In this document: positions 1 through 64,000 of the stretch, piece by piece | How the letters are laid out: every line of letters starts with the position of its first letter | Numbering within the stretch: position 1 is the stretch's first letter | NCBI GenBank assembly: GCA_045837725.1 | Contig: JBEWZL010000163.1 | Location: 62,001-126,000, forward strand | DNA length: 64,000 nucleotides | Direction: 5' to 3' | Source of the DNA: Vermamoeba vermiformis | Taxonomy: Eukaryota | The notes under the pieces: generated by a model | Seen by the model: only the letters and a program-made list of their open reading frames with translations | Told to the model about the DNA's origin: nothing | Database searches by the model: none | Program-made: the position numbers and the translations under genes

Positions 1-232
1 CATACAGGAAAATAAACTGAATGCGCGCCTTTCTCATAAATATCAAAGCTGTGTAGTTTGTCGTCTATTTTGCGGTATCCATTCGCCAGCAAATTCCCTG
101 TGGATAAAGCGATCAGATCCAAAAATATTCCATTGCTGAATTACTGTAAGGAGTACCTCTGGAAAAGGCCGCGTAATTGAATCCTACGAGTAGGACTCCA
201 ATTGAAAATAATATAAGAGCTCTATTGCTCAT
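1..232 (-). CDS. 5' part of a gene running off the left edge; N-terminal signal peptide, product unknown
   Basis: ATG at 232 gives MSNRALILFSIGVLLVGFNYAAFSR. A GTACTC...CCACAG intron follows, then an open frame GNLLANGYRKIDDKLHSFDIYEKG to the edge. Confidence 0.45.
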
Positions 233-459
233 TGCGGAGTTAATTAAAATATAAACAAACGGGCGAATTTCACCTGAAAAGTTGTGAACCCGCGAGTTTT
301 TGTCACCCGCACGCCATTAATCAATCATAATTTCGCGTTGTAAAAGCAACGACATATTTCTATATTTATTATTTGTATTTATTAAACCAAAGCAAGGCTA
401 TTCTACGTCTGTATTATTGAGATCGTAGAGAGCTAATTTTTATTTTGAAGACTTTTTTG

Positions 460-1245
460 ATGGCTTCTGCAACAGTCAAAACTCTAATTGCGGTAGCATG
501 TATAGCAGTATTATTTGGAATTGTTTGTATAATTTGCGGCGTTAGTAGTCAGAGCCTGATCTGCAGCCAAGCGTGCGATGAGCAATGTAAAGGAGAAACA
601 AATTACGCAAACCCTGCTGTGGACGGAAATAATTTGATAATTTGTCAAGCCTGTGTATATCGAAAGGCCAATATTACAGCCACTGGAAAGTGCGAAACAA
701 AATACATCTCAAATCAGGACACATCCATCCGCAACATTCTGAACCCAATCGGAGCGTTATTGTTAGCCGTTGGATTAGTAATAGGAATATGCTTGATCGC
801 AACGACACGAAGAATAATCATTGTGGAGTCGACAAACGCGATCTTGCTCGTGTTCTGCCTTCTGCTCTTCATTAGCGGCACTGCTATGATATCAATTATA
901 CGCAGCACTGGCGCTAATATGTGCGAAGACATATGCGATGAATTCAGATGCAAGAAAGATCAATACCCGGACTATGCCCAAGCCGCAGTCAACGCCACGA
1001 CAGGACGCACTCGATGCCTTCATTGCAAATTAGCCCCTAAATCTACGACACAATGCAACGCTTTGGACATCACAACGGATCTGGCAATGGTCAGCAGCAT
1101 CGTGTACCCGTTCGCGGCTATGTTTATTCTATTTGCCAGCATTTTGTTGATTATTACGCTGGTGAATTCGAGCAAGCCAAAGAAGCGCAAAGACGAACTT
1201 CAAATGGTGTTCGAGAAGGCACTGTATAGATCCCAACTGAAATAA
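460..1245 (+). CDS. Intronless 4-TM membrane protein made of two TM / Cys-rich loop / TM units
   Basis: ORF from ATG 460 with four hydrophobic segments. The two loops share the pattern CxxxCDE-C-K..YAxxAV..CxxC..C. The tail is basic. Confidence 0.75.
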   Translation: MASATVKTLIAVACIAVLFGIVCIICGVSSQSLICSQACDEQCKGETNYANPAVDGNNLIICQACVYRKANITATGKCETKYISNQDTSIRNILNPIGALLLAVGLVIGICLIATTRRIIIVESTNAILLVFCLLLFISGTAMISIIRSTGANMCEDICDEFRCKKDQYPDYAQAAVNATTGRTRCLHCKLAPKSTTQCNALDITTDLAMVSSIVYPFAAMFILFASILLIITLVNSSKPKKRKDELQMVFEKALYRSQLK

Positions 1246-1464
1246 TGCGGATCTATTTTTGTAAATATTTTCCGTTTCTTGATTTGGTTTTCTGACCAAA
1301 TTTTTGAACGGTTGTACATAGGTGTAATAAATAACATCTTCCTCCGTCCTTGCTTGCTATCTGTATTCACTGAATTTCTACGAAATTAGGATCAAAGCAC
1401 AAAAACTCCTCGCGCTCGGTGAAAAAAAAATTCATACAATTTTGTAAACACGACAATTAACACG

Positions 1465-4400
1465 ATGCCTAAAGTAACGATTGAATTTAACGGCAAGAGG
1501 TAAGCATTCCTTCCTTTTAGTTACTCCCGAGTGCTAACGACTGGATGGTTGTACAGCTACGAGCTCGAAGTTGACTTTGAAGATTGTTTGGAAATATTTA
1601 AATATCAAGTAGAATCTGTCACTAATGTCGAGGCAGCCAGTCAATATTATGACACGATTGATCCTCTCGAGGTAAAATTTCCACAACGAAGTTGACAAAA
1701 AATTATTCTTGAGCGCAAAAAATTCTAATTATAAGAATAAATCCTATTATTGAATTTTGCATCGTGTTCGTTAATTTTAAAAATGTCTTTAGAATCCGGC
1801 AGCGCTAATGAAGTACTTGGTGGAAGAGGTACGTTGCACCTGTTGCTGTCATTTAATAATAATTCAACGATTATTAATTAATATAAGGGCGCTGTATTAA
1901 AACTAAGTAACACTCCCGTGCCTTTCGAGCGAAACCTTCCTCCCATCCAAGGCCCTCCACCCAGTCAAGATCAAATTCAAGGTACACAACGTCTTTAATT
2001 AATCATTTTCTATTGTTATCCTCTAACGCCATTAATCAGAGTGGCAATATTCGTGCTCAAAAATCTTCTTTGACACGCCAATTGAGCAGCCGTCGTACAA
2101 AGCCAAAGACAAGAGTAATACCAATTCATTCATATTCATAGCACAGACCTCGTTAATAACATATCCCACAGTCATTTGTCACGCGTGTGCCTCAACGTGC
2201 CAAATGCCAGGTACCACAATAGCCCGTGCCAATCGTGACCCGTTCGTTTGTCAGTGCAGCAGCATTGAGGGCCACGAGTGCTTGTTCGCACCAAGGTACT
2301 ATAGGATCGTATATACTGCCACGAGGACATATGTTAAATATACCCCTCTTAGATCTAGCACCAGCATTGAACGAGTCGTGGATCCGCTTCGTTCAGCAAT
2401 GATGCAATCAATGCAAACAGCGAACAACCAAATCATTGCGCGCGTCCAAAGTCACGTGCAGCAACAGCAACAAACGCGACAATTGCAAGGCAAAGAGATC
2501 CAGTTCGCTGGTAGAATTGAAGCGCACATTGACGGTGTAAAATTGTACGAAGACCCCGAGTTACAAGTACGTGATTTACGCACAATACCTTATTTACTTA
2601 CTGTGTGACAGAAAAAAGCACGTGCATTGATTCCCGTTGAAGATTTGACCATCGCAGCGAACAAAGCAATCGCTGAACGAAAAGCAGCGCGTGAATCGAA
2701 CACGTTCAAAGACGAAGACTCGCAGTTTAGAAACGGCACGCAAATCGATCACGACTTCAGAGACGAGTTTATGATTCAAATGCTGCACTGGTTCAAAAAG
2801 GATTTCTTCGAGTGGGTCAATGAGCTGCCGTGCCACGCATGCAAGGTACGTACTAAAAGCTTCTTATTAAGCCAATGGTCTAATCTATTACAGGCCAAGA
2901 CGAAGGGCGTTGGTCGTGCTGAACCAGTCGGTGAAGAAAAAGGCAATCTGGCATTTATTGTCGAGCTTTATCAGTGCACTTTCTGCAATGCAATCACTCG
3001 ATTCCCGCGCTACAATCACCGTAAGTTACTCGCCAGCAACACCACAGTAGTAGTTTGTTAACCCTTGTTTTCAGCGGGTCGATTGCTTGAGACTCGTAAA
3101 GGTCGTTGTGGTGAATGGGCTAATTGCTTTGCGCTGATGTGCCGCGCTATGGGCTACGAGACACGCTCAGTGTTTGATTGGACAGATCACGTCTGGGTCG
3201 AGGTAAGTGCTACATCCATTCTCCGCTTCATCAGCGTGCTGACACCTCGTGCAGATCTACTCAGAAAACAAGAAGCGCTGGATTCATTGCGACAGTTGCG
3301 AGGCCAAGTTTGACACGCCGTTGTTGTACGAAGTTGGCTGGAACAAAAAACTGAGTTATGTCCTGGCATTTGGAGGTACGTACAGTGTGTTCGAAGTAAT
3401 CAGTCACTGTATTCTAATTTATCGTCACAGCGCACGAGGTCGTAGATGTCACTCGCCGATACACACGTGACTGGACAGCGGTCAAACAACGCCGCACTGA
3501 AGTAAGCGAAGACTGGCTCGCACGAAACATCACAGCGGTGAACAACAACTTGTTGATGCGTCTCCCTGATCCTGCCATGCGCACTGTGATTGTGCAGCGA
3601 AGAACAACTGAAGCCAAAGAACTCGAACAATTCGAGACTCTGTCACGTGACAGCAAGAAAGAGGAAGAAGAGGGTCGAATTTCTGGCTCTACTCAGTGGA
3701 AAGAACAGCGCGGTGAACTAGGCAACCAAAAGCCTGCCACGAAGAAACCTCAATCGAGCCACATTCCACAGACAAAGATGATTTTATTGGACACTTCCAA
3801 CCTGGACGTTGTGTTCGCGAAAATTCAACAATTCAATCAAGAGCTGAGTCAAAACGAAGATACCAAGCATGTCGCTTTGGACGCAAATGACGTTGCGCAG
3901 TTGAAGTCCCTTGTTGACACGTTGAAAGACAGCGCCAATGTAAATAAGCCCATCAACAGCGCTGCTTTGGATACTATCGACAAGGCTTTGAAGAACTGGC
4001 CAATCAATAAGATATTCCCTGGTACGTATTAGCACTCTTAGCAAATGAATTGTGCTAACGTTGCACAGTGTTGGACGTGACACGACTGGTCCTGACAAAC
4101 GACAGCGGCAACAAACAGCTCTGTCAACGATCTCCTTTTGGTGGCAAAAGTAAGCTCCCCTTTCATTCTCAATGATTGCACCAACAATGCTAATCGTCAC
4201 GCAGAAAATATCTTCGAGTTCGTGCTTCAGCTCCAGTCCAGCTTGTCGGCCAATCAACTGCTCATGTTGCGATTTTTGTGCAACGCAATCGGAGCAGAGA
4301 ACAGCAAACAAGTGCTCAAGGGCTACTTAAACGAAGCTATTGACGCGCTTGTTGTGGTCTCCAAGTCTGAGCAAAAAGCAATCAAAGTGAACTTGGCCAC

Positions 4401-4867
4401 GTGTCTCATCAAGTACGTGCCAGATCTGCTTTGCGAAATTTTGAATTTATAACTAACCGTTCATATTATTAGCTTCGTTGTTGCTATGAAAGATCTTTCA
4501 AGTACGAATTCAAAAGAGGAACAGAAATTATACGAGCTTTGTGTTAGCGTAAGTTTTGCAATTACTACCAACAATACGGATTTCACGAATTAATTTTATT
4601 ATAATATGTAGCTCATTAGCAAAGAAAAAGACGTTGAAGTGCTGTTTAGAGCATTAGTTTCGTTGGGTACCTTGGTAAGGACACTAAAATGTGATTGGCC
4701 AACCCAATTTGTTAACCTTATTACTTCAGTTGTCCGAACGCAAAACTAAGAATAAGACACTATTCGACGCAGATAAACAACGAGTTAATGCGCTGCTGAA
4801 GGACTTCAAAGAGGATAAAAACGTAAGCGAATCCGTCGAAGAAATACTGTACCTATACGAAGTATAA
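1465..4867 (+). CDS. PNG1: Peptide:N-glycanase (PNGase) with N-terminal ubiquitin-like domain, Cys-rich UBR-like finger and C-terminal PUL domain; multi-exon
   Basis: Motifs [11 protein letters not shown], Zn-binding PCHAC and QCTFC, RFPRYN, and catalytic [10 protein letters not shown] / DHVWVE / HCDSCE. The C-terminus [13 protein letters not shown]...[15 protein letters not shown] is PUL-like. Stop TAA at 4865-4867. Confidence 0.92.
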
Positions 4868-5137
4868 AAAGATTATACTCTCCATGTAAATTTATGATAT
4901 AAATGCCCAGTGGATATAATTCAGCGCACTACTACTAGTGCCAACAGTGGACCGAAATTTATCTCCGAGATTTTGAGATTACAGCTGCGTGTGCAATCTG
5001 AAGTTACATTCCACAATCTGTTTTACGCGTACAATCAATGTTCACCAGCCAAAGTAGTTAGTTCGGTCCGATTCAATTCATTTCGTTTTTTAAATTTCCG
5101 TGTCTTTACCCGAGCTAGAATCTTTCTTAAACGCAAC

Positions 5138-5943
5138 ATGGCAGCACAATACCACTTACCTGCATCTGGTGCAAAATTAGAAGTACATCTTATTGCCGGG
5201 AGACATCTAAAGGCAGCAGATGTGAACGGCAAATCGGATCCGTATCTCGTATTAAAATGCGGCGATGCTGAAGCAAAATCTCATACTAAAAATGTAATTT
5301 TTTATTTCGTCATATTTACAGCAATGGAACTAAAACGAAATATGCGCAGAACACGCTCAATCCGGAATGGAACGAAAAGATCGTGCTAGAATTGAAAAGT
5401 TCGAAACCTGAGTATTTGGAAATTATAGCACTCGATCACGACGCTGTTGGTAATTTGTGCTTTTTTAATCGAGATTTTGAATTATTCAGGCAAGGACGAT
5501 CCTTTAGGAGCCTTGGTGTTGCCTTTAAACGATTTGTAATAATTATCATGAATATATGATAAATTAGGATGCGGTACTAAAATTAACCAGGATCCAATCG
5601 ATGGAAAAACAACGGTGGATTAAACTCCAGGGAGTTGACACCGGAGAGATTTTTATCGGCTTAACGGCCATTAATTTTGGTAAATTCCGAATTAATATGA
5701 GATTGTATAATTATAGAACGCGTCTAACGAGCGAATTCTGATTCTCGATCCAATTTAGGTTATCCACCTGGCACTTTTGCTGGCTATGATCCTAAAACAC
5801 TGGACATCTCCTATCATATCCCACCTGCCTACGCACCAAAAGGTCAGTATGGTGGCTAATTCAATCAATACCAATCGTGTTTTCGCGTAGGGTACCTCGT
5901 TGAGAACGGGACCTTGGTTCGTAAGCCAAAGCAGCACAAATGA
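5138..5943 (+). CDS. Small C2-domain protein, multi-exon
   Basis: LEVHLIAGRHLKAADVNGKSDPYLVL...TLNPEWNE...ALDHDAVGKDDPLG with the Ca-binding Asp residues retained. The spliced frame ends at TGA 5941-5943. Confidence 0.85.
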
Positions 5944-6451
5944 GCCGATCATACTCGTAAGCTTTGATGTATACTCATCGGTACGAAATAAATTTTATTT
6001 AGCGGCATCGGACATATTCCCGTAACACAGCGGCGACGCCGAAAACTGAGAATGAGTTCAACACGGAATAAATCACCTTTCTAGATTTATCGTTGGAAAA
6101 ATCGAATCTTCCTAAGCCAAATAAGAGAATTTCCTGGCACGTGATCGTGGAGAACCTCTCGGAAGTGCCTCCGGTCCCGAGACGCGTACGTACGTTCATC
6201 TGCGGTTATTACTAACGATAATATTACATTATTCTCATCTGTAAATCGTATACGCATCATGGATTACACTAAATTAAATTGCTTAATTAGTAGCTGTCAC
6301 GTACACAAACACTCAGTCGTTCATGAAAGGTTCAAAATTTTGGAATAACGGAATTAATTGGAATCACCGTGTGCGTGAATTTGGCTATAAAACATAGAAA
6401 CACCCTCGTTTAATCAGTCGATATTAAATTCGAAAAGTCGAAAGGACACAG

Positions 6452-8220
6452 ATGTCGATCTTAACTATAGATCCGTTCAAACAAAACCCCTCCCTCGAGA
6501 GTCAAACTATGTCATTACCGCCCGACACAACCCTTGATACGTTATTCCACGTTCTTCTAAAGAAGTTGAAGATCGAGGGTATAGACTCGAAGCCTTGGAC
6601 TCAAAAACTTCAAAACAATTTGGTCATGAACTTGGGCCTGCTCATGCGTCTATCAGAAGAGGCTGTTAAAAAGTTGGAATTGCCCCTCCTGATCCAGGAT
6701 GAGTTGATAAAAATTATTAAACAAGATCCGTTGGCCCTTGTACAACTCTCCAATGAAAAGGTAATAATTTTAAAAATATCCTATCAATTTCCGATGCTAA
6801 ATTCAATATACTGCAAGATCAATCCGCCCCTTGGTTGTCCGTTTCACGTTCCCAAGGACGCCAAAGCACCTTCACCTGCCTCTTCCTCTACTGATGTGCG
6901 AGAGGTCCGAAAATCAGCCTCTCAAATGCCCGTTGCAACTTCACCGCGAGAACCAATGACCCAGCGGGCCGAGAGTTGTCCCGTTCTTCAAGTTGAAACT
7001 CGTGACAGATCTTCGAGCATTGGAGCACATGAACACGTTGGCTACATTCCTAAACATCAAATTTGGGTTCTTGATAAATCTCAACGCGACATTCTCAAGA
7101 AAACTTGGAGCGACATTACCAAAAAACAAGGCGATCACTTAGTAAATCTGTTCGAGTAAGTATTCCGAAATGTTTCCCACAAGTGACTTCAGTAAATGAG
7201 CTCACTTGTGAACCACTTTGTATTCGCGAATCATATTACTTAATGTATATTCCGATCAGTAACTTCTACGGCAAGTTCTTCGAGATCGACCCTGCAGTGA
7301 AGCGTCTCTTCCACGAGAAATCGATGCCCTATCAAGCGCGCGCTCTGATGCAAATGGTTACAATGTTAATGAAGTGCATTGACCGTTTAGACTCACTCAC
7401 ACCGCATCTCGAAAAACTAGGTAAGCTAACGACCAGTTCAAATCCTTTCAGTAATACAATATCTGGAGTAATTACGCGAGCGGTACAATTTACTGAGGCA
7501 ATTTACTCGACACAAAACTTAAAATTCTCTGAACGAATAAGCTTTTCAGTGAAACTCGTTCCATATTTGTACAATCTTGGCACATTGTTGTGTGCGATAT
7601 TAATAGATTCACAACAGGAGTCTCCCATCTTATCTACGGAGTCGAAGTTAAAGACTTTCAATCGTGGGCCATCTCCCTCGTCACCACCTTCGAGGCTGTG
7701 CTGGGCAAAGAGGCATTCGGCAAGACTGAAAAAGATGCGTGGATGTCAATGATTGCCGGAGTTTCGTCCATCATTATCAACAGCTACGACGCTGCACGAG
7801 CTGGCAAGTCAGGTTTTTGCGAGGTCTCTTTCGGTGGCAAGACCTTCAAGAAGTACTGGTGCGCTCTCAATCACGAGAAATTAAGCATTTATCGCGACAA
7901 AAAGGTAAGCTCCATTCAACCACTTTGAGTTTGGCTCTGGATCCAGTCTCTAACCTACTTTTTTACAGCAAACCAAGCTTCGTTGCGAATTCCCTTTGAA
8001 GGAGTTGAATGCCGTTGAAGTTGAGGACTCGGGCGTTATCAGTGGCCCCACGCCAAACATCCTCAAAGTAGATGCGGAGAACGATGACATCTACATTGCC
8101 ATTAGCAGCGAAGAAGAGATGAAAAGATGGAAAGAAGAATTCTCCATGAGAATCAAAGCTATGCAACGCGTGCTTACGTTGGGCGAGAACCACAAGAACT
8201 CGTCTTCAGCAGATGAGTAA
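6452..8220 (+). CDS. SAM-like domain + CP motifs + globin + PH domain protein (start at 6452 or 6509)
   Basis: Spliced globin LDKSQRDILKKTW..NFYGKFFEIDPAVKRLF..YQARALMQM..LEKLG|VSHLIYGV..AW. A PH domain follows: KSGFCEV..FKKYWCAL..IYIAISSEEEMKRW. Confidence 0.85.
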
Positions 8221-8440
8221 TGAATTCCGAAAGAACCTCTTGTAAATAGCTAACATTTTTGCCTGCTTGTCCAATGAGACAAGTTTTTGTATTTGTAAAT
8301 ATGCGATTAAACGTCGTTCATTTAGTCAGCGAAACAATGTTTGAAATAATCAAATCATCTGTCACATTTGCTCGGTGTACAACAATAGAAAGATATTATC
8401 ATCAACCTTAAAAATTATAATACACTGACGTCGTCCCAAA

Positions 8441-10571
8441 ATGGCAGAGAGCCTTCAGCAACTGCTCGAGCAAAAAGAGCGAGATTTGGAACTTGCTGCC
8501 CGTAAGTAATTGACACCGTTAAAAATCCATCTCATAATATTATGTTACCTCGAGAAAACGTTAACTTTATTACTTGGTCGCTTACACACGATTATTTTAA
8601 TACCAATTTTCGCCAATAAAATTCGATTCTAATAAAATATTTATCCATAGAATATGGCACTGCCTTATTAGAAGAAAATAAACAGCTCAAACAAAAAGTG
8701 AAGGAGTTAAAAGAAAAGGTAAAAGACAAATTTTTTATGACAACTCGCTGATCCCAGCTCCTCTTTGTCGTTTAACAATGCCCAGATACTATGTTAATGA
8801 CATAAAATCGGTTTTCATTTTTTTGTTATTCAGACGGCCAGTATGGAGATGGAAGGAAGTTATGAAATGAAAGAGCAAATCCAGCTTTTAGAAGAGGCAA
8901 ATAAATTATTGAAGAGCAAACTTACTATTCTCGAGAGCAAAAATGGCGATTTAGAAGCCGTAAGTATCCTCATAGCGCGGCGGATCAAATATTAATTGAC
9001 CTGTCAATTTCTCTGCTCGTGCTAACATGATACCCAACAGAAAATTATCCTCAAAAATGCACAAAAAGAAGACTTGGCTCAAACTATCGACGAGCTAACG
9101 CGAAAGCACAAAAATGCTGAAGAGCGGATCGCAATGTTGCAGAAAGAACTTGAAAATAATAGTACAGCTGGTACTATTTACGACCTAAATGAACAAGTAC
9201 GAGTGTTTGGATAAGTCATGTTAATACTAACCACTTATATCAGTTGGAAATGCAAAAAGAAGTTATTCAAGATCTGCGAGCAAAACACGCAGAGACGCAA
9301 CGAGCAAATATTGAACTCACCAAGAAATTAGGTAGCAATACATTAATCATTCGATACTATCACTAAACCTTATATAGATGATGCAACAAAGAAGATTGAT
9401 CAATTGAATTCAACGCAAGTTTCAAATGAGATAGATCCAGCGCTTCTCGAAGAGCTAAAAGAGCTGCGACAGTCTAACGCACAATTCAAACGCGAAATTA
9501 AAGAAAAAGATGAGATCATTCAAGAGTTGCAAACAAGACCAGCAGAACCACGACCGACAATTTATCAACGCACCATTGTCGAAGTACCGTCTTATGTTCC
9601 TGTGCCTGGTAATTCAGACCCTGCTTCTGAAGGCCATTCAAGTGGCTTTGAACATGTTAATAACCCTGATTCAGATATTACTGTGCAACCTAAACATGAC
9701 ATTACAACTGACCCGCAGACAAGTTCTGACACTTTGACACCTGTGACAACTTCAGCTCCTAGAGTGGATGCCAACAATATCAGCAATGAAATTACAGTCG
9801 ATAGTACCGGCGATTTATTCAACACAACTTACGTAGCGAAGAGTGACGAAGACAGAGCCGAAGTTGTTGTTGCGACCAACGGCCACGTGAAGAGTGAGCC
9901 ACTACCTATTCAACAATCCACAGAAAATGGTCATACCGAAACCAAAAAGACAGAAAAAACACCGCCGTCATCTCCAAAAGCGTTGTATCGTGACCCTCGA
10001 GTACAAGATCTGGCATCAAAACTTGCCGAGGCCGAACGACAACTGAGCATCAAATCAGATGAAGTACAACGTCTGTCTCTCAAGCTAGCCGAACTAGCTG
10101 AACGAGCATCTACGGCGCCTCAAACAACCATCATCAACCAAGTTGTTCCACCCAAGAAAGAGGTACATGTCACTCTTTTGGTTCTGACTTGTCTAACCTT
10201 GCCTCTTAGGGATTCCTTGTCAAACAAGGTGCCCGCATTAAGAACTGGAAGCGAAGGTTCTTTTTCCTCGAATCAGACTTCTTGTATTACTCCGAGTCGC
10301 CGAAGGTAGTGTCGTGTGCACGCAACTCATCACAGCATTAGCTAACAGTCATTCGACTTAGTCGCGCTTTGTAACCTTGGGAATGATCAAACTCGACGGC
10401 TCCGAAGTAGACCAAGCCATAGTGCCCAACAGAGCGTACGTTATCGCCGTGAAAACAACCGACAGGACGTACTACCTCTGCGCAGAAACCGAGGAAGACA
10501 TGCACGAGTGGCTCAAGGTGCTCAAAGAAAAAGTTGAAGAGATTGCGGAAAAGAAGAGAAATGAGAAGTAA
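8441..10571 (+). CDS. CC1-box coiled-coil protein with C-terminal PH domain (candidate dynein adaptor)
   Basis: Spliced N-terminus LLEQKERDLELAAQ|YGTALLEENKQL, long heptad coiled coil, and a low-complexity linker. The PH domain reads KKEGFLVKQGARIKNWKRRFF...YYLCAETEEDMHEWL. Confidence 0.85.
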
Positions 10572-11136
10572 ATTGAACCTCGCAATCAACCCGTTGTAAA
10601 TAATAAAGCCTCGATGTAAAATCGTTTGTGGATCGTCAGTCATTTGCCGGGTATTTTTTTTAAATAGCCGCTCGACTCCATGACGGTACCAAGTTCAATG
10701 TTGCTTGCCTATAGGCTGTAATATAATTGGCCTCGTATGAGGGTATTGGTTCGGTTTAAAAATAAGTACGAGGTTTTTCGTGCTCGTGTTACGGAATTGG
10801 TTTTTGTCTCAACCAAGCGAATACAGTGAACAACAGTGCTGTATTGTAAATTATATTATTATTTATGTGTAAAATATTTATTTGTACAAAGTATTTATAA
10901 ACGAAACGGTAAGCGCACATCGGCTATTTATTCGGAGAGGAAGCCATCAAGCGCGCTAAAACCGGAATATATTGCAATAATGTCACTAAAATATTAATAA
11001 TAATTATTGAACGAGCAAACGGGCTCCCCGCTAATGAATAATGAACTCCGTTAAAATAATAATACAAAATCATAATTGAAATTGAATTACAAGGTTAGTA
11101 ATAGGAATATTTAGGTCAAGACCAAGTTAAAAATAA

Positions 11137-13632
11137 ATGGCCGACCACGAACCAATTCCAGAACTTGAAGGAGAAGAAGGAGGCATGGGGATCCTTCAAA
11201 TCGGGTGGATCATCTCTGGCGTTTTTGTTATTGCCTCCTGTATTTTATCTTTCAAAATGATATATGACCATTTGAAGAATTATAACGAGCCGAATTTACA
11301 AAAGTAAGTGTTTGATAGATCCCAACGGCTATTTGGCGGTTTTAGCGAATTGTTTCTTTTTCTCACCTAACCTTCAATATCATCTGTATTATTTTAAAAT
11401 ATTTTAACTATTATTATGGCATCAATATCCGTACTGATTTAATTGACAATTACAGGCACATAGTTAGAATTATATTTATTGTCCCTGTATATGCTATAGA
11501 CTCGTGGCTGACACTCGTATTCGAATCCTGGTACGTGCAAATGCTCAAATAATAAGAATTGTTTCATTTCACGAATACTTCAAGCTCGATCAACCCATCT
11601 CTGCGCGCGAATTTCCTAGCTTGACTGACTTACCCTAATTCACAGGGCACTATGGGTGGATCTTATTCGAGATTGCTACGAAGCCTACGTCATTTATTTA
11701 TTCTTCAGACTGCTCGTAGAATTTTTGTTTGGCGAGGACAACTTGCGCGCAACACTCTACACCAAACCCCTGGCACACCATCCCATACCGATGTGCTGCT
11801 TGACTTATAGTCCTGGTGGTACCTTCTTGCATCGCTGCAAACAGGCCTTGGTCCAATTCATTATCATTCGTCCTGCTGGTGGTAAGCTAATGCTCGATCT
11901 GATCCTCGTCCCGTGTTGCCTCTTTAACATTTTTTCTCGCAGCTGTTGCAGCTTTGATTTTGGATTATTTCGGCCTGTACGGCAACGGTGACTTCTCCCC
12001 TCAATATGGCTACTTGTATTTGACCATTGTTGGTAAGCATTTTTCTTAGTCCAAGTGACCGTTACGAAAAATTAGATTTGACTCATCTGTCGTGTTATAG
12101 ATAACATTTCGTTCACTATCGCGCTGTACTACCTCGTGTTGTTCTACGAAGTGTTGGCTGAGGATTTGAAGCATTACAAGCCCCTGGCTAAGTTCTTGGT
12201 CATCAAATCCGTCATTTTCTTTGCTTTCTGGCAGGGAATCACGATTTCACTGTTAGTCAGCTTCGGTAAGCATTTTATTCGTAGCGATTAGCTGTTGGCA
12301 GCATATTTTGAGTTTTCATTTCTGTGTCATTAGACGACCTCGAATCTAACAGATTTATTTTCAGGTGCTATTCCTCACGGATCAGTTTGGGCCGAACATC
12401 TCCAAGCGTTCCTCATTTGCATTGAAATGCTTGGTATTGGCATTGCCTTCTACTACTCATTCAGTGTCAAGAGATACAAGGGTGAAGGTGCACCTTCGTT
12501 CGCTCCGCCCGTGCCTCGTGCCCAAAAGAGAAGATTTTTCAGCTCAATTGCCAGTGTGGCAAGCATGAAGGACGTGTTCCGCGACACCGTCAACAGCATT
12601 GCCCGTGCACCGCAAGTTTACGTTCATATTGCCGGTGAGTGTTAGTTTGAACGCAAAAAGGCGATTGAATTTTTCCGCTTCCGCAATATCAAGAATGACA
12701 AGGCGGCAATTTTAATAATTCCTGCATCAGAGATTGCGTGCGTGACGGCTTAATTAACTGAATCAACTTAATTTTTAGGTTTCTCGGAGGGATCTATTGA
12801 AGACAAACGAGCGCGAATCGTTCGTGAGGGCTGGCTCCAGAAACGCGACAAGGACGTATTCAAAAAGTGGCATCGTCGTTACTTTATGCTACTGAACAAC
12901 CCCGAGGGTATTGTCTATTACAAGACCAATCCATGGGAAGCTGCGAATCCTGAATCCGCTCTTTCGTTGCAAGTGAAAGGCTTCATCGACTTCCACAACC
13001 GTAAGTACTTAATGCACGTGCGGAGTTATAAACCATATTAATGGCCTTAAACAGTTGTCCATATTTGGAAGACGGAGCCCGGAGAAAGTACTCGCGTCAA
13101 GTTAAAGGGCAACAATACAATGATTTCAATTGAAGTCAGCAGGCCAAAGAAAAAGAAGAATAGAAAGTTCTACCTCCGCGCCGAGACTAGCGATGCTCAC
13201 GAATGGTTCGACAACATCAGAATTGTCTTGAAACAGATGGAAGAAGGTCTTTTGCCCGCTGCCCTGCCGACAGGCACGCATCCAGAGCAACAGCCGCACG
13301 AACCTGATGACGAAGAGATGGTAGAGCTTGATAACTTGGATGAAGAGCATGGACAGGACGCTGCTGCCGATCAAGACGATGTTGACAACGACTCTGATTA
13401 CTCCGACGACGAAGAAGGAGGCTTGGGTCCTCACGATGGCCCGAGACCGGTGTTCTACGAGAATGGTGGAGAGCTTCAAGAGGTCGTCGTAGATACGCCG
13501 CCAGCAGCAAACAAGCCTATAGAGACATCAAGCGACGATGAAGGTGGCTACGACTTCAACAAAACCGTAAAGCGCGAGGACTATGGCGATCTAGAAGACG
13601 TTCCGCTTGATGAGGCACGAACTAAGAAATAA
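11137..13632 (+). CDS. TMEM184 / organic solute transporter alpha family protein fused to a PH domain and acidic tail
   Basis: [65 protein letters not shown] and LICIEM. The PH domain reads VREGWLQKR..KWHRRYFML..FYLRAETSDAHEWF. Confidence 0.9.
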
Positions 13633-13834
13633 ATGGTCAGTATTTTTATTAATAAGGCATGACACAAAACTCAATTTAACGGTAATAATAGAAAATTTCC
13701 CCGGCGCGTAATTTTTCTTTTCTTAAATTGCCAAAAAAGGTTAAATCTCTGCCTTGGAGGTGGTTACATTCCCAGCTGTTTTTTTTTTGAACTTTTGATT
13801 AATCACAAAGTGTGGGGCACAACAAAAGCCTCAA

Positions 13835-16800
13835 ATGAATCGTGTAAATATATTTATTTTTGTAGCATTATTTTCGCTTGTATTTCTAGATGCGTGCTTG
13901 GGAGCAGCCATCCCGAAAGGAAACATCTCTCCAACGAGCATCACCGCAACTCCTAACCAACAATTCACCTTCGCCGTATCATTCGACAACGTCGGTGACG
14001 CAATCGCTTACGGTCCCTTCCTGGATGTTCTTTTCCCGTACGATCCGTCAGTCTCTCCGTTTACAGGAGTGAACGTAAATTCAGCAACTAGCTATCTAGG
14101 CATTAGTATTCAACCTGTTATTATGACTTTCACGGCTCTAACGCCTTGCTTCTACCACCCATACCTTTTGAATACTACAGGTAATTGACGGCAACACCAA
14201 AAAATAAAAGCTAATACATTGCTAATGGCATAATTTAGGTGGCGAAGATACGGTTTGTGGTACCCCGGGCACGAAGCTTTACTCATACAGATTACCCTTC
14301 TTGTCGTACGCATCTTCGCAGCCCACCATTGATCTTTCTCTATCGGCGTCAATTTCTCAAAACTGTAAGTCGTAAGGCGCTAATATAAGCGAATCATTTA
14401 TTTATCACTTCAATCGCTAAATGACTGCGGCAATCGCTAATGTACATTTTCCTCATTTAGCCGCCACTATTTCGGTGCGAGGAGGTTTCACTTACGTTAC
14501 TCCGGACAAGCCCGTAACGCAAGCATCGCTGATTAGCGCATGGAAGAACGCTACAGTATCGGCTTCGGTAGCGAAACCAACACTGACGTTTTCGTCATCG
14601 ACTTTCGGAACCGATCCTTCAACAATTTACAGCTGTTTCTTCAATTTGAACTTCGCAACGGGCACTCTTGTTGTGAATGGCACCGCTGTTATATGTAAGG
14701 AGTTATTTACAATTTTGGAAAAAATCACGGAAGTAACGATCCGCTCTTTCTAGGGTTGCCTTGCGGTGTGCACTTTATTGGATTTGATGCTGCTAGCACG
14801 GGAAAAAATGTAAGAATATTCTAGTGCCATTGCTTCACTTTCTGACATCTTTTAGCTTGCTTACAATAACGGCGCTTTCCAACCAGAAACCGGATTCAAG
14901 GATCAAGTGACCGTTGATTTGAATGACAACCCTAATACTACCGTGCAATTGAACAACGTCTACGTGGCGTTTCAATTTTACTTCTCTTACGATGAAGTAG
15001 TGCAATGCTATGGTGGCGGCGTTGGAGGTAGACCAATAGTCATTCCTTGGAGCGTGGGCATTCCTTATTATATTTACGATCCTACATGCAATTGCATTAA
15101 GGTAAGATAAGAAATAGTTATCTGGGAACAACAAATTTGTTATTTCCAAATTTGGAAAAATCATGCATTTACCCTTCTTTTGCAGTACTACAACCCTGGC
15201 ACTTCTGTTACGACCTCTGTGTCTCGGTTTACGATCGATCGAACTATGGTGGATCCAGCGACCCCCAGCAGTAAGTTTGGTTGGGTAAAATTCTAGCTTA
15301 ATTAATTCGTGCACAACAGCAATCAAACCTGGAGACACTTTGCAGAACAGAGCCAACGTTAGCTTTTATTTGGCAGAGTCACACACTTGCATTGACTCCC
15401 TAACGTGGGCTGAAAATGGCTTGGTTGATGTTCCAGTCAGTGGTAGCGCATCCGTTAAAGTAGATGCAACCACTTTGACCTTCACCCCTGCCACGAATGG
15501 AAATGGCGATTTTACCTATGATATCAGTAACGGATTGGGGCAAAGTCCGTTGACTCCGCCCTATTTTTTCGAGGCTCGGTATCAAACAACAATTGAGGCA
15601 AACGCAGATCGAACTCACGGATCGACCGTCAGCGCTGTAACTGAGTAAGCAATCTATAAGTGGTATCAAAAGTTACTAACGAGGGTAGTTTCTACTTTAA
15701 CGAAGTCAATTGCACGACTGGAGAGGTTGTTAAGCCCATCCACTTGACCGCTTCAAATTCCTTGCGCATCACTTCTGGAACATTAACGATGACGCAGTAC
15801 GCCAAGGATGGAGCTTGTAAGTAACGTCTCAACCAGAACTCCTTTTCTAACGTAGCCAGTGTGCAACCCCTGCTCCACGACTATCAGCCCAACGACTTTG
15901 GTAACCGTGTCCGTCAAGTACACGTTGCCAATCTCAACCTTCAAGAATTTGAAGTTGGATATCTACATGCCTTATCCACCTCTGCCAGTCTCCACAATGA
16001 CTTTCGAGTACGTAACAGTACTTAATCCGAACGGCCTTATTAACAAGTTAAAACAGCGATGTTATCGATGCTAATCCGCCTGCTTTGTATCACTGCAAGT
16101 TTGGTTCGGGAGAGACTTTGAGATCTACGTATGGAGTCGTCCCTACTGTGTCCTCGGATGCATCGAACAACCGCGTAACCCTAACTTACCCTGACTACTA
16201 CGACTCATCGTCCGCAAGCACCACGACTCAAATTCTTTGCACGTTCCAAACCGCGGACACAGACTTCCCTGATGAGCTTCCTGTTGCCGCTCAAATGGCT
16301 AGCTTCGAGCAGAATGTTGGCACATCCACTACTTACACTACTTACGTTTTGTCGCGGCCTGGTAAGCTTGTTGAGATTTATTTTGCAACAAAGTACTGAT
16401 AATAGTACAGTAATCGGAAGTGCCAACATATATAAGGGCTTTATCGCCTCCAATAACCCCCTTGCTTCGATGACGACAGGCTCGATCTCTTTTCGAGCCC
16501 CCGGTACATCGGGTAATAGATGGAACGCAGCTACCACACCTATTACTTCGACGTACTTCTCGAGCAATCAAGCTAGCTTGACATCAAGCGTCTCGCAAGT
16601 TGACGCCAATGATCTGGTCACGGTCATCATAGTCATTAACAATCAAGGCTCTTCACCTGCTTATGACGTAAAAGTGTCCGACGTTGTTCCCTCTGGCCTC
16701 GTTCAACCCAGCGGAGGCTACAACATGCGCGTCACAAATGGTGCTGGCACAGCGCTCACAACTAGCGGAAATTTGTTTTCTGGTGGCTTGACCATCACTC

Positions 16801-19800
16801 GTGGTACCAGTCCACCAATGCAAAGCAAGGCTAGCACAACAGGAGATAATATCATTGTCATCACCTACGACCTGCAGATTAACTCAATCTCCCCTGGCTA
16901 CACAATTACCGTCGACTCTGTAACACTCCTTGGCTACGCGGCTTATGTGGGTGGAACACAATACGCTAGTAACATCAAGTCTGGCACGATCACGATCGAT
17001 GGTGCCGTTCCATCCATTCAAACGCCCGTCCTAGTGTCAAGCGTAAGATCAACAACTTTTTAGTTCTAAGCTGATACTGATCTCATTTTTAGTCACTCAC
17101 GGAGACTGGCTCCAGCAGATACTCAAGCTCATATACTGACTTTGCACTGGGGGAGTCGTTCATATTGTCCGTGACAATGAAATTCCCCGAGGGAACTACG
17201 AAGTCTACTTACTTTGAGTTCGCTTTTCCTACAGTTGCCACGGGTGTTATTCAGTACGCTAACTCGACCATTAGCTACGGTGGTAACGTCTCTCCTGCTA
17301 CATCGACCGTATCAAGCGACAGTTCTACTGTTAGAATTACCTTTGGTGATGTGACCAACGTTGCCGGTATGTGTAACAAGTAGCGCTTTGAATGTGGATA
17401 CTAATTTTGTAATAGATGACACTGTTTCTGCCGACGACGAAATCACAATCCTCATTGCAGGCATTGTTGCTGGCACTGGCAATGCTCAATCGAGCACTGT
17501 TCGCACTAGCACTGGATTGTTGCAATATGGCATTCAGAACTCCGCTGTCCAAAATCTGACCACTACTTTTGGCTGCGAGCTTGTTGAACCTGCCCTGACC
17601 ATCTCACGCACGTGGTCCATGACCAGTTCATCCAATGCCGATGACACCATTACGATGACGATTGTTGTGCAGCACAACTCTGGAACAACTAACTCTGCTG
17701 CCTTCAAGTTGAACATCACTGACGCACTCGGATCTTACCTTGTCAGTAACTCCGATGCCACGGCTACGATGGGCACCATTGTGCAGCAAGATCCCTTACA
17801 AGTTTCAATCCCCATCTTCACCATCGGCAGCACTACGACCATCACTTACACTGCCAAGTTAGTGTCCAACTTGGAGCTCAATCAACAAGTTGTCAGCACT
17901 GCCTCGCTTGCCTACTACAGTGTTCCTGAAGCCTCTTTGGCGAAGAGTTACAGCGCGTCTTCCGCGACCACGCAGAACTCGGCAAAGGCAAGCATTGCGA
18001 CTGTCTTAATCGGCACTAGTCTTGCAGAGACCACCAAGAGCAAATATTCCACTTCGATCGATGACTTGGCAATTGGCGAAACGGCGACCATTCAAAGTAC
18101 TGTTACACTTCCCGAAGGCAAAATCTCGAGCGCTGTTCTTACGTTCAAAACGCCACAAGTGACTGACGGCGTCATGGAAATCGTCTCTGCTCGTATCTAC
18201 TCAGTTGGTACCAGTATTTCTGGCTCTCCTACGCCAGCCGTCAATGAAGCAGCAACAATCACGCAAGGAACTGCATCCGTTCCTGCCACTGCCACTTGGA
18301 ATTTGGGCAATTTGGTCAATACTCCCGATAACGTTGCTGATGCAAACGACAAAATCGTCATCGAAGTCGTTGTAAAGCCGACCGTTGGCAAAGCTCTCCA
18401 AAGCAGCACTGCTCGCTCGTTAACAGCAGCCCTCGCTTCTTCATTGACAACTACTACGGTCACCGCCATTCAGTTTGAAATTGTTGAACCAGTGAAGACT
18501 CTTGCTAGAACTACTACAATGACAACTTCGAGCGATGGTCACGATCTTATCAACATCACGCTTACAGTCGGTTCTGGCTCTTCTGACAACGCAGCCGCCT
18601 ATCAAACCGTTGTTACGGACGATGCAAGCTCTTCGATGACACTAGTCGTGGGTTCTGTCACAGTGACAGGCACTGCTTCGTACACCGTTCAATCAGGCAA
18701 TACTGCTGGTGATACATCACTTTCAGTGCTCATTCCTAAGATTCTTTCTGGTGCATCGAATATCGTGATCACTTACCAAGCACGAATTGTCGACAACATT
18801 CAAGCAGCCACTTCTGTCGTTGGTACTGGCTCGATGATCTACTATTCCGACACTGACACAAGTGCAACAAACGCCAAGTCGTACACACAAACAGCTTCCA
18901 ACACTGTCGTGTCCAAGACTCCTGCCATTTCAATTGTCGTCGCTAGCACGTCGCTCTCCGAGACGGGTGCAGATCCTGGCAATTCTGCCATACAGACTTT
19001 GGCTATCGGTGAAACTATTGCCTACACGATCACTTTGACGCTACAAGAAGGTTCATTGAGCAGCACTCAAGTCACTTTCACCGCTACTCAAGTCGCTACC
19101 GGAACTCTCGAAGTCCTTGCTGCCAACGTTTCCTTCGTTGGTTCTTCCATCACCGGAAACCCTCCAACTGTTGGACAGACTGCCACTGTCTCTACTGGTG
19201 GCTTGGGAACGAGCTCTATCGCCAAATTCATCTTGGGCAACGTATACAACGACCCTGATGACACGCAGAATGCTCAAGACACGATCCAGTTCACTGTTGT
19301 TTGTCGTCCGTACCTCGGTTTGGCAAGTCAGACTGGAAATGCCCTCACGAACACAGCTGCCCTCGCCTATGGTAGCTCTGGTTCTGCTTCAGCCTCGAGC
19401 CAAGTGAAGATCTACGACGCTGTTCCTCTTCTTATTTCCAGGACCTCGAACATCGCAACGAGTGTTGATGGAGGAGATGTCATTTCAGTCACGCTGACTA
19501 TTCAGCCCGATACTACTTCAGGAAATCTTGGTCCTGCGTATTCAGCTGTAGTCAACGACTTGTTGGCTCCTGATATGAGCGTGGTCATCGCCTCAGCTGT
19601 CTCTAACAAGACTAGCGCCGTGATTACTACCGGTCCCACATCAAAGGATTTGCAAGCTTCTATCCCTGTCATCCAAAAGACCGATCCTGCTGTCCGCATT
19701 ACTTACAACGTTACGGTGAACTCGCAAATCGAGGCAAGCTCGGTCTCTATGCAAGCAAAAGTGCAGTCCTACACGAGCCCTGATATTATAAACTCGAAGA

Positions 19801-22800
19801 CCTACACTGTTCAGACATCTGCTGTCTCTGCAACAGTGCCAGCAATCGCAACCACCCTGGCATTGGTATCAACCTCCTTGGCTGAAAGTGGCGCAGACTC
19901 CAGCAATGCTTTGATTGAGAACTTGTTCCTTGGAGAAGTTGCCCTCTTGCACCTGACAGTTCAATTCCCCGAGGGTAACACATCGAACGCCGCCCTCAAT
20001 TTCACGGTTCCGCAATCAGCGAAGAACGTCATGGAAATCGTCTCCTCGAAGGTGACAGCCATTGGAGCCAACTTATTCTCCAGCGTTCCCATCGCTGTGA
20101 ACCAAGCTGGCACTGATACTGTTGGCGCTCTTGGAGTTGTGTCATTCACTCAATTCAACTTTGGCACTATCTACAACGCCCCTGATAACACCGTATCAAG
20201 TGCGGACAAGATTACTATCGAATTCCGTGTTAGATTTGCCAGTGGCCAAAGCAATGAGCCCACTGGTACTGCAGTGTCGGTTTCAATGTTCACTGCTTCA
20301 CTTCGTGCCACGACTCCGAATAGCTACCAGTTTAAGCTCGTAGATACCACTCAGTTGTCGCTCATCAAAGCGATTCCCTTGGCAAACATTATCGATGCAG
20401 GCGACATAATCACAGCAAATATCACCGTTACACCGGCCAGCTCAGCAGCAACTGCAGCTTACAACATCGTGGTTACGGATGAACTTGGTCCTTACGTCAC
20501 TGTCCTCACGAACACCATAACCAAGTCAGACGCCAATGCCGTCGTGACAGTCAGCGGTACATCCGTAGTTATTCAACTTGGTGTGCTATCTGGTACCAAC
20601 AGTTTGATCGTCACGTATCAAGTCCAAGCAATTGCACAGCTTGAAGTGCTGACAACGATGACTTCCGAGGCCAACATGACGTATTACTCCAACTCGGATA
20701 TTCAGAATGCCAAGGTCTATCAAGTGACGAGCCCCAGCTTTTCTTCAACCAGTTCTCGCGGCTCTGTTAGCAGCTCTATCACAGCAACATCGCACAATGA
20801 AACAACCAAGGCCCAGTACGACACCAACGTTGAAGATATGATTCTTGGAGAAACTGCCACAGTGACATATGTAGTCACTTTCGCTGAGGGTAGAACAACC
20901 GGAAGTTCATTATCCGTTGTTTCTTCTGAAGCTGCTGGCCGTGTCGTAGAAATTGTCTCCATGTCAGTTCTCAGCGTGGGCTCAAAGCTTTCATCTTCCG
21001 TGTAAGTCTGTATTACGATATAATTACATTTCATTTTTTCTAACATTATTTTTGTAGCAATCTCCTGACAACCACTGCGGCTTTGTCTGAAGGAACAGTG
21101 GCGGGAGTCAACACTCGTGCTTCAATGAACTTGGGCGATATTCTCAACACAGCTGACAACACTAACAACGCTAACGATCAAATGCGTGTTACTGTTGTAC
21201 TCCGATTCTGGCATTCAGCCTCTACCACGCAGACTGGCACTGACGCCTTGACCACGATCACATTCAGTGCCGATGCTTACATCGACAACACTACTACAGC
21301 TTTGGAGTTGCTTCTCACCAAGCCATTGATGTTCACCAAAACAGCAATTGGTGTGCAAGACGGACTTGACGAAGGGGATAAGATCAACGTTACGATTGTC
21401 ATTTCTCGTGACAGTAACAGTGCTAACCTTGGACCTGCTTACAAGATCTCAATCACCGATGACTTGTCTTCTCAATTAGTGGTAGTTCCTGGCAGCTTCG
21501 TAACGTCCAACGCCAACGTGGTCAAGACTGAGACTTCCTCAACCACCAACACAGTCAGGTTTGATCTTCCAGTATTGCTCATCACGGACAGTGACGTTGT
21601 GATCACTTACTTCGTCACTCCTATTGTTGGCATTCGCCCCAACACTTACGTGTCTAGCACGGCATCGTACTACTATCAAGCTAGCAACATCAACGACGCA
21701 ACCTCGCCCTCATGGAGCTCTCAATCCTCAACTTACGAGTTCACTTCTGCACTAATTTCGGCTCGTACTACAACTAGCGCGTTAGTTACTGGAGCTGCTA
21801 CGTACAGAGATCCCGAGTACATCACGCTGTCGGTTGGTCAAGTAGGTGTCATCAAAGCAATTTTTGGAATGCCCGAGGGAAATACTACGACTGTTGTGCT
21901 CACTGTTGAGAGTCCGACTGGTCCGGACACTTTGATGGAGATCACCAGTGCCAAGGTTTATTCAAGCGGTTCGAAGCTTAGCTCCGATGTTACGTAAGTG
22001 CAATTTTATGGAATCAACCAGGACTAACAGATTTTAAGTATTACGAACGTTGTTCCTGCAATAACGAACACTTCAATGCCGTATGAATCTAAGGCTGTCT
22101 TTACCTTGAGCTACATTTACAACCAAGCCGACAACATCAAGAACACTAACGACGAATGGGTCGTTGAGCTGAACGTCATATTCCCACTGGAGATTACGTC
22201 CAGCAACATTCAACCTTGCATCACAACCTTCAGTCTGACTTCGGACACTTACAACGTCTCCACTCAAGCTGCATTCCTTCCTGCACCAACATCTGATTTG
22301 TTGTTGGCTCGCTCAAGTTCAATGAAAGACAACATGGATGCTGGTGACTTATTCTCAGCTACATTGACAGTGTTTACCGCGAGTGCTAACGGTAGTGACA
22401 CCTTCAACGTCAATGTCAGGGATGTCCTCTCTGGCTTGGATTACGAGGCGCTATCTGCTCAATTCAGTGAAGAAACAGCTTTCTTGATTGCTGACCCTGC
22501 CGACTTCGTCTCAGAGTTGCCATTCCGCGAGTTCAACAGCTCCGACTACGTGATTCAATACAAGCTTCGAGTCGGTTCTGAAATAGAAGCAAATGCTCAA
22601 ATTTCGGCATTCGCAGAGTTGCACTATCAATCTGGCAACATTGGAGCCTTGGCTAAGAATGTCTCGCTTTCCACGAGAGTATTCACAGCAACTACGGCAA
22701 GTCCTACATACGACTTCCAAGTCTCAACTATGCTCCCCGAGACCACTGAGGTTGCAGGAGTACACCAAGTCACTTTTGGTGAAACAGCTACAGCCACTTT

Positions 22801-25800
22801 TACGATCACATTCACGGAAGGTCGTACTTCAGGCAGCCAGATTTCAGTCTTCGCTAGCCAAATTACTAGTGCTGTGGTCGAGATCCTGTCTCTAACGGTC
22901 ACTCACGTTGGTTCCAAGATCTCGTCCTCAGAGTAAGTACATCGGGATAAATAGGCCTCTTTTGCTAATTATTCGCTTAGGTACCTTTCTACGGTTAAAG
23001 CGGTATTGATCAAGAGCACTAATGGTGTGAATGCCAATGCTACTCTATACCTCGGAGACATTCTGAACACTTACGACAACGTGGTTGATGACAAGGACCG
23101 AGTTACCGTTGAAGCCGTGTTCAGATTTGTGCCCGATGTGAATGAAACTATTGGAGTGACCGCCACGAACTCGATTCAGTTTGACTCACAGACTATCCAC
23201 CATGAAGAGCAATTCTCTATGGTTCTCGTTGATTCTCACTTGACCATCACTGAAGACACGTCAGCTCAAAACGTAGCAGCAGGAGACATCATTTACTTCA
23301 CGATCATCGTGTCTCCTATCGCAGGCAGTACCGGTCCCCTCTACGACATCCAAATTTCCGAAGATTTGCCTGAGCAGCTCAACTTGGCGAGCGCTTCCGA
23401 CTCAGTGGCCACGAATCAAGGCAATGTCGTATCTAGCTTGCGAACTGACAAGTTCACTGTTGTCGTTCCTATCTGGACCCCAGCTGACGGTGATATTGTG
23501 GTCTATGCTGCATGCACTGTCTCGAAGCCTTCAGTCACCGGTAGCAACTTCAATAGCAACGGTGCCACGTTGAGCTACAGGACAGCCCCTTCAGCCAAAA
23601 CTGATAGCTACATTGAACGCGCCGATCAAGCCAGTGCCCTCAACTTCTACACGGCTCCCAGCACTTTCGTGCTTAAAGAGGCAGATCCAAACAGCCGTCA
23701 AGTTGGCTCCATCTTCCTTTTAGAGATTGGTCAGGTGTTCTTGATGCAAGCCGAAATCGTTTTTGCTCGTGGTGTATCTAGCAACACGACACTCGCTTTG
23801 GCCTTGCCTAATGACTTGGCGGGTGCTCTTCAGCCCATTGAAAGCATGATCAACTTCACCGGTGTTGCCGTTGACCAGATCGACTTCAACTACGAGCTCA
23901 GTGACTCCAACAACGATGGCATCAAAGATCTATTCACTGTCCATTTGGGCGATGTGCTGATCGTTGGTAACAACGAGACTCAACCTGTTGACAGCTTGGT
24001 AGTCATCACGTTCGTCACCATCACGAACCGCGTCTCTCGAGACACTGGTGACGTGCTCGCAGCTACTTTGGGCATTACTTTCTCTGGCTCAGCTCCCTCC
24101 ACTGATTCGCTCTCCCTGCAAATCGTTGAGCCAGTGGCCACTAGCAGCACTGTAATCACACAAATCAGCCAACTCTTCGAGATTGACGACACGTTCACTA
24201 CTGTTGTGACCTTGCAACACGAGCTGACGTCTCATTCTCCTTTGTATGAGATCGTCATTCAACTCGCTGGCAATACATCCGCTTATCACATTCTCAATGG
24301 CACAGTAACCACGTCCATCGGTAGGTCATGACTCAATTGTATTATGCTTGCTAACTATGTTATTAGATTCTATCGTCACCGTTGATGCCGACACCCAAAC
24401 AATCTACATTATGAAATATGATGTGGAATCAAACGCAGACTTGGTAGTTACATTCGACTGCGTCTTTGTCGAAGCTACCGTTGGTTCACCAATGGAAACT
24501 GGTGTAATTGTCACGGGCAAGAGTTCTGCACCTCACAGCGATTACTCTGAATTCGACGAGGCAATTGTCTACACCATCGAAGAGAGCTACAGATCACTTG
24601 ACATCAAGCGCCCTGACGTCACGATCTTCGTCTTTGATCCTAAGACTGGTGAACGTCTTGAGAAGCTTGAACTGCCCGTGTCAGGTGAAGGCTACGTTAA
24701 GGCTCTCATCCACGTGCCCAAGAGCTTGGTTCCTACGCTCTCAATTTACTTCGAGTTGGATGAAAAGTTGGCTTTGAAGGACGGCGAACTGGTCACTATT
24801 CAAAGCAACACCACGCTGTACATTGGTGGTTCTGCAACGACACCTCTTGAGCAAATACTCGAGGCCGGTCTTAACGTGGAAAACAACGGCACCAAATTCA
24901 GCATTGCTTTCAACGGCTCAATTGACGTCCCTGAACATCAAGCCTACATTGAAGTCTCGTTCCCTGTCGTGAGACTTAACACCAACAGCAGCGGTAATTC
25001 TTCCACTTCAGCTTGGTAAGTAGATTTATTGACATGATGGAGCACCTAGCTGACGACTATTAGGATTGAATTCCCCGGAACTAACAACACTACGAACAAC
25101 GGGACTCGCACTATTATTCCAGGCGACGTTATCAAGTCGATCGAGCCTGAGTTGACGGTGATTGTCACTAAAGTCGATCCAGTTGAAATTGAAAAGTCTG
25201 GCGAGAACGCAACGATCAACTTGCTCATTTTGCACACTACTAGAAGCACGTACACTGCCTTCTTGGTGAACTTCAAGTTGACATTGCCCGACATTTACGA
25301 CTTTGTTCCTGACACTGTATTTGCTCGTGTTGATAACGAAACGCTTGATAGTAAGTGAATTTATTCGCTATGTTGCTCTTACTAACAAATTTTATTCAGT
25401 CTACGTGAATGGAAGTGATTTGATCGTCAAACGCGACCATTTGAACTTGAACGAGCGCATTGCCATCGAGTTCGTCGCGATTGGCTACAACCCCGAGTTC
25501 TCTTCAACGAGTTCATTGAGCAACATCTACTGCTCGTACACCACGACAGCTGACACGACCACGCAGTTCTCGGTCTACAACCAGTTGTCCGTCTACAGAA
25601 AGATCGAGATTGGTATGCATAGTTTATCCCCCCTTGACGCAGCAACACTTTATCTAACGCTTTCAATAGCCCCTGATGTTGCTGTCTTGGGTCCCTTGTC
25701 GTACTTCCCCACTGACGATATTGCGCTGTCCCCGGTCGAATCAGTCGGAGCCTCGTACAACTTGCCACTGCTGTCAACCTCAAACGACAACTCCTCGTTC

Positions 25801-27887
25801 ATCGCATTGAGCTTCGATTTGAGTCACATCAAGTCTTACTTCGCTCGCATTCACCGTACGTCAATATGTCTTCGAGTAACATCAACTCACCAATCAATTT
25901 TAGAACTTGCGCTCGTGCTGCCTGTTGCAGCCACTGAGGGTCAATTCTCTGACAGCCAGTTGCACATTCATGTGTCGTCGATTGGCGGCTATGTTTGGGA
26001 TGAAAACACAGCTACCTATGTGCGTAGAGCGGATAAACAACAGATTTTAAGTGCGTGACTAACAAATATTAGGCGTCTATGCTCTCCGTTAGCCCTCACG
26101 AGAACAGCGACAGACTGCAAGTCGGCGAGATTTCGCTTCCTGACGCGACCAACTACGTTCAGATCGATCTCGATCGTGCGTTGATTGTGCTGAACGAGAA
26201 TCAAACCAAGGTCAACTTGCTCATCCACGCCTCTGAAGGTGCTGATGCTGCGAGGCTCACCATCTTCTCCAAAGAGTCTAAGGCTAACAAAGCAGCTCGC
26301 TTGATCATTGAGTTCGAGCGTCCTCCTGAATTGACGTGCCAACAGTTCCCCGTCAGAAATTCCGAGTTTGGCGCTGTCACGTGGTTGACAGGCGACTTGT
26401 GCTTGCCTGCCTGTCACGCCACATCTGCTGGCTTAATCTGTGATCCTACAGTCTCTTTTACGCCAGCCAACGATCACAAGAACTTGATGCCCTTGTTCTC
26501 TTCGGAGAGCAGCATTGAAGGCGGTGCTTTGCGCTTCGTCCTCAAACTGCCCCTTAGCGTCTTGCCCTTGGACGACTCTGTAAGCTTCAAGTTCAAGCTT
26601 GGCAACGAAGAGCGTGCCTCTGCCGTGTACGCTTATCCTGGTGTCTTGTGGACTACACGCGTTGTAAATGCCACTGAGACTGACCTTGGTGAAACGCAAT
26701 GGATCCTCGAAGTGCCTTGGAAGCTGGCACTCACTGCTGGCTGGTCCGAACTGGTCGACAAGAAGTACAACCGACACGTGTGGAGCACCAATCTGACTAT
26801 CTTGATTGACGACGAATATGTCTGGCGCTATCCCGTGGAAGTGCAAGTGCCTGAAGTGCCGCAACTGGGCACGGTCTTCTCCACCAACTCTGCTAGCAAT
26901 CGTGTGTTCAACAGCACTAGTTCGAACTCAACGACTGGCATCAGTCTTGACACTCCCTACATTGACTTTGTGCAATTGAAGCTGGTCGTGCCAATCATCA
27001 GCGTCAATACCAATTCGAGCCTGTTGGAGATCATGAACTCGACTATTAGCGCTGAATGGTCGCTGGTCGATGACACCGATTACAGCTCTTGCGCCAACAC
27101 GACAACTTGCACTCAGACCTTCAATTTGTTGATCCCATTAGAACAAGAGCTGCCTTCGATCAATCACACTGTTGTTGTCATTGACTTTGAGGCCTCGTCA
27201 TGCCCTTCATGCAACAAGCGTCTCATCCCGTTCTCGATTGACTTCAACTTTGGTGCCAGCAACATCCGTTCGGTGGTTACATTGCACTGGGACTATGAAG
27301 GCAATGGCGAGGTGTTGAACACAAATCTCGAACCTGAATCAGTGTTCACTATCTTCGAAAAGATCCTGGTCCACGTGCACGTCGATCAACTGCCCCTCAA
27401 TCGCAGCACGTTCGTGCAAGGTGTGCTCGATCAAACAGCATACGACAACTTGGCGCTAGTCATTGACAACACCGAGTACGTCCTCATTGAGCACGGTCAA
27501 GTCACAGCCACAGGCCAAGAACTGCAACTCCAACTCGTGTCACAGAGCGAGGCAGACGTTACCGTGTCACTCTCCTTCGCTAACTCCAATCTCATCGTCA
27601 ACAACGAGACACAAGCCACGATTGTCACGGGCGTATTCACCGATCAGCTGCATCAGCTCAACTTCACGCAGCGCACTTCATGGCCCGTGTACACAGCGCA
27701 CAACGTCACGCTGATCATTCCACCTAGTCCCGATGATGGAGTCGTCGCACCAGTTGGCACGGGCATCGACGTCATTCTGCCTGCTGTCATCATTCCTGGT
27801 GTGTTTTTGTTGCTTCTGCTTGCTTTCCTGATTTGGTTCGTTTTGATCGCTGCGGGTCAATGCAACCACTACTGCTTGCAATATTAA
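13835..27887 (+). CDS. Giant (about 4,000+ aa) type I surface protein/adhesin with bacterial-type DUF11/fimbrial-D2-like Ig repeats, a DNRLRE/CBM96-like domain and a C-terminal TM; about 20 introns
   Basis: Signal peptide MNRVNIFIFVALFSLVFLDACLG and contiguous S/T/V-rich exons joined by short GT-AG introns. Motifs GE....TVTLPEG and D(A)GD.I..T..V...AAY..VTD.L recur. TM VILPAVIIPGVFLLLLLAFLIWFVLIAAG. The exact 3' end is uncertain because an extra short exon is possible. Confidence 0.85.
16570..25350 (+). repeat. About nine degenerate two-domain protein repeats, period about 930 nt (about 310 aa)
   Basis: The A-domain signature (LAIGETA/LFLGEVA/MILGETA/VTFGETA..PEG) recurs near 17150, 18070, 19000, 19925, 20840, 21830, 22770, 23720 and 24680. 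Confidence 0.8.
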
Positions 27888-28610
27888 GCATTGTAAATTA
27901 ATAAAAAATAATAACCTTTTGTGCAACTTGGCTGAGACAATTATTTATTTTTAGTTTTTTATGCAGCTGATGTACACACTTCTCGGTAATTTACGTGGAC
28001 ATGAGTCGTAGAGTTCAAAAGAGAAAAACATAAAACAGCGCACGGTGGTAGCCAGAATCCTGCATCTGTCCGCGGACGAACTTGTTTTTTCTGAGACAAT
28101 TCCCAACAACAAACCAGTTTTAATTGTTACGAAAAATCTCGAATTTCTGTAAGACTCAGGCTAATTATTGGCGTGCAGATGGAGGTGGATTTAAATAGGG
28201 TAGTTGTAAAGCTCTGTAACGGAACGGTAATAGTGTTAACAATACATTATAATTATCTGGAAATTAATCTTACAGTTGTTCAGGCGTACTGGTTGTGTGA
28301 CTGGGTGGATTGGGTGTCTAGAGCAGGGTCTCGCGTGTCAAAGTTGCTGGATCGAACCAGAATGGCCCCTCTAACAAGTGTACTGTAGGAAAATATCACA
28401 AGGTAGCTAGAGATGAACGTCCGCAGACAAGACAAAAATAGAAAATGTCCCTTTGCCCATCCGCGGACTGGCATCGTCTGCGGTTCCAATTGGCCTTGTC
28501 CATGGCTAAAAATTATTTAAAGCAGAAAAAATTGGTGCAGTGCAATTACAATTGTCTGAACAACGCCAGCCCTCTCACTTCACTTCCGAATCCAATACGT
28601 ACGACTCAAA

Positions 28611-29884
28611 ATGAATTCTGTTAGCTCCGGCAAGCAATCTATTAGGAGGGAAACTCACGGTACGTATTATCTTTGCTATTATATCAAGTGGTGAAGAGGC
28701 TGATGTCAGTTGTTGGCAGATCTTGCTGATGAGGTTCCATTGCCGGCTCAGGGAGCCAGTTCGGACGCACTATTCAATTTTAAACAAGACCTCTTCATTA
28801 AGTGCAAGGAGAGATGCCCCAAAACAATTGCTCAAGTTGACTGGACTCTTGTCGAAAAGTACAAAGACGACATCTACAAAATTTGGTCCGCGCAATGCTT
28901 GAAAGAAGACTGCGGTCGCTTGATTAAGCTTTGCTTTACGATTGTGCCGAGTGAAAAGATAGGGTAAGCAACTTGCATATTGCCACGGTTAGAGACACAT
29001 TTTCTAACTTACTTCATAGGGACACTATCATTCTGACAATAAGAGAATACAACACGATTTTATTTATCATGGCTTGTATCCGAGTACAAAGCACGCACGG
29101 AAGACCAATGAAGAGGGCCACGCAACATCAGATCGAGCTGTCAAAGGAAAAGAAGAACCGAAGAAAGACGCGACTGATTGCGCAAGACATCGAAGAGCGC
29201 ATGGAGCACGAGTTGTTGGTGAACATTGGCAAGTACTGCAACGTCGACAAAGTAACTGCGAATGGAGAAGATTACGTGGAGATTAGCGACAAGCAGGGCC
29301 AACCCTACAGGCCCTTGTTTGAGGACCCCAACGAGTTCCTTGCGTTCATTGAGAAAAAGACACCCGAGAACAAACGCCAGGTTCAAAAACGTCCTCGAGA
29401 TCTCACGGACATTGACGCAGCAGGGACTCCAGAGTCAGAGAAGGATTCGGAGCAAGTTGCGCGCAAGTCACTCCGTGCAACAATCGACACGAGCACTCGA
29501 CAGGGCATGCTGCTTGCTCCTCCAGCCCCGTCTCAGTCACGATCTATTGCTCCTCCAACTCTGCCTCAATCACAACTTGCTACTCCTCCGCAGGCCACAC
29601 AAGCGATACCAGAGCCCGGTGAAGATGAGTTCGAATTTCCTGCGCTAGAACTGCTGACAGATGACGAGCTCCAGTACTTCACTAGTCACATGCAGGAGTT
29701 GAATGACAGCGTAGAGGACGGTGGCGCTGGATACCAACCCAACACAGGCCAATTGTACGACTTGGCATTGTTGCCGATCGAGCCTGATTTTCCTGATTAT
29801 GGAGCTGTTGACGATGGTGTTCAGGTGCCTACCTATGTCAACACTGAAGCACCCTTACATCAACAGTCAGTTGGTGCACAGTAA
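28611..29884 (+). CDS. Hypothetical protein with a basic segment and an acidic/Pro-rich C-terminus (possible nuclear regulator)
   Basis: ATG 28611 and short introns join ORFs 28710-28967 and 28973-29884. It has the basic patch KEKKNRRKTR and the acidic stretch EDEFEFPALELLTDDEL. Confidence 0.6.
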
Positions 29885-30007
29885 CTTAGCTCATCAGTTG
29901 CTGAGCCAATTTTGTTATCGGATTTGATGATTTTAAGTACGCATCAAGTTCTTTCTTTGTATTTAAATTTATTTTACATAACAAACTAGGTAGAGTCGGC
30001 ATTACCT

Positions 30008-33000
30008 TCATGTATTCTCCCGTTTATCTCGTTCTTCTTGCTCTTCAATTATTCTGTTCTTTTTGTTGCGACATTTCTCCAGCTTTAGTTCCAAGATCAA
30101 AGCCTTTTCCTTGATCTGGTTGTATTTCTGTCTTTTCTTCACCAGCTCTTCTTTTTCTTTGTCTGTTTCGTAGTCGAAGGAAGTACTTCCGCTCCAAGAT
30201 CGTTTTCGTTTTTCGTTCCATCTGCGACGGCCGAGCACTGGCGAGCTGGATGTATCGAGTCTCAGCAGTTCTGGCGTCTTGTCACTCATACTTCGTAGTC
30301 TCTTGCTAACTTTCTTCAATTTGCCTTCAAGCGCTCGGATTTTCCTTCGCATCTGCTTTTGCTTTGGTTTAAGTTGCGGATGTCGCTTGTAAACTTCGTC
30401 AACGGCGTCTAAACTAGCTCCCAATCGCTTTAATATTTCGATTGGATCTGCCAAGTCGCCGGCATACTTTTCAATATGCTCGTACATGACATGGCTGTTT
30501 TTCAGAATGAATGCACCACCGAGCTGCCTGAAGATCCGGATTAATTAGCTTGTTATTCAATTATCAATCCTGTAGATTCTTACAATATATCGCCTTGAAT
30601 AGGTCCTTGAGCATAACCTAATGAACGAGCTTCAGCGTTCAAAGCTTGAGTCTTGGCATTCAACACGCCTTTGATCCAGCCTCGCTGACATCGGAAATCG
30701 TCGTATAAATGCCTTGCTTCATCGACATATATCTCACCATCTATTTAAGAAAGCCGTTAGTATTAACCCAACAAATTCGAATTCAGAAACGGATCAAGAT
30801 CGCATGGCACAAACGCTTTGATATTGCGATCTTAGCGCTTCATTTTGCATAAATTGAGATCGTGGCCACTACCTACCGAATTTAAACTCGTCTTTAAATG
30901 CTTTGGCTTGAGCCCACGTACCGGTGCCGACTGCGACGAGTTTAACGCCTCTAACAGAAGAGATTAACACTCTATTCTATTCAAGTTATACTAGGGATAC
31001 TTACAGTCTATCTAGTTGTGTCTTAATCATCATTAACTCAGCTGCACTCTTGCGACAGATGATGCTGAAAAAACAGACTGAGTCAGATCGGTATTGTTTT
31101 GGCTAAAATAATGATAGAAATACTAGTATATGGAGGACTTACCATCCAAAGTGTCTTAAGAATACAAAAAGCACCGTTTGATTTGCGATGACCGAATCGA
31201 ATTCCACGATGGATCCGCTTGTCGTACCAATCTCTCGCTTTAAGACCCACGGTGGCAGTTCATATAGTCCTTCACTAATGAGACTATTAGGTACCTCCGC
31301 GTCTACCAGCAGCTCATCACTAATGTCTTCATCTTCGTCGTCCAGCACTTCATTGCTACCGCTGGATGTAAGCAGATCTTAAACGATGTCAGAGAGGCGG
31401 TAGGGTAATTGGATCCTTGGTATACGTACCTGAATTACTGCCTAAGTTCATGACGACTTTGCCCATCTCATAGAGCTCTTGTTCGCTCAGGATGGTACAT
31501 CCGCGTTGAAAGTTCAAAAAGTAGCGTTGAATATGAGGAATCTGCTCGAATTCGTAGGCCACGCTTTGATAGCCGGATACTTTCCATAAAATCTTGCCTA
31601 TATGCGAGATTTTATGCCAGTTAACGAGCTGACCATCTTCAAAGGTTTCAAGTTCTTCTAGATGCATCAGATCTCGCAAGATCAGCGCTAAAAACGTAAA
31701 TTAGTAATATTGCGCATCGAAACATATATTTCTTACCTATATACGGAATGCACGGAGCTGAAGCTGCTTCCAAAGCCTCTCGGTAGTATTTGAAGTTCAA
31801 GCGATGATCCATGAGTTTCTTAATCTCTTCGAGACTGCTAATGACCTCAATAGGCAGCGAGGGTAAGGATTTGTCGATTAGCTTCTGAATAGCAACGTTG
31901 TTCAAGGCCGAATAGAAGATCATGACGCCGTTGAAGTTATTTAAGCAGTATAGCTCGCGCATTATCATAATAAACTTGGCTATGCGCTGATCACGTTCCT
32001 CTGAGGTACTCATAACGATTTGAGTGCAGATCCAGCGTGAGCTCTAGCGTAAATTCAATTTAGTAAAGGCGGAGGAATTCTATTAAATTAATATAAACTA
32101 GGTTACGTACGTCGTTAAAGAATCCTACGAACTTTCCTAACGGCGTTTCGTTAGCGTCGGTCTCTTTCTCAAATTTCTTCTTTACGAGCACATCCAGGGG
32201 TATCGCCTGAAATTTCGAGAAGCAAACGAGAGTAAATTGCTCGGCTATATCACGTGCAGTGTCCTCGATGATGTCAAACTTGATTGAGCGAAGACTGCTA
32301 TACGAATTTAAGCTTCTTCTGCGGGATCTTATCGGGGAAGCTTCTTCTTTGCCAACGGTAGACTCGATCCGTCTGCGCAAGACCGAGCTCAAGTCTTTAT
32401 CGATTTCATTGCCCGCGGCTAATGTCTCCGCGAATTGCCGCACGAGAGCCAAGCATTCTGAGTCGAATTTACTTTTGGGCTTCAAATTTAAGATCTTGCT
32501 GAGCGTGTTGACAACCCTAGTTCAAAACTTTAGCTCGATGCTCGATGAGATTTAGGGCAAGAGATAAATTTAGCAACGGAAGTTTGCCTTAATTATAAAA
32601 CTTAAAAATCCGGATTTGAATTTTCAGCTCGTTTAGGCGTTTTAGGTAATTTACTGCTTTTGCAGCTTTGACGCACCTCAACTTTGTCGAATACTGTTCG
32701 CTTTCATCTGCATCGGTCGGCAACTCCGAGTAAAACTCAATTGTTCTCCGGATTAGATCCGAAGGTGTTACTAAGTAGTCAGATGCAAGCAGAAAGTAGT
32801 TCGCAAACATCGGATCTGTTAATAACATGTTATTATAGGACCTAATGAACACATTCATACCTTTTCTATTGTTATGCACGAGTTCGCTAAATAAATCTGA
32901 CAAGGTGGCAGTGTCGAGAGACTTCAATTTATTTCGTTCTTGAGGCTGCGATGCATATACTTGTGTAGCACCATGCCCCTTATCTTCACTCTACGAATAA

Positions 33001-33264
33001 TTAATAATTATTATTACTATCGAGTTTTCTTACGAAGTCTTCGCTGAGGATCTGCTTGACTTTTTTGCTCGAGAAAAGAGTGCCGAAGGAGTGTCGCTTT
33101 GATCGTTCGAACGTTGGTGATAAATTGTTGCTATTCGAACTGTCGGACAGCGTCCCGCTCTTATCAACAGCTTGATTTATTTCTTTATCTTCTTCGATCG
33201 GATGCAGTCCCGATCTGCTGTTCGACAGTTGTAATGTCGAAGGAGTTGGCTCTGTTGTGCTCAT
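30008..33264 (-). CDS. RasGEF (REM + CDC25) fused to a peroxiredoxin-like PRXL2/AhpC-TSA_2 domain and a C-terminal coiled coil
   Basis: CDC25 motifs DIAEQFTL, LNNFNGVMIFYSALN, NFKYYREAL..PCIPYI and LRDL. Intron 31378-31429 joins in frame to LFVFLRHFGC|IICRKSAAEL..GVKLVAVGTG..QGDILQLGGAFI..EHIEKYAGDLAD. Confidence 0.85.
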
Positions 33265-33872
33265 GTTTGTGCCTCGTGTAAAATAAACACATAGACCCCG
33301 CATTTGAGTTGAATTTATCGGTAACCACGTGCCGAACTTATTTTTAAACGTTTGAACGGCGGAATATCTCGCGATTAGATTTAAAAGTTTTTAACTTTAA
33401 TAGTCAAAGTAGGGTTTTCAACACCTATCAACGAATCTCCAACATAAATTCAATTTGTCACCAGATCCGCTCAAAAGCGACTGGTATAACTCCAAGTATA
33501 CTTCCACATTCAATTGCTCAAAAAATTAAAGGGAATAGTAATATTAGTTATAAACAACGTACCCGCTGCAACTTTTATCAAGTAACACGTGCTCAATGCC
33601 ATCACGTGATCCTATGAACGGTCAGGTGAGTAGTGAACAGAGTAGAAGATAAATTCTATCATATGATATAATTATCTATTTATCGCTACTAATTATAGCT
33701 ACGTACCTAATTTTAACACTTTGACTAAAGTTTGACCTTTGGATCCAACCGCTTCTAATTTTAGCAGCGGCGCTTCATCAATGCTTAAAATAGACGACCA
33801 ATTATCGTTGTGAATGTCTTTATAGGTATGCATGCCTAATTGAATGTCACAAATAAAAAGAGGTGCAGTGGC

Positions 33873-34836
33873 TTAAAATCCAAATTGAGCGAAATGAGCG
33901 CGCCAAAATTCAACGCGTGGCGTGTTGACGTTGAAATAATAGCCGTGGTAAGCGAGGAGCGATGACAAGAGTACGGCTGAGCCTAAATAGGAAGTGTTAA
34001 GGATATTCTCTTCATGAAAATAAATTGTTGCAAAGACTCGACGTACCGACTGCCATATAAAGAGAAAAGTTCTTGCTTTCAGTGAACGAGCGATGAATTC
34101 TGGTGTGCAAGAAGATGTCGCTTGCTCTCAATAGGCCATAAGTCACGTGATACAAGCCAAGGACACCGAGCAAGAAATAATACGGATAAAAGATTGAGCC
34201 GAAGTATTTCAAACCGTATCTGCATCCGAAATATAATTAGAACGGATATTGTAGCTATAATAATGGAGTCTTACGTAGTAAAGGCAAAGTCGGCTTGATA
34301 TTCAGGGCCGAAAAAATTCTGCTGATAACGTGTGGCTAGGATATGACCCACGATGACGGATGCCAAAAAGTATCTGCAAGAAAACAGGTCAGAATAGGAT
34401 ATGATTAGGTTGGTATTAATGTCTCGTACGTACCCTGACCATCTATGTATTTTTTGAGCCAAAGTTAAGCTTTTGTGCGCCTTTGGATCTTTCTCGCGTT
34501 TCCATCTGCGTGAAATGAGGATAGTATTTACAGTGAGATGCACGGCAATGCTCAAGAAAAATATGGTCTCGATAATAGTATTCTGATAGACGAGTCTGAT
34601 GAAATAATCAGTGTCAGCCCACATCTGAAAGTTTTTTCTTACCTCATCAAATGTCGTATTTCCGTGAATCTCTCGATGCCCAAGTGAGCTGAGGCGTGGT
34701 TAAGCAAGTGCATGATGGTGTATATACCAAATATACTGCCACTGGCAGCTGCGTATACCTGTTAGATTCGTTTCGCAACACGAGCGACACCAGACTTACC
34801 TTGAATTCTAACTAATAAGCTATTCGAAGCTTCCAT
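33873..34836 (-). CDS. Small polytopic membrane protein, Mcp1-TM-like, with conserved intramembrane His residues
   Basis: Spliced product YTIMHLLNH..VYQNTIIE..IAVHLTV..KIHRWSGYFLASVIVGHILATR..LGLYHVTYGL matches the pattern I recall for fungal Mcp1 and bacterial homologues. Confidence 0.65.
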
Positions 34837-35901
34837 TGAGTACTATAATACTATAGTATTGCTGAGATGTTGATACTTGTTGATTAAATTGATGTGAATT
34901 GATGCCAACAATCTTTCTGATTTTATCGCATCTGCCCTCCGTAACCCGTAACGCGGAGCGGAAGACTTACGAGCAATTTTGCCTAAAAATAGCACTTTGA
35001 ACTCACTGCGTATATTTGGTGAGGTGCCTAATCTTCTTCTCTGGAGGGTGCTTAAGAGCGAGCTTCATTTTTTGAATCCGCTCACTGAAGACGAACACCA
35101 AGAGACTTGCAACTAAAGACGATATTATTAGTATTAAAATGAATCGACGCATAAGAGGAGACTAAAGTGAATACTGTCAATCGCGCCGCTTCCGTCCGAT
35201 CAGAATTTTTTTGCAAGGTTCAGAATTAACCCAAATTTACAAAAATACTTACCAAAAATAGTAAATAATGCTACAGTATTAATGCCTAGCAATACAATGC
35301 CCAGACTTCGGACAAAAGTACTTCACAACGTGCCATCCAATCTGCATTGGCCGCTCGTGCAAGGACAGCCTAGTACTACCATCTCGAGTAATCAGGTAAT
35401 AATGATTGGTTCATTTAGTTATTACAACTTATTTCGCGGTTTGAGCACAGCTGCAGATGTGGCGTGCAGCTACGATTATAATCGCAAACTTTTCCTCCAA
35501 ACGTCGGCATAGATATAATATAAATATATAAATAAGATAACTGTAACTATAAGGCACTAGTTGTGTTCTTTATGAAGATAGTAACGAGACAAATATTTGA
35601 ATTGTTAATAAGGGGCAGGACTTCCACCAGGCCTACCGACAACATTAGCCGACGACGAACGCCAACAACTTGGTAAGTCTTTAACTAGACTTTAACTATT
35701 AGTGCAATTAATTAAAATTAGTCATTCCAAGGAGGACTGGCCCGCAACGGGACACGGAACGTGGCCGCTGTCAAAACGGTCATAAAACAAGCGACAACCG
35801 CGCATAAATATTATGAACAAGAATCTCTCGTGACGAGACGTCCCTTCGTTGCGAGTCAATACACGCATCAACTACAACAACAACTGCACATTAACGACGT
35901 C

Positions 35902-37405
35902 ATGTCCAGAAGTTTCAAAGTAAAGATTATTCGCGCTACTGACATCGAGGAAGCTCTCCCCGGGGATCCCTACGTTAAAGCATGGTTGGTGAGCGAGAAG
36001 GCTGATTCGAAGCCAGTGAAGCTTCACAAAACCCGAGCTGTTAAAGAAGTAAGGCAGATCAATGATCGTTGGTTTACAAAAATTACGGGAGAGACCACAA
36101 AAAAACCCTAAATATTTAAAGTTTGTAATTTGACTAATTTTACGTTACTTCACCCGAAATTATGTAATCATTTGATTATGAGGTACTTTGACCGCTAACA
36201 TTGTCACTAACGTGCCTTTAGACTGTAGATCCTGAATGGCACGAAGAATTTGAAGTCACTATTCCGGCCAGCGACAGGGAGTTATTTTACGACTATCCGA
36301 TCAAATTTGAAGTGTACGATAGAGACGTTCTCGGCAAGAGCCGTTGTAAGTGAGCTGATATGTGATTTCGCAACGGCTTTGCTGACAAAGCTTTTTAAAA
36401 AAAGTGAGCGGAGCTACATTCAATTTCGGCTATCATTGGACAGCAGCACTGCCCGTCAACGAAGAAATTCCAATTAGTAAGTTTTGTAGTGGATCTTATT
36501 AGGCTTAACTTTCCTGTTTTAGAGCTGCCTTTGGAGAAAAGAACGCTGTGCTTTAAAGGAGCGCTGTACATTAGCGTGACATTGACGAACAAAGGCCACT
36601 CTTCCTTCGAAGACCACGCTGCCTGCGACCTACCAGTGCCGCAAGACTTCCTGCGAGTGAGATTTAAGACTCCGTACACTTTGGGCACGGTGCTGCTCCC
36701 CAAGTACTTCCTTGCACAATCAAAGAAAGATGCAGCGGGCACAGGTATGTCGGTTACATTCTATCCTACGTTGATTAAGTAGTTGACACGGATTATCATT
36801 AATAATCCTTTTATCCGTTACGCAAATTCACCTAACGTTGTACTTCAGCGTATCCGTTGTACGCTACCAGCAAAACACTCGAAGGAGGCAACATGTCAAT
36901 CTTGCTCACTGAAGAAACATGCGCCTTGCACACCTTGAAAGAGGCGTCATCGAAAATCACAAGAGAAGTAGCCTTTGTTCTCGGTGTGTTGAAGGCAGAT
37001 AATGCTTGGCAGGCACGTCTCATACTTTAAAAAAGTCAATTACTAATGGTGGAATTATCGTAGTGGTGCGGCCCTACGGAAACATTTAAAATCGACGAGG
37101 AGAATAGCGGCTTGACAGTCAGCTACAGAACCACGAGCAACGAGGGAGAAGTGTTCACGACCAAGTACTTTTTCTATCTCTTGGGCACCAGACAGTTCTA
37201 CACGCTCACCTTCAATGTCACCAAAAAGCCTGTCGGTGCTGAAATGACACCTGAGCAGTGGGAAGCGTTTACGAAAGAGACAATTGCTGAGGCCAAGACG
37301 ACTATATTGAATGCAGTCATGGAGTCGTTGAAGCTGTATCCTATTGCCACCTACAACGCAGCTGAAGTCACCGCGCCGGATCGGGATCGAAGAATTGCTG
37401 AATAA
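35902..37405 (+). CDS. C2-domain protein with a C-terminal domain resembling the PsbP/Mog1 fold
   Basis: FKVKIIRATDIE..GDPYVKAW..HKTRAVKETVDPEWHEEF..FEVYDRDVLGK. The C-terminus reads YTLTFNV..EQWEAF..AVMESLKL. Confidence 0.75.
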
Positions 37406-37530
37406 AATTGATGTTGGCTATTTTTACTAGTACACGAACATATGCGTCAAGTATTATTTGCACCTATTGTCGGTTAAAGGATGTAGCTTTGGTTTGGTGC
37501 GAAAAAATTTATTTAATCAGAATACAAAAG

Positions 37531-40500
37531 ATGTCGAACACAAAGAAGACTCTAGTGCCGCCCTTAAAGAAAAGGGAGGGCGATGAGTCGTCAGGCACTG
37601 AGAGTAAGAGCACGGGCACGACGCCTCGATCTGCTCGAAAAACGTCAGATGCACCGCCAACAAAAAATAGCGGTAATAATAATGTAAATAATGAGAAAGA
37701 AGATGATAATAAATCAAATACTGCTCGTACTGCACGAACTGCACGTGGTAAAAACAGACGGCGAAGGAGGAGGTAAGATCTTGTTCCAATGTTATAAATT
37801 TTAATTAATTAATTACAAGTCGAGCATTAGAAGTATATTTATTATTATTTAGTGATAATAGTGCAACTAATACACAAAAATATTTAATTGGAAAAATTGA
37901 ATTTTAACCGCAATTTTCGATCTGATACGCTCGTGCAGAAATTCAAATGTAGCTTGCTAGTAACAGCCTCGACTATTTATTAACGATTAATTGATAGAGC
38001 CGCGAATAAGGCACTTGGTCAAAATGACAGCACGATCTCAGCACTCATTAACAGCAGTGAAGCTCAAGGGTAATAATAAATAATGTTTAAATAATAATGA
38101 TGCTAATTAATTATTTTCCGTAGAGAATTAGCACCGGCTATCAAAGCCGTATTCGAACAAAATAAAGAACATTTGGCGATTGAAAAATTGCAACAATTTA
38201 CTGAACAACGCGAGCAAGAAATCGAAAAAATCTGTCAAAATAATTATCAAGTACGTTATTATACCCATATTAATATTATGGAACTGGTATTAAATTATTT
38301 TTCAGGCCTTTATCAAATCATTAGACGAGCTGTTCGTAGTTAAAGACGAAGTTCATCAATTGAAGCAATCAACGATACAAATTAATAAAGACATTCAAAC
38401 GATTGGAAAGGACCTCATTCATAAGGTAATATTAACATAATAACTCATTGAAACTAGTTTTTCAAATAATTTTTTTTTTAACCGGCTAATTTCAATAAGT
38501 TAAGCTAACGTTGAATTATTTCCTAATTTAGACTGAAGAATTGGTTTCCAATCGCACTATCAGCAAGAACATCAACATTGCACTCGAAGTACTCAGCTCG
38601 TGTCAGTACGTCTTGGGACTCGTGGCCAAGGTCAAGTTGTACGTCGAACAGAAGCGATTTTATCCCGCTATTAAGGTACGTATTGCACATATAAGACACT
38701 TATATATACATATGTAGTACTATTGTCTAGAAGTTCAGAGAACGGGGTAACCTTTGCCAAAATTTCATGCTTCGCGCTAATGTATTTCCAAATATAGATA
38801 TTGGATCAATTGCAACAAGTGCACTTAGAGTCCATTCGACAATATGAGTTCGGCAAGTTTTTAGAGAAGAGAATTCCACTGATTAAAGAGAGCATTAAAA
38901 AACGAGTGATTAAAGAGGTCAATGAATGGCTCACGGGGTAAGTTGAATTATTAATATAAACACTATAGAGTATCTCATTAATATGGAATTTATTTCTTAG
39001 CATTCGTTCAAAGTCTCTTGCGATTGGTACGTTCGCCATGGCACAAACACTGCTCGAAATGGAAATTGAAGAGGAACAAATGGCCTTGCGACAAAAACAG
39101 GCCACTGAATTAGCGAAGATGGCTACTGCTGATTTTAAGACTAAACAGGCCTTAATTGGTACGTACTGCCTATTTACCAGATCCGTTCATTGAAACTATT
39201 CCCGCGCAATTTATAATTTCAGTCAATTGCGCTAAAATTAGCAGAATAGTCAATATTAAGCATACAGAGCGAGTTAGTTATCTATTTCCTATTTTGGGGG
39301 CAATATTAATGATGTTTTGTAAATAGCTCAACTCGCGGCCACGACGCCCAAAGTCATCTCGCGTCGATCACGTCGCATTAGTAAATTTCAACTGTTCAAC
39401 ACGCGTCCATTTCTAAATTTGGATTTTGACGCTGAGAACGGCACCGCGAATGGTGAGAACAACGAAGGCGGTCAAAGCAGTATACGCGCCATAATAATGG
39501 GCGGTGGGGACAACGACTACATTGGCTCGAAGAGCGAGGACGATATTTTATCGAGTAAGACCATGTAGCTGAATAATTTACTTTTTTTTTGGATCAGCAT
39601 TACCAAATAAGGAAGTGATGTTCGTTGCTCGAGTACTAACCGATTGGTATTCAGTCAATGTGTTCGAGAAGTTTGCAGTGTCCTTTGCCCCGCTGTACCA
39701 GTGCAGCTACATCTACGAGAGCATGGGCATCAAAGAGGAGTTCTCGCTCTACTACAAAGAGAACAGAAAGGCCCAAGCACGCCTCATGCTCGCTCAGCCC
39801 AAGAAAGATGACGGCGCACAGTCACCGCGAGGCACGACTGGCTTCTTGGCCACGGGACGGTATCAAGAGCTGTTGAACCACATCGCTGGCTTCTTTATCA
39901 TCGAAGACACCGTGCTCAAAACAGCCAACAATCTCATTGTCAATCAAGACGTAAGTCACGCTAGCACGCATTTTTCACTGAAAATTTCCTTTTATGGAAG
40001 TTTCTAAGATTCGTTTTATGGCTACATATTGCTTGTTGCTGACGGTGTCAATAGGTTGTTGCGTTGTGGGAGAATGCAATCTCGAAGGTGAGATCGCATT
40101 TGCAGCTCGAAGTGGCGTACTGTGACGAGCCAGCACTGCTCGCAGAACTCAAGACTTATTTGCTCATTTTTGCACGAACTTTGCGCAGTTATGGACGCGA
40201 CACTACTTCTATCATGGAGTTTGCTCGTGTTGGTACGTACCTTCATTTGACACGTGTCACATTATGACATCTGTCAGCCGACCTCGGCGTCTCATCCGAG
40301 TCAATGTCTAATATCTATCTACAATAGTTTTGCGCGAGAGATTTTTCCAAGTGCTCAGCGCTATTATCACGCAGTTAGGGTTGAATGTGTTGAAAGAAGA
40401 GAAGTGGATCCCGCTCATTGTGGCCGATGAGTACGAGTACAAACAACTCATTGCTGACAACAAGCTCGATACTTTAGACCCTGCCGGCAGCTCTGAAATG

Positions 40501-41914
40501 TACGTAGTCGTATTTATTCAAGTGCATTAATACTAACTATATCATATGAAGTCAACGACGCACGTTCCCATTCACGTCGTCAGTTCCCATTTTCTGCAAT
40601 CGAATCAAGAACGCCGTGTCAGACATGAACGACTTTGGCAAGGACTTTGCTGGCCCTGAAATGAACTCTGCGATTATCAAGGTACGTTCTCGAGATCTGG
40701 ATTTAGATCAGATCGGATCTTGTCATGTCTTGCCCGGGGGTTCAATATCTAAGGCTATTATACAGGCTACTGAAGGTATGATGGCCAATCTGATGCAGTT
40801 GATGGTGCAAGAAGTGGTCGAGCGACAAAAGCAACAACAAGCCTTGGAAGCACAGCGCGCAGCTTGGTGGGCCGTGCGACTGTCCAAAGACAAGAACAAC
40901 AAGCTCTATTTTGCACCTGCCCCGCCTGAAGAAGACAAAATCACGCTTGATTTCATCGTGCAAGTGATCATCAACGTCATCAACTTCCAGCACTGCATTG
41001 TGCCGTTAGAAGAGACATTGACCAGTCTAGGCATCACCATTAGTAAGTACTCCTCACCTATACTCACGCATGAAAATATACAGCTATATGAACACCTTCA
41101 TAAGTTTGATCACGTGTCACTTTTTTGGATCTGCTCGACAACTTTTTTTTGTCAAGTACTAACGTGCTTCATAGCGGCAAATTCAGCGGCACTTACCAAC
41201 ATGAAGACGTACGAAGAGAGCATTGAGCGATTGCGACACATCTTGTGGGACGTGAATGAGAGTTGCATGAAGAAAGTGTTCGAACAGCAAGAGAGCAAGA
41301 TGAACTGGATGACGACCACGCCTGTCACTCAGCCACGCGAGTATATTTTGAGTGCGTACTAGGCACCTTTAATGCGTTAAGATGTATGCTAATGATTCCT
41401 CATGTAGACATTGAGAAGTACATTCTTGACAACTTCGCCAAGTTCAGTAACTTGCCGCAATCAATTTTCATCGAGCTGTACCGACGAACATTCAAGTTCA
41501 TTGCCGATCGATTCATGGTGCGTAGTACTATCCATGATATCAATATAAGTCCTAATCTCATATACCTCTCAGGGCTGGCTGACTCGCAACTCGGTCACGC
41601 ACTACACGCTCGAGACATTGAAAGGCCTGCAAATCGAACTCAATCACTTCTTGGCCACGGCAATGGTCTCGCCCGTGACCAATCCCACGGAGTACTTCAC
41701 AGAGCTCGTGCAGCTGTTGCATTACATCACACAGCCACATCCCAAAGTGTTCTTGGAGCGTGAAGTGCGCGCGAAAGATTACCCGCGCCTGACCGATGTA
41801 CACCTCATGGTCACCGTGCTCGAGAAGTGCAAAGACGACGCGTGGTTTGTGAGCGCACGATCAAAAGAATTCAGCGCCGTTGTGCGGTACTTGAAAGAGC
41901 ACGGAATAAATTGA
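37531..41914 (+). CDS. SEC15: Exocyst complex component Sec15/EXOC6, multi-exon
   Basis: AIKAVFEQ..EQREQEIEKICQNNYQAFIKSLDEL, EVNEWL..IR, FAPLYQCSYIYESMGIKEEFSLYYKENRKAQARL, IAGFFIIEDTVL and FPFTSSVP. Confidence 0.9.
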
Positions 41915-41971
41915 ACACATTCTGTGAAATAATATTTTGCAGCTGAAACACAAAACAGTTTGTTCTTATTG

Positions 41972-43758
41972 TTACTGATTATTATTGTTGTTATTGTTGT
42001 TGTTGTTGCCTGAAAAGAAATTGATGACGCTGCCTGCCCAATTAGCAAAGCTCACTGCGCGTGCTGTAGCGACACCGAGCCACCCATAGGCCCAAGCACG
42101 CAGTCGGTCTGGTCTCTTCACTTGAATGTCTTCTTTGAAGATAATATCGTCACGCTGTAGTCTGGCTTGCACACGCACCTTCATCTCGGCAATTAGCCGT
42201 GCTCGGTCACTGATCGTTTGGTGCTCACTGCGCAGCTCAATCGCCAGCCGCTTGTCATCATCGCACACTTGCGCGATCCAACAGGCTTGTTCAGAGGATT
42301 CAGGGTACTCGAGCTCGAAGACCATTATGACCACTGTGTTGTCGTCTGTGACGTGGACAGGTCTTGGGCGGTGTTGCGTGATTGGATGGTCAGTCTCAGG
42401 GTTGACATTTGAAGGCTCGTCAACAATAGCACTCTCTGGCTGAGAGGACCACCACGAGCCCATGACGGCGTTGAGAAATTTCTGGCCCTGGCGCTTGAGT
42501 GCGTCCTTCCTTCTCGGTCGCTGTTTCAATCCAAAGTGTATCTCGTCCTCGGGATACAGCTCGTACATCCGCTGCTTGCACCGCAGAATGACGCTGTTGC
42601 ACGCTTGTCCGCCGCGCATGTACAGTTCGTCGAAGCGGATTTCAGGGTGCTCGATAACAAATGCCTCCCACGTCCATTTGCGTGCTAGTTCTGTCACTAT
42701 GATGGTTACTATGCGTATGTATCGCTCTGGCTGACCGTTCTTGTACACCACTGGCTGGCCAATGACAGGTGTCAAGTAAAGGTTGTTATTGTTTTGATAG
42801 GGACCAGGAGCCACATTAGTATTGCTATTATTATTGTCAGCACTGAAGCCTTGATGATGATAGTGGCTGTCGTAATTTGCATAGGCACTGGTCGATAGAT
42901 TGGTCTGTTCGTGTGTTGTATCAGCGTTGTCCTTGATCTCGGTCTGAGGATATTGTCCACCAGTATTACCGGTCTCGTCGTACCAGCGTGTGGGGAGGGG
43001 CGGGTGAATTGTTGTTCAAGTGATAAAACCCTTGTGCCTCCTCGACAGGGGCTGCATCATCCAGCATCATGATGTCCGCGTCTTCAACGAACGGCATATT
43101 ATGGACATCGTGCATGAAATGAGCATCAATGGCTGGAACATAGTTGTTATTGTTGTTATTTGCGACCATTTGCCGAACATCAATCCCAAAGTAAGCATAA
43201 CTAAAGGTACATTAGTCGATGCATTAGCCGAGCAATATGACTTACATTTGGGGCAATACCTGGTGGAATTGGATCGGCTTTTCAACGGGCTTTGGCTTTT
43301 CAACTAGCTGTGAATTTTCACCTTGCTTTGGCTTTTTTTGGACAAAGAAGAGGTCTGTGAAGAGCTGTTGCGCATTGTACCAGACAAAGATTAGAGGTCT
43401 GACCTTGGCTGTAAATGAAATTTTGCACAGTGTGTAGCCGTTAAAGTGATGAACGTTGGAGTTCGGATGTTGGGTAATATATTCGTGTGTAACATCAGAT
43501 ATGGCAGAGCCATTGCTGATGGCGAAGATCCGCACTTCCAGATCTGGTGCCGCAACGACAAACCAGTATATCGTCCTCTCGATGAGTACATTGAGCAATA
43601 CGGTCGCGTTGGTCTTAATTAACTTTTCAAAAAGTGTTTCATCTTTCAATCTTGATCCGGAATCTTTTGACCGAATTATCCTCAGTGACGGAGGAGGCTT
43701 ACTGAGGAAAAAATTATTAATAGTTGTAACTGGTATTATTTAATTCTTACAGTTCCAT
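41972..43758 (-). CDS. Orphan protein, tandem paralog A (splice or frameshift ambiguity near 42990)
   Basis: 8-nt first coding exon ATGGAACT|gtaag. Collinear similarity with 44356-45809 (ELYMRGGQACNSVI, ACWIAQVCDDDK.LA.ELRS). Confidence 0.7.
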
Positions 43759-43967
43759 GGCTGGCTCTGTTCCATCCGGTGACATAAAAAAAAAGGATGC
43801 GGCAACACGTCTGGTCCAGAAATACCAATTATTTACCGTCAACATGGTGAAATATTACTATTTACCGTTGGTAGGTCAGTACTGACGAACCAAGTGTCAA
43901 TTTGTGCAACGAAACTAGTTTAGAGTACAGTGAGTGCTTTTTTCAATTATTAATGTGTAATGACTTA

Positions 43968-44045
43968 CCTCGCGTGGTTCAATTAGTAATTGCGCAATGA
44001 GTAATTTACACTTGTGTTCTGTAACAAAATCTGCGGCACGTGTTA
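43968..44045 (-). promoter_or_regulatory. Conserved upstream module of paralog A: CACGTG + ATTGCGCAAT + splice donor
   Basis: Aligns by eye to 45890-45980. ATTGCGCAAT lies at 43989-43998 and CACGTG at 44037-44042. Confidence 0.55.
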
Positions 44046-44355
44046 AATTCTTCAGCAATTCTCCGCCCAATGGCCGTTCTGAAGTTTCGTGGTCAGATCA
44101 AACTCGGCATGTTCTACAAGTTTGTTCCTCGAAAAGGCATACATCTTGTGGACACTGAATTAGTTTAATTTTAGAAATTTTGCAGAATTTATTTGCGCAT
44201 GATCTTGGCCAAAAGTAGTTCATAAATTTTTGCTCATATTCAGGCCAAAAAATTATTAAATCTAATATTTACCGTTAATCTGATCTCAAAATTTGCTTAT
44301 TACATTGGTAAATAAATAAGTTTATTTCGCTGTTGGTTCGGCTCTTCGGCTTTGT

Positions 44356-45809
44356 TCATGAAAAAGAATCTCTGAACCAGCTCGCCCAGGCAGCAAATCT
44401 TCCAGGGCGCATCGTCGCTGATTGTAACCACGCGTCAGTGTCTTCACGGAGCTTGTCTGGTTGCTTTTCATGGCTCTCTTCTTCAAAGCTCACGCCGTCA
44501 TTTTGCAGTCTGTCGCGCACCAACTGCTTGATCTGCTCGACAATCTCGTTGCGTGCAGTGTCGCTGAGACCTTGGCTGCGCAGTTCGAAAGCCAGTTGTT
44601 TGTCGTCGTCGCACACTTGGGCAATCCAACACGCGTGCTTGGGCGATCGTGGGTGCTCTAACTCGAACACCTTAATACGGACCACATTGGGGTTGAAATA
44701 CACGTGCTCATCAGCTGTCACAGTCACTTTAGCACGCTTAGTGGCTCCTCCAAACTGACGCAACACTGAATTGAGGAAGGTCTGGCCTGTGACTTTGAGT
44801 CCTTCTTTTACCCGTGGCTGTAGATCGAGCTCAAATTTGATTCGGTCGTGCTGGTACTTGGCGTAGATCTGTTGTTTGCACTGAATGATGACACTGTTGC
44901 ATGCTTGGCCACCGCGCATGTATAGCTCTTTGGCCTTGATGGCCGGTGCCTCGCCGCGTACTGTAGCTTTCCAAGTCCATTTGCGCGGGAGTTCTGTGGC
45001 CTCAATGATTACTGTGCGAATGGGGTTCTGTGCTTGGCCATTGAAGTGCGTTGTAGGCCAGCCTCTGACACCAGTCATGTCATTTGAGACCGCTGAATCG
45101 ATGGTAAGATCAGTCACATCATTGGTGTTCAGGACATTTGTGTTGTTAGTAGTGTTGAAATCGAATTCCATCATTGCGTCATCCTCATTGACGTCACTCT
45201 CATCGACTTCGTGCCAAGGGTTCAAGTTGACGAAATCAATACCGTTTGGATCTGGGTAATACAAACTTGAGGCACTATTACGATTAGACCAGATCTACAG
45301 AACTAATACAAAGGACTTACATTTGTCTTAGCGTTTCCGTTGGAACGATGATAGGCGTTTTCTTGATAAAGTAAGACGCGTAGTAGAATTGTTGCTCCGC
45401 TGAGTTGTGCCACACGACAATCAGTGACAAGGCCTTAGTAGTAGTTTCAATGCTGCACATGGTGTAGTGTCGGTTGTTCTCGTCATGGTGAATGACATTG
45501 CCTTCTTCTAAGTACTCGTCGGTCACATTAATCACCGTTCCAGGGCCCGCGAGCGAGAAGATCTGAACATCCAAAAACCCTTCTGCGACCACAAGCAAGT
45601 ACTTGTTTCTTGCTTTGAGGATATTCGTCGTAAGAAATGCATTAGTATTAGCCAGCTTGGAACAGAGACTGGGTTCATTGTTAACCAATTTCGTGCCCAA
45701 CATTTTTGCTGTGGTGACGCGGAGGAAAGGGGGCTCATTGCTGGAAATGTTTGATTAATATTAATGCCATCGATAATATTGATACATCAAGAATTTCTTA
45801 CTTGTTCAT
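44356..45809 (-). CDS. Orphan protein, tandem paralog B
   Basis: 8-nt first coding exon ATGAACAA|gtaag, with exons covering ORFs 45317-45703 and 44356-45264. Homologous to paralog A. Confidence 0.75.
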
Positions 45810-45889
45810 GATCACTGATGGAATCTCGCAATAAGTGTCACAAAGTTGTTCTGGATCCAAAGGCAATAGTTACTGAAAACTTGTTCTAT

Positions 45890-45980
45890 TACCTCTTGTG
45901 ATTGTTCAATTACAATTGTGCAATGAGTATTTCAGACTTGTGTTCATTACTAGCTAGTAATCTGCGGGGCACGTGCATCT
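45890..45980 (-). promoter_or_regulatory. Conserved upstream module of paralog B: CACGTG + ATTGTGCAAT + splice donor
   Basis: ATTGTGCAAT at 45915-45924 and CACGTG at 45970-45975, in the same order as the copy upstream of paralog A. Confidence 0.55.
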
Positions 45981-46046
45981 TGGTCCCAAAAAGAATCAAT
46001 TCTCTGTGTGCCCACAAGTTATTCTTTGATTGGGACATGAGATTGT

Positions 46047-48209
46047 TCATTGGTTACTGGGAGCATTATAATTGCAAATGTCCGTGAGTTGTTGCGTTGT
46101 TGCTTTTGGAAGAGCGAATCTCCTCAGATCAATTGGTTTCAGTCTTGCAGTCTGACGCAAGTCTATTTGCAACGAGAATTTCTCAAAGTACGGATTCACT
46201 CTGCACTCACGCATCACTGTTTGTTCGTATTCTTGCAAGCATACATTGGCCAAATCCACCCCGGATGTTTCTGCCTCGATCTCCTTGCGCATCTAAATCC
46301 GAAAAGTAAGTTATTAATATAAACGCACAGCGTATCTTTAAAGCTTGGTCTGAAAAACGTAGCTTTCAAATACTTGGTTAGCAGATTTAGATCCGACTCC
46401 ACAAAAAGAATTTCTGTTTTTGAAAAGAACAATAACTTACATTTAATAGCACCATTGCATCTTGATCGAGGTAATATCTGCATACAATGGCTGCGTAAAG
46501 CATGGCAAAGGCGAGCAAGTTTGCTTTGTTGAGCTCGAGACTTTTCTTCGCAAATTTCCATACTTCGTCGATGGCATTGACTGTCTCTTGAAATTTGTGC
46601 CCCGCTAGATAGCCGTGCATACGAACGACTTTCTCGAGGCCCACAAGGTACGCACTGAACAACGATTAGATCCAAAAGAAAAGATGATACGATCTGTGTA
46701 AGTCTTATTAGTATAATAGGGTATACCTACAATTGATTAGGATCAAGCATATCAATCTTCTGCTTAGTGTGATGGAGTTCTTGAATGAACGTCAAACAAT
46801 TGAACAATTCAGTGGACTTCTCGTAGGAGAAGATAATAGCAATTTGATTCAGCTACAGTAAGAAAAATTAATATATTATAATGTTATATAATATTAACAA
46901 CGCGAATTATAGCGATGTGAATGAGTTTTGGATCTGGATCGAGCACCTACCTTGTCGAGATGTAATCTCAGGTCGTGAAATCTCGCGTGAGTGTTTATCA
47001 CGATAGGATTGTTGGCAACGGTGATGTGAAGATCGTCGAGCTCTTTGTCGGTGCAAATCACCAGCAGAGACTCGTAGGCATAGCCCAAATGATACGCGCA
47101 CGAACCAGCATTCGCTTTGATGCCATTAGACACTTCTGCAAGTGCAAATGATGATCGCGATGCCTGTGTGTTGTGTGAAAAGAATTGCTGCGGGAAATTT
47201 TGGGCCAGCTCGATTATTTTGTAGAAAAAACTGCGCGCGTTGGCCAGATCGCAGAAGGTCATGTAATGCGTGCCCAAGTCTACGAGTGCTGAAGTATACA
47301 AAAATATATCGGCAATGACGGGTCTTTCAAGGCACTTGAAGAGATATTGCCTAAATAAGGAAAGAAAATCAGATAAGTCGTCGCAAAGGTACGTGTCACG
47401 CGCACTTTGCCTGTCCCAATAGCTGCTTTGCGTTATTCATATCTCCAACAATTAACGAGCCATTGGCAAGCATAGCACACATGCATGCTATTCGCGCAGG
47501 GTCTGAAAATAGTGTTAAAGCAAATCCGCAATTAATTGTTCCGCACTTACTTTCATCGTGCAAAAAGTCAGTTGTTCGGTCATAAGGCATTATATTCTTC
47601 GTAGTGGGATAGAATACAATCTTGTATTGGTCTAAAATCTGTATTGTGCGGTCTTTGTATGGCGACTCAAATAAAATCGCCGATCGAGTTGACACTTGTG
47701 TGCTCAGCTGTTGAAATTCCTATTTAAGCAGGCCATCAATTAGATGAGATATCCAATGATAATTAGAAGTCATACTTGTTTTAAATCCTCGCGCTCTTTG
47801 TCATATTTGTCGTGGATTTGTCGTTTCTGCGTAACAAGTGCCTTTAAATCCTCTAATCTTTTCTGTAACGCCTCCATTTCTGTTACTTTGCCTTTATTAT
47901 AATAAATTAATATCAAATGAGGTTAAATACAGTTGTATCGCGAAGATCTTACTCTGAATCTCTTTGTCTTCAACATGAACTACGTAACTACATGCTTGCT
48001 GCTTCGAAAGGCATCGCTCGCAAGGTTCTTTACCATCACCTATGCCTATTTAATAATTTGAATTGCTTTGGGTGCTTACATTTCTTCTTTTGCTCCCGAC
48101 AAGGGATGCACGTCGCTGCTTTCTTCGTCGGCTCTGGATCTAATTTTTCTCGTTTAGGATGGTGAAAGGGGCTACCGTTGTCTTTTCGAGAGGAAACTCT
48201 TCGGCTCAT
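46047..48209 (-). CDS. Zn(2)-Cys(6) binuclear cluster (GAL4-type) transcription factor, multi-exon
   Basis: Splicing the 34-nt intron 48046-48079 gives CIPCREQKKKC|IGDGKEPCERCLSKQQAC (Cx2Cx6Cx7Cx2Cx6C). A coiled coil and a long helical region follow. Confidence 0.88.
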
Positions 48210-48596
48210 CTCTTACGAATTTTAGCAAAAATTAAATTATTAAAATCTGGAGGAATATTTACTGAGTCAAAGTCGCTTTATTCTCATTTATAAATAAATA
48301 GTCACGTATTAGCTATTTAATGTTGACTATATTTTACCTCTATTGATAGTGTTTTGCTAAATCCGATCTAGATCGTTTTTCTCTGTGGTTTAACTGCCGC
48401 CACACGTCACAGCAGTGAACCTTTGATGCTATATACGTTTAATTACAAGGGTTAAAATACATCAAAAAGATTTGTTGCGTTTTGTTTCAAAAAAACGTCA
48501 ATCAACCTTTGGGCTCACAATTCACCAGGTTGCAAGAAGGCGAACAAACGAATATGATGCCAAGTGGGCATATGTTTGCCCTCGGAAGTTCTGCGC

Positions 48597-51429
48597 CTAC
48601 TTGCTCTTGTTGTATTCATCGAGCATCGCTTTCAAAGCATGCGACGGAATAACTTTGACAGATCTCATCGCCTTGTTTGTCACCGGAGACAGCTTTGATG
48701 TTTTGAACCACTCTTCAATAGCACTGCGCTCGTACGTGTGGCCGTCATTAGCTTGCACTGGATCTGTCATTAACTTCTTGGTGATGGGGCAAATTAAAGC
48801 ACTGGGCGGTTCTTTACTTGGTTCATAAACAGCGGACTGCTATCAAATGCGTCAATAATATAGTTAGTTAGTAGTGTAGTATCTTACCTCTGCCGTCGCC
48901 TTATACACCGCACCAAAGGGATTGTGTTCGCGCCGCAACACTTCAATGGCCTGTATGAGCTTCGATCGATCGCCTAGCGCTGCAATTTGCAATGTGTTGG
49001 CGAGATCGGATTTATCCAGCAGAAACAACTCGATTCCTGTAATCTGCAAAGGATTAGCTAAAGTAGTCAATACAACTTGACTTACTTCGTGATATTTAAA
49101 CACCTCTTCGTGCTCGGCAAAGTTGCTTTCATACAACCAACGACACACTTGGTCGTTATCCCAATCCAAGACTGGTGGCAAGTTGCCGTAGATATCTTTG
49201 CCGGACTTCACCATGAGAATATACACCTGCAACCTTTTCGCTTGCTGGAAAGTCATCTTGAGGTCATGCATTAGCTCGGCAGTGGTCAAATTCACCAAGA
49301 CTGCTCCGGTGATGTTATTCTCTTCGAAGGCAGGACCGCAACCCCAAACTTGTATTTCGTCCAAAAATGTGATGACGTCGTTCACTTCCCACGTTGTGAT
49401 GCTCTGTTTCATCTTCTTATTCCAGGTTTTGAATGCTTCATTGTTTGTCGACTTCAACGTCTTCGTGTTTTCCAAGTTTTTCAACGCTTCGGCATGTCTG
49501 TCGCTGAGTTTAATCGCATTGGCTTCTTTAAAAAGAAATCCTTCGGCTTTTTTCTTGAATTCTCCTTCTAACTTGGCAATTTTCTGATTCAACAAAGTTC
49601 TTTCGAGTTCCAGATTTCTCCTCATCTGTTGCATTTGTTCGATTGGTCCTAGTAGATCTCTCGTTTGATTGCACGCTTGTTGTACTTTTCCGTTTAGCTT
49701 CTTCAGGCTCTGGCCAAGCGTTTTGAAAAATGAATTGTACAAAACATTCATTTCGTGCAATCCAAATGGCTCTGGTACGATTTTGTCAACCGAGATTTCG
49801 GGATATTTCTCCAGAAAATTAAAGGCCTCGTTCCTATCCCACCAATCGTCCAGTTGGAAAACATCCAGTTTGGAATAATCTACGCCATCGTCATCAGCGC
49901 CGTTTTCGGGTTTTGGCTCCACGAACTGATTGTTATTGTTGTCGTTTGCTGTCAGGTCCTTGTCTACTACTTCGACATCGCTGACTGCCGTCGGGACGTC
50001 TACCGCAGGTTTCATCCAACTCTCGTTCAGACGATTATCCAACTCCTCCGTTGCCTCCGAAACTTCTTCATTCAACTGCTGCAGATGTCGTCTCTGTGCT
50101 AGCACATTATGAAATGAGTTGATCACTTCCTGCGACACAGGATTGCCTGGTTGCGCGGTTAGTTTAGTACTGTACATTGTTAATTTATTATTCCGTACCC
50201 GTGATGTTAATGAATCGTATATTCCGCTTGCATTTGACAACTGACATGAGTGCAATGACTCCGTCGTATCCGATATTAGTATCTACACTTAATTAGTACT
50301 GTCAATTTAAAAATGTCTGTACTTGCTCTTTAAGTTTATCCCTGCTAAAGATTCGTTCTGCAGCACGCCTGTGACTAAATGCTTTGCCCCGAAGTCCAAC
50401 AGGTTGTTTCCTATTAAATAGATTAGCAAGTTTAATCGCAACTGCAGCTACTTGCCAGATAAGCTCAACACTTTCAAGGACTTGTTCGACGCCAGTGCGC
50501 CGGAGATGAGAACGGCTGACTCGAGCTTGTTGTCTGCAACGGATTTAGATTCATTCATTCATTTACTCTGCTTAAACTTACGTCCGAGGTAGAGCTCTTC
50601 TAACGTGGTGCTCGCTGCTAACGCCTTCGCGAGGTAAGCTTCTCCTTCGTTGATATTATTTTCTGCATGGCGTTAATTAATACGTGCCCTTCGTATTTTT
50701 ATAATCTCCTACGTTGCAAGTACAGGGCCGTCAGGTTTGACGTGATGATAGGCTCGATAACCCAGTCCTCATTCAACGTTAAACCATTACCTAGCAAAAA
50801 TTAGACTTGCTGTAGCGAACTGAACTGAACGCATTTACCTCCGAGTTTTAATGTCGTCAATGTTTTGTTTACCTTCAAGAAGTTAAATACGAGCTTTGCT
50901 CCTTCGTCCCGCAGATTGTTGCCTAGCCAACCGTTAAAAACTGAAAAACGTCAGCAATAGTTAGTGCTTACCATGCAAATCGAGAGTGTAGAGATTCAAT
51001 TGATTGCGCAATCCTCTAATAATACCTGACAAGCCCTTCGCTCCCAAATATGCGCCTATTCGATCAACAGGTGTCAACTTTTGTCGTGGTTAGAGCTGGA
51101 TCGACTTACCGTTGAACGTCACTTCTTGCAGGGAGGACGTGGAAGCTATTGCCCCTTCGAGAATAGTCGCTTGCTTCAGATCAAAAACATCGCCTGCATT
51201 ACAAGCGTTAAAATAAAGACGCGTACAAAAGTTCAAATTACCGTCCAACGTGAGGCTCTGTAGCGAAGAATCGATAGTAAACCGCTTATTTTTATCGAGA
51301 TAGCGCCAACAATCGTCGATGGTAGCGCTAACTAAATTAGTAAATGGCTCCACAACCCGTCACTTGAACTTACGCAACTCGACGGATCTCTATGCTTGGC
51401 GCGGTTTTATCCTCTGTTGATTTTGAATG
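48597..51429 (-). CDS. LRR - coiled coil - SAM - SAM - U-box E3 ubiquitin ligase
   Basis: RNI-like LRR exons at about 50270-51270. SAMs TWEVNDVITFL..FEENNITGAVL and DWDNDQVCRWL..ITGIELFLL. U-box LICPITKKLMTDPVQANDGHTYERSAIEEWF..SPVTN. The start codon is tentative. Confidence 0.85.
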
Positions 51430-51827
51430 ACTCGTCTTAGCTTTCTTTGCAGGCGGCAACGGAGCGTTTTGATCGGCTTTTCTCTTCATGGTAGCCTTGC
51501 TGCGTGGCTTGTCAACGGATTCCGGTTGTCCAATTTTCTATTATTTGTAAGGTAATACGCAACATTAAACATTGTTGAATATAAATTGCCAGACTTATTT
51601 AAGCGATAGAGAATAAAAGAAAAATTATTTAAATTCTCGAAAAAAATAGAGAAGTACGAGCAGCAAAATATTATTACCTTGAATATGAACTGCTAATCTA
51701 TATATATTTAAAATAAATGCAAAATGGTTAGCAGTGGTGCTCTGTTTGTTTTGAATTCACAATTTGCTTTTGGCGCGACTTTGCTGAATGCCTCTTTTTC
51801 TTTTTTTATTGTTTCCATAATAATATT

Positions 51828-52560
51828 ATGAGCACATTCGGAGGAGATGCATGGGGCCCGTACAATATCCATAATAAACGCGTAGTAAGTCTACGGAACC
51901 TTTGACGAGTTGGATCTAACAAAGTTTCTTTTAATTTATAGCGTCAAAACACCATTCTTCAAGGAATTGGCGAAGGTACTTGCTTAATCAATATTATTTA
52001 TCAAGCTTAAGAATTATGGCGTACATCTAATCTCACGTTTGAATATTTGTAATTGCTAATATTTTTAAAAATCAGGAGAAGCCAAAAGATTGAGTAATGG
52101 GCAATGGGTAATATCTAAATATTAGTGTTATACTCATATAAAATATTAACGAATTTTTCAGGCTTGTTTGGTGTGCCCTTCAAGGCCCGTAATGGATACG
52201 CCCGAGATGCTGGCTGTGCATCGCGGCGGAAAGAAGCATTTAGCACATTATGAAACACATCAACAGACGCACAATATTGTTAGTACAAACAACGATAAAA
52301 AACGACGACGTGACGGTGAAGATGAAATTGAATCCGAAGAGAAAAATCAGCCACGTAATAATAGCTACAGAGAGCCACAAGTAGGGCCGATGATGGTACC
52401 GCGCAACGTTAAAAGACAAAAAATACTCAATAACGATGGGAATATCAACAACAAAGCTTCTGAAAACAGATCTGGGTTTGGTCAGCTTCCATCAAGTTTG
52501 AACGCCAAGAATAGCGATGTTAATACCAAAACTGTCTCAAATGTAAATACTAAAATGTAA
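51828..52560 (+). CDS. SCNM1: SCNM1-like zinc-finger protein (minor spliceosome factor), apparently short at the C-terminus
   Basis: Spliced MSTFGGDAWGPYNIHNKRR..GEAKRLSNGQWACLVCPSRPVMDTPEMLAVHRGGKKHL resembles the SCNM1 motif GRFACAICPHRPVLDTLAMLTAHRAGKKHL. Confidence 0.8.
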
Positions 52561-52614
52561 ATACTTCAATTTTGTATCAAAAGGCACAATTTACAATTTA
52601 GATCACCGATCCGT

Positions 52615-55368
52615 TTATCTTTTCTGCTTGTAAAAAGTAACAGCAGTATTTAAAGGCTGCCATACTGATCTCAGCACAGCTTTGCTCTCGTTATCTTTAC
52701 ACGTGGCACGTAATTTCTCTACTTTGTCCATTAAATTCATCATCGAAGTGACGAGTCGTTTAGTCTTCTCTTTGGCTTCATAGCTTTGCGAGTGTTGCGA
52801 GGCCCAAAAGTGCCGCAGTACTTCGGATGACGTGCTGAATGCTGATTTAATTGCTTCATTCAATTGGAACGCACTAGTATGGCCTGCGATACGTTAGAAC
52901 ACACGCGTCATAAACTACGCAAAGGTACGCACCAGTGCCTATAAACAGCTCGTTGTTGATGTCCTGTGCAAGCTCGTCTACATTTTCAATCTTCACAGTG
53001 TTGCTATTCAGCTTGGACAAGTCTTTCTTGAACACTTTGAGGAAGTCTGACGAGGCCTTTGACGAGAGATTAGCACATAACTCGTGCAAAAAGACGAACT
53101 TACCTTGTCCTTTGCTTTGGCTGTAGTCTTAGGAGCCAGTCCAAAGTACTGTTGAGGGCTAGAGAACGGCAGTGACAGCTGTGGCAGTGTGACTTCGCTG
53201 CTCTCATCCTCCAACTCGTGCCACGTGACTTTCTCTTGCATAAGCTTTCTGTAGTTGGGATTTGATTGGCTTGCATCCGTGTTGCCGTCTGTTTTATCAT
53301 TTGTGTTGTCACTCGTAGACTTTGCAACACCGCTGCTCTTTTCAATGGCCTCACTCATGCGGACCTCACTGAAGGCACGTGTCAACTAACCTATTGCAAG
53401 TAATAATATTTACTTACGCCGTGTCCGCTATAGCATCAGTAGCCGAGTTTGCAAATGACTCGAGTACGTAAGCACCGTGGCGATTGACTTTCGCGATGAG
53501 TTGATTGGCCAGTGTATCTTTGACACGCACTTTTTTACCACGTCTGTCACGCAATAAACCGATATTTTTCTATAAGGGAATCAATTTTAATGTTCAAATC
53601 CATTATCAAACGGTTCTTACCTCGTCATTTTCATCGTCTTCGAAAGTAATGTTCAATGTCGGATCTATTTCTTTCAATCGCTTGTTCGTTTCTTCTTTAT
53701 CTAATACAGCATTAATAAGAATATAATAAATTGGTTGCGTACCTTCAGTCGGGACGTCATCAAAGATTCCTTTCTCTTTCTTGATCTGCACTTCCTCTTT
53801 GACCTCTTTTTCAGCTTTGCCATTCTTATCGTCTTTTTTCTTCATATAATGCGACTGCAAGAATTTGGTCCAAAACTCAGCCTCGGTAAGCTAAACAAAG
53901 TATGAGTATATTCAAAAGTGTTCCGTTGATGGATGTGCCACGCTTTACCTTATCGGGAACATTTCTCTTGTAGGCAACGCGAACTTCTGGGAACTCGACG
54001 AATATTTGTTGAATGATAGGCGGCGTTAGTTTGAAGTGCACGTTGTCTTTGGTTTGTTTTGTCGGCTGTAAGATCGACATGAGGATTGATTGCTTGTTGC
54101 CACTCGACGCACTCAAGAAACTCGACGAAATTCCGACTTGTTGCGTCACTTTGTCGGTCGACTGCACCGTATTATTATTGTTATTATTCTCCTTGTCAAT
54201 TTCCTAAAAACAATTGGATCAGCTACAAACTATCGACTACTGTAGTTATATATCTGCCAAATGTACTTACCGCCCTTGATTGCCAAAATTCTTCTTCGCT
54301 TAAAATTCCATTCCCAACAATCTCGTTGTATATCTCGCGTAGGACTGGATCCGCGTTTAACTTCTGTTTTCGTTCTTCGGACTTCGATTCTTGTTTGACT
54401 CTTTCAGCAGTCAAATCGATAATAGGCACGTGTTCTGTTTTGACTTTTTTCTTTGGTGGAGCCGCTTCGCTCTCAGATTCAGCCTGTATGATACCATAAC
54501 GTTAGCAGCCGAAAATATAAGCATTCGAAACGGCATATATCGTTATTGACGCATACTTTCTTCTTCTTGTTGGTGCTTTTGGGCTTTTGAAAGTCGTCCT
54601 CATCCGGATCCACTTTCTTTTCTTCTTTCTTGTCTTGTGGCTGTTGAAATTTTGGTAGAATTTGCGACAATAACTCTCTGCACGTCGCTAGTAACAATAA
54701 TTAGCTGCGTTCGAGACAATGATAGCGAGTCATCGCGATACCTTGATCTTCTTTTGCTGAATCTGACGTAAATTGAAAGACGAACGACGGAGACTTCGGA
54801 TCCTCGCCAAGTTGTATCTTAATTAATACTGCTGGACTGCCTGCAGGGCTCACCATGAATTCTGGGAATTTATCGCGTTAGTTTAGCGGATTAGTTGACA
54901 AATTTTCTGCACACGCTCAGAAAAGCTCAATAGGAATTTAAAAAAATAGGATATATTAATGATATTATTTCGCAATAATTCCGATTGTAAACTCTTGTTC
55001 AAGAAAGGCAAAATAAATTTGTGCAATTTAACCGGCCTGCTGCATTAATCTCGCTGCGTGATACTAGTGTGTAGTATTACGTAATAATTGAGTGATTTTT
55101 GTTAACTTACTTTTAATATTGTCTAAAGGCAAGTACAGTATCGAGATGCCGGAACTGCTCGGCTCCCAGATGAGCCTCATATTCGATAGGTTTAGCGTGC
55201 CATTCTGTTTTTTTAGCACAGTTATCGCTGTAAATAATATTTCTTCATTATCTTTCAATTTGATCTGTTTGTCTCCCATCTGCTGCACAAAAACACTGCC
55301 ATAATAACGGACACAACCCTATTCAACCAAGCCACAGACACAAAACGGGCAATCTAACATACTTTCAT
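52615..55368 (-). CDS. TFB1: TFIIH p62 subunit (PH-like domain + two BSD domains), multi-exon
   Basis: KKQNGTLNLSNMRLIW, LREIYNEIVGNGILSEEEFWQSR, LTPPIIQQIFVEFPEVRVAY..EAEFWTKFLQSHY, KVNRHGAYVL and EVLRHFWAS. Confidence 0.9.
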
Positions 55369-55858
55369 TGCACTACAGCGCAAGGTTAGTGCTCGAAGCC
55401 CGAGCCAATAGCATTGCTCCCGAGTTTTTGGGATCTAGAGTCGTCCAATTTTGGTATAAACACGAATATTCGCGAACAATTTTCGCTCAAGATACCACAC
55501 CACATTAGCAATAACAGGATACAGTTTCGGTCAGCGGAATCAAATGGTGTCTCAACATTTTAGAATTTGTTATTGAAATCCGAATCCTTGTTTAGGTAAG
55601 CACCCTTCTTATTTAAGAAATAGAATAATATTTAAAAATAAAAATCAAATATAATATTTTCACGATCAATACCTTTTAATAATTGCCCCCTTGCTGAGGC
55701 CATTAATTTTTCTTTTTCGCGATATTTTGCGCAACTGTCACGAACCTTCTTCGTGATAGGCAGCGTGCAATTTATATAATGAAAAGAATGTATTAATAAT
55801 ACCTCACTACAGTGTAGACGCCACATTGGGGATTTCAGACCCATCCGCCTAAAGCAAG

Positions 55859-58800
55859 ATGATCAGTTCTTACATCACAAAATTGCAATCCAATACAATA
55901 GAGGACCTAGCATTAAGCACCCCACCGACTCAAGAGCGCGCTGAAGTATTGAACGAGTTTTTGGTTGCACTTAGAGCAAACACATCCCTTCGAACAGTAT
56001 TCTTTTTTGATATCAACCCTTCATCGTATTTCGATGTAATACTTCAAAATCTATCAAATCACACGAGGCTGACGAGCTTGCGCATATTGGGTCCCGGACA
56101 GCCTTTTGATCTACGACATCTGCTACAACTTCTACAAAATAATCTCCAGCTGCAGCTGCTCGTGCTACAAAGCTGTAGTATTGGTGACGAAGAAGTTAAA
56201 AGCATCGTAGAGGCTCTTTTCCAACATCAGCGGCTCACATCTGTCAATCTCAGCAAGAACCACATTACAGATCTAGGAAGCAAGCACTTGATTGACTTTC
56301 TGACTGGCAAGCCTTCCATCACGAGCATAGACCTGTCTTTCAACCACCAAGTGGACAACACTGCCGTAGCACATTGGGCAAGGTTGTTGCGGCAATCCAC
56401 GACATTGAACAACCTGAATCTGAACAACAACAATCTCGGCAACAAAGCCTTCGAACTGCTAGGCGAAGCATTGGCCTCGAATGCATATTTAAAGACAATA
56501 GGACTATGCGATATTGGTGGAGACTACGGCGACAATGACATTTCATCTTTTTTGCACGCGCTCGGGACCAACTCTTCGTTGACCAGTCTCGACTTGTCGT
56601 ACAACAAGCTGCGCCAAGACGATATAGCACTGTTGGCAGGAACACTTAGAGCTAATAAGAGCCTCACTGAGCTCAATCTGGCTGGCACATCGCTGGACGA
56701 CAAAGACATAAAAGTGCTCACCGACGGCCTCAAGTTCAACCGTACATTGCACGTGCTCAACTTGGACTCGAACAATTTTGCAGGAGAAGGCTTGCAGGCA
56801 CTCGCGCTGTTCTTAAGGAGCAAGTGGTGCTCGCTGAAGAGCTTGTCCTTGGCCGAGATCCAAGACGCAGAAATCAACGAAGGCATTGGTAACTTAGCTA
56901 CAGCTCTGCGGACCAATACGTCGCTCACATTTTTGAAAATCAACAACGATAAGTGCGACTTCAAACAATTCAGTGCGCTCATGGATGCGCTGCGGACGAA
57001 CACAACGTTGCTCACATTGGATATTTCAAACTTTGTCAGCTTGGCTCAAAAAGATGAAATCTTGCTCGTAGCTGAGAGTTTAGCGGCCAACAAAACATTG
57101 ACTGACATTAATCTCGACACTACGGGAATTAATGACGCGGGCGTGGGTCTACTTTGCAGCGTGGCGCGAGACCATTGCAGTCTGCGACACATCAGTCTAC
57201 ATTACAACATGATCACAGAGGCCGGTGCCAAGCTATTGCTACTCACTATGCGGCTCAATTCACGGCTCTCGTTCGAAGGCATCGTCATGAACCCGTACAT
57301 TGACGCTGAATTTCGCAAGGAGTACCAAGAAATCCATCACTGTTTCAAGAGCAAGAAACACGCCCTCGCTAACCCTCACTTCACGCCGTTCCACTACGCA
57401 GCCAAAAAAGGCATTGTGAGTGCGTTCAGATATCTTTTTGGCAAGGCTGACAACCCCAATATGACGTGCACTTACGGACTGTCACTTGTCGACTACGCTG
57501 GAATCTATGGTCACGCAGCTATTCTAAACCTACTGCTTAACTTTGGTGCCTATACTCGCGATGCTATTTTGCTCGGAGTAGATCGAGCGCAGATCACATC
57601 CGCAACTCACGTGGACAACGCACTTTTCACACTCGACGAACTGTGTCAGCAAATCGATGCAGTGCTGCAGCGACCAGTCACAACAGCTACGCGTCTCAAG
57701 ATGATCAAGTGGCACCGCGCAGGCTCCTTGCTCCTGTCACTGTGGCAGCGGTGCAAGTTGTCGCCAATGCTGAACGAGATCTGCACTCGGCATGCGATCT
57801 ACGAGCTCGGCAAACGATTAAAACTGAACGAGATGCTGCCGTCATTGCAACAGCGGTATCAGTTCTATTGTGGACAGGCTGGTGGATTGGTCGTGAAGCG
57901 GTACTTTGACGGTCAATTGCCCGCCCACATTCAAGCTGGATTGACCCCGCACTTCGCGGTCATGTTAATGAACAAGTGGAACCAATCATATCTCGCGTCT
58001 ATTGATGTAGCTAGACACTTTGAAGCGGCCTATCAAAGCTTCGTGTTCCACTTGTGGTGGGTCAAGCAGATCCCGGAACGGTTTAACGAAGCAATCGAAA
58101 CGAAAGTAGTCGTAGCGATTATTAGCCTAGCACAGCGTATAAATGAAGCACCACAATTCTTGCGTCAAATCATGCAACAGAAGAGTTCCACCATGTCACC
58201 TGGATCCCCTGGCGAACTAATCGCTGGATCTGTTTTGACCGAGCTGCGAACTCGGTATCGTGATGGTAGGTGTATTAACCTCACCGAGAACTATGTTAAT
58301 GTCACCAAATAGGTCAATTGCCCGTGGAAGAACGAGCTGTGTTTGAGCGTGAAGTGTTGTACCCAATCTTCCAAACCACCGCTGGACTGAACGAAGCGTT
58401 GCTCGAAATGCGACTACACGCCGTATCACACGTGCTCACTGTCGCACTGCAGCAGCCACAAGCACACGCAGCACTCATCTTGGCATTGGTCCAAGAGCTG
58501 GACGTCGATGTCGTGCAGATGAGTCACATGCCGTACGGTGATCACGTGGCCGATTTGATCCACGAACAAGCCTTGCTGCTCATGTTGAAGGACTGGCGGT
58601 TCAACAAATTCACGGCCAGAGAGTCGCAAGTGATGCAAGAAAGTACCTTGCCGCAACTGTCATCGCGTGTCGTGCAGCTCCGTCGCAAGATCTTCCCGTC
58701 ACTGATCGATTTGACCGTGCAATACCTCCGCTTCATCAATTTCGAAGAAGAGCAGGCGAGTGCACGTGAGATCCTAATCCAAAGTCTGGACAAAGTGCAC

Positions 58801-59052
58801 AATATCGATGACTTGGCTCGCGTGCTGAATGCACATCCGGACTACGAAGGCATTCTGAGCGATGAAGTCAAAGATGAAATTCAAAAACAACTCACGTTCA
58901 GTCAACAACTCAACTCGCATCCACTCGTCAAACAATTGTTGCGTGAGAACAGCGAGTTAAAAAAGCGACTCGACGGCAACAGAATGATGCGCATTGACAG
59001 CATGGATTCCATGAGCGAACGAGTCGAGGAAATGACTGACGCGAATTTTTAA
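55859..59052 (+). CDS. RNI/NLRC3-like LRR array + ankyrin repeats + helical C-terminal region; single intron near 58266-58312
   Basis: Repeated L..N.SLT.L.L..N.I motif and ankyrin TPFHYAAKKG / LVDYAGIYGH. The intron restores RYRDG|QLPVEER. Confidence 0.85.
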
Positions 59053-59252
59053 ATCACATGTAAACTTGTAACATAAACGTGTAAATTAGGCGCAATCTCA
59101 CTTTCGCGGTAATTTGACCCGCAACTAGGATGCTATTTGATACATGCAAATATTATCAGCCTGTTGATTAGTGTCCATCGATGTCGTTCGCCAAAAACAA
59201 ATGAAAAGTGTGGCTTCACTGGGTGATTGTTTTTTCAACTTTATCAGCGCTA

Positions 59253-62200
59253 CTAATAAGCAAGCGAGTTCTGCGTTGCAAACAATGGATCTTCGCTCTC
59301 TTCTTGAATCAATTTGTATTCGCGCAGTTCTTGTGCTTTGAGTCGCGAGATCGAATCCAACAACCACTGTACACTTAGGGCCTCGCGACCTGTCCTTATT
59401 TGCAACTCTTTAATCTTATCTACATCGTCTTCATTGCTATAATATCGATAAATAGACGCATTAATAAAAGAAATGTATGATTAAAATATTTTTCGTTCAT
59501 GAACGACTTACCAAATAAGGAAAGAGGTCGGATTTAAAATCTCTTTCATCGAGGTCGGCAATGAAGGCTCCTCTTTGAGTACTTTGCCGCCAGCCAATCG
59601 AATTAACGAGGCTAATTCACTGAAACTCGGCAGCGGTGCTTCAAATTTTCCATAAAAGTAAAATTCGTAGCCTTTCAGCACTGGTATCGCTTCATTTTCC
59701 TTTTTAGGAATATTTCGTGCGCGTTCAGGCGTACCATTAGCCACTGCATCGCCATTAATTTCAAATTCTTCTTCGTCAAGCCACTTGCCTTCAGCTTGCG
59801 ACCTTAAAATCCCTAAAATGTCTATCAATATTATTTCCTAATTTGGTAAATACTGCTTACATTCAAACGAGACGATCCATCGACCTTTGAGCAGCGCGGT
59901 CAAATACTTTATCGTTCGACTGGCTTTATTATCCTTATTTGGCAATATCACCAAGTGACTATCGAAGAATTAAATAATATAATAACAGTAGCAATATTAA
60001 GTGCTTACGTGAATGGTTCATTTCCATCTTTGGCAATAGATCCGCCGAGCTTTGTGGTCAGAGCAATAATTTGAGTCTGTTACATTAGGTCAATACAACT
60101 CCTTTAGGCAATGATATTATTAACACGCACCAACATAGTACTCTTCAGCCCGCTGCCTAATATCATCGGACTCTTCTCCGTTGCTGAATTTGAATTACTA
60201 TAATAGGAAATATTAGTCAGATCCACACTCGTGCAACACTATTTTAACGTACCTCTTATGCACAACAACGTCTTTCTCCTTATTTGTCGCTGTTATACTC
60301 GAAGTGTCGAGCACTAATTGCGTCTGTTTGGTCTTCTTCGGTGATTTTTTCTCTTTTGTCGCCGTGGATGTGCTCGGTGATTTTTTCTTCTGTGACGCGC
60401 TGTCATCCACTTGCATAGGCTCAACAACACTCGTACTATCATTGGCACTATTGGTATTATTCACATCAGCAGTAGGCTTCGTCTTCGTTGGACTCGTGCT
60501 TTTGACACGTGTCAAGGGTTTGACAGGACTGCTCGGATTGGACTTGGGTTTGGGCGCGGGCTTCGCAAAGTTGTCAAATGTCGTTTGCACCGTGCTGTCG
60601 CTGCCTTCACCTTTCTTCCTTCGTTTAGGGACCCAGTCACTTTCATCGCCCGCTGCTCGTTTTCGTTTTCTGGTCCACGTCTTTGACTTGTTTTCGCTGT
60701 CATTCATCAACTCGCTGTCCGTTACCATCATTTGCTCGCTGATGTCATGCATCATTTCATCGTCCTCGTGCACGACAGTATTATTCACATTGTCAGTGTT
60801 ATTATTATTTACATCGTCGGCATTGTTATTCTCTTTATTAGTCGCGTCATTCTCCTTGTGCACAATGACGTCCTCATGCGATTTTTGTTTGTGAAAATTC
60901 TTCGTCGGACTTGGCGGCCGTTGTACTGTCTCTTCTTCAGCTGACACGACCACACCATCATCTGTGGACTGCGACGCTGATTTTTTTTTCTTGGGCGAGG
61001 TGATCCACGGCGGTGAATTGTTGCGCTGTGGTGGCTCCGGTTTGACACCTGTCAAAAAAGTCAGTTAGCGATGCTATAAATAGATATTCTGCGCGTACTC
61101 TTCAGCACGGGACTGTTATTAGAATTTAATACAGTAGGCAGTGCTGGCTGCGGGGCTGGTGGCGGAACAACTTCGACTGGTGGCACCACTGAGCCTGGCT
61201 CTTGTTTGATTTTGACAGCAGTACTGCTAGGCCTGTTCAAATACGTTAATAAATCACGCGTATTAATTGACATCTAATCAGCACTCACGCTGAACTGGCA
61301 GATTTTTCTTGTTTAATTTTGACGGCTGCTGGCTCTTCTTTGACTTTGACAGTTGTTGGTGACACTTGTTTCTTATCACCAGCATTATTATTGCTAGTAT
61401 TGCTATTATTATGAGTGGTCTTTTGCTCTTGAGAACTCTTGCGCGTGTTATTTTTGTTCTGGTTTGATTTGTGACTCGTGCTGTTCTCGCTGTCACTGTG
61501 GGATTTTTCATCGCTAGAATTGCTGTCAGTCGATTTCTTTCCTTTTTTGGTAATTTTTTTCTTGGTGTCTTTCGCGCTCTTCGACTGACTCTCGCTGTGA
61601 GAATTTTCTTCTTCAATTTTTTTCTGTTTCAATCTCTTTTCTCTATTCTCCATGCGAACCTCGTCAAATACTCGCCTCCTAATATAGAATTAATTCATGA
61701 ATTATTCGTTCATGAACGGTTAAATATACCTTCTCGCCTTTGGTATAAATTTCTCGAGGTTCAGATATTCCGTTCTAAAGTCACTCAAGGGACATTCGCC
61801 GACATAAACCATCGTCCACCGCTCTTCGGGTTTGAAATTTGATGGCACGCAGCCGATCCGTGGACATACCTAATTAGGAAGTCAATCTCATGAATTGATT
61901 TTTTGGATCTGACTTACAGCTTCGAACCAAAGATCAAATGATGAATATTTCTGATCGCCATATTGTATCCATCCGTCTTTAGTAATAATTCCCTCTTCGC
62001 CTAACATATTCATCGCGGATCCAACGGGCAAAATTCCTGAAAAATAAATGTCAATAATACAAATCATTTGACATCAATTATTAATACCTGTATTTAATAA
62101 ATCTGATATTTCTACAGTCTCTTTATTCTTCTGCGAGTGTCTAGGACTGCGCCTGATTTTGTCTTCGGCCAGATCTAAAGGCTGCAATGATTTTTTCTCG

Positions 62201-62679
62201 GGAGTTACTGGTTCTTTAACCGGTGATTTAGACGGTGGGATTAGTTCTGCTATAAACTCGCTCTCTGATTCGTCTATTGCGACATTATTAGGATTTTCTT
62301 CCTCGTCTGCTGGCTTGGCTGAATTGCTTGACGCGGTTGATTTTGATGAATCCAGAAAAGATAGTGTTTTTGACTTCCAAAAATCAACAGGGCTCCTCTT
62401 TGATATTTCTGGAATATTATCGAACGGTCTTTCGCTTTGTGATGAATTTTGTTCGCTTTTTGAGCTCGGATTTGTTACTTTTTCAATTATTTCATCGTAA
62501 TCATCTTGAGAACCGTGTGATATATTTTCTACTAAAAATGATAAGCCTCCTACTGATTGGGAATGCGAATTTTTTGGCTGCGTTTGGATCGGCGGTGAGA
62601 TCGAAGCAATTTTTTCTTCACTGCCCGGATTTGATTGAATATCCTCAATGCGGTTGTGAAAACTAGCTTGAGACTCCAT
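59253..62679 (-). CDS. Nuclear protein with a RAMA domain, long disordered region and BRCA1/BARD1-type tandem BRCT
   Basis: RAMA-like ISDLLNTGILPVG..GIITKDGWIQYGDQKYSSF..W..ERWTMVYVGECPLSDFRTEYL. BRCT THLVI..SRTIKYLTALLKGRWIVSFEW, VLKGYEFYFYGKF..LIRLAGGKVL and SVQWLLDSIS. Stop TAG at 59253-59255. Confidence 0.82.
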
Positions 62680-62903
62680 AATAAATAATAAAATTACAAT
62701 AAATTACAACATCAAGTGTGTTATGCCGTTGAAAGTGGTTTGAAAAAGAGCGGCAAAAAAATCTGACCGAATAAATCAAGCCAACAATATACAATATTTG
62801 AGCACAACAAGTCCCGCATAATATTTTAGAAGGCTCAATATTCAAAATATGGTCATAACCCTAAGCAGACTAATCAAATCTTCAACTTAATTCAACAAGC
62901 GTC

Positions 62904-64000
62904 ATGGAGCCAGCAACCAAGAAACCAAAGTAACTATAACATTCTAATTATTAATTATTATTAATTATTATAATAATAAGCCAATGCATCTCAGGTTAAA
63001 CACATCCGGTAATGCAGCAACAGAGACTCTGCATCTGAGTACGGCCTTTCTTTTCAATCATATCTCGAACACCACTAATTTATTATTAATTATTATGAAG
63101 CGTGCGAGCATATTCACATCGATACAAGCATTTACGACGAACTGATCAGTTCTCCGAATTCACGTTTCATCATCAACAACAACAAATGGCTGATCATCAA
63201 CATGCAATACATATGGGAGTTCATACCAAGTAATTAAACACTTCATATTTCATTTTATCCTGCTGATCTTTGCCAGCTCGTGTCAAGTTCATCAAACGAA
63301 CTGAAGTTCCCTCCAGCGACGCTTTAACTCGCTTGTTTCAGGTGGTATCCGATGAAGAAAATAATCAAGTGATATTCTTGGGCCTATCTGCGTTCTACGT
63401 GCTGAGTACTGGTATGTAATAAAAGGATCCACATCCAACGACTTAACTTTTTTCGTTACAGACAGTTGGAAATGGACTCAATACGACAATATAATTAAAG
63501 CACCTATCAACGTACCGTATTGTGCTTCGGGTAGCTTCATATTCAGCTATGATAACGACAAATTGTTTCGCGGTACTTTGCCATTCAACGGAGATCTCGA
63601 AAAAATCGAAACCTTAACACGCGTTAATAATAATAATTTGAATATTAATTTTCCGTGGAGTAATAGCGCCGTTTTATATTATGGCCACTATTACTTCATC
63701 AACGCTGTTCATGAGGATAACGTGCACATCCGGTTTAATTTATTCAAACTTTGTATGACCAACAAAGGTAATTATTTAAATTATAAATAATAACATATTA
63801 ATGATATATTATACAGAATTCGTTGATCTCGGGCAAATAGCCGAATGTAGCCATGGCACTTTTGTTTTTGGATGTGTTCGAGAAAACAAACTGTACTTTG
63901 TTAGCAGCAACAACGAGTTGTTGATTATTTCCAAATTTGGTAATTGCGATGACCAAACACTCCAATACTCTGCTAACAATTCTTTTAAAGGTGCAGAAGG
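62904..64000 (+). CDS. 5' part of a hypothetical, beta-rich (propeller-like) protein running off the right edge
   Basis: ATG MEPATKKPK followed by several short GT-AG introns and open exons, including ORF 63563-63790. Confidence 0.55.

Follow-up and report, generated by a model that had tools for sequence, protein, structure and literature searches.

Eukaryotes have few chimeric globins, and a role is known for only a handful of these. In globin X, C. elegans GLB-12 and GLB-33, and the Leishmania globin-coupled adenylate cyclase, an added module or a lipid anchor determines where the eukaryotic globin resides or what output it gives. Androglobin is presented as a chimeric eukaryotic globin in PMC7475203, and the same account describes the classical globin-coupled sensors as bacterial or archaeal proteins in which a sensor-family (protoglobin-like) globin is joined to an MCP or enzymatic output. 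HGbRL, a globin joined to a Roadblock/LC7 domain, was called a putative globin-coupled sensor by its authors (PMC4476040).

We examined a locus within a 64,000 nt stretch of the Vermamoeba vermiformis genome (assembly GCA_045837725.1, contig JBEWZL010000163.1, positions 62,001 to 126,000; hereafter, the window). The gene is real and encodes a soluble multidomain haemoprotein of 448 aa (haem binding is predicted), made up of a SAM-like domain, a linker with Cys-Pro motifs, a 3/3 globin of the F family, and a PH domain; we hold this architecture with high confidence. Judged by sequence comparison, the gene belongs to a conserved protein family of microbial eukaryotes with the same domain order. 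The globin-PH family is seemingly undescribed, and no description of any globin-PH fusion was found in the literature searched.

Gene model and family

The gene occupies window positions 6452-8220 and, like all features given below, lies on the forward (+) strand; it consists of five exons separated by four GT-AG introns, without frameshifts or internal stops. The reading frame opens with the ATG at 6452 and closes with the TAA at 8218-8220; a putative TATA box (TATAAAA, 6386..6392), read from the letters alone, lies about 60 nt upstream of the start codon. The 448-aa product was compared with P0040, a public orthologue of 454 aa that is 89% identical to it, and the alignment stayed collinear through each of the four junctions, with identical residues in 402 of 454 columns. 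Exon 1 (6452..6760, residues 1-103) encodes an N-terminal tail and the SAM-like five-helix domain. It is followed by intron 1 (6761..6817; 57 nt, phase 0, GT..AG), which is in frame and stop-free, is absent from P0040, and is read through in the unspliced ORF calls P0042, P0043 and P0044. Exon 2 (6818..7155, residues 104 to part of 216) encodes a disordered linker that carries the two Cys-Pro motifs, and then globin helix A and the beginning of helix B; exon 3 (7260..7420) continues from helix B to the start of helix F.

The sequence-only reading had placed two globin introns at about B7 and F5, away from the canonical sites, and had put the acceptor of the second at 7617. Anchoring the alignment on B10 and F8 gave the same positions: intron 2 (7156..7259; 104 nt, GTAAGT..CAG) interrupts the codon of B7 between the second and third bases, and intron 3 (7421..7617; 197 nt, GTAAGC..CAG) that of F5 between the first and second, the acceptor AG of intron 3 being at 7616-7617. 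An intron at the same helix-B position as intron 2 appears to be retained in P0038, and a near-identical public contig (P0003) shows indels within intron 3 while its flanking exons are identical. The full model has four introns, two more than the globin introns recognized earlier. The introns at B7.2 and F5.1 are further data for the old question of globin intron origins.

Exon 4 (7618..7904), by its translation, carries HisF8, helices F-H of the globin and PH strands 1-3. Intron 4 (7905..7968; 64 nt, phase 0, GTAAGC..TTTTTTACAG) falls inside the PH domain, and the unspliced ORF calls P0004, P0005, P0011 and P0022 diverge or end at this point; exon 5 (7969..8220) completes the PH domain and ends, after a short tail of acidic or neutral character, with the stop codon. 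The globin-PH junction thus lies inside exon 4, where helices F-H and PH strands 1-3 form one uninterrupted open reading frame. Since this exon alone encodes both parts, the fusion is independent of splicing, and the earlier proposal that the globin reads in frame into a PH domain was borne out within a single exon.

We used the 95 aa of exon 4 alone as a query against 1.84 billion representative proteins and obtained 37 proteins at E<=1e-3, 32 of which spanned both halves of the exon, i.e., the globin-PH junction; Pfam Globin and PH were both present (E<=0.01) in 24 of the 37. The spliced window protein matched the family profile end to end with 344.6 bits (E 7.5e-105) when its close orthologue was left out of the profile, compared with 5.2 bits for the best of 200 shuffles. 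Homologues were also found among assembled transcripts: P0025, a complete ORF with both domains from a EukProt TRINITY assembly, and P0031 from MMETSP. Some family members are tandem duplicates, and some add PAS domains, as in P0039, which has three after the PH domain. A pattern search of prokaryotic genomes that started from P0040 alone, and so reached close relatives only, returned 56 matches, none of which was confirmed.

Could separate neighbouring globin and PH genes, or a pseudogene, have been wrongly joined in this model? The gene model at the exact locus is predicted, and single exons gave Pfam matches below threshold; the latter arises because the globin and PH domains are both split by introns. 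Such an artefact is already contradicted by the continuous reading frame of exon 4, by the agreement of P0040 with all four junctions, and by the recurrence of the architecture throughout the family in a gene free of frameshifts and internal stops, and we consider it extremely improbable.

Another candidate for membership of the family was the set of Mucoromycotina globins entered as "unknown N-terminal + FD" in the 2012 fungal census. These were rejected: in them the globin is at the C-terminal end (at residues 249-383 of 408 aa in one example; PMC3287990, supplement file 1), so that a PH domain could not fit behind it. Rfam and tRNA scans of the window gave no matches, and the neighbouring genes offered no functional hint.

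Globin, PH domain and N-terminal region

The globin domain (residues ~179-331, 7043..7802) is spread over exons 2, 3 and 4 and is supported by the Pfam Globin match of P0040 and by PDB and Foldseek matches. P0040 scored 39.6 bits against Pfam Globin (PF00042; gathering score 22), compared with 14.7 bits (E=0.046; cut-off 22) for exon 3 alone. Its best PDB sequence match was Hell's Gate globin I (3s1i, E 2.1e-11), and Foldseek superimposed its AF2 model on 3s1i_A with a TM of 0.90 and an rmsd of 1.8 over 135 columns at 27% identity, as a 3-on-3 sandwich. The nearest solved relatives were Hell's Gate globin I, the HGbRL globin (3wfw, third-best PDB sequence match, E 9.8e-06), neuroglobin, Vitreoscilla haemoglobin, and the flavohaemoglobins, which were found among both the sequence matches (E 0.011-0.014) and the fold matches.

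The haem pocket read earlier from the spliced sequence was recovered codon by codon: TyrB10 in NFY (Tyr219, 7267-7269), PheCD1 in KRLF (Phe233, 7309-7311) and GlnE7 in YQAR (Gln241, 7333-7335) in exon 3, and HisF8 in GVSH (His273, 7626-7628) in exon 4; the same helix positions are given when P0040 is aligned to Hell's Gate globin I with HMMER. LeuE11 is present as well, and across the family the pocket is strongly conserved (Tyr at B10 in 15/15, Phe at CD1 in 17/17, Gln at E7 in 15/19, Leu at E11 in 17/19, and His at F8 in 20/21). Position G5 is Phe in the window protein and is divided between Phe (11) and Tyr (10) among 21 family sequences.

On these comparisons the globin is assigned to the flavohaemoglobin/single-domain type (F family), closest to Hell's Gate globin I. 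A sensor-family (protoglobin/HemAT-type) globin was considered and rejected: no HemAT, globin-coupled sensor or protoglobin chain occurred among the 52 PDB sequence matches, and Pfam Protoglobin had no match (E<=0.01) among the 24 Globin+PH proteins. The globin is not of the sensor family, and the protein is therefore not a classical globin-coupled sensor by descent; in terms of family membership, the label of globin-coupled sensor given to it in the sequence-only reading does not hold. A reading as a flavohaemoglobin was likewise rejected, as Pfam found no reductase family in the window exons or in P0040 and the C-terminus is occupied by a PH domain.

The PH domain (residues ~333-440, 7806..8193) runs across exons 4 and 5 and, from the Pfam match and AF2 model of P0040, has seven strands and a long C-terminal helix. 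P0040 scored 40.8 bits against Pfam PH (PF00169; gathering score 25.1), and exon 5 alone, with the domain split by an intron, scored 19.4 bits (E=0.0016). In the AF2 model of P0040, in which globin and PH are both confident, a helix at 311-337 is followed at once by a strand at 339-347; the PH strands extend over 339-416 and the final helix over 419-446. The junction is indel-free across the family alignment, and a Trp in the C-terminal helix is near-invariant.

PH domains of the phosphoinositide-binding subclass carry basic residues in strands 1 and 2 in the pattern K-Xn-(K/R)-X-R. This motif was not found in the window PH domain: its strand 1 ends with Val, and its strand 2 contains FKKYW. 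Four relatives (P0006, P0009, P0012 and P0013) have WK(L/V)R in strand 2, and several have a polybasic C-terminal tail, which is absent from the window protein. Lacking the strand-1 Lys, the (K/R)-x-R and the polybasic tail, the window PH domain is a doubtful lipid binder, and membrane recruitment, which had been offered beside partner recruitment as the output, thus finds no specific support for this protein.

The SAM-like domain (about residues 20-98, 6509-6745) was defined from AF2 models and Foldseek. In full-length P0040, AF2 places helices at 28-38, 47-55, 61-64, 69-74 and 79-90 with pLDDT ~95 (~75 for window exon 1 modelled alone), forming a compact five-helix bundle between residues 28 and 90, compared with about 65-70 residues for a SAM domain. 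SAM domains made up 37 of the 41 Foldseek matches listed, but all were weak (E 0.48-4.6, TM 0.45-0.66). Pfam gave no match for the window's own N-terminal domain, and 1 of 11 family members matched Pfam SAM_2 (E=0.012). A profile of the N-terminal family found nothing significant among PDB sequences (the best match was an unrelated dehydrogenase, E=0.082; a Caskin/EphA6 SAM construct followed at E=1.1). In the ESM Atlas, exon 1 reached SAM clusters at 0.80-0.83, below the required 0.9, and P0040 as query gave no usable match. Hence, of the SAM-like N-terminus suggested earlier, the five-helix SAM-like bundle stands in the AF2 models, but kinship with SAM domains does not reach significance in Foldseek (E>=0.48) or, for the window domain, in Pfam.

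Between this domain and the globin lies a linker of ~80 residues, predicted to be disordered (the equivalent P0040 residues 99-184 have pLDDT <50), which contains both of the Cys-Pro motifs that had been pointed out: GCPFH with Cys110 (6833..6847) and SCPVL with Cys157 (6974..6988), each conserved in P0040. Across the family CP[FVILM] was observed 10 times where 1.09 were expected, a count reached in 0 of 2000 shuffles; the count was made on related sequences, and inherited motifs are therefore counted more than once. The motif is carried by 9 of 32 sequences, many of which are fragments, and its sites shift among the disordered parts (N-terminus, linker and C-tail). The window motifs resemble the haem-regulatory motifs of IRP2, HO-2, HRI and others in having CP followed by a hydrophobic residue within a flexible region, and GCPFH shares its CPFH core with the IRP2 peptide TPILCPFHL, for which a haem KD of about 0.8 uM is tabulated (PMC10377097, Table 1). 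They are sequence-level candidates for haem binding, tethered beside a globin; a report of such a pairing did not come up in the literature consulted on other points.

These motifs raise the possibility of a protein that handles or buffers haem, in which labile ferric haem would be trapped by the Cys-Pro motifs and stored or passed on by the globin, with the PH and SAM-like domains keeping the protein close to a site where haem is used or transported. The paired motifs of the linker, one of them with the IRP2 core, and the recurrence of CP-hydrophobic motifs at shifting positions in the family are in keeping with this, and binding and buffering of labile haem are reported for HO-2 (PMC8808069). 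The motif is missing, however, from 3 of the 10 family members that have the N-terminal domain (P0014, P0019 and P0025), and the distal pocket is strongly conserved for gas-ligand chemistry that a pure store would not need; we regard such a role as improbable.

Proposed mechanism

We propose, tentatively and at somewhat less than an even chance, that the protein is a haem-based adaptor responsive to gas or redox state, with a non-enzymatic output. Haem would be held via His273 (F8), and Tyr219 (B10) with Gln241 (E7) might either retain O2 firmly or assist reactions with NO. Helix H would continue directly into PH strand 1, leaving no flexible linker between the two, at a conserved junction; as the junction is direct and indel-free, ligand- or redox-linked movements of the globin could pass to the PH domain. 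The PH domain and the tethered SAM-like domain may then dock on a partner or a membrane, and the Cys-Pro motifs of the linker may serve as a site for a second, labile haem or as a thiol/disulfide switch. A role in O2/NO sensing or in aerotaxis is conjectural. We counted in favour of this adaptor the gene model shared with P0040, the fusion within exon 4, the homologues among transcripts, the conserved pocket, the direct junction, the family-wide architecture, and the excess of CP motifs in disordered parts; the PAS domains that follow the PH domain in P0039 fit a signalling context, and HGbRL is a precedent for the same type of globin joined to a small non-enzymatic domain. Counted against it were the weak SAM assignment, the doubtful lipid binding, the few carriers of CP motifs and the repeated counting of inherited ones, and the uninformative gene neighbours. 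Characterised F-type globins, moreover, are mostly O2-binding or NO-dioxygenating proteins and not sensors, which also counts against it.

The main rival is a targeted NO/O2 enzyme, in which the TyrB10/GlnE7 globin would be an NO dioxygenase, an O2 scavenger or a lipid peroxidase, served by an external reductase, and the PH and SAM-like domains would only position it at a membrane or on a protein scaffold. The closest solved relatives (Hell's Gate globin I, Vitreoscilla haemoglobin, the Campylobacter single-domain haemoglobin, and the flavohaemoglobins) are in line with this. Hell's Gate globin I is described as having a very high O2 affinity via Tyr(B10)/Gln(E7) (PMC4476040); it is also described as binding lipids stoichiometrically with a change in haem coordination, in an account that treats lipid peroxidase activity as well (PMC11203436). 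The K-x-R type of PH strand 2 and the polybasic tails of several relatives would suit membrane anchoring, whereas the window PH domain is without the canonical lipid-binding residues. No reductase domain is present in the protein by Pfam, and the rigid, conserved globin-PH junction and the PAS additions in some relatives fit signalling better than anchoring. We consider a targeted enzyme possible but rather unlikely; should the protein be only a targeted NO-detoxifying globin, it would still be a new way to localise that chemistry.

To return to the adaptor, a broader reading is that the family forms a new conserved class of eukaryotic haem-based sensors, in which the flavohaemoglobin-type globin would report O2, NO or redox state via a rigidly attached PH domain, the Cys-Pro motifs would report labile haem, and the output would be recruitment to partners or membranes by the PH and SAM-like modules and not catalysis; such an adaptor-type class would have originated independently, from another globin lineage than that of the bacterial globin-coupled sensors. 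This larger claim we hold to be on the unlikely side. The family joins a globin pocket of high-affinity type to a PH domain, a SAM-like domain and motifs of haem-regulatory type, and it is a tractable candidate for how O2, NO or haem status might be coupled to signalling at membranes or scaffolds in microbial eukaryotes.

Comparison with known systems

To our knowledge, none of globin X, GLB-12, GLB-33, androglobin, and the Leishmania globin-coupled adenylate cyclase has a PH domain, a SAM-like domain or CP motifs. The flavohaemoglobins (E. coli Hmp, 1gvh; R. eutropha FHP, 1cqx; yeast, 4g1v) share the F-family globin with TyrB10, PheCD1, GlnE7, LeuE11 and HisF8, but their FAD/NAD reductase module is absent from the window protein, in which G5 is Phe. 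The best match in both sequence and fold is Hell's Gate globin I (HGbI) of Methylacidiphilum infernorum (PDB 3s1i/3ubc), a compact 3/3 globin with the same TyrB10/GlnE7 pair and HisF8; it is, however, a bacterial single-domain protein of about 130 aa with no SAM-like domain, CP linker or PH domain. HGbRL, from the same bacterium (PDB 3wfw), also has this type of globin with a small regulatory or adaptor domain of non-enzymatic kind fused at its C-terminus, but that domain is Roadblock/LC7 and not PH, the protein crystallised as a site-swapped dimer, and it has neither the N-terminal domain nor CP motifs.

The classical globin-coupled sensors of the S family (HemAT, and the diguanylate-cyclase and kinase sensors) resemble the window protein in placing a haem globin ahead of a C-terminal output domain, and the relay of a ligand signal is the shared idea; they differ in that the window globin matches Pfam Globin (PF00042) and not Protoglobin, and in that its C-terminal domain is PH. 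The family shows that a sensor-like architecture can arise from a non-sensor globin lineage, and the proposed adaptor would be analogous in function to a globin-coupled sensor while its globin comes from outside the sensor family.

Gene structure and surroundings

The globin-PH gene (6452–8220, +) is compact and eukaryotic; sequence reading and joining of exons by coordinates gave five exons on the plus strand (6452–6760, 6818–7155, 7260–7420, 7618–7904 and 7969–8220), separated by four introns of 57, 104, 197 and 64 nt, all GT..AG. The open frame comprises 448 codons and ends with TAA at 8218–8220. Each motif named in the sequence-only reading was located where it had been placed: GCPFH from 6833, SCPVL from 6974 and, within the globin, the Tyr of NFY (7267–7269), the Phe of KRLF (7309–7311), the Gln of YQAR (7333–7335) and the His of GVSH (7626–7628); the claimed splice acceptor is the AG at 7616–7617. 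P0040, a 454-aa close orthologue, aligned unbroken over all four exon junctions, the two being identical in 402 of 454 columns; it carries precomputed Pfam Globin and PH annotations, and one source names it a "hemoglobin-like flavoprotein".

Unspliced ORF calls from near-identical public contigs showed the intron-like behaviour expected. Intron 1 (6761–6817, +; 57 nt) is in frame and stop-free, its retention adding 19 residues with the protein frame unbroken, and the public-contig ORFs P0042, P0043 and P0044, called prokaryote-style, include it as coding sequence. The P0003 ORF runs into intron 3 (7421–7617, +), where it shows indels relative to the window while the flanking exons 3 and 4 are identical; such indels would fit variation between strains or alleles in an intron that is only loosely constrained. 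The P0004 and P0005 ORFs run into intron 4. The distant ORF fragments P0011 (34% identity) and P0022 (30% identity) end just past the same PH position, and in the truncated relative P0038 an intron seems to have been kept where the window gene has its helix-B intron. Judged from ORF calls rather than aligned genomic DNA, the family thus appears to share these unusual intron positions.

The surrounding window genes, when examined, gave no functional hint. Upstream lie a PUL-domain gene (3418–4449, +) and a C2-domain gene (4898–5559, +), the latter with an apparent stop and AATAAA-like signal near 5940–5995, some 450 nt upstream of where the globin-PH gene starts. The next gene downstream (8441–10309, +) starts about 220 nt past the globin-PH stop and is coiled-coil-looking, Glu/Lys/Leu-rich and divided into several short exons; its large ORF (9347–10309) matched no Pfam family. 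Elsewhere are a RasGEF (31651–32043, −), a Sec15 C-terminal domain (40550–41359, +), a SAM_1/SAM_2 domain protein (48867–50282, −), an SCNM1-type zinc finger (52150–52557, +), an LRR-plus-ankyrin protein (55853–58309, +) and an Ostalpha-type transporter; scans of the window for tRNAs and Rfam families were negative. Eight long ORFs in a row (16185–27887, +), together about 3,700 codons with abundant Thr, Ser, Ala and Val, matched nothing in Pfam except one weak DUF11 hit. They may be parts of a single giant protein, repetitive and either secreted or at the cell surface, whose gene is broken up by short introns.

The globin-PH fusion and its relatives

Exon 4 alone (95 aa) encodes HisF8, helices F–H and the first three PH strands; therefore globin and PH are joined in one uninterrupted ORF, and the proposal that the one reads in frame into the other was borne out, the junction lying inside this single exon. 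A search of 1.84 billion representative proteins with exon 4 returned 37 matches at E≤1e-3, of which 32 align over both halves, and a Pfam scan placed Globin and PH together in 24 of the 37. Tandem (Globin-PH)x2 arrangements occur in four of these 24 (P0018, P0019, P0029, P0033), and P0041 is a fifth tandem protein; P0039 (795 aa) has three PAS domains after the PH domain, and P0035, a similar fragment of 613 aa, likewise has PH and PAS. The 13 matches without both Pfam domains comprise fragments, pure multi-globin proteins (P0016, P0023) and one unrelated hit (P0037). P0016, a weaker match of 1208 aa, has seven Pfam Globin stretches followed by cytochrome b5, without PH.

A family profile built without P0040 matched residues 8–446 of the window protein at 344.6 bits, against a top score of 5.2 bits among 200 shuffles. 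Two homologues stand on assembled transcripts, P0025 (EukProt) and P0031 (MMETSP). Single window exons stayed below the Pfam thresholds, both domains being interrupted by introns. P0040 exceeded both Pfam cut-offs (Globin, PH). A gene-model artefact is given hardly any weight; the gene is real and the initial observation was right. A search of 185,579 prokaryotic species genomes, which reaches close relatives only, was negative.

The AlphaFold2 model of P0040, with a 21-sequence family alignment as input (mean pLDDT 77.6), predicted a confident five-helix domain (residues 20–98), a disordered stretch with both Cys-Pro motifs (99–184), the globin (185–337) and the PH domain (339–446), PH strand 1 starting at 339 directly after helix H ends at 337. 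The family alignment has zero indels at this junction; linker length, by contrast, is highly variable.

Full-text literature searches on chimeric, fungal and protist globins recovered no description of a globin-PH fusion; a term search of a 2020 globin review found neither pleckstrin nor PH domain (PMC7475203), and the architecture is not listed in supplement 1 of a 2012 fungal globin census (PMC3287990). Automatic Pfam annotation of the Globin+PH pair is already in public protein sets. This is a conserved architecture that the literature apparently does not describe.

Assignment of the three domains

The best PDB sequence match of the globin was Hell's Gate globin I (HGbI; E 2.1e-11), followed by the HGbRL globin (9.8e-06), a neuroglobin variant (7e-05) and Vitreoscilla haemoglobin (1.1e-04), with flavohaemoglobins further down (E about 0.01); Foldseek agreed (3s1i_A, TM 0.90, rmsd 1.8). 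Family members share the haem pocket: B10 Tyr in 15/15, CD1 Phe in 17/17, E7 Gln in 15/19, E11 Leu in 17/19 and F8 His in 20/21, the sole F8 exception (P0021) looking like a retained intron. The window globin is therefore of the flavohaemoglobin/single-domain lineage and not of the sensor lineage. The protein is by descent no globin-coupled sensor, the class that had been proposed, none of the 52 PDB sequence matches being a HemAT, GCS or protoglobin chain.

The N-terminal domain, called SAM-like at the outset, was modelled alone (pLDDT 63.8); 37 of the 41 Foldseek rows shown were SAM domains, with a best E of 0.48. Pfam gave no match to it, its profile was negative against PDB sequences, SAM_2 was touched by one of 11 family members (E=0.012), and the Atlas leads included three SAM clusters at 0.80–0.83, below the 0.9 threshold. 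The SAM-like fold is a fair label on consistent but weak support; the domain is a candidate member of the SAM family at most.

The PH domain has the fold and the C-terminal-helix Trp. Phosphoinositide-binding PH domains have a strand-1 Lys and a strand-2 (K/R)-x-R, whereas in the window protein Val ends strand 1 and strand 2 is FKKYW. Relatives P0006, P0009, P0012 and P0013 have WK(L/V)R at strand 2, and the last 30 residues hold 9–14 Lys/Arg in six relatives, compared with 5 basic and 5 acidic residues in the window protein. Binding to membranes is therefore plausible in some family members, and in the window protein it is doubtful.

Cys-Pro motifs, possible function and comparison with known globins

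Cys-Pro motifs were counted in 32 sequences (the window model and 31 family hits) after removal of eight proteins: near-duplicates of the gene (P0003, P0004, P0005, P0040), non-family matches (P0016, P0023, P0037) and P0038, which has no CP in the sequence as read. CP followed by F/V/I/L/M occurred 10 times (1.09 expected) and CPF six times (0.15 expected), counts inflated by relatedness of the sequences; 0 of 2000 shuffles reached either. Carriers numbered 9 of the 32, many of which are fragments. The motif is N-terminal (MxCP...) in five proteins, in the linker of the window protein (twice), P0010 and P0041, and in the C-tail of P0020. The CPFH core of GCPFH also occurs in an IRP2 peptide, for which the tabulated haem affinity is about 0.8 uM (PMC10377097 Table 1). 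The window motifs are candidate haem-regulatory sites; a haem-buffering role for the protein is considered improbable.

We tentatively favour, at somewhat under even chances, a haem-based adaptor responsive to gas or redox state, in which the rigid globin-PH unit would act as the switch. The main rival, a localised NO/O2/lipid-oxidising globin, is rather unlikely but carries more weight than haem buffering. HGbI binds O2 via Tyr(B10) and Gln(E7) with very high affinity (PMC4476040), and its lipid binding is accompanied by altered haem coordination (PMC11203436). The globin-PH protein could still work like a globin-coupled sensor despite its other descent, by analogy with what is proposed for HGbRL. 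It belongs among the chimeric globins: HGbRL has the same globin type fused to Roadblock/LC7, whereas the window globin is fused to PH.

Follow-up and report, generated by a model that had tools for sequence, protein, structure and literature searches.

The window, a 64,000-nucleotide stretch of DNA from the amoeba Vermamoeba vermiformis, carries on its forward strand, at 8441-10571, a gene of eight exons with 1590 nt of coding sequence. Its start ATG lies at 8441, with an in-frame TGA upstream at 8426-8428, and all seven introns run from GT to AG. The parts of the gene are given below, together with the transcript runs (X1, X2 and X23) and the AF2 model, made for the ortholog P0001, that bear on each of them.

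8441-8501, + strand: exon 1, with the start ATG; it encodes aa 1-20 plus the opening base of the Gln21 codon, contains the N-terminal half of the TRAK-like CC1-box segment and ends ...LELAA.
8502-8650, + strand: intron 1, 149 nt, GT..AG, interrupting the CC1 box within the Gln codon (run X1 contig and run X23 reads).
8495-8501 and 8651-8658, + strand: the AAQYG codons (aa 19-23), which span intron 1; the motif is aligned with AARIG of TRAK2 and of the TRAK representatives.
8651-8718, + strand: exon 2, the remainder of the 45-aa TRAK-like segment (spliced contig).
8834-8959, + strand: exon 3, coiled coil (its joints occur in contigs of X1 and X2; helical in the AF2 model).
9041-9196, + strand: exon 4, coiled coil (spliced contig and AF2 model).
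9244-9331, + strand: exon 5, coiled coil (spliced contig and AF2 model).
9378-10162, + strand: exon 6, which takes in the last part of the coiled coil, a break and the helix starting with ALLEEL, then the disordered linker, another short helix and the initial residues of the PH domain (spliced contig and AF2 model).
10210-10305, + strand: exon 7, PH strands beta1-beta3 including the 3-phosphoinositide motif (PF00169, 27.2 bits).
10362-10571, + strand: exon 8, the remainder of the PH domain, the C-terminal helix and the stop codon (PF00169, 37.1 bits; joint 10305->10362 in X1 and X2).

The gene is real and transcribed, and encodes a protein of 529 aa. A single 1474-nt contig of run X1 contains seven of the seven splice joints, including 8501->8651 (149 nt skipped, GT..AG), and contigs of run X2 contain five of them. 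In run X23, which comes from a relative whose sequence is 90-95% alike, intron 1 is skipped in three raw RNA-Seq reads; these have TC for CC before the 8501/8651 joint, a synonymous difference that keeps Ala-Gln. As the joint across intron 8502-8650 is present in transcripts, the junction encodes LELAAQYGTALLEEN. The initial annotation had predicted this splice from the letters of the window, had read from it an AAQYG motif and had proposed RNA-seq of the 8501/8651 junction; the X1 contig and the three X23 reads confirm the splice, which creates the motif at aa 19-23, and the same motif occurs in P0001. The public annotation of a near-identical genome mis-models the gene, its protein P0002 being an intron read-through fragment, and the architecture is therefore invisible there.

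The family has very few members in the collections that we searched; it is rare and, as it seems, restricted to amoebae. A protein homologue search with exon 6 returned P0001 only (66% identical over exon 6), the same search with P0001 yielded in addition just the fragment P0002 and two matches to the PH domain alone, and residues 1-372 of P0011, the ortholog from Rhizamoeba, found only P0011 itself. Scanning metagenome contigs with the family alignment gave 596 stretches that fit the pattern, of which none was confirmed. Twenty-three long ORFs of the window, scanned with Pfam, yielded no taxonomic marker. Since the Rhizamoeba protein is the single distant ortholog, conservation within the family rests on two lineages. 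Our literature search found no published description of a CC1-box coiled coil combined with a PH domain, in line with the earlier remark that this architecture was not recognised among characterised adaptors.

By sequence comparison, aa 1-45 share homology with the CC1-box segment found in animal TRAK/HAP1 proteins. Alignment of the family with TRAK by hhalign gave a probability of 93% (E 3.4e-7) over 45 columns with 44% identity, and a rerun on the N-terminal parts gave a real score of 50.5, against a mean of 13.3 and a maximum of 22.6 for 150 column shuffles and 19.2 for the reversed query. Within the segment, 20 of 45 residues of the window protein are identical to TRAK, including 12 of 13 consecutive ones. 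Among non-PH chains in a PDB sequence search, TRAK2 (9dgv) was the sole match with E < 1e-3 (2.8e-4), its alignment starting at residue 6 and covering the CC1 box, and no PDB chain of another CC1-box adaptor was found at E <= 10. A search of 1.84 billion representatives returned 12 proteins at E <= 1e-3, namely seven fragments from close kin, the Rhizamoeba ortholog, two TRAKs and two unrelated repeat proteins; both TRAKs, which match HAP1_N at 1e-110 and 2e-119, align from query residue 6. The AAxxG pattern occurs once in aa 1-225, and at least once in 1.8% of 2000 composition shuffles. Identity between the window protein and P0011 is 21/45 in aa 1-45 and 45/99 in the PH domain, with 28/126 in the rest of the coiled coil and 22/120 in the linker. 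Taken with the shuffled and reversed controls, the alignments support an N-terminus that is TRAK/HAP1-like specifically, above the coiled-coil background. The HAP1_N search suggested in the initial annotation gave a divided answer: the full profile (PF04849) scored 20.5 bits against P0001 (E 3e-4, aa 5-218 on profile positions 69-284), below the 33.9-bit gathering cut-off, while the local 45-column homology stood by hhalign. Exon 1 alone, with its 20 aa, matched HAP1_N at E 0.0038 (16.9 bits).

Two other readings of this N-terminus have to be weighed. The protein could work without a motor, as a scaffold or tether: a coiled-coil dimer held on 3-phosphoinositide membranes by its PH domains, in which the TRAK-like segment acts as a coiled-coil trigger, as a dimerisation site or as the site of a partner other than LIC. 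We judge this to be rather unlikely, given that the CC1 boxes are in register in the TRAK match, which scores far above its shuffled and reversed controls, that the 45-aa segment is about twice as conserved as the remaining coiled coil, and that a motor site at the N-terminus with a cargo site at the C-terminus is an adaptor layout known from published accounts. It does draw on the sub-threshold HAP1_N score, on the ATDIG that P0011 has at the AAxxG site (the second Ala is Thr), on the two repeat proteins with similar E-values among the 1.84 billion representatives, and on Dictyostelium, where a search with TRAK1 and Milton is described, in the relevant passage of PMC5064798, as giving generic coiled-coil matches only. 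With TRAK as the closest family, a TRAK-like two-motor or kinesin adaptor also comes into question, its N-terminal coiled coil bringing kinesin-1, alone or together with dynein, to 3-phosphoinositide membranes. The TRAK coiled coil is described as binding kinesin-1 too, and kinesin-1 co-precipitates with TRAK1 residues 100-360 in an experiment reported in PMC10011603; the kinesin site on TRAK is loosely defined, and the homology found here is limited to the 45-aa CC1-box segment. The Milton/TRAK domain (PF12448) is absent from the Pfam matches of P0001 at E <= 10, whereas the TRAK representative P0016 has it, and we consider a kinesin adaptor very unlikely.

A two-stranded coiled coil, parallel and in register, is predicted for the N-terminal ~220 aa. 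The AF2 model of P0001 has helices at residues 2-124, 127-174 and 187-219, with a predicted coiled-coil break at 175-186, followed by disorder over 220-379, a helix at 381-421 and then the PH fold. Prediction of a homodimer from the N-terminal 232 aa gave a parallel, in-register pair with a score of 0.42, against 0.00 for the best of three controls, a pass that may partly reflect likeness, since long coiled coils are frequent among solved structures. The mark for this score was reached by 21/30 solved one-chain pairs and 0/23 solved single chains in a microbial benchmark, and by 17/29 pairs and 0/30 single chains in a eukaryotic one. Contacts were i-to-i across residues 5-177 and 189-218, with contact agreement of at least 78% and partner pLDDT of at least 76 in the dimer runs. 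The coiled coil of about 220 aa and the disordered linker described in the initial annotation both agree with these models, in which helices extend to residue 219 of P0001 and pLDDT is below 50 over the region that follows. Four further features fall in this part of the protein.

9443-9457, + strand: LLEEL (aa 189-193), candidate Spindly motif (ALLEEL, 9440-9457), directly after the predicted coiled-coil break.
9515-9529, + strand: IIQEL (aa 213-217), a second match, to the relaxed JxxE-hyd motif, where the last N-terminal helix ends.
9536-9988, + strand: disordered linker, rich in Pro/Ser/Thr (about aa 220-370; pLDDT < 50 over 220-379 of P0001).
9992-10114, + strand: another short helix or coiled coil (~aa 372-412), immediately ahead of the PH domain (residues 381-421 are helical in the AF2 model of P0001).

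[quoted passage not shown] The coiled coils of the three orthologs (the window protein, P0001 and P0011) contain no QxxH/Y (CC2 box/HBS1). LLEEL fits L-hyd-x-E-hyd, of which at least one instance arises in 44% of shuffles; it is present in P0001 and in the fragment P0010, and the stretch that holds it is missing from Rhizamoeba P0011. The earlier suggestion that ALLEEL may be a Spindly-like motif is weakened by this. IIQEL is likewise at chance level, as JxxE-hyd has at least one match in 95% of shuffles. Both the absence of QxxH/Y and the unconserved Spindly motif speak for a scaffold or tether. From the box to the break, the coiled coil measures ~155 aa, shorter than that of TRAK; in TRAK1, the Spindly motif is placed by a published account between residues 360 and 400. 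The linker has the lowest conservation in the protein, with 86/151 residues identical to P0001 and the 22/120 given above for P0011.

The C-terminus is, judged by motif and profile, a PH domain of the TAPP1/DAPP1/Grp1 type with a 3-phosphoinositide motif. PF00169 scores 71.8 bits (7.7e-20) in P0001, and in the window gene exon 7 (27.2 bits) and exon 8 (37.1 bits) each exceed the 25.1 cut-off, which answers the PH profile search proposed in the initial annotation and bears out its claim of a PH domain with a 3-phosphoinositide signature. That signature, K-x-small-xn-K/R-x-R-hyd-hyd in beta1-beta2 (PMC4746654), is found in KQGARIKNWKRRFF at 10222-10263, where KQG-ARIKNW-KRRFF fits K-x-small-x6-K-x-R-hyd-hyd. 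The top PDB sequence matches are TAPP1 (1eaz, 8e-12) and DAPP1 (1fao, 2e-9), with myosin X and Grp1/cytohesins, and TAPP1 1eaz is also the top Foldseek match. The beta1-beta2 loop matches that of TAPP1 in length, and an Ala aligns with Ala203, the site that gives TAPP1 its PI(3,4)P2 selectivity, and thus hints at a preference for PI(3,4)P2 rather than PIP3; the Rhizamoeba ortholog has Ser there. Of the PIP3-type PH domain claimed earlier, the 3-phosphoinositide subclass stands, and the domain itself appears more TAPP1-like, that is PI(3,4)P2-like, than PIP3-selective.

An N-terminal coiled coil with a C-terminal PH domain is also the layout of the cortical dynein anchors Num1 and Mcp5, and the amoeba protein might by analogy be placed at PIP3 or PI(3,4)P2 patches of the plasma membrane, holding dynein there to pull microtubules and position the centrosome or nucleus. 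Although 3-phosphoinositides arise first at the plasma membrane of cups, as published accounts describe, we find a cortical anchor improbable, with no Mcp5_PH among the Pfam matches of P0001 at E <= 10 and a PH domain that is TAPP1-like and not of the PI(4,5)P2 type. Num1 and Mcp5 are not known to carry a CC1 box.

With a TRAK-like rod tip and a lipid-binding-type PH tail, the protein may link dynein directly to signalling lipids. When products of PI3-kinase appear, the dimer would bind the membrane through its two PH domains, the membranes envisaged being, for example, those of just-closed macropinosomes or phagosomes; once bound, it would present its CC1 box to the dynein LIC, and this contact would couple the membranes to minus-end-directed transport. 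In Dictyostelium, macropinosomes are described as carrying PIP3, then PI(3,4)P2, then PI3P in succession. We regard a CC1-box dimer on 3-phosphoinositide membranes, as a candidate dynein link, as the best explanation overall, and hold it tentatively, at a little short of an even chance. The protein is a credible variant of the CC1-box adaptors, its function being read from its sequence. BICD2 and TRAK activate processive dynein-dynactin on their own; the amoeba protein may do so too, or may instead act as a short recruiter or adaptor in the manner of JIP3, or depend on a second adaptor. The stronger term of the initial annotation, activating adaptor, is only partly sustained: the splice, AAQYG, the coiled coil and the PH domain speak for it, and the lack of QxxH/Y, a Spindly motif at chance level and the ATxxG of Rhizamoeba speak against it. 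In its boldest form, the proposal would make this the first directly lipid-reading dynein activating adaptor, a TRAK-type CC1-box dimer with a PI(3,4)P2-selective PH domain that loads dynein-dynactin onto macropinosomes or phagosomes seconds after closure, without a Rab or protein receptor, and whose TRAK-type box predates animals; we think this form unlikely.

Known dynein activating adaptors contact their cargo through Rabs or other proteins and, to our knowledge, nearly all those characterised come from animals and fungi. If the dynein-link reading is true, the combination of a CC1-box coiled coil with a 3-phosphoinositide PH domain would provide a minimal, lipid-gated connection from PI3-kinase signalling to minus-end transport, and would offer a handle on the inward movement of fresh macropinosomes and phagosomes in amoebae. 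The 45-aa homology to TRAK/HAP1 further bears on evolution: in the boldest form of the proposal, the occurrence of the gene in tubulinean amoebae would place the origin of the HAP1_N/TRAK-type CC1 box before animals. For Dictyostelium, the part of PMC5064798 that deals with its search reports no clear HAP1_N ancestor.

Compared with known systems, the protein shares with Spindly, BICD2 and BICDR1 an AAxxG near the N-terminus of a parallel coiled coil, but their PDB chains are not matched in sequence at E <= 10, it has no QxxH/Y and no conserved Spindly motif, and its PH domain stands where their C-termini have RZZ-binding or Rab6-binding regions. In the ESM Atlas, N-terminal fragments of Spindly are the first look-alikes, by language-model features, of P0001 (0.93) and P0011 (0.91). 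Of 256 features, 126 and 120, respectively, are shared, fewer than the 170 typical of true family members, and the look-alikes so provide a lead only; just two of the ten best look-alikes of P0011 belong to the family of the top match. No Spindly family came up in the Pfam scan of P0001, the library of which may not include PF28219. Num1, Mcp5 and ApsA have in common with it a coiled coil, a C-terminal PH domain and a proposed dynein link, but the PH subtype differs, Mcp5_PH does not match and the amoeba N-terminus is TRAK-like, which makes the analogy a functional one only. JIP3 resembles it in a coiled coil much shorter than those of classical adaptors, and its residues 1-185 are reported to activate dynein despite that length (results described in PMC7615804), yet JIP3 contacts LIC with an RH1 domain instead of a CC1 box, and has no sequence relation to the amoeba protein. 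For the PH domain, the closest counterparts in sequence and fold are the C-terminal PH domain of TAPP1 and the PH domains of DAPP1 and Grp1, with which it has the motif in common at an identity of only about 30%. TRAK1, TRAK2, Milton and HAP1 differ from it in several respects: the amoeba protein is without the Milton domain, the QxxH site and the N-terminal extension ahead of the box seen in TRAK, its coiled coil is ~100 aa shorter, its cargo end is a PH domain where TRAK uses Miro, and it occurs in amoebae, not animals. It is alike to them in the 45-aa CC1-box segment, in a dimeric coiled coil, here predicted, and in having its putative motor-binding end at the N-terminus and its putative cargo end at the C-terminus.

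The gene at 8441-10571 (+ strand) comprises eight exons, with a CDS of 1590 nt encoding 529 aa, and an in-frame TGA (8426-8428) precedes the start ATG at 8441. Its seven introns are all GT..AG and 46-149 nt long, several of them with a CTAAC-like branch site. The gene model is as follows:

8441-8501, + strand, exon 1
8651-8718, + strand, exon 2
8834-8959, + strand, exon 3
9041-9196, + strand, exon 4
9244-9331, + strand, exon 5
9378-10162, + strand, exon 6
10210-10305, + strand, exon 7
10362-10571, + strand, exon 8

Public sequencing runs compared with 8300-10700 confirmed all junctions. A single contig of run X1 (1474 nt) has 7/7 joints, 8501->8651 among them, and contigs of run X2 have 5/7; the RNA nature of both runs is a guess only, but the X1 contig is without the seven introns and is therefore transcript-derived sequence. 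In run X23, from a relative 90-95% alike, three raw RNA-Seq reads cross intron 1, with a synonymous TC for CC ahead of the joint. The junction thus encodes ...LELAAQYGTALLEEN... exactly as the initial annotation had claimed. One of two short X1 contigs over 8374-8469 lacks two bases at 8438 in the 5′ UTR, just 5′ of the ATG, apparently an allelic or strain-level variation of the leader.

In the collections covered by the searches, this is a very small family. Exon 6 as query returned one full-length ortholog, P0001 (538 aa; JGI/IMG, Logan), 66% identical across that exon and likewise carrying AAQYG. The NCBI protein P0002 (301 aa) is the same gene of a near-identical genome, equivalent to window 9347-10309, mis-modelled as a single ORF reading through intron 6, in which neither the CC1 box nor the PH domain survives and most of the coiled coil is gone. 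When P0001 residues 1-232 were searched exhaustively with HMMER against 1.84 billion representatives, 12 proteins came up at E ≤ 1e-3: seven exon-sized close-kin fragments, one distant ortholog, two animal-type TRAKs (P0013 and P0016) and two unrelated repeat proteins. The distant ortholog, P0011, stems from a transcript of the amoebozoan Rhizamoeba saxonica (Tubulinea); its 471 aa have the same layout at 32% identity overall, and it was a singleton in the homolog search. A metagenome contig scan for the family found none. The relatives of this single gene family suggest an amoebozoan-like protist as the source of the window. Identity to the Rhizamoeba protein is highest at aa 1-45 (21/45) and in the PH domain (45/99), against 28/126 in the remaining coiled coil and 22/120 in the linker, and the two ends are therefore constrained modules.

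For the first of these ends, three independent searches (Pfam, PDB and the 1.84-billion library) indicated TRAK/HAP1. The HAP1_N profile, proposed as a check by the initial annotation, matched P0001 at E 3e-4, but its 20.5 bits lie below the cut-off of 33.9, so that HAP1_N membership is not reached by Pfam's own threshold; exon 1 alone (20 aa) matched at E 0.0038, and the two TRAKs at 2e-119 and 1e-110. In PDB, TRAK2 (9dgv_a, E 2.8e-4) was the sole non-PH chain under 1e-3, aligned from query residue 6 onward on TRAK2 116 onward, box on box, and both TRAK matches of the large library likewise begin at query residue 6. Profile-profile comparison of the family alignment (A2) with that of both TRAKs (A3) gave a probability of 93%, E 3.4e-7 and 44% identity over 45 columns (4-48 vs 72-116). 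As a control, hhalign was repeated with just the N-terminal regions: the true query scored 50.5, compared with a mean of 13.3 for 150 column-shuffled queries (s.d. 2.2, maximum 22.6) and 19.2 for the reversed query. The window segment has 20/45 residues in common with TRAK, 12/13 in one run, and the Rhizamoeba segment 19/45. The resemblance is therefore more than coiled-coil noise, and is limited to the CC1-box segment. That this TRAK-like start belongs to a kinesin or two-motor adaptor of TRAK type appears very improbable to us: the Milton domain, found in P0016, is absent from the protein.

Excerpts of two preprints describe the CC1 box as AAxxG, the CC2 box/HBS1 as QxxH/Y with a downstream acidic patch, and the Spindly motif as L-hyd-x-E-hyd, lately relaxed to JxxE-hyd and usually following a coiled-coil break. 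The AAQYG box noted initially is indeed present after splicing, as the only AAxxG (shuffle P 0.018); in Rhizamoeba its second Ala is replaced by Thr. QxxH/Y does not occur in the coiled coil of any of the three orthologs. The proposed Spindly-like ALLEEL fared unevenly: LLEEL (189-193) immediately follows the predicted break and is retained in P0001 and in P0010, a third-species fragment, but such a motif occurs in 44% of shuffles, and the stretch is missing from the Rhizamoeba protein, which has LLDEA at 266. From box to break there are ~155 aa, fewer than in TRAK, where the excerpted source places the Spindly motif between residues 360 and 400; according to an excerpt of PMC7615804, JIP3 1-185 activated dynein despite a much shorter coiled coil. 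As a rival reading, a motor-independent scaffold is somewhat unlikely.

In the AlphaFold2 model of P0001, helices span 2-124 and 127-174; after a break (175-186) another helix covers 187-219, residues 220-379 are disordered, and a further helix (381-421) precedes the PH fold (mean pLDDT 57.8, from a shallow alignment of 5 sequences). Two copies of residues 1-232 were modelled as a parallel in-register dimer scoring 0.42 (best of three controls, 0.00), with at least 78% contact agreement between runs and partner pLDDT of at least 76. The dimer mark was reached by 21/30 solved one-chain pairs and 0/23 solved single chains from microbes, and by 17/29 and 0/30 from eukaryotes; likeness to solved coiled coils may partly account for the pass.

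At the other end, PF00169 scored 71.8 bits in P0001 and 27.2 and 37.1 bits in window exons 7 and 8. The closest solved sequences were TAPP1 C-PH (1eaz, 8e-12; also the top Foldseek match), DAPP1 (2e-9), myosin X and Grp1/cytohesins, and KQG-ARIKNW-KRRFF satisfies the K-x-small-xn-K/R-x-R-hyd-hyd motif, which bears out a 3-phosphoinositide-type domain. The PIP3-type label first given to it did not hold up as well. The loop equals that of TAPP1 in length and has Ala aligned with TAPP1 Ala203, a residue that excludes the 5-phosphate and whose change to Gly allows PIP3 binding too (Thomas et al. 2001, as cited in an excerpt of PMC4746654); the domain therefore reads as probably PI(3,4)P2-leaning, with Ser at this position in Rhizamoeba. 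In Dictyostelium, forming macropinosomes carry PIP3, PI(3,4)P2 and PI3P in succession, and PI(3,4)P2 marks the just-closed macropinosome (excerpt of PMC8980073). A Num1-like cortical anchor, another rival role for the protein, seems to us improbable.

Other genes in the window were also noted:

3418-4032, + strand, PUL domain (Doa1/PLAA-like)
6428-8220, + strand, gene just upstream, ending at 8220, with a weakly PH-like C-terminal half
11137-11552, + strand, downstream gene, start ~11137, with Ostalpha/Solute_trans_a matches in two exon-sized ORFs (E 1e-7, 1e-6)
16185-29884, + strand, series of very long ORFs, all on one strand (292, 1216, 317, 302, 458, 236, 258, 604 and 309 aa)
40550-41362, + strand, Sec15 C-terminal region, slightly under cut-off
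48864-50282, - strand, SAM-domain protein
55853-58312, + strand, LRR protein

The PH-like half upstream (PF00169 E 0.0019) scores 19.1 bits, under cut-off, with no Pfam match in the remainder of the gene; if real, it would put two PH-type genes side by side. The ORFs at 16185-29884, with no Pfam match at 1e-5, are possibly one giant gene of a family unassigned by Pfam.

Taken together, the best supported reading is a dimeric coiled coil with a TRAK-type putative LIC-binding box at one end and paired 3-phosphoinositide PH domains at the other. Such a dimer would recruit dynein to PI3-kinase-marked membranes as its cargo and might, most conditionally of all, activate motility. The analysis established the gene, its transcription, the local TRAK homology, the modelled dimer and the subtype of the PH domain; LIC binding, the choice of lipid, the cargo and, most of all, motor activation are deduced from these. 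The sources returned by our literature search, as excerpted, held no published description of a CC1-box coiled coil with a PH domain, and a search for a HAP1_N ancestor in Dictyostelium had given generic coiled-coil matches only (excerpt of PMC5064798). We regard the protein as a candidate adaptor of the CC1-box kind, from beyond animals and fungi, whose cargo module would bind lipid.

What the first reader, a model, noticed from the sequence alone, without database searches (positions are those of the whole stretch)
13835..27887. Domesticated bacterial-type giant adhesin carrying spliceosomal introns (probable horizontal transfer)
Seen: a signal peptide, about nine paired beta-sandwich repeats with recurring N..DN....D loops (possible Ca2+ sites), about 20 introns and one TM. 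Recalled: FTFAVSFDNVGDAIAYGPFLDVLFP and VDANDLVTVIIVINNQGSSPAYDVKVSDVVPSG..GGYNMRVTNGAG..NIIVITYDLQI resemble bacterial DUF11/'isopeptide-forming fimbrial' surface proteins. Inference: a prokaryotic adhesin was captured, intronised and re-anchored by a eukaryotic TM, and may serve prey capture, substrate adhesion or the cell coat. The introns and eukaryotic neighbours argue against contamination.
Basis: partly seen in the sequence, partly recalled or inferred. Interest (0 to 1): 0.7.

Follow-up and report, generated by a model that had tools for sequence, protein, structure and literature searches.

The report
Eukaryotic giant surface fibre of bacterial ancestry
A single 21-exon gene in a microbial eukaryote encodes a 4,327-residue membrane-anchored surface fibre that descends from bacterial fibrillar adhesins, has lost their self-forming covalent cross-links, and belongs to a small, previously overlooked eukaryotic family.

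Summary
Window 13835-27887 (+) is one gene of 21 exons and 20 introns encoding 4,327 aa. It has a signal peptide, an all-beta head, eight clear ~308-aa two-domain units plus degenerate ones, an orphan ~720-aa region, one TM and a 12-aa tail.

A 79%-identical uninterrupted 4,079-aa environmental ORF crosses 17 of the 20 predicted junctions without a gap.

Homology to bacterial "isopeptide-forming fimbrial / DUF11" giants is colinear from the N-terminus (E 1e-194).

- It is not a private or recent capture. Related proteins occur in Thecamonas, Fabomonas and Balamuthia.
- In my best-sampled tree the eukaryotic rows sit together on one side of a branch rather than nested among bacteria.
- Codon usage matches the neighbouring genes.
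- The repeat array expanded inside this lineage.
- The Lys-Asp-Asn isopeptide triads, kept in about 98-99% of 123 bacterial units, are complete in none of the 16 window domains.
- No curated family model reaches its cut-off.

Most likely it is a glycosylated, plasma-membrane-anchored adhesin or coat fibre. That function is inferred, not shown. A 2025 survey of isopeptide domains dismissed eukaryotic hits as contamination, so this counts as a new variant of a known kind.

The parts
13835..27887 (+). Whole coding region: 21 exons, 20 introns, 4,327 codons plus stop
   Evidence: Splice model. Colinear with the uninterrupted 4,079-aa ORF P0216 from aa 237 to the end.
13835..13903 (+). Signal-peptide-like N-terminus (aa 1-23)
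   Evidence: Hydrophobic window at aa 3-27. The cleavage site is inferred by eye.
13904..16580 (+). Head and mid region (aa 24-723, exons 1-11), 13 of its 14 Cys (the 14th, Cys21, lies in the signal peptide)
   Evidence: aa 20-250 aligns to the N-termini of bacterial proteins and of Fabomonas. aa ~495-860 aligns at bacterial positions ~500-950 in over 100 proteins. The homologous Pirellulaceae head folds as a chain of beta-sandwiches, pLDDT 94.7.
16581..17627 (+).
   Evidence: hmmsearch score 116. Pfam DUF11 23.9 bits, below the 24.6 cut-off. Groups with the first unit of every other protein examined.
17583..18527 (+). Unit 2 (aa 1025-1339)
   Evidence: AlphaFold2 pLDDT 93.4, pTM 0.87.
18483..19412 (+). 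Unit 3 (aa 1325-1634)
19455..20276 (+). Unit 4 (aa 1649-1922)
20361..21289 (+). Unit 5 (aa 1951-2241), interrupted by intron 13
21353..22180 (+). Unit 6 (aa 2263-2523), interrupted by intron 14
22325..23194 (+). Unit 7 (aa 2572-2845), interrupted by intron 15
23228..24157 (+). Unit 8 (aa 2857-3166)
24158..25482 (+). Degenerate unit remnants (aa 3167-3560)
   Evidence: Domain-A-like match at aa 3463-3560. The sister protein has a weak ninth unit. Weak BLAST hits to units of other proteins.
25483..27752 (+). Orphan membrane-proximal region (aa 3561-4283), 9 Cys
   Evidence: For aa 3700-4327 the only matches among 219 fetched proteins are the sister ORFs P0216 and P0214. No hit among 1,700 candidates. 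Atlas blank. No Pfam or NCBIfam family.
27753..27848 (+). Single transmembrane segment (about aa 4284-4315)
   Evidence: Hydrophobicity. Conserved in the sister protein.
27849..27884 (+). 12-aa cytoplasmic tail with two Cys
14181..14238 (+). Intron 1
   Evidence: GT..AG, restores the frame. Not covered by P0216.
14365..14460 (+). Intron 2
   Evidence: Not covered by P0216.
14695..14753 (+). Intron 3
   Evidence: P0216 begins one residue after this junction.
14810..14855 (+). Intron 4
15102..15185 (+). Intron 5
15271..15319 (+). Intron 6
15645..15688 (+). Intron 7
15817..15859 (+). Intron 8
   Evidence: a 1-residue gap lies 3 aa downstream of the junction.
16008..16056 (+). Intron 9
16362..16410 (+). 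Intron 10
   Evidence: A 1-nt deletion in environmental contigs lies here.
17043..17092 (+). Intron 11
17367..17415 (+). Intron 12
21002..21057 (+). Intron 13 (phase 2, after ...VGSKLSSS)
21994..22038 (+). Intron 14 (phase 2, at nearly the same place in the next unit)
   Evidence: An insertion variant lies here.
22933..22980 (+). Intron 15 (phase 2, at nearly the same place in the next unit)
24321..24366 (+). Intron 16
25016..25063 (+). Intron 17
   Evidence: A 3-nt insertion variant lies here.
25351..25399 (+). Intron 18
25856..25903 (+). Intron 19
26020..26072 (+). Intron 20

Best explanation
The locus is one expressed-type eukaryotic gene for a 4,327-aa type I membrane glycoprotein. After a signal peptide come:
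- an all-beta head of several sandwich domains;
- a stalk of eight (plus degenerate) two-domain units, each pairing a CLIPPER/DUF11-like domain with a pilin-backbone-like domain;
- a Cys-containing region of about 720 aa with no relatives;
- one TM and a 12-aa tail.

Shown: head, mid region and stalk are colinear homologues of the bacterial fibrillar-adhesin family that NCBI names 'isopeptide-forming domain-containing fimbrial protein' (TIGR04226 + TIGR01451).

Inferred: the gene came from bacteria long ago. It now belongs to a eukaryotic subfamily (Thecamonas, Fabomonas, Balamuthia, unnamed environmental sequences) that gained ER signal peptides, TM anchors, N-glycosylation sequons and cysteines. 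That subfamily has lost most or all of the autocatalytic Lys-Asp-Asn cross-links: all in this window, while Fabomonas DN44 still keeps five domain-A triads. The array of units 2-7 expanded within this lineage.

Likely mechanism (inferred): about 20-25 Ig-like domains project the N-terminal head roughly 80-100 nm from the plasma membrane, so the protein acts as a passive, long-reach adhesive or coat fibre. Stability would come from glycans, disulfides in head and base, and perhaps Ca2+ at the conserved Asn/Asp loops, not from isopeptide bonds.
For: Gene model and splicing. Four of 4 indels lie in non-coding parts, and 26 of the 40 listed substitutions are synonymous.

Eukaryotic setting: the neighbours carry PNGase/PUL, C2, TMEM184-PH, RasGEF, Sec15, SAM, SCNM1 and mTERF domains. 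GC3 is 0.537 against 0.51-0.58 in six of seven neighbouring ORFs (the seventh, 9347-10306, is 0.344), and RSCU r = 0.67.

Homology:
- 57 long proteins with E down to 4e-194.
- 345 of 1.84 billion representatives at E<=1e-3.
- N-terminus to N-terminus, and mid region at positions ~500-950 in over 100 proteins.
- Invariant VITYDL and NGAG motifs.
- 195 of 224 pattern matches in prokaryote species genomes are relatives, spread over at least 8 phyla.

Triads:
- In 123 bacterial units the domain-B Lys, Asp and Asn are kept in 122, 121 and 121 units, and the domain-A Asp and Asn in 120 and 119.
- In the window's eight units, domain-B Lys is kept in 0 of 8, Asp in 0 of 8 and Asn in 2 of 6 aligned. 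Domain-A Asn is kept in 1 of 8. No domain has a complete triad.
- The triad spacings match 9IFR and 2X9Z as tabulated in PMC12617251 (passages read).

Eukaryotic relatives: named. They show signal peptides, TM anchors, 0.66-2.5 sequons per 100 aa (Balamuthia 0.66 lies inside the bacterial range) against 0.2-0.85 in bacteria, and Cys 0.2-0.7% against 0.00-0.05%. They form one side of a branch with support 87.9.

Unit tree: first units are orthologous by position, and window units 2-7 form their own clade.

Fold: pLDDT 93.4 and 94.7. PDB sequence hits are the pilins Spb1, EbpB and FimA-like and the CLIPPER structure 9IFR.
Against: - No RNA from this organism was seen. Expression rests on an environmental contig of a 79%-identical relative whose DNA I could not fetch. 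It could in principle be an intronless copy.
- The trees are unrooted and 'quick'. All eukaryotic rows are long branches (1.3-2.2, unnamed ones up to 4.3) with deviant composition, so their grouping may be long-branch attraction.
- In the 98-row tree Thecamonas stood apart from window plus Fabomonas.
- The direction of transfer is argued from distribution and character polarity, not from nesting.
- Nothing tests adhesion. Foldseek gives only generic tandem Ig-like matches (integrin alpha legs, AgI/II, SdrD) at TM 0.2-0.4.
- The window's organism was not identified.
- Only 28 of the fetched proteins were looked up by name, so the eukaryotic distribution is a minimum.
Confidence: 0.68

Rival explanations
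1. Recent, lineage-specific horizontal capture of a bacterial adhesin by this organism.
For: The best scores are to bacterial giants. In the 98-row tree, window plus sister sat inside sets of bacterial rows with supports of 81 and 92.
Against: - The stem branch is 1.4-1.6 substitutions per site, against a bacterial median of 0.17-0.4.
- Identity to any bacterium is only 25-35%.
- There are 20 introns.
- Codon usage equals that of the neighbours.
- Curated bacterial HMMs no longer reach their cut-offs.
- Relatives exist in three other deep eukaryotic lineages and group with it.
- Units 2-7 duplicated after divergence.
Confidence: 0.07
2. Several independent bacterial-to-eukaryote transfers (one each into the window lineage, apusomonads, ancyromonads and Amoebozoa). 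Convergent loss of triads and long-branch attraction would then create the apparent eukaryotic clan.
For: - All eukaryotic rows are long branches, and the tool warned of long-branch joins.
- Thecamonas separated from the others.
- The pattern of triad loss differs. Thecamonas keeps the domain-B Asp in 11 of 14 units. Fabomonas DN44 keeps five complete domain-A triads. The window keeps neither.
- All four hosts eat bacteria (my own knowledge).
Against: - One side of a branch at 87.9 in the best-sampled tree.
- Shared type I membrane architecture.
- No eukaryotic row has a close bacterial sister.
Confidence: 0.22
3. The same molecule serves mainly as a structural cell-coat, theca or glycocalyx component or spacer rather than as a ligand-binding adhesin. 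The parallel is Dictyostelium colossin A, described as a structural slug protein built of bacterial Cna_B repeats.
For: - 24% Ser+Thr and 60 sequons.
- No specialised binding fold in the head: a chain of sandwiches only.
- Precedent in PMC3188802 (passages read).
Against: The head is the best-conserved non-repeat part between bacteria and eukaryotes, including a Cys pair shared with a Pirellulaceae protein. That fits a conserved binding function. Nothing here decides between the two.
Confidence: 0.25
4. Bacterial contamination or mis-assembly, or a locus that is really several genes.
For: PMC12617251 (passages read) judged the eukaryotic isopeptide-domain hits in AFDB to be likely contamination.
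Against: - Twenty spliceosomal-type introns interrupt the frame.
- Eukaryotic genes flank it on both sides.
- The same exon breaks occur on contigs of up to 530-593 kb of a relative, and one uninterrupted ORF spans aa 237-4327.
- Environmental contigs carry the introns.
Confidence: 0.01

Closest known systems
Bacterial giant fibrillar adhesins named 'isopeptide-forming domain-containing fimbrial protein / DUF11 domain-containing protein' (TIGR04226 + TIGR01451), e.g. Roseomonas fluvialis WP_244407810.1 (4,765 aa) and Bosea sp. BK604 WP_131857226.1
   Same: - Colinear head, mid region and first unit.
- The same ~310-aa two-domain unit repeated 8-14 times.
- Conserved VITYDL, NGAG and Asn/Asp-loop motifs.
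   Different: - The bacterial proteins have no introns, no TM and 0.00% Cys (0.05% in the Planctomycetes Pan216 protein).
- The Roseomonas, Bosea and one metagenomic protein share a C-terminal motif (not Pan216).
- Both Lys-Asp-Asn triads are present in nearly every bacterial unit.
- The window protein has a signal peptide, TM, sequons and Cys, has no complete triad, and scores below the curated cut-offs.
CLIPPER (DUF11, PF01345; PDB 9IFR) and GramPos_pilinBB (PF16569; RrgB 2X9Z) isopeptide domains, as surveyed in PMC12617251
   Same: Predicted beta-sandwich domains in tandem forming a stalk. A profile of the units hits 9IFR, Spb1 and EbpB by sequence. The triad positions correspond in the bacterial relatives.
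   Different: The paper (passages read) reports these domains in bacteria and archaea and treats eukaryotic hits as false positives or contamination. Here the fold is in a bona fide eukaryotic gene, but the bond-forming residues are replaced, the domain-B Asp by Phe, Val, Ser or Leu.
Eukaryotic relatives: Thecamonas trahens AMSG_11683 and AMSG_09866, Fabomonas tropica EukProt transcripts (DN44, DN302, DN2403), Balamuthia mandrillaris KAL6071150.1
   Same: - Same unit type (9-17 units counted in P0066 and P0005), with triads mostly lost.
- A signal-peptide-like N-terminus in Thecamonas AMSG_09866 and Fabomonas DN2403 (weaker in DN44); a C-terminal TM in AMSG_09866, DN302 and DN2403, not seen in AMSG_11683, DN44 or Balamuthia.
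- Higher sequon and Cys content.
- Same side of the tree.
   Different: - Only 25-33% identical.
- They do not share the window's C-terminal 720 aa.
- Their repeat arrays expanded independently.
- Fabomonas DN44 keeps five complete domain-A triads and one domain-B triad.
- None is described in the papers I searched.
Dictyostelium colossin A (Cna_B repeats; candidate bacterial transfer; PMC3188802, passages read)
   Same: A giant eukaryotic protein built from tandem bacterial adhesin-stalk domains.
   Different: A different domain family. No Cna_B match was found in the window protein. There is no evidence of common origin.
Grappling-hook proteins GhpA (Aureispira) and GhlA (Litorilinea, 49 DUF11 domains; PMC13319060, passages read)
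   Same: Multi-thousand-residue beads-on-a-string DUF11 filaments on a cell surface. GhpA is linked there to catching prey.
   Different: These are bacterial and multimeric, with a hook tip. I did not compare sequences, so this is a functional analogy only.

Membership tests
Isopeptide-forming domain-containing fimbrial protein (NCBIfam TIGR04226) / DUF11-type repeat protein (TIGR01451, Pfam PF01345 CLIPPER) | Significant, colinear sequence homology to family members | tested here: met
   E 4e-194 to 1e-20 for 57 long proteins. Head, mid region and units lie in the same order.
Isopeptide-forming domain-containing fimbrial protein (NCBIfam TIGR04226) / DUF11-type repeat protein (TIGR01451, Pfam PF01345 CLIPPER) | Score at or above the curated cut-off of the family models | tested here: not met
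   - PF01345: 23.9 bits against a cut-off of 24.6.
- TIGR01451: 21 bits against 24.
- TIGR04226: no match in nine exon ORFs and one unit.
- For comparison, Roseomonas P0067 scores 489 and 309 bits, and Fabomonas P0005 scores 110 and 109.
Isopeptide-forming domain-containing fimbrial protein (NCBIfam TIGR04226) / DUF11-type repeat protein (TIGR01451, Pfam PF01345 CLIPPER) | Lys - catalytic Asp/Glu - Asn triad in each domain | tested here: not met
   0 of 16 domains in the 8 units have a complete triad. Domain-B Lys is kept in 0 of 8 and Asp in 0 of 8. Domain-A Asn is kept in 1 of 8. Bacterial units keep each residue in 119-122 of 123.
Isopeptide-forming domain-containing fimbrial protein (NCBIfam TIGR04226) / DUF11-type repeat protein (TIGR01451, Pfam PF01345 CLIPPER) | CnaA-like Ig-type beta-sandwich fold | tested here: inconclusive
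Isopeptide-forming domain-containing fimbrial protein (NCBIfam TIGR04226) / DUF11-type repeat protein (TIGR01451, Pfam PF01345 CLIPPER) | Actual intramolecular isopeptide bonds | not testable with these tools
   Needs mass spectrometry or a crystal structure.
Sortase-assembled Gram-positive pilins | C-terminal LPXTG sorting signal | tested here: not met
   No LP.TG anywhere in the 4,327 aa. The C-terminus is a TM plus a 12-aa tail.
Colossin-type Cna_B repeat proteins | Cna_B (Pfam) repeats | tested here: not met
   No Cna_B match at E<=0.1 in nine exon ORFs covering most of the protein.
Eukaryotic subfamily of TM-anchored DUF11/pilin-like giants with mostly lost triads (proposed here) | Units of the bacterial type with degraded triads, plus (where termini are complete) a signal peptide, C-terminal TM, and raised sequon and Cys content | tested here: met
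   The window groups with the named eukaryotic rows. The subfamily is my own grouping, not a curated family.

The most novel reading that the evidence does not exclude
Heterotrophic, surface-associated protists (apusomonads, ancyromonads, some amoebae and the window's lineage) would share an old, largely vertically inherited family of bacterial-type fibrillar adhesins, acquired once before these lineages split. These 80-100 nm fibres would be part of their substrate-adhesion, gliding or prey-capture surface. Where the CLIPPER triads persist (five units of one Fabomonas transcript), they would be the first intramolecular isopeptide-bonded proteins of eukaryotes. That would answer a question the isopeptide field has left open and had provisionally answered 'contamination'.
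Probability: 0.2. Interest if true: 0.8.

Novelty: new variant of a known kind. Interest (0 to 1): 0.6.

Why it matters
Three reasons.

1. It is a clean, contamination-proof case of a bacterial fibrillar-adhesin architecture living as an ordinary nuclear gene. The evidence is 20 introns, eukaryotic neighbours and a splice-confirming homologous ORF. The family extends to at least three other deep eukaryotic lineages. The 2025 global survey of isopeptide domains set eukaryotic hits aside as false positives or contamination, and it could not see giants because AFDB stops at 1,280 aa (PMC12617251, passages read).

2. It is a natural experiment. The same stalk is built with covalent cross-links in nearly every bacterial unit and without them in the eukaryote. 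In the eukaryote the catalytic Asp is replaced by hydrophobic residues, and sequons and cysteines have appeared. That makes testable what the bonds are for, and what replaces them in a secretory-pathway glycoprotein.

3. It offers a candidate molecule for the poorly known surface adhesion or coat of bacterivorous protists.

Tried and rejected
- Whole genome not held.
- Self-BLAST of the whole model gave only the self hit; chunked BLAST worked.
- Sequencing runs: no RNA holder listed. Three RNA runs with the same species label were laid and gave 0, 0 and 1 read. This is no test of expression.
- Metagenome scans for the DNA of P0216 and P0065: the first found nothing and the second only a 29% relative, L001. 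I therefore never saw the DNA behind the uninterrupted ORF.
- ESM Atlas on the last exon: no usable hit.
- Word-based search with the sister's last 980 aa: none of 1,700 candidates. This search looked only at proteins of 2,243-7,139 aa.
- Taxon of the window: a TMEM184 exon found only unnamed JGI proteins. Organism not identified.
- Aligning the short window head exons into A3 scattered them, so I drew nothing from that mapping.
- Literature: no paper holding (DUF11 + horizontal gene transfer + eukaryot), (isopeptide + horizontal gene transfer + protist), (ancyromonad + genome + horizontal gene transfer), (DUF11 + isopeptide + adhesin) or (Thecamonas / adhesin / bacterial origin) describes this eukaryotic family (listings only, except the four papers read in passages). 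Supplements were not opened; Table S2 and Figures S4-S6 of PMC12617251 may list the eukaryotic hits.
- Considered and rejected: a sortase pilin (no LPXTG); a Cna_B colossin homologue.

Full report
**1. What is at the coordinates**

The + strand from 13835 to 27887 carries a chain of long open frames in changing phases. Joining them through GT-AG introns gives a single frame of 12,984 nt and 4,327 codons, with 21 exons and 20 introns. The introns are 43-96 nt (mean 53.5 nt, GC 0.338). They have GTAAGT-like donors and mostly a CTAAC/CTAAT-like branch site. A scoring DP model built independently agrees at 16 of my 20 introns; it merges introns 3 and 4 and places introns 7 and 8 differently. For those I kept the model with short introns, which a homologous ORF later supported.

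**2. Independent support for the model**

The exhaustive search of 1.84 billion representatives found P0065, 80% identical to the 3.6-kb exon 12. Its 90% cluster (15 members, all JGI/IMG; one also held by ENA) has two kinds of member:
- exon-sized ORFs on contigs of up to 593 kb;
- two long uninterrupted ORFs, P0216 (4,079 aa on a 15.5-kb contig) and P0214 (2,129 aa on 6.8 kb).

P0216 aligns to my model from aa 237 to the last residue at 79% identity. No gap falls at any of the 17 junctions it crosses; the nearest indel is one residue, 3 aa from junction 8.

P0216 is 99.3-99.5% identical to exon-sized ORFs (P0211, P0215, P0217, P0207) that, on contigs of up to 530 kb, run into stop codons exactly where my introns 13 and 16 begin. 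The simplest reading is that P0216 is an assembled, spliced transcript of the orthologue in a sister species. I could not fetch its DNA, so this is an inference.

Contigs of a water metagenome cover 26 of 30 bins of the locus at 95-100% identity (44 pieces: 22 at 99% or more, 22 at 95-99%). All 4 indels lie in introns 10, 14 and 17 or after the stop. Non-coding sequence is about 12% of the stretch laid.

Of the 40 substitutions listed there (43 more were not shown), 26 are synonymous in my frame. Codon positions 1/2/3 take 11, 5 and 24 of them. This points to purifying selection on this reading frame.

**3. Setting**

ORFs on both sides carry eukaryotic domains:
- PNGase (transglutaminase core, PAW) with PUL;
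- C2;
- Solute_trans_a followed by PH, immediately upstream;
- RasGEF, Sec15, SAM, SCNM1 zinc finger, BSD, LRR/ankyrin and mTERF.

The gene's GC (0.489) and GC3 (0.537) match six of seven neighbouring ORFs (GC3 0.51-0.58). RSCU correlates at r = 0.67 over 59 codons. Contamination and mis-assembly are excluded.

**4. Anatomy of the protein**

- N-terminus: a hydrophobic stretch at aa 3-27. C-terminus: one at aa 4284-4321, followed by 12 residues with two Cys. This was a Kyte-Doolittle scan only.
- Repeats: chunked self-BLAST shows repeats at offsets of about 305-310 aa and 24-50% identity.
- Units: an HMM built from 123 bacterial units finds eight units (724-1039, 1025-1339, 1325-1634, 1649-1922, 1951-2241, 2263-2523, 2572-2845, 2857-3166) and a domain-A remnant at 3463-3560. 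The sister protein has a weak ninth unit. "About nine" is fair.
- Fold: AlphaFold2 of unit 2 with a 130-row alignment gives pLDDT 93.4 and pTM 0.87, with twenty strands and no helix of four or more residues.
- Loop motif: N..D[ND]....D occurs seven times at a period of about 308 aa. The mean of 500 shuffles is 0.17 and the maximum 2. Its first Asn is also conserved in bacteria. Ca2+ binding is plausible but untested.
- Composition: 24% Ser+Thr, 60 N-x-S/T sequons and 30 Cys. Of the Cys, 14 are before aa 724 (13 in the head proper, one in the signal peptide), 9 in the last 720 extracellular residues and only 4 in the eight units.

**5. What it is related to**

Curated libraries barely see it. 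Pfam DUF11 scores 23.9 bits (cut-off 24.6) on one exon and 15.7 on another. TIGR01451 scores 21 bits (cut-off 24). Nothing else matches.

Direct searches are unambiguous.
- Exon 12 finds 57 proteins of 2,091-5,000 aa with E from 4e-194 to 1.7e-6. Where named, they are called "isopeptide-forming domain-containing fimbrial protein", "TIGR01451 family repeat protein", "SdrD B-like" or "PKD domain-containing".
- HMMER over all representatives finds 345 proteins at E<=1e-3, 238 at E<=1e-10 and 108 at E<=1e-30.
- The similarity is colinear from the very N-terminus. Window aa 20-250 aligns to residues ~20-260 of bacterial proteins. Window aa ~495-860 aligns at positions ~500-950 in more than 100 of the 130 proteins hit. 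The units follow.
Even a Cys pair in the head is shared with a Pirellulaceae protein.
- A scan of one genome per prokaryote species found 224 pattern matches, of which 195 are relatives. The 80 kept come from Acetobacteraceae/Roseomonadaceae, Bosea, Rhodobacterales, Chloroflexota, Planctomycetota, Chthoniobacteraceae, Myxococcota, Binatia, Nitrospirota and a Pseudobdellovibrionaceae MAG.
- In the bacterial proteins the unit is a TIGR04226/DUF11 domain followed by a GramPos_pilinBB-like domain.
- A profile of the units hits the solved pilins Spb1, EbpB and a FimA-like protein, and the CLIPPER domain 9IFR.

**6. The cross-link residues are gone**

PMC12617251 (passages read) tabulates the isopeptide triads:
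- DUF11/CLIPPER: Lys715-Asp748-Asn806 in 9IFR;
- GramPos_pilinBB: Lys193-Asp241-Asn318 in 2X9Z.

Bacterial units show two such triads at matching spacings.
- Domain A: K9-D45-N112 in HMM numbering.
- Domain B: K159-D200-N287.

In 123 units from 67 loci, the domain-B Lys, Asp and Asn are present in 122, 121 (plus 2 Glu) and 121 units. The domain-A Asp and Asn are present in 120 and 119. In three whole bacterial proteins nearly every full unit has all six residues.

In the window's eight units:
- domain-B Lys is present in 0 of 8;
- domain-B Asp is present in 0 of 8, replaced by Phe four times, Ser twice, and Val and Leu once each;
- domain-B Asn is present in 2 of 6 aligned;
- domain-A Lys is present in 1 of 4 aligned, Asp in 7 of 8 and Asn in 1 of 8.

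No domain keeps a full triad. The sister species shows the same pattern. The protein works like a fibrillar-adhesin stalk but fails the defining chemical feature of the family it comes from.

**7. It is not alone among eukaryotes**

The best non-self hit is Thecamonas trahens AMSG_11683 (5,325 aa, E 7.7e-222). A Fabomonas tropica EukProt transcript is also high on the list.

I used triad loss as a proxy across 212 fetched proteins: 137 keep at least 90% of the triad residues, and the median is 0.96. I then looked up ten of the poorest.
- Five carry eukaryote names: two further Fabomonas transcript groups, Thecamonas AMSG_09866 and Balamuthia mandrillaris KAL6071150.1.
- Four were unnamed or 'hypothetical protein'.
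- One carries only a JGI label, "TIGR01451 family".

These eukaryotic proteins share several features that the bacterial ones lack.

| Feature | Eukaryotic proteins | Bacterial proteins |
|---|---|---|
| Signal peptide | seen in Thecamonas AMSG_09866 and Fabomonas DN2403, weaker in DN44 | none seen |
| TM segment near the C-terminus | in AMSG_09866, Fabomonas DN302 and DN2403; several in two unnamed giants; none in AMSG_11683, DN44 or Balamuthia | none |
| N-x-S/T sequons per 100 aa | 0.66-2.5 | 0.2-0.85 |
| Cys content | 0.2-0.7% | 0.00-0.05% |

Triad loss differs by lineage. Thecamonas AMSG_11683 keeps only the domain-B Asp, in 11 of 14 units. Fabomonas DN44 keeps complete domain-A triads in five units and a complete domain-B triad in its first unit.

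**8. Phylogeny**

All trees use the single-copy mid region (about 370 columns), IQ-TREE LG+C20 PMSF in "quick" mode with SH-aLRT support only.

- 98 rows (80 named loci with L001 left out, 14 of the metagenomic proteins, 4 eukaryotic rows). Window plus sister (support 100) sit on a stem of 1.39. They join Fabomonas (94, with a long-branch warning) inside sets of bacterial rows supported at 81 and 92. Thecamonas stands apart on a branch of 2.2. Bacterial end branches have a median of 0.17, and bacteria cluster by phylum.
- 54 of those rows. The four eukaryotic rows fall on one side of a branch, support 76.
- 52 rows (45 of the earlier rows plus Balamuthia, second Thecamonas and Fabomonas proteins and four unnamed triad-poor proteins). 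The seven named eukaryotic rows and two unnamed giants form one side of a branch at 87.9, against 41 bacterial or presumed-bacterial rows (34 named loci, 7 unnamed metagenomic proteins) plus two triad-poor proteins that nest among bacteria.

The data fit one old acquisition. They cannot exclude several acquisitions joined by long-branch attraction, and being unrooted they do not give the direction.

I infer bacterial ancestry from three points:
- the breadth in prokaryotes (at least 8 phyla, plus the wider pilin/CLIPPER superfamily) against four eukaryotic lineages;
- the polarity of the triads, which are intact in bacteria, partly kept in Fabomonas and lost elsewhere;
- the uniformly long eukaryotic branches.

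A FastTree of 66 units shows that the first unit of every protein groups by position across bacteria and eukaryotes. Window units 2-7 form a clade of their own (supports not examined). The array was therefore rebuilt by duplication inside this lineage.

Introns 13, 14 and 15 lie in the same phase and at nearly the same place in three successive units. This fits duplication of a unit that already carried an intron. Units 2-4 lie in the intron-free exon 12.

**9. The non-homologous end**

Residues 3167-3560 still give weak unit-like matches.

For residues 3700-4327 the only matches among the fetched proteins are the sister ORFs. There is no Pfam or NCBIfam family, no Atlas neighbour, and no hit among 1,700 long candidates searched with the sister's last 980 aa.

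"Re-anchored by a eukaryotic TM" is thus a fair description. The other eukaryotic relatives use different C-terminal regions.

**10. Head**

The homologous head of a Pirellulaceae protein was folded with 46 bacterial rows and six window exons. It gives pLDDT 94.7 and pTM 0.90 and is almost entirely beta strands (one nine-residue helix). Foldseek returns integrin alpha legs, PrgB Ig-like domains and AgI/II C-domains at TM about 0.2.

No specialised binding fold is evident. This model is of the bacterial protein, not the window's.

**11. How it probably works**

Shown:
- secretory-type N-terminus;
- long beta-sandwich array;
- single C-terminal TM and minimal tail;
- loss of the cross-link residues;
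- many sequons.

Inferred:
- With the anchor at the C-terminus, the conserved head is the distal end.
- At about 4 nm per Ig-like domain (my own knowledge), 20-25 domains reach about 80-100 nm.
- The protein would act as a passive adhesive or coat fibre.
- Mechanical and proteolytic stability would come from glycans, terminal disulfides and perhaps Ca2+ loops.

Bacterial DUF11 giants form surface filaments, among them the "grappling hooks" that PMC13319060 (passages read) describes and links, for Aureispira, to catching prey. That makes prey or substrate capture plausible for a bacterivore, but nothing here tests it.

**12. Known or new**

Giant eukaryotic proteins made of bacterial adhesin-stalk repeats have a precedent in Dictyostelium colossin A (Cna_B; PMC3188802, passages read).

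The family itself is well known in bacteria. PMC12617251 explicitly asks whether such domains occur in eukaryotes and sets its eukaryotic hits aside as false positives or contamination.

None of five full-text searches turned up a description of this eukaryotic family.

I rate it a new variant of a known kind, of moderate to high interest. The window's organism remains unidentified.

Noticed in passing
window 11629-13632 (+): The gene just upstream appears to be a fusion of a TMEM184/OST-alpha transporter domain (Solute_trans_a) with a PH domain. Ten environmental proteins were hit, and nine carry both domains. The best (P0220) is 89% identical, 601 aa on a 1,925-nt JGI contig. None is named.
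   Followed up: partly
window 21002-21057, 21994-22038, 22933-22980: Introns 13, 14 and 15 sit in phase 2 at nearly the same place (after ...GSK(L/I)SS.) in three consecutive repeat units. Units 2-4 (exon 12, 3.6 kb) have no intron there. This fits duplication of an intron-bearing unit plus one cDNA-type loss across exon 12. Not tested.
   Followed up: partly
P0005 (Fabomonas tropica EukProt transcript), units at 1434-3289 and 825-1135: Five units keep a complete CLIPPER-type K-D-N triad, and the first unit keeps the pilin-type triad. The protein also has a eukaryote-like signal peptide, 1.77 sequons per 100 aa and 0.64% Cys. If truly eukaryotic, it is a candidate for intramolecular isopeptide bonds in a eukaryote.
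   Followed up: partly
P0128, P0233, P0180 (unnamed JGI/Logan proteins, 6,037-6,295 aa): These triad-less giants of the same family end in several (about 5-7) hydrophobic segments and a long acidic tail, instead of a single TM. In the tree they group with the eukaryotic rows. The source organisms are unknown.
   Followed up: no
P0067, P0004, P0072 (bacterial relatives), last ~25 residues: A conserved C-terminal motif (S-L-[AV]-W-N-[RS]-F-A-x-D-F-[AT]-A) is shared by Roseomonas, Bosea and a metagenomic protein. These proteins have no predicted TM. It may be a secretion or anchoring signal. It is absent from the eukaryotic proteins.
   Followed up: no
P0127, P0027 (unnamed, about 4,100-4,270 aa): These proteins have lost most triad residues but nest among bacterial rows in the tree (support 100 for the pair). 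Triad loss is therefore not exclusive to eukaryotes.
   Followed up: partly
window 13500-28300, runs X12-X14: Three RNA-seq runs filed under the same species label as the DNA source gave 0, 0 and 1 read on a 14.8-kb stretch. Either the label covers a different strain or organism, or the gene is silent in those samples. I could not tell which.
   Followed up: no
window 9347-10306 (+): A 320-codon open frame with no Pfam match has GC3 of 0.344, well below the other ORFs (0.51-0.58). It may not be coding in this frame.
   Followed up: no

Follow-up and report, generated by a model that had tools for sequence, protein, structure and literature searches.

Gene structure of a RasGEF-PRXL2 fusion

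The minus strand of the 64-kb window (the whole stretch of DNA analysed here) carries, from 33264 to 30008, a single frame of 838 amino acids assembled from 11 exons joined by 10 GT-AG introns. The coding frame is open from an ATG at 33264..33262 through a TGA at 30010..30008 once all ten introns are removed, and the survival of an 838-aa frame through ten intron removals is far beyond chance. In order, the product comprises a REM-like region, a Cdc25-type RasGEF domain, an acidic linker, a PRXL2 domain and a basic helical tail, and every exon of the model is supported by comparison with orthologs (the database proteins P0001 and P0002, described below). Taking gene structure and domain identities jointly, the predicted unit 33264..30008 (-) is almost certainly one gene, with the following parts.

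30008..33264, minus strand: whole coding region, aligned end to end with P0001 and P0002
33034..33264, minus strand: exon 1 (231 nt), Ser/Thr-rich N-terminus of weak conservation (18 of 56 aligned residues as in P0002)
32861..32990, minus strand: exon 2 (130 nt), where the REM-like region begins, from exon-wise comparison with the orthologs
32677..32815, minus strand: exon 3 (139 nt), REM-like helices (DPMFANYFLLASDYL...), 24/46 residues identical to P0002
32111..32516, minus strand: exon 4 (406 nt), carrying a helical linker, a loop rich in basic residues and Ser, and the beginning of the Cdc25-type RasGEF domain (PF00617 positions 1-47, E=0.031 for the piece alone)
31737..32043, minus strand: exon 5 (307 nt), RasGEF core (PF00617 E=1.5e-22; 78/102 identical to P0001)
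31430..31687, minus strand: exon 6 (258 nt), helical hairpin together with the RasGEF C-terminus, aligned to RasGRF1 (2ije_S)
31378..31429, minus strand: intron 6 (52 nt, phase 1, GTACGT..TTTAAG), containing an in-frame TGA at 31391..31389; splicing it out connects the RasGEF domain with the linker
31143..31377, minus strand: exon 7 (235 nt), acidic linker, first PRXL2 strands, Arg565 and the opening two bases of the Cys569 codon in the spliced model
31065..31142, minus strand: intron 7 (78 nt, phase 2, GTAAGT..TTTCAG), interrupting the codon of the first CxxC cysteine (TG/C)
31005..31064, minus strand: exon 8 (60 nt), remaining base of the Cys569 codon, Cys572 (31057..31055) and the beginning of the helix that follows the CxxC, 18/20 identical to P0001
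30877..30950, minus strand: exon 9 (74 nt), GVKLVAVGTG strand-loop of the PRXL2 domain, 21/24 identical to P0001 (PF13911 positions 13-36, E=0.055)
30584..30740, minus strand: exon 10 (157 nt), central part of the PRXL2 domain with the third cysteine, Cys631 (30690..30688, FRCQRGW), 50/53 identical to P0001
30011..30527, minus strand: exon 11 (517 coding nt), the remainder of the PRXL2 domain (QLGGAF..., YAGD) and a Lys/Arg/Glu-rich helical tail conserved in orthologs

The link between the two halves depends on introns 6 and 7, both of which had been proposed in a sequence-only reading of this DNA and are borne out here. Left unspliced, the RasGEF frame would stop at the TGA at 31391..31389, 13 codons past exon 6; the 31378-31429 intron, said to remove this stop and to connect the RasGEF to the redox domain, has GT-AG ends and phase 1, encloses the TGA and leaves a junction without gaps against P0001 and P0002. 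It has a CTGAC branch-like motif 15 nt before its 3' end, and its removal gives the exon junction TCA G / AT CTG. Likewise, the 31065-31142 intron had been credited with rebuilding the motif FLRHFGCIICR: its phase 2 splice restores the TG/C cysteine codon, yielding ...VLFVFLRHFG/CIICRKSAAEL, and this junction too is free of gaps against the orthologs. The same reading had seen no ATG for a separate gene, in agreement with the stop-to-stop frame 31378..31139 (-), whose 79 codons cover the linker and the start of the redox domain and include no Met, so that a separate downstream gene would lack an in-frame ATG before the CxxC. The closest in-frame Met codons upstream of the CxxC lie in the last RasGEF exon.

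The introns are short, and five of the ten carry CTRAY branch-like motifs, a combination that gives a loose impression of fungal introns. The stop-to-stop frame 32589..32990 runs straight across the 45-nt intron 32860..32816 (-) that follows exon 2. At the 5' end, a second in-frame ATG lies 14 codons upstream of the ATG at 33264, which leaves the translation start unsettled. Neighbouring ORFs in the window carry few Pfam domains, and no Rfam families or tRNAs were matched within the 64 kb.

The RasGEF and PRXL2 domains

The Cdc25-type RasGEF catalytic domain spans approximately residues 245-483. Exon 5 alone scores 80.8 bits against PF00617, above the cut-off of 23.1, and P0001 and P0002 match positions 1-180 of the 181 in the profile. 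The domain is complete before intron 6, including the hairpin and the C-terminal helices, as exon 6 falls on RasGRF1 residues 161-231 of 240. Sequence matches include RasGRF1 (1.5e-23), RalGPS1, RasGRP1 and SOS1. Pfam RasGEF_N gave no match in the window exons at E up to 1, nor in P0002 at E up to 0.01; the P0002 structural model aligns to the REM-Cdc25 unit of SOS1 over ~440 columns (438) with a target TM of 0.70. The PF00617 match and the superposition on SOS1 REM-Cdc25 are points of agreement with REM-Cdc25 factors such as SOS1, RasGRF1, RasGRP1/2 and yeast Cdc25, whereas the usual accessory domains of that group (DH-PH, C1, EF hand, cNMP) are absent, their place being taken by PRXL2 and the basic helical tail. 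The RasGEF hairpin motif is usually P[FY]LG.[YF]L.DL, and the window reads PYIALILRDLMHLEE in its place. At the catalytic positions, Leu938 and Glu942 in SOS1, the window residues were compared by eye only.

The redox half is a thioredoxin-fold domain of the PRXL2 type (Pfam AhpC-TSA_2, PF13911) at approximately residues 528-704 that contains FLRHFGCIICR and carries Arg565, Cys569-x-x-Cys572 and a third conserved cysteine, Cys631. The window was tested against Pfam exon by exon, and the 24-aa exon 9 alone yields 14.3 bits for PF13911; the cut-off of 27 bits is passed by both P0001 (69.7) and P0002 (65.8). Against an HMM built from 10 independent PF13911-positive domains, the whole window model scores 187.3 bits, whereas the highest-scoring of 200 shuffles reaches 2.4 bits. 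The thioredoxin-like fold is indicated by a match to human prostamide/PGF synthase 9us9_A over 171 residues (E=4.1e-18) and by the AF2 model of P0002, in which residues 500-690 alternate strands and helices with pLDDT mostly 90-98 and one 10-residue block at 66.

Three motifs had been named in the sequence-only reading as hallmarks of PRXL2/FAM213/AAED1 proteins, and each finds its counterpart in human PRXL2B (LRRFGCVVCR, LVGVGPE and GDLLQSGG). GCIICR, with identical letters in P0001, lies in register with GCVVCR of 9us9_A, that is, with catalytic Cys44/Cys47 of PRXL2B. P0002 reads GCVLGR, retaining half of the CxxC with Gly for the second cysteine. Across the aligned sequences, orthologs included, the first cysteine is kept in 13/13, the second in 13/14, the third in 14/15 and the arginine in 14/14. 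Exons 8-10 are identical to P0001 at 89/97 positions versus 78/102 for the RasGEF core, making the redox domain the best conserved part of the protein. From this conservation, the PRXL2 domain is probably functional and under selection.

PRXL2B (PRXL2B/FAM213B; PDB 9US9, 9USA) and the window domain have in common LR.FGC..CR, the Arg40 equivalent, the V.VG strand and GD.LQ.GG. They differ in context: PRXL2B is a stand-alone enzyme of about 200 aa, and the window domain lies C-terminally in an 838-aa signalling protein. According to work on PRXL2B (PMC12938796), Cys44/Cys47 are a redox-active pair, the enzyme is activated and stabilised by reduction of the CxxC disulfide, and its active site is shaped by an Arg40-Arg41 pair and a Ser166-Pro167 loop. 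The Arg40 equivalent is kept in 14/14 sequences; His occupies the Arg41 position in the window (Gln in some relatives), and Ala occupies that of Pro167 in 16/16 sequences aligned there. With Arg41 and Pro167 replaced, the chemistry may differ from that of PRXL2B, and we class the domain in the PRXL2 family rather than as a PRXL2B ortholog. The window also has an extra conserved cysteine (FRCQRGW) in a segment that in PRXL2B is described as flexible and lying close to the active site (PMC12938796).

The domains are joined by an acidic linker of 37 aa (residues 491-527), whose P0002 counterpart is predicted to be disordered (AF2 pLDDT <50), and are followed by a Lys/Arg/Glu-rich tail of 125 aa (residues 714-838) that is conserved in P0001, P0002 and P0005 and folds into two long helices in the P0002 model. 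Pfam assignments for the tail (mTERF at 21.5 bits, Nuf2 and others for the window; Snapin_Pallidin at 19 bits for P0002) fall below cut-offs and were set aside as coiled-coil or charge bias. Both domains of the AF2 model are placed with pLDDT mostly >90, and the model as predicted lends no support to contact between the GEF and PRXL2 domains, given the disordered linker and a pTM of only 0.56.

Orthologous fusions and rarity of the architecture

The same fusion is present in P0001 (69% identical, 455/656) and P0002 (54%, 420/785), aligned end to end, and in each of their source contigs (2840 and 2743 nt, respectively) it forms one uninterrupted ORF. A search with the RasGEF exon found three proteins among 94 candidates, two of which have PF00617 and PF13911 in one ORF; these are P0001 and P0002 (RasGEF 2.9e-38 and AhpC-TSA_2 3.6e-19 for P0001; 1.8e-36 and 5.6e-18 for P0002). 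Compared with both, the window model has no gap at junctions 3 to 10 (eight of ten, including introns 6 and 7).

Other database ORFs retain traces of the introns. P0061 equals P0002 over 11 and 69 residues flanking a 28-codon insertion that lies exactly at the RasGEF/linker junction, in the position and phase of window intron 6, and it diverges from P0002 at ...FLRHFG/, the site of window intron 7. P0004, P0006 and P0007 leave the frame at the FFN[DE]/ intron site, P0007 being near-identical to exon 4 up to ...FFND/. As these ORFs from P0001-like and P0002-like sources break at window intron positions, the fusion is both spliced and conserved, and the shared positions make P0001 and P0002 look like spliced forms. 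Judged by these alignments, at least two related organisms share the conserved fusion in spliced form.

These comparisons bear on whether two separate genes, or a gene and a pseudogene remnant, have been wrongly joined by chance splice sites and chimeric assemblies. For such a misjoining one can cite the unspliced RasGEF frame, which ends at the TGA after a complete catalytic domain, and the Met codons in frame in the last RasGEF exon, which could in principle start a short product. However, there is no Met between that TGA and the CxxC; the window model, P0001 and P0002 all remain one open frame through a linker whose length varies among the three; intron position and phase are shared with relatives; and every PRXL2 exon is intact and shows high conservation. 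We therefore regard an artificial join as extremely unlikely.

The architecture is rare in the collections searched. When 1.84 billion representatives were searched with HMMER, 8118 matched at E up to 0.001, and among 153 proteins (150 listed matches plus P0001-P0003) only P0001 and P0002 have both domains. P0001 and P0002 are themselves absent from the HMMER representatives, indicating that the library can miss full-length fusions and that little weight attaches to finding no others. Two word-based searches using PRXL2 regions recovered nothing beyond the family of the query: P0001 and P0002 from 1023 candidates in one, and just P0033 from 806 in the other. In the ESM Atlas, whole P0002 matched RasGEF clusters only (score 0.77, below the 0.9 lead level), and its residues 500-695 matched stand-alone bacterial AhpC-TSA_2 or SelL-related clusters (0.94-0.95), with no fused cluster of at least 50 members. 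Six PRXL2 proteins have extensions of unexplained nature, in which a relaxed Pfam scan gave no further domain, and a literature search, its scope lying outside subscription journals, returned no report of any protein that joins a RasGEF or RapGAP to an AhpC/PRXL2/thioredoxin-like domain. RasGEF-PRXL2 is a real, rare and new domain architecture, the function of which is only inferred.

Possible redox control of exchange activity

As the best explanation overall, and one that we find credible while holding it tentatively, we propose a single fusion gene in which an active thiol-redox PRXL2 module would set the output of the exchange factor by its oxidation state. Peroxide or an upstream oxidant would oxidise Cys569, which would then pair in a disulfide with Cys572 or, in proteins that lack Cys572, with Cys631; the disulfide would alter the conformation or dimerisation of the module and, through it, GEF activity, partners or placement; and thioredoxin-type reduction would reset the module, with the basic tail possibly binding a membrane or a partner. 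The narrower claim that the PRXL2 domain specifically gates exchange activity is possible and, to our minds, more doubtful. The sequence-only reading had likewise suggested that thiol redox state could act directly on Ras nucleotide exchange. Since P0002 lacks the second cysteine, a strict dithiol/disulfide switch would not be universal among the fused proteins.

The proposal resembles the peroxiredoxin/thiol-peroxidase relays of the Yap1/Pap1 type, with which it shares the idea that a thiol peroxidase-like protein hands its oxidation state to a signalling protein; Yap1 and Pap1 are reported to be activated by peroxiredoxins (PMC5371717). Those relays consist of separate proteins and use true peroxiredoxins or GPx-like enzymes, whereas the window encodes a covalent fusion with a PRXL2-type domain and a presumed GTPase-switch output.

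Fusions to other regulators extend the comparison. Three of the 10 nearest non-orthologous PRXL2 domains occur in Rap_GAP proteins, two with a PH domain and one with a kinase domain. The PRXL2 domains of these PH-PRXL2-RapGAP (P0033, P0082) and PRXL2-RapGAP-kinase (P0051) proteins are 38-39% identical to that of the window and have FGCxxCR, C.RG and YAGD in common with it; the partner, in contrast, is a GAP and not a GEF, and PRXL2 lies N-terminal to the catalytic domain. In the tree, the RasGEF-fused domains form a clade with support 99/99, and the RapGAP-fused domains lie across a 91/93 branch from it, which suggests that PRXL2 was recruited separately to different regulators of Ras-family GTPases. 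The RapGAP fusions fit a regulatory module; they fit equally a module acting on the GTPase or on a small-molecule substrate.

A substrate of the latter kind would make the protein bifunctional, its PRXL2 domain a working reductase of a small molecule, such as a lipid endoperoxide or hydroperoxide, that is tethered for co-localisation or co-expression and does not gate exchange. The closest solved relative is indeed an enzyme, and its CxxC is described as reducing the PGH2 endoperoxide (PMC12938796). PRXL2B being a small-molecule reductase, a catalytic rather than sensory role would, by analogy, be equally natural. The catalytic cysteine and the arginine four residues upstream are invariant, and the long, acidic, predicted disordered linker is as expected for beads on a string. 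However, repeated fusion of the subfamily to signalling domains (RasGEF, RapGAP, PH, kinase) is unusual for a metabolic enzyme, and Arg41 and Pro167 of PRXL2B are replaced; on balance we consider a merely tethered enzyme rather unlikely.

Alternatively, the PRXL2 domain might act on the Ras/Rap substrate itself, oxidising or reducing a redox-sensitive cysteine of the GTPase during its stay on the catalytic domain. What the RasGEF and RapGAP fusions have in common is the GTPase substrate class and not the catalytic domain, and Ras-family GTPases are reported to be regulated via cysteines such as Cys118 (PMC6695279). This reading rests on inference only, and we judge it improbable. Lower still in our estimation, and very unlikely, is a redox-inert module for dimerisation or scaffolding whose cysteines are retained for stability. 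Human PRXL2B is a homodimer with the CxxC-bearing helix taking part in the interface (PMC12938796), and the second cysteine is lost in P0002, both of which would suit such a role; yet the invariance of the first cysteine and upstream arginine, the near-invariance of the second and third cysteines, and a degree of conservation beyond the need of a plain scaffold speak against it.

Returning to the thiol-redox module that we favour, a broader form of the idea, which we put forward as unlikely though worth stating, is that a distinct PRXL2 subfamily (R[HQ]FGCxxCR, C.RG, YAGD) may constitute a dedicated thiol-redox input module, recruited independently to the RasGEF and to RapGAPs with PH or kinase domains. 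If true, a single polypeptide would in each case connect peroxide or thiol state directly to Ras/Rap signalling in these organisms, at its on-switch as well as its off-switch. Studies of how redox state controls Ras signalling have mostly dealt with effects via oxidation of the GTPase or via diffusible relays between separate proteins. Gating, if real, would give the poorly understood PRXL2 family a signalling role; if the domain is only a tethered enzyme or scaffold, the fusion would be a rare but ordinary domain shuffle. A CxxC thioredoxin-fold module fused to an exchange factor, together with its sister RapGAP fusions, would offer a compact, mutable system for asking whether and how thiol chemistry sets GEF or GAP output. 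Among these RapGAP fusions, P0033 comes from a EukProt transcriptome assembly.

A spliced gene on the minus strand

Eleven exons joined through 10 GT...AG introns (43 to 160 nt) make a single 838-codon frame on the minus strand of the window, and a CTRAY branch-like motif lies 15 to 22 nt from the intron 3′ end in 5 of the 10.

Start, stop and introns of the RasGEF-PRXL2 gene (all introns GT...AG)
33264, minus: start codon ATG
33033-32991, minus: intron 1
32860-32816, minus: intron 2, 45 nt
32676-32517, minus: intron 3
32110-32044, minus: intron 4
31736-31688, minus: intron 5
31429-31378, minus: intron 6, 52 nt, phase 1
31142-31065, minus: intron 7, 78 nt, phase 2
31004-30951, minus: intron 8
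30876-30741, minus: intron 9
30583-30528, minus: intron 10
30010..30008, minus: stop codon TGA

The sequence-only reading had proposed that intron 6 removes the apparent RasGEF stop and that intron 7 rebuilds FLRHFGCIICR, and both predictions proved exact. The TGA at 31391..31389 lies inside intron 6, where the unspliced RasGEF frame would stop 13 codons beyond the exon, and intron 7 splits a TGC codon after TG, splicing joining FLRHFG to CIICR. The same reading saw no ATG for a separate downstream gene; indeed, the 79-codon stop-to-stop frame 31378..31139, which covers the linker and first redox-domain strands, contains no Met.

A query with the RasGEF core exon returned 3 matches among 94 longer candidate proteins. 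Two of these database proteins, P0001 (661 aa, 2840-nt contig) and P0002 (795 aa, 2743-nt contig), carry the anticipated combination of RasGEF and AhpC-TSA_2 in one uninterrupted ORF. The spliced window model aligns with them end to end (455/656 and 420/785 identical residues, respectively), bearing out the proposed connection of RasGEF through an acidic linker to a thioredoxin-fold domain. Junctions 3 to 10 are gap-free in these alignments and each of the 11 exons has alignment support, including the small exons 8 (20 codons, 18/20 identical to P0001) and 9 (24 codons, 21/24).

A HMMER search across 1.84 billion cluster representatives also turned up short ORFs that resemble unspliced fragments of RasGEF-PRXL2 genes. 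One of them, P0061, equals P0002 over 11 and 69 residues flanking a 28-codon insertion exactly at the RasGEF/linker junction, and diverges between FLRHFG and W, the position of window intron 7. Divergence directly after FFND, at window intron 4, is seen in the P0001-like P0004 (relative to P0001) and in P0007, which is near-identical to the window, and the P0002-like P0006 diverges at the corresponding FFNE site; P0041 follows exon 10 as far as its downstream (3′) boundary. We take P0001 and P0002 to be spliced, transcript-like forms and infer that intron positions and phases are common to the window organism and its relatives, which makes a chance frame or an artefact of two genes very unlikely. 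The RasGEF-PRXL2 fusion is thus almost certainly real.

Intron 2 (32816..32860, minus) is open throughout in the stop-to-stop frame 32589..32990, so its retention would add 15 residues to the REM-like region with the frame unbroken; P0002 is matched by the intron-2-spliced version. Retention of intron 6 is predicted to yield a RasGEF-only isoform, with an in-frame TGA just past the complete domain. The same-site intron of the P0002-like organism reads as 28 codons in frame with no stop (P0061), and therefore truncation by intron retention is not conserved.

Exchange domain, redox domain and tail

The N-terminal half belongs to the Cdc25-type RasGEF family. By itself, exon 5 reaches E=1.5e-22 against the Pfam RasGEF profile, which P0001 (2.9e-38) and P0002 (1.8e-36) cover in full. 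Exon 6 aligns with the RasGRF1 catalytic chain (240 residues) from residue 161 to 231, so the whole catalytic domain is encoded ahead of intron 6. P0002 was modelled with AlphaFold2 from a 50-sequence alignment (mean pLDDT 80, pTM 0.56), and the best PDB matches of the model are SOS1 REM-Cdc25 and RasGRP2 (target TM ~0.70 over ~440 columns). RasGEF_N was absent from Pfam scans of the window exons and P0002. An acidic linker of 37 residues (pLDDT <50 in the P0002 model) separates RasGEF from the redox domain.

The assignment of the C-terminal domain to the PRXL2/AhpC-TSA_2 family, with an intact CxxC, also held. Against an HMM of ten PF13911-positive domains from non-orthologous proteins, the window model scored 187.3 bits (residues 543-700), compared with 2.4 bits for the best of 200 shuffles, and P0001 and P0002 reached 69.7 and 65.8 AhpC-TSA_2 bits against a cut-off of 27. 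The nearest solved structure is human PRXL2B, a prostamide/PGF synthase (9us9_A; E=4.1e-18 over 171 residues), onto whose GCVVCR the window GCIICR aligns. PRXL2B is described as a homodimer with the redox-active pair Cys44/Cys47 and an active site shaped by Arg40/Arg41 and a trans Pro167, activated and stabilised by reduction of its CxxC disulfide (PMC12938796). A tethered, PRXL2B-like small-molecule reductase remains a rival reading of the fused domain, as does a redox-inert dimerisation scaffold.

Across the window protein and its PRXL2 relatives, in counts that take in orthologs and fragments, the Arg40 equivalent is present in 14/14 sequences, the first CxxC Cys in 13/13 and the second in 13/14, the exception being Gly in P0002; His or Gln takes the place of Arg41, and Ala that of Pro167 (16/16). 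Lacking these two features, the window domain does not qualify as a PRXL2B ortholog. A third cysteine, Cys631 (30688..30690, minus; FRCQRGW), occurs in 14/15 aligned PRXL2 domains of the subfamily, whereas human PRXL2B has Phe there, in a segment described as flexible and near the CxxC (PMC12938796). Cys631 could serve as an alternative resolving cysteine, especially in P0002. The redox domain is the best-conserved part of the protein (exons 8-10, 89/97 identical to P0001, versus 78/102 for the RasGEF core).

The C-terminal 125 residues are rich in Lys, Arg and Glu (23 K, 17 R, 15 E) and had zero Pfam matches above cut-off. Conservation of this basic tail extends to P0001, P0002 and P0005, and it is predicted to form two long helices (P0002 model).

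Relatives and a candidate redox mechanism

RasGEF-PRXL2 is a rare, conserved domain architecture combining known kinds. In a word-based search, the PRXL2 region picked out P0001 and P0002 only, from 1023 candidates of comparable length, and these alone matched both local HMMs among 153 proteins (150 HMMER matches listed of 8118, plus P0001-P0003), of which 139 were RasGEF-positive and 16 PRXL2-positive. P0001 and P0002 were themselves not returned as HMMER representatives, so the library can miss fusions, and finding no others counts for little. ESM Atlas queries with P0002 and with its PRXL2 region found no fused cluster, and the literature searched held no RasGEF or RapGAP joined to an AhpC/PRXL2/thioredoxin-like domain.

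Among the matches listed, the ten nearest non-orthologous PRXL2 domains all exceed the PF13911 cut-off, and three belong to multidomain signalling proteins. The other seven showed no extra Pfam domain, even when six of them were re-scanned at E ≤1, and some may be truncated.

Database proteins joining PRXL2 to Rap_GAP (Pfam)
P0033: PH, PRXL2, Rap-GAP dimerisation domain, Rap_GAP; complete ORF from a EukProt transcriptome assembly
P0082: PH, PRXL2, Rap_GAP
P0051: PRXL2, Rap_GAP, protein kinase

In an unrooted tree of 14 PRXL2 domains, those fused to RasGEF group together as a single clade (99/99), and a 91/93 branch separates the RapGAP-fused domains. These separate positions, together with the RapGAP fusions, indicate that the subfamily was joined at least twice to Ras-family GTPase regulators, apparently once to an activator (RasGEF) and once to inactivators (RapGAP). 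Alternatively, PRXL2 may act on a cysteine in the GTPase substrate, which would explain its presence on GEF and GAPs alike; redox-sensitive Ras cysteines have been reviewed (PMC6695279).

The gene model shows one predicted polypeptide with a complete Ras-family exchange domain and an intact PRXL2 domain. Gating of the exchange activity by redox state, as the sequence-only reading suggested, is the favoured mechanism, though by itself somewhat less likely than not. Cys569 would be the reactive thiol, resolved when oxidised by Cys572 or perhaps Cys631, and its oxidation would alter the PRXL2 module and thereby the activity, the location or the partners of the GEF; membrane or partner binding otherwise missing from the GEF may come from the basic tail. 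The fusion would be at most a single-chain version of a peroxiredoxin-type redox relay. PRXL2A or PRXL2C has been linked to MAPK/ERK signalling.

Surrounding sequence

About 400 nt upstream of the gene lack long ORFs. Across the whole 64,000-nt window, no tRNA genes or Rfam families were found.

Other ORFs in the window
28955..29884, plus: 309 codons, convergent and downstream of the RasGEF-PRXL2 gene (stop-to-stop distance 123 nt); Pro/Gln-rich C-terminus, no Pfam match
40550..41359, plus: weak Sec15_C match (26.9 bits, below the 28.3 cut-off)
48867..50282, minus: SAM domain (Pfam E ~2e-12)
55853..58309, plus: leucine-rich repeats (Pfam E ~2e-11)

At 16185..27887 (plus), long same-strand frames of 292, 1216, 317, 302, 458, 236, 258 and 604 codons follow in series; seven of the eight were scanned, with zero Pfam matches at E ≤1e-5. 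In the 1216-codon frame, residues 1-400 are enriched in Thr, Ser and Ala and apparently repetitive, and the series may encode one giant repetitive protein, surface or secreted.
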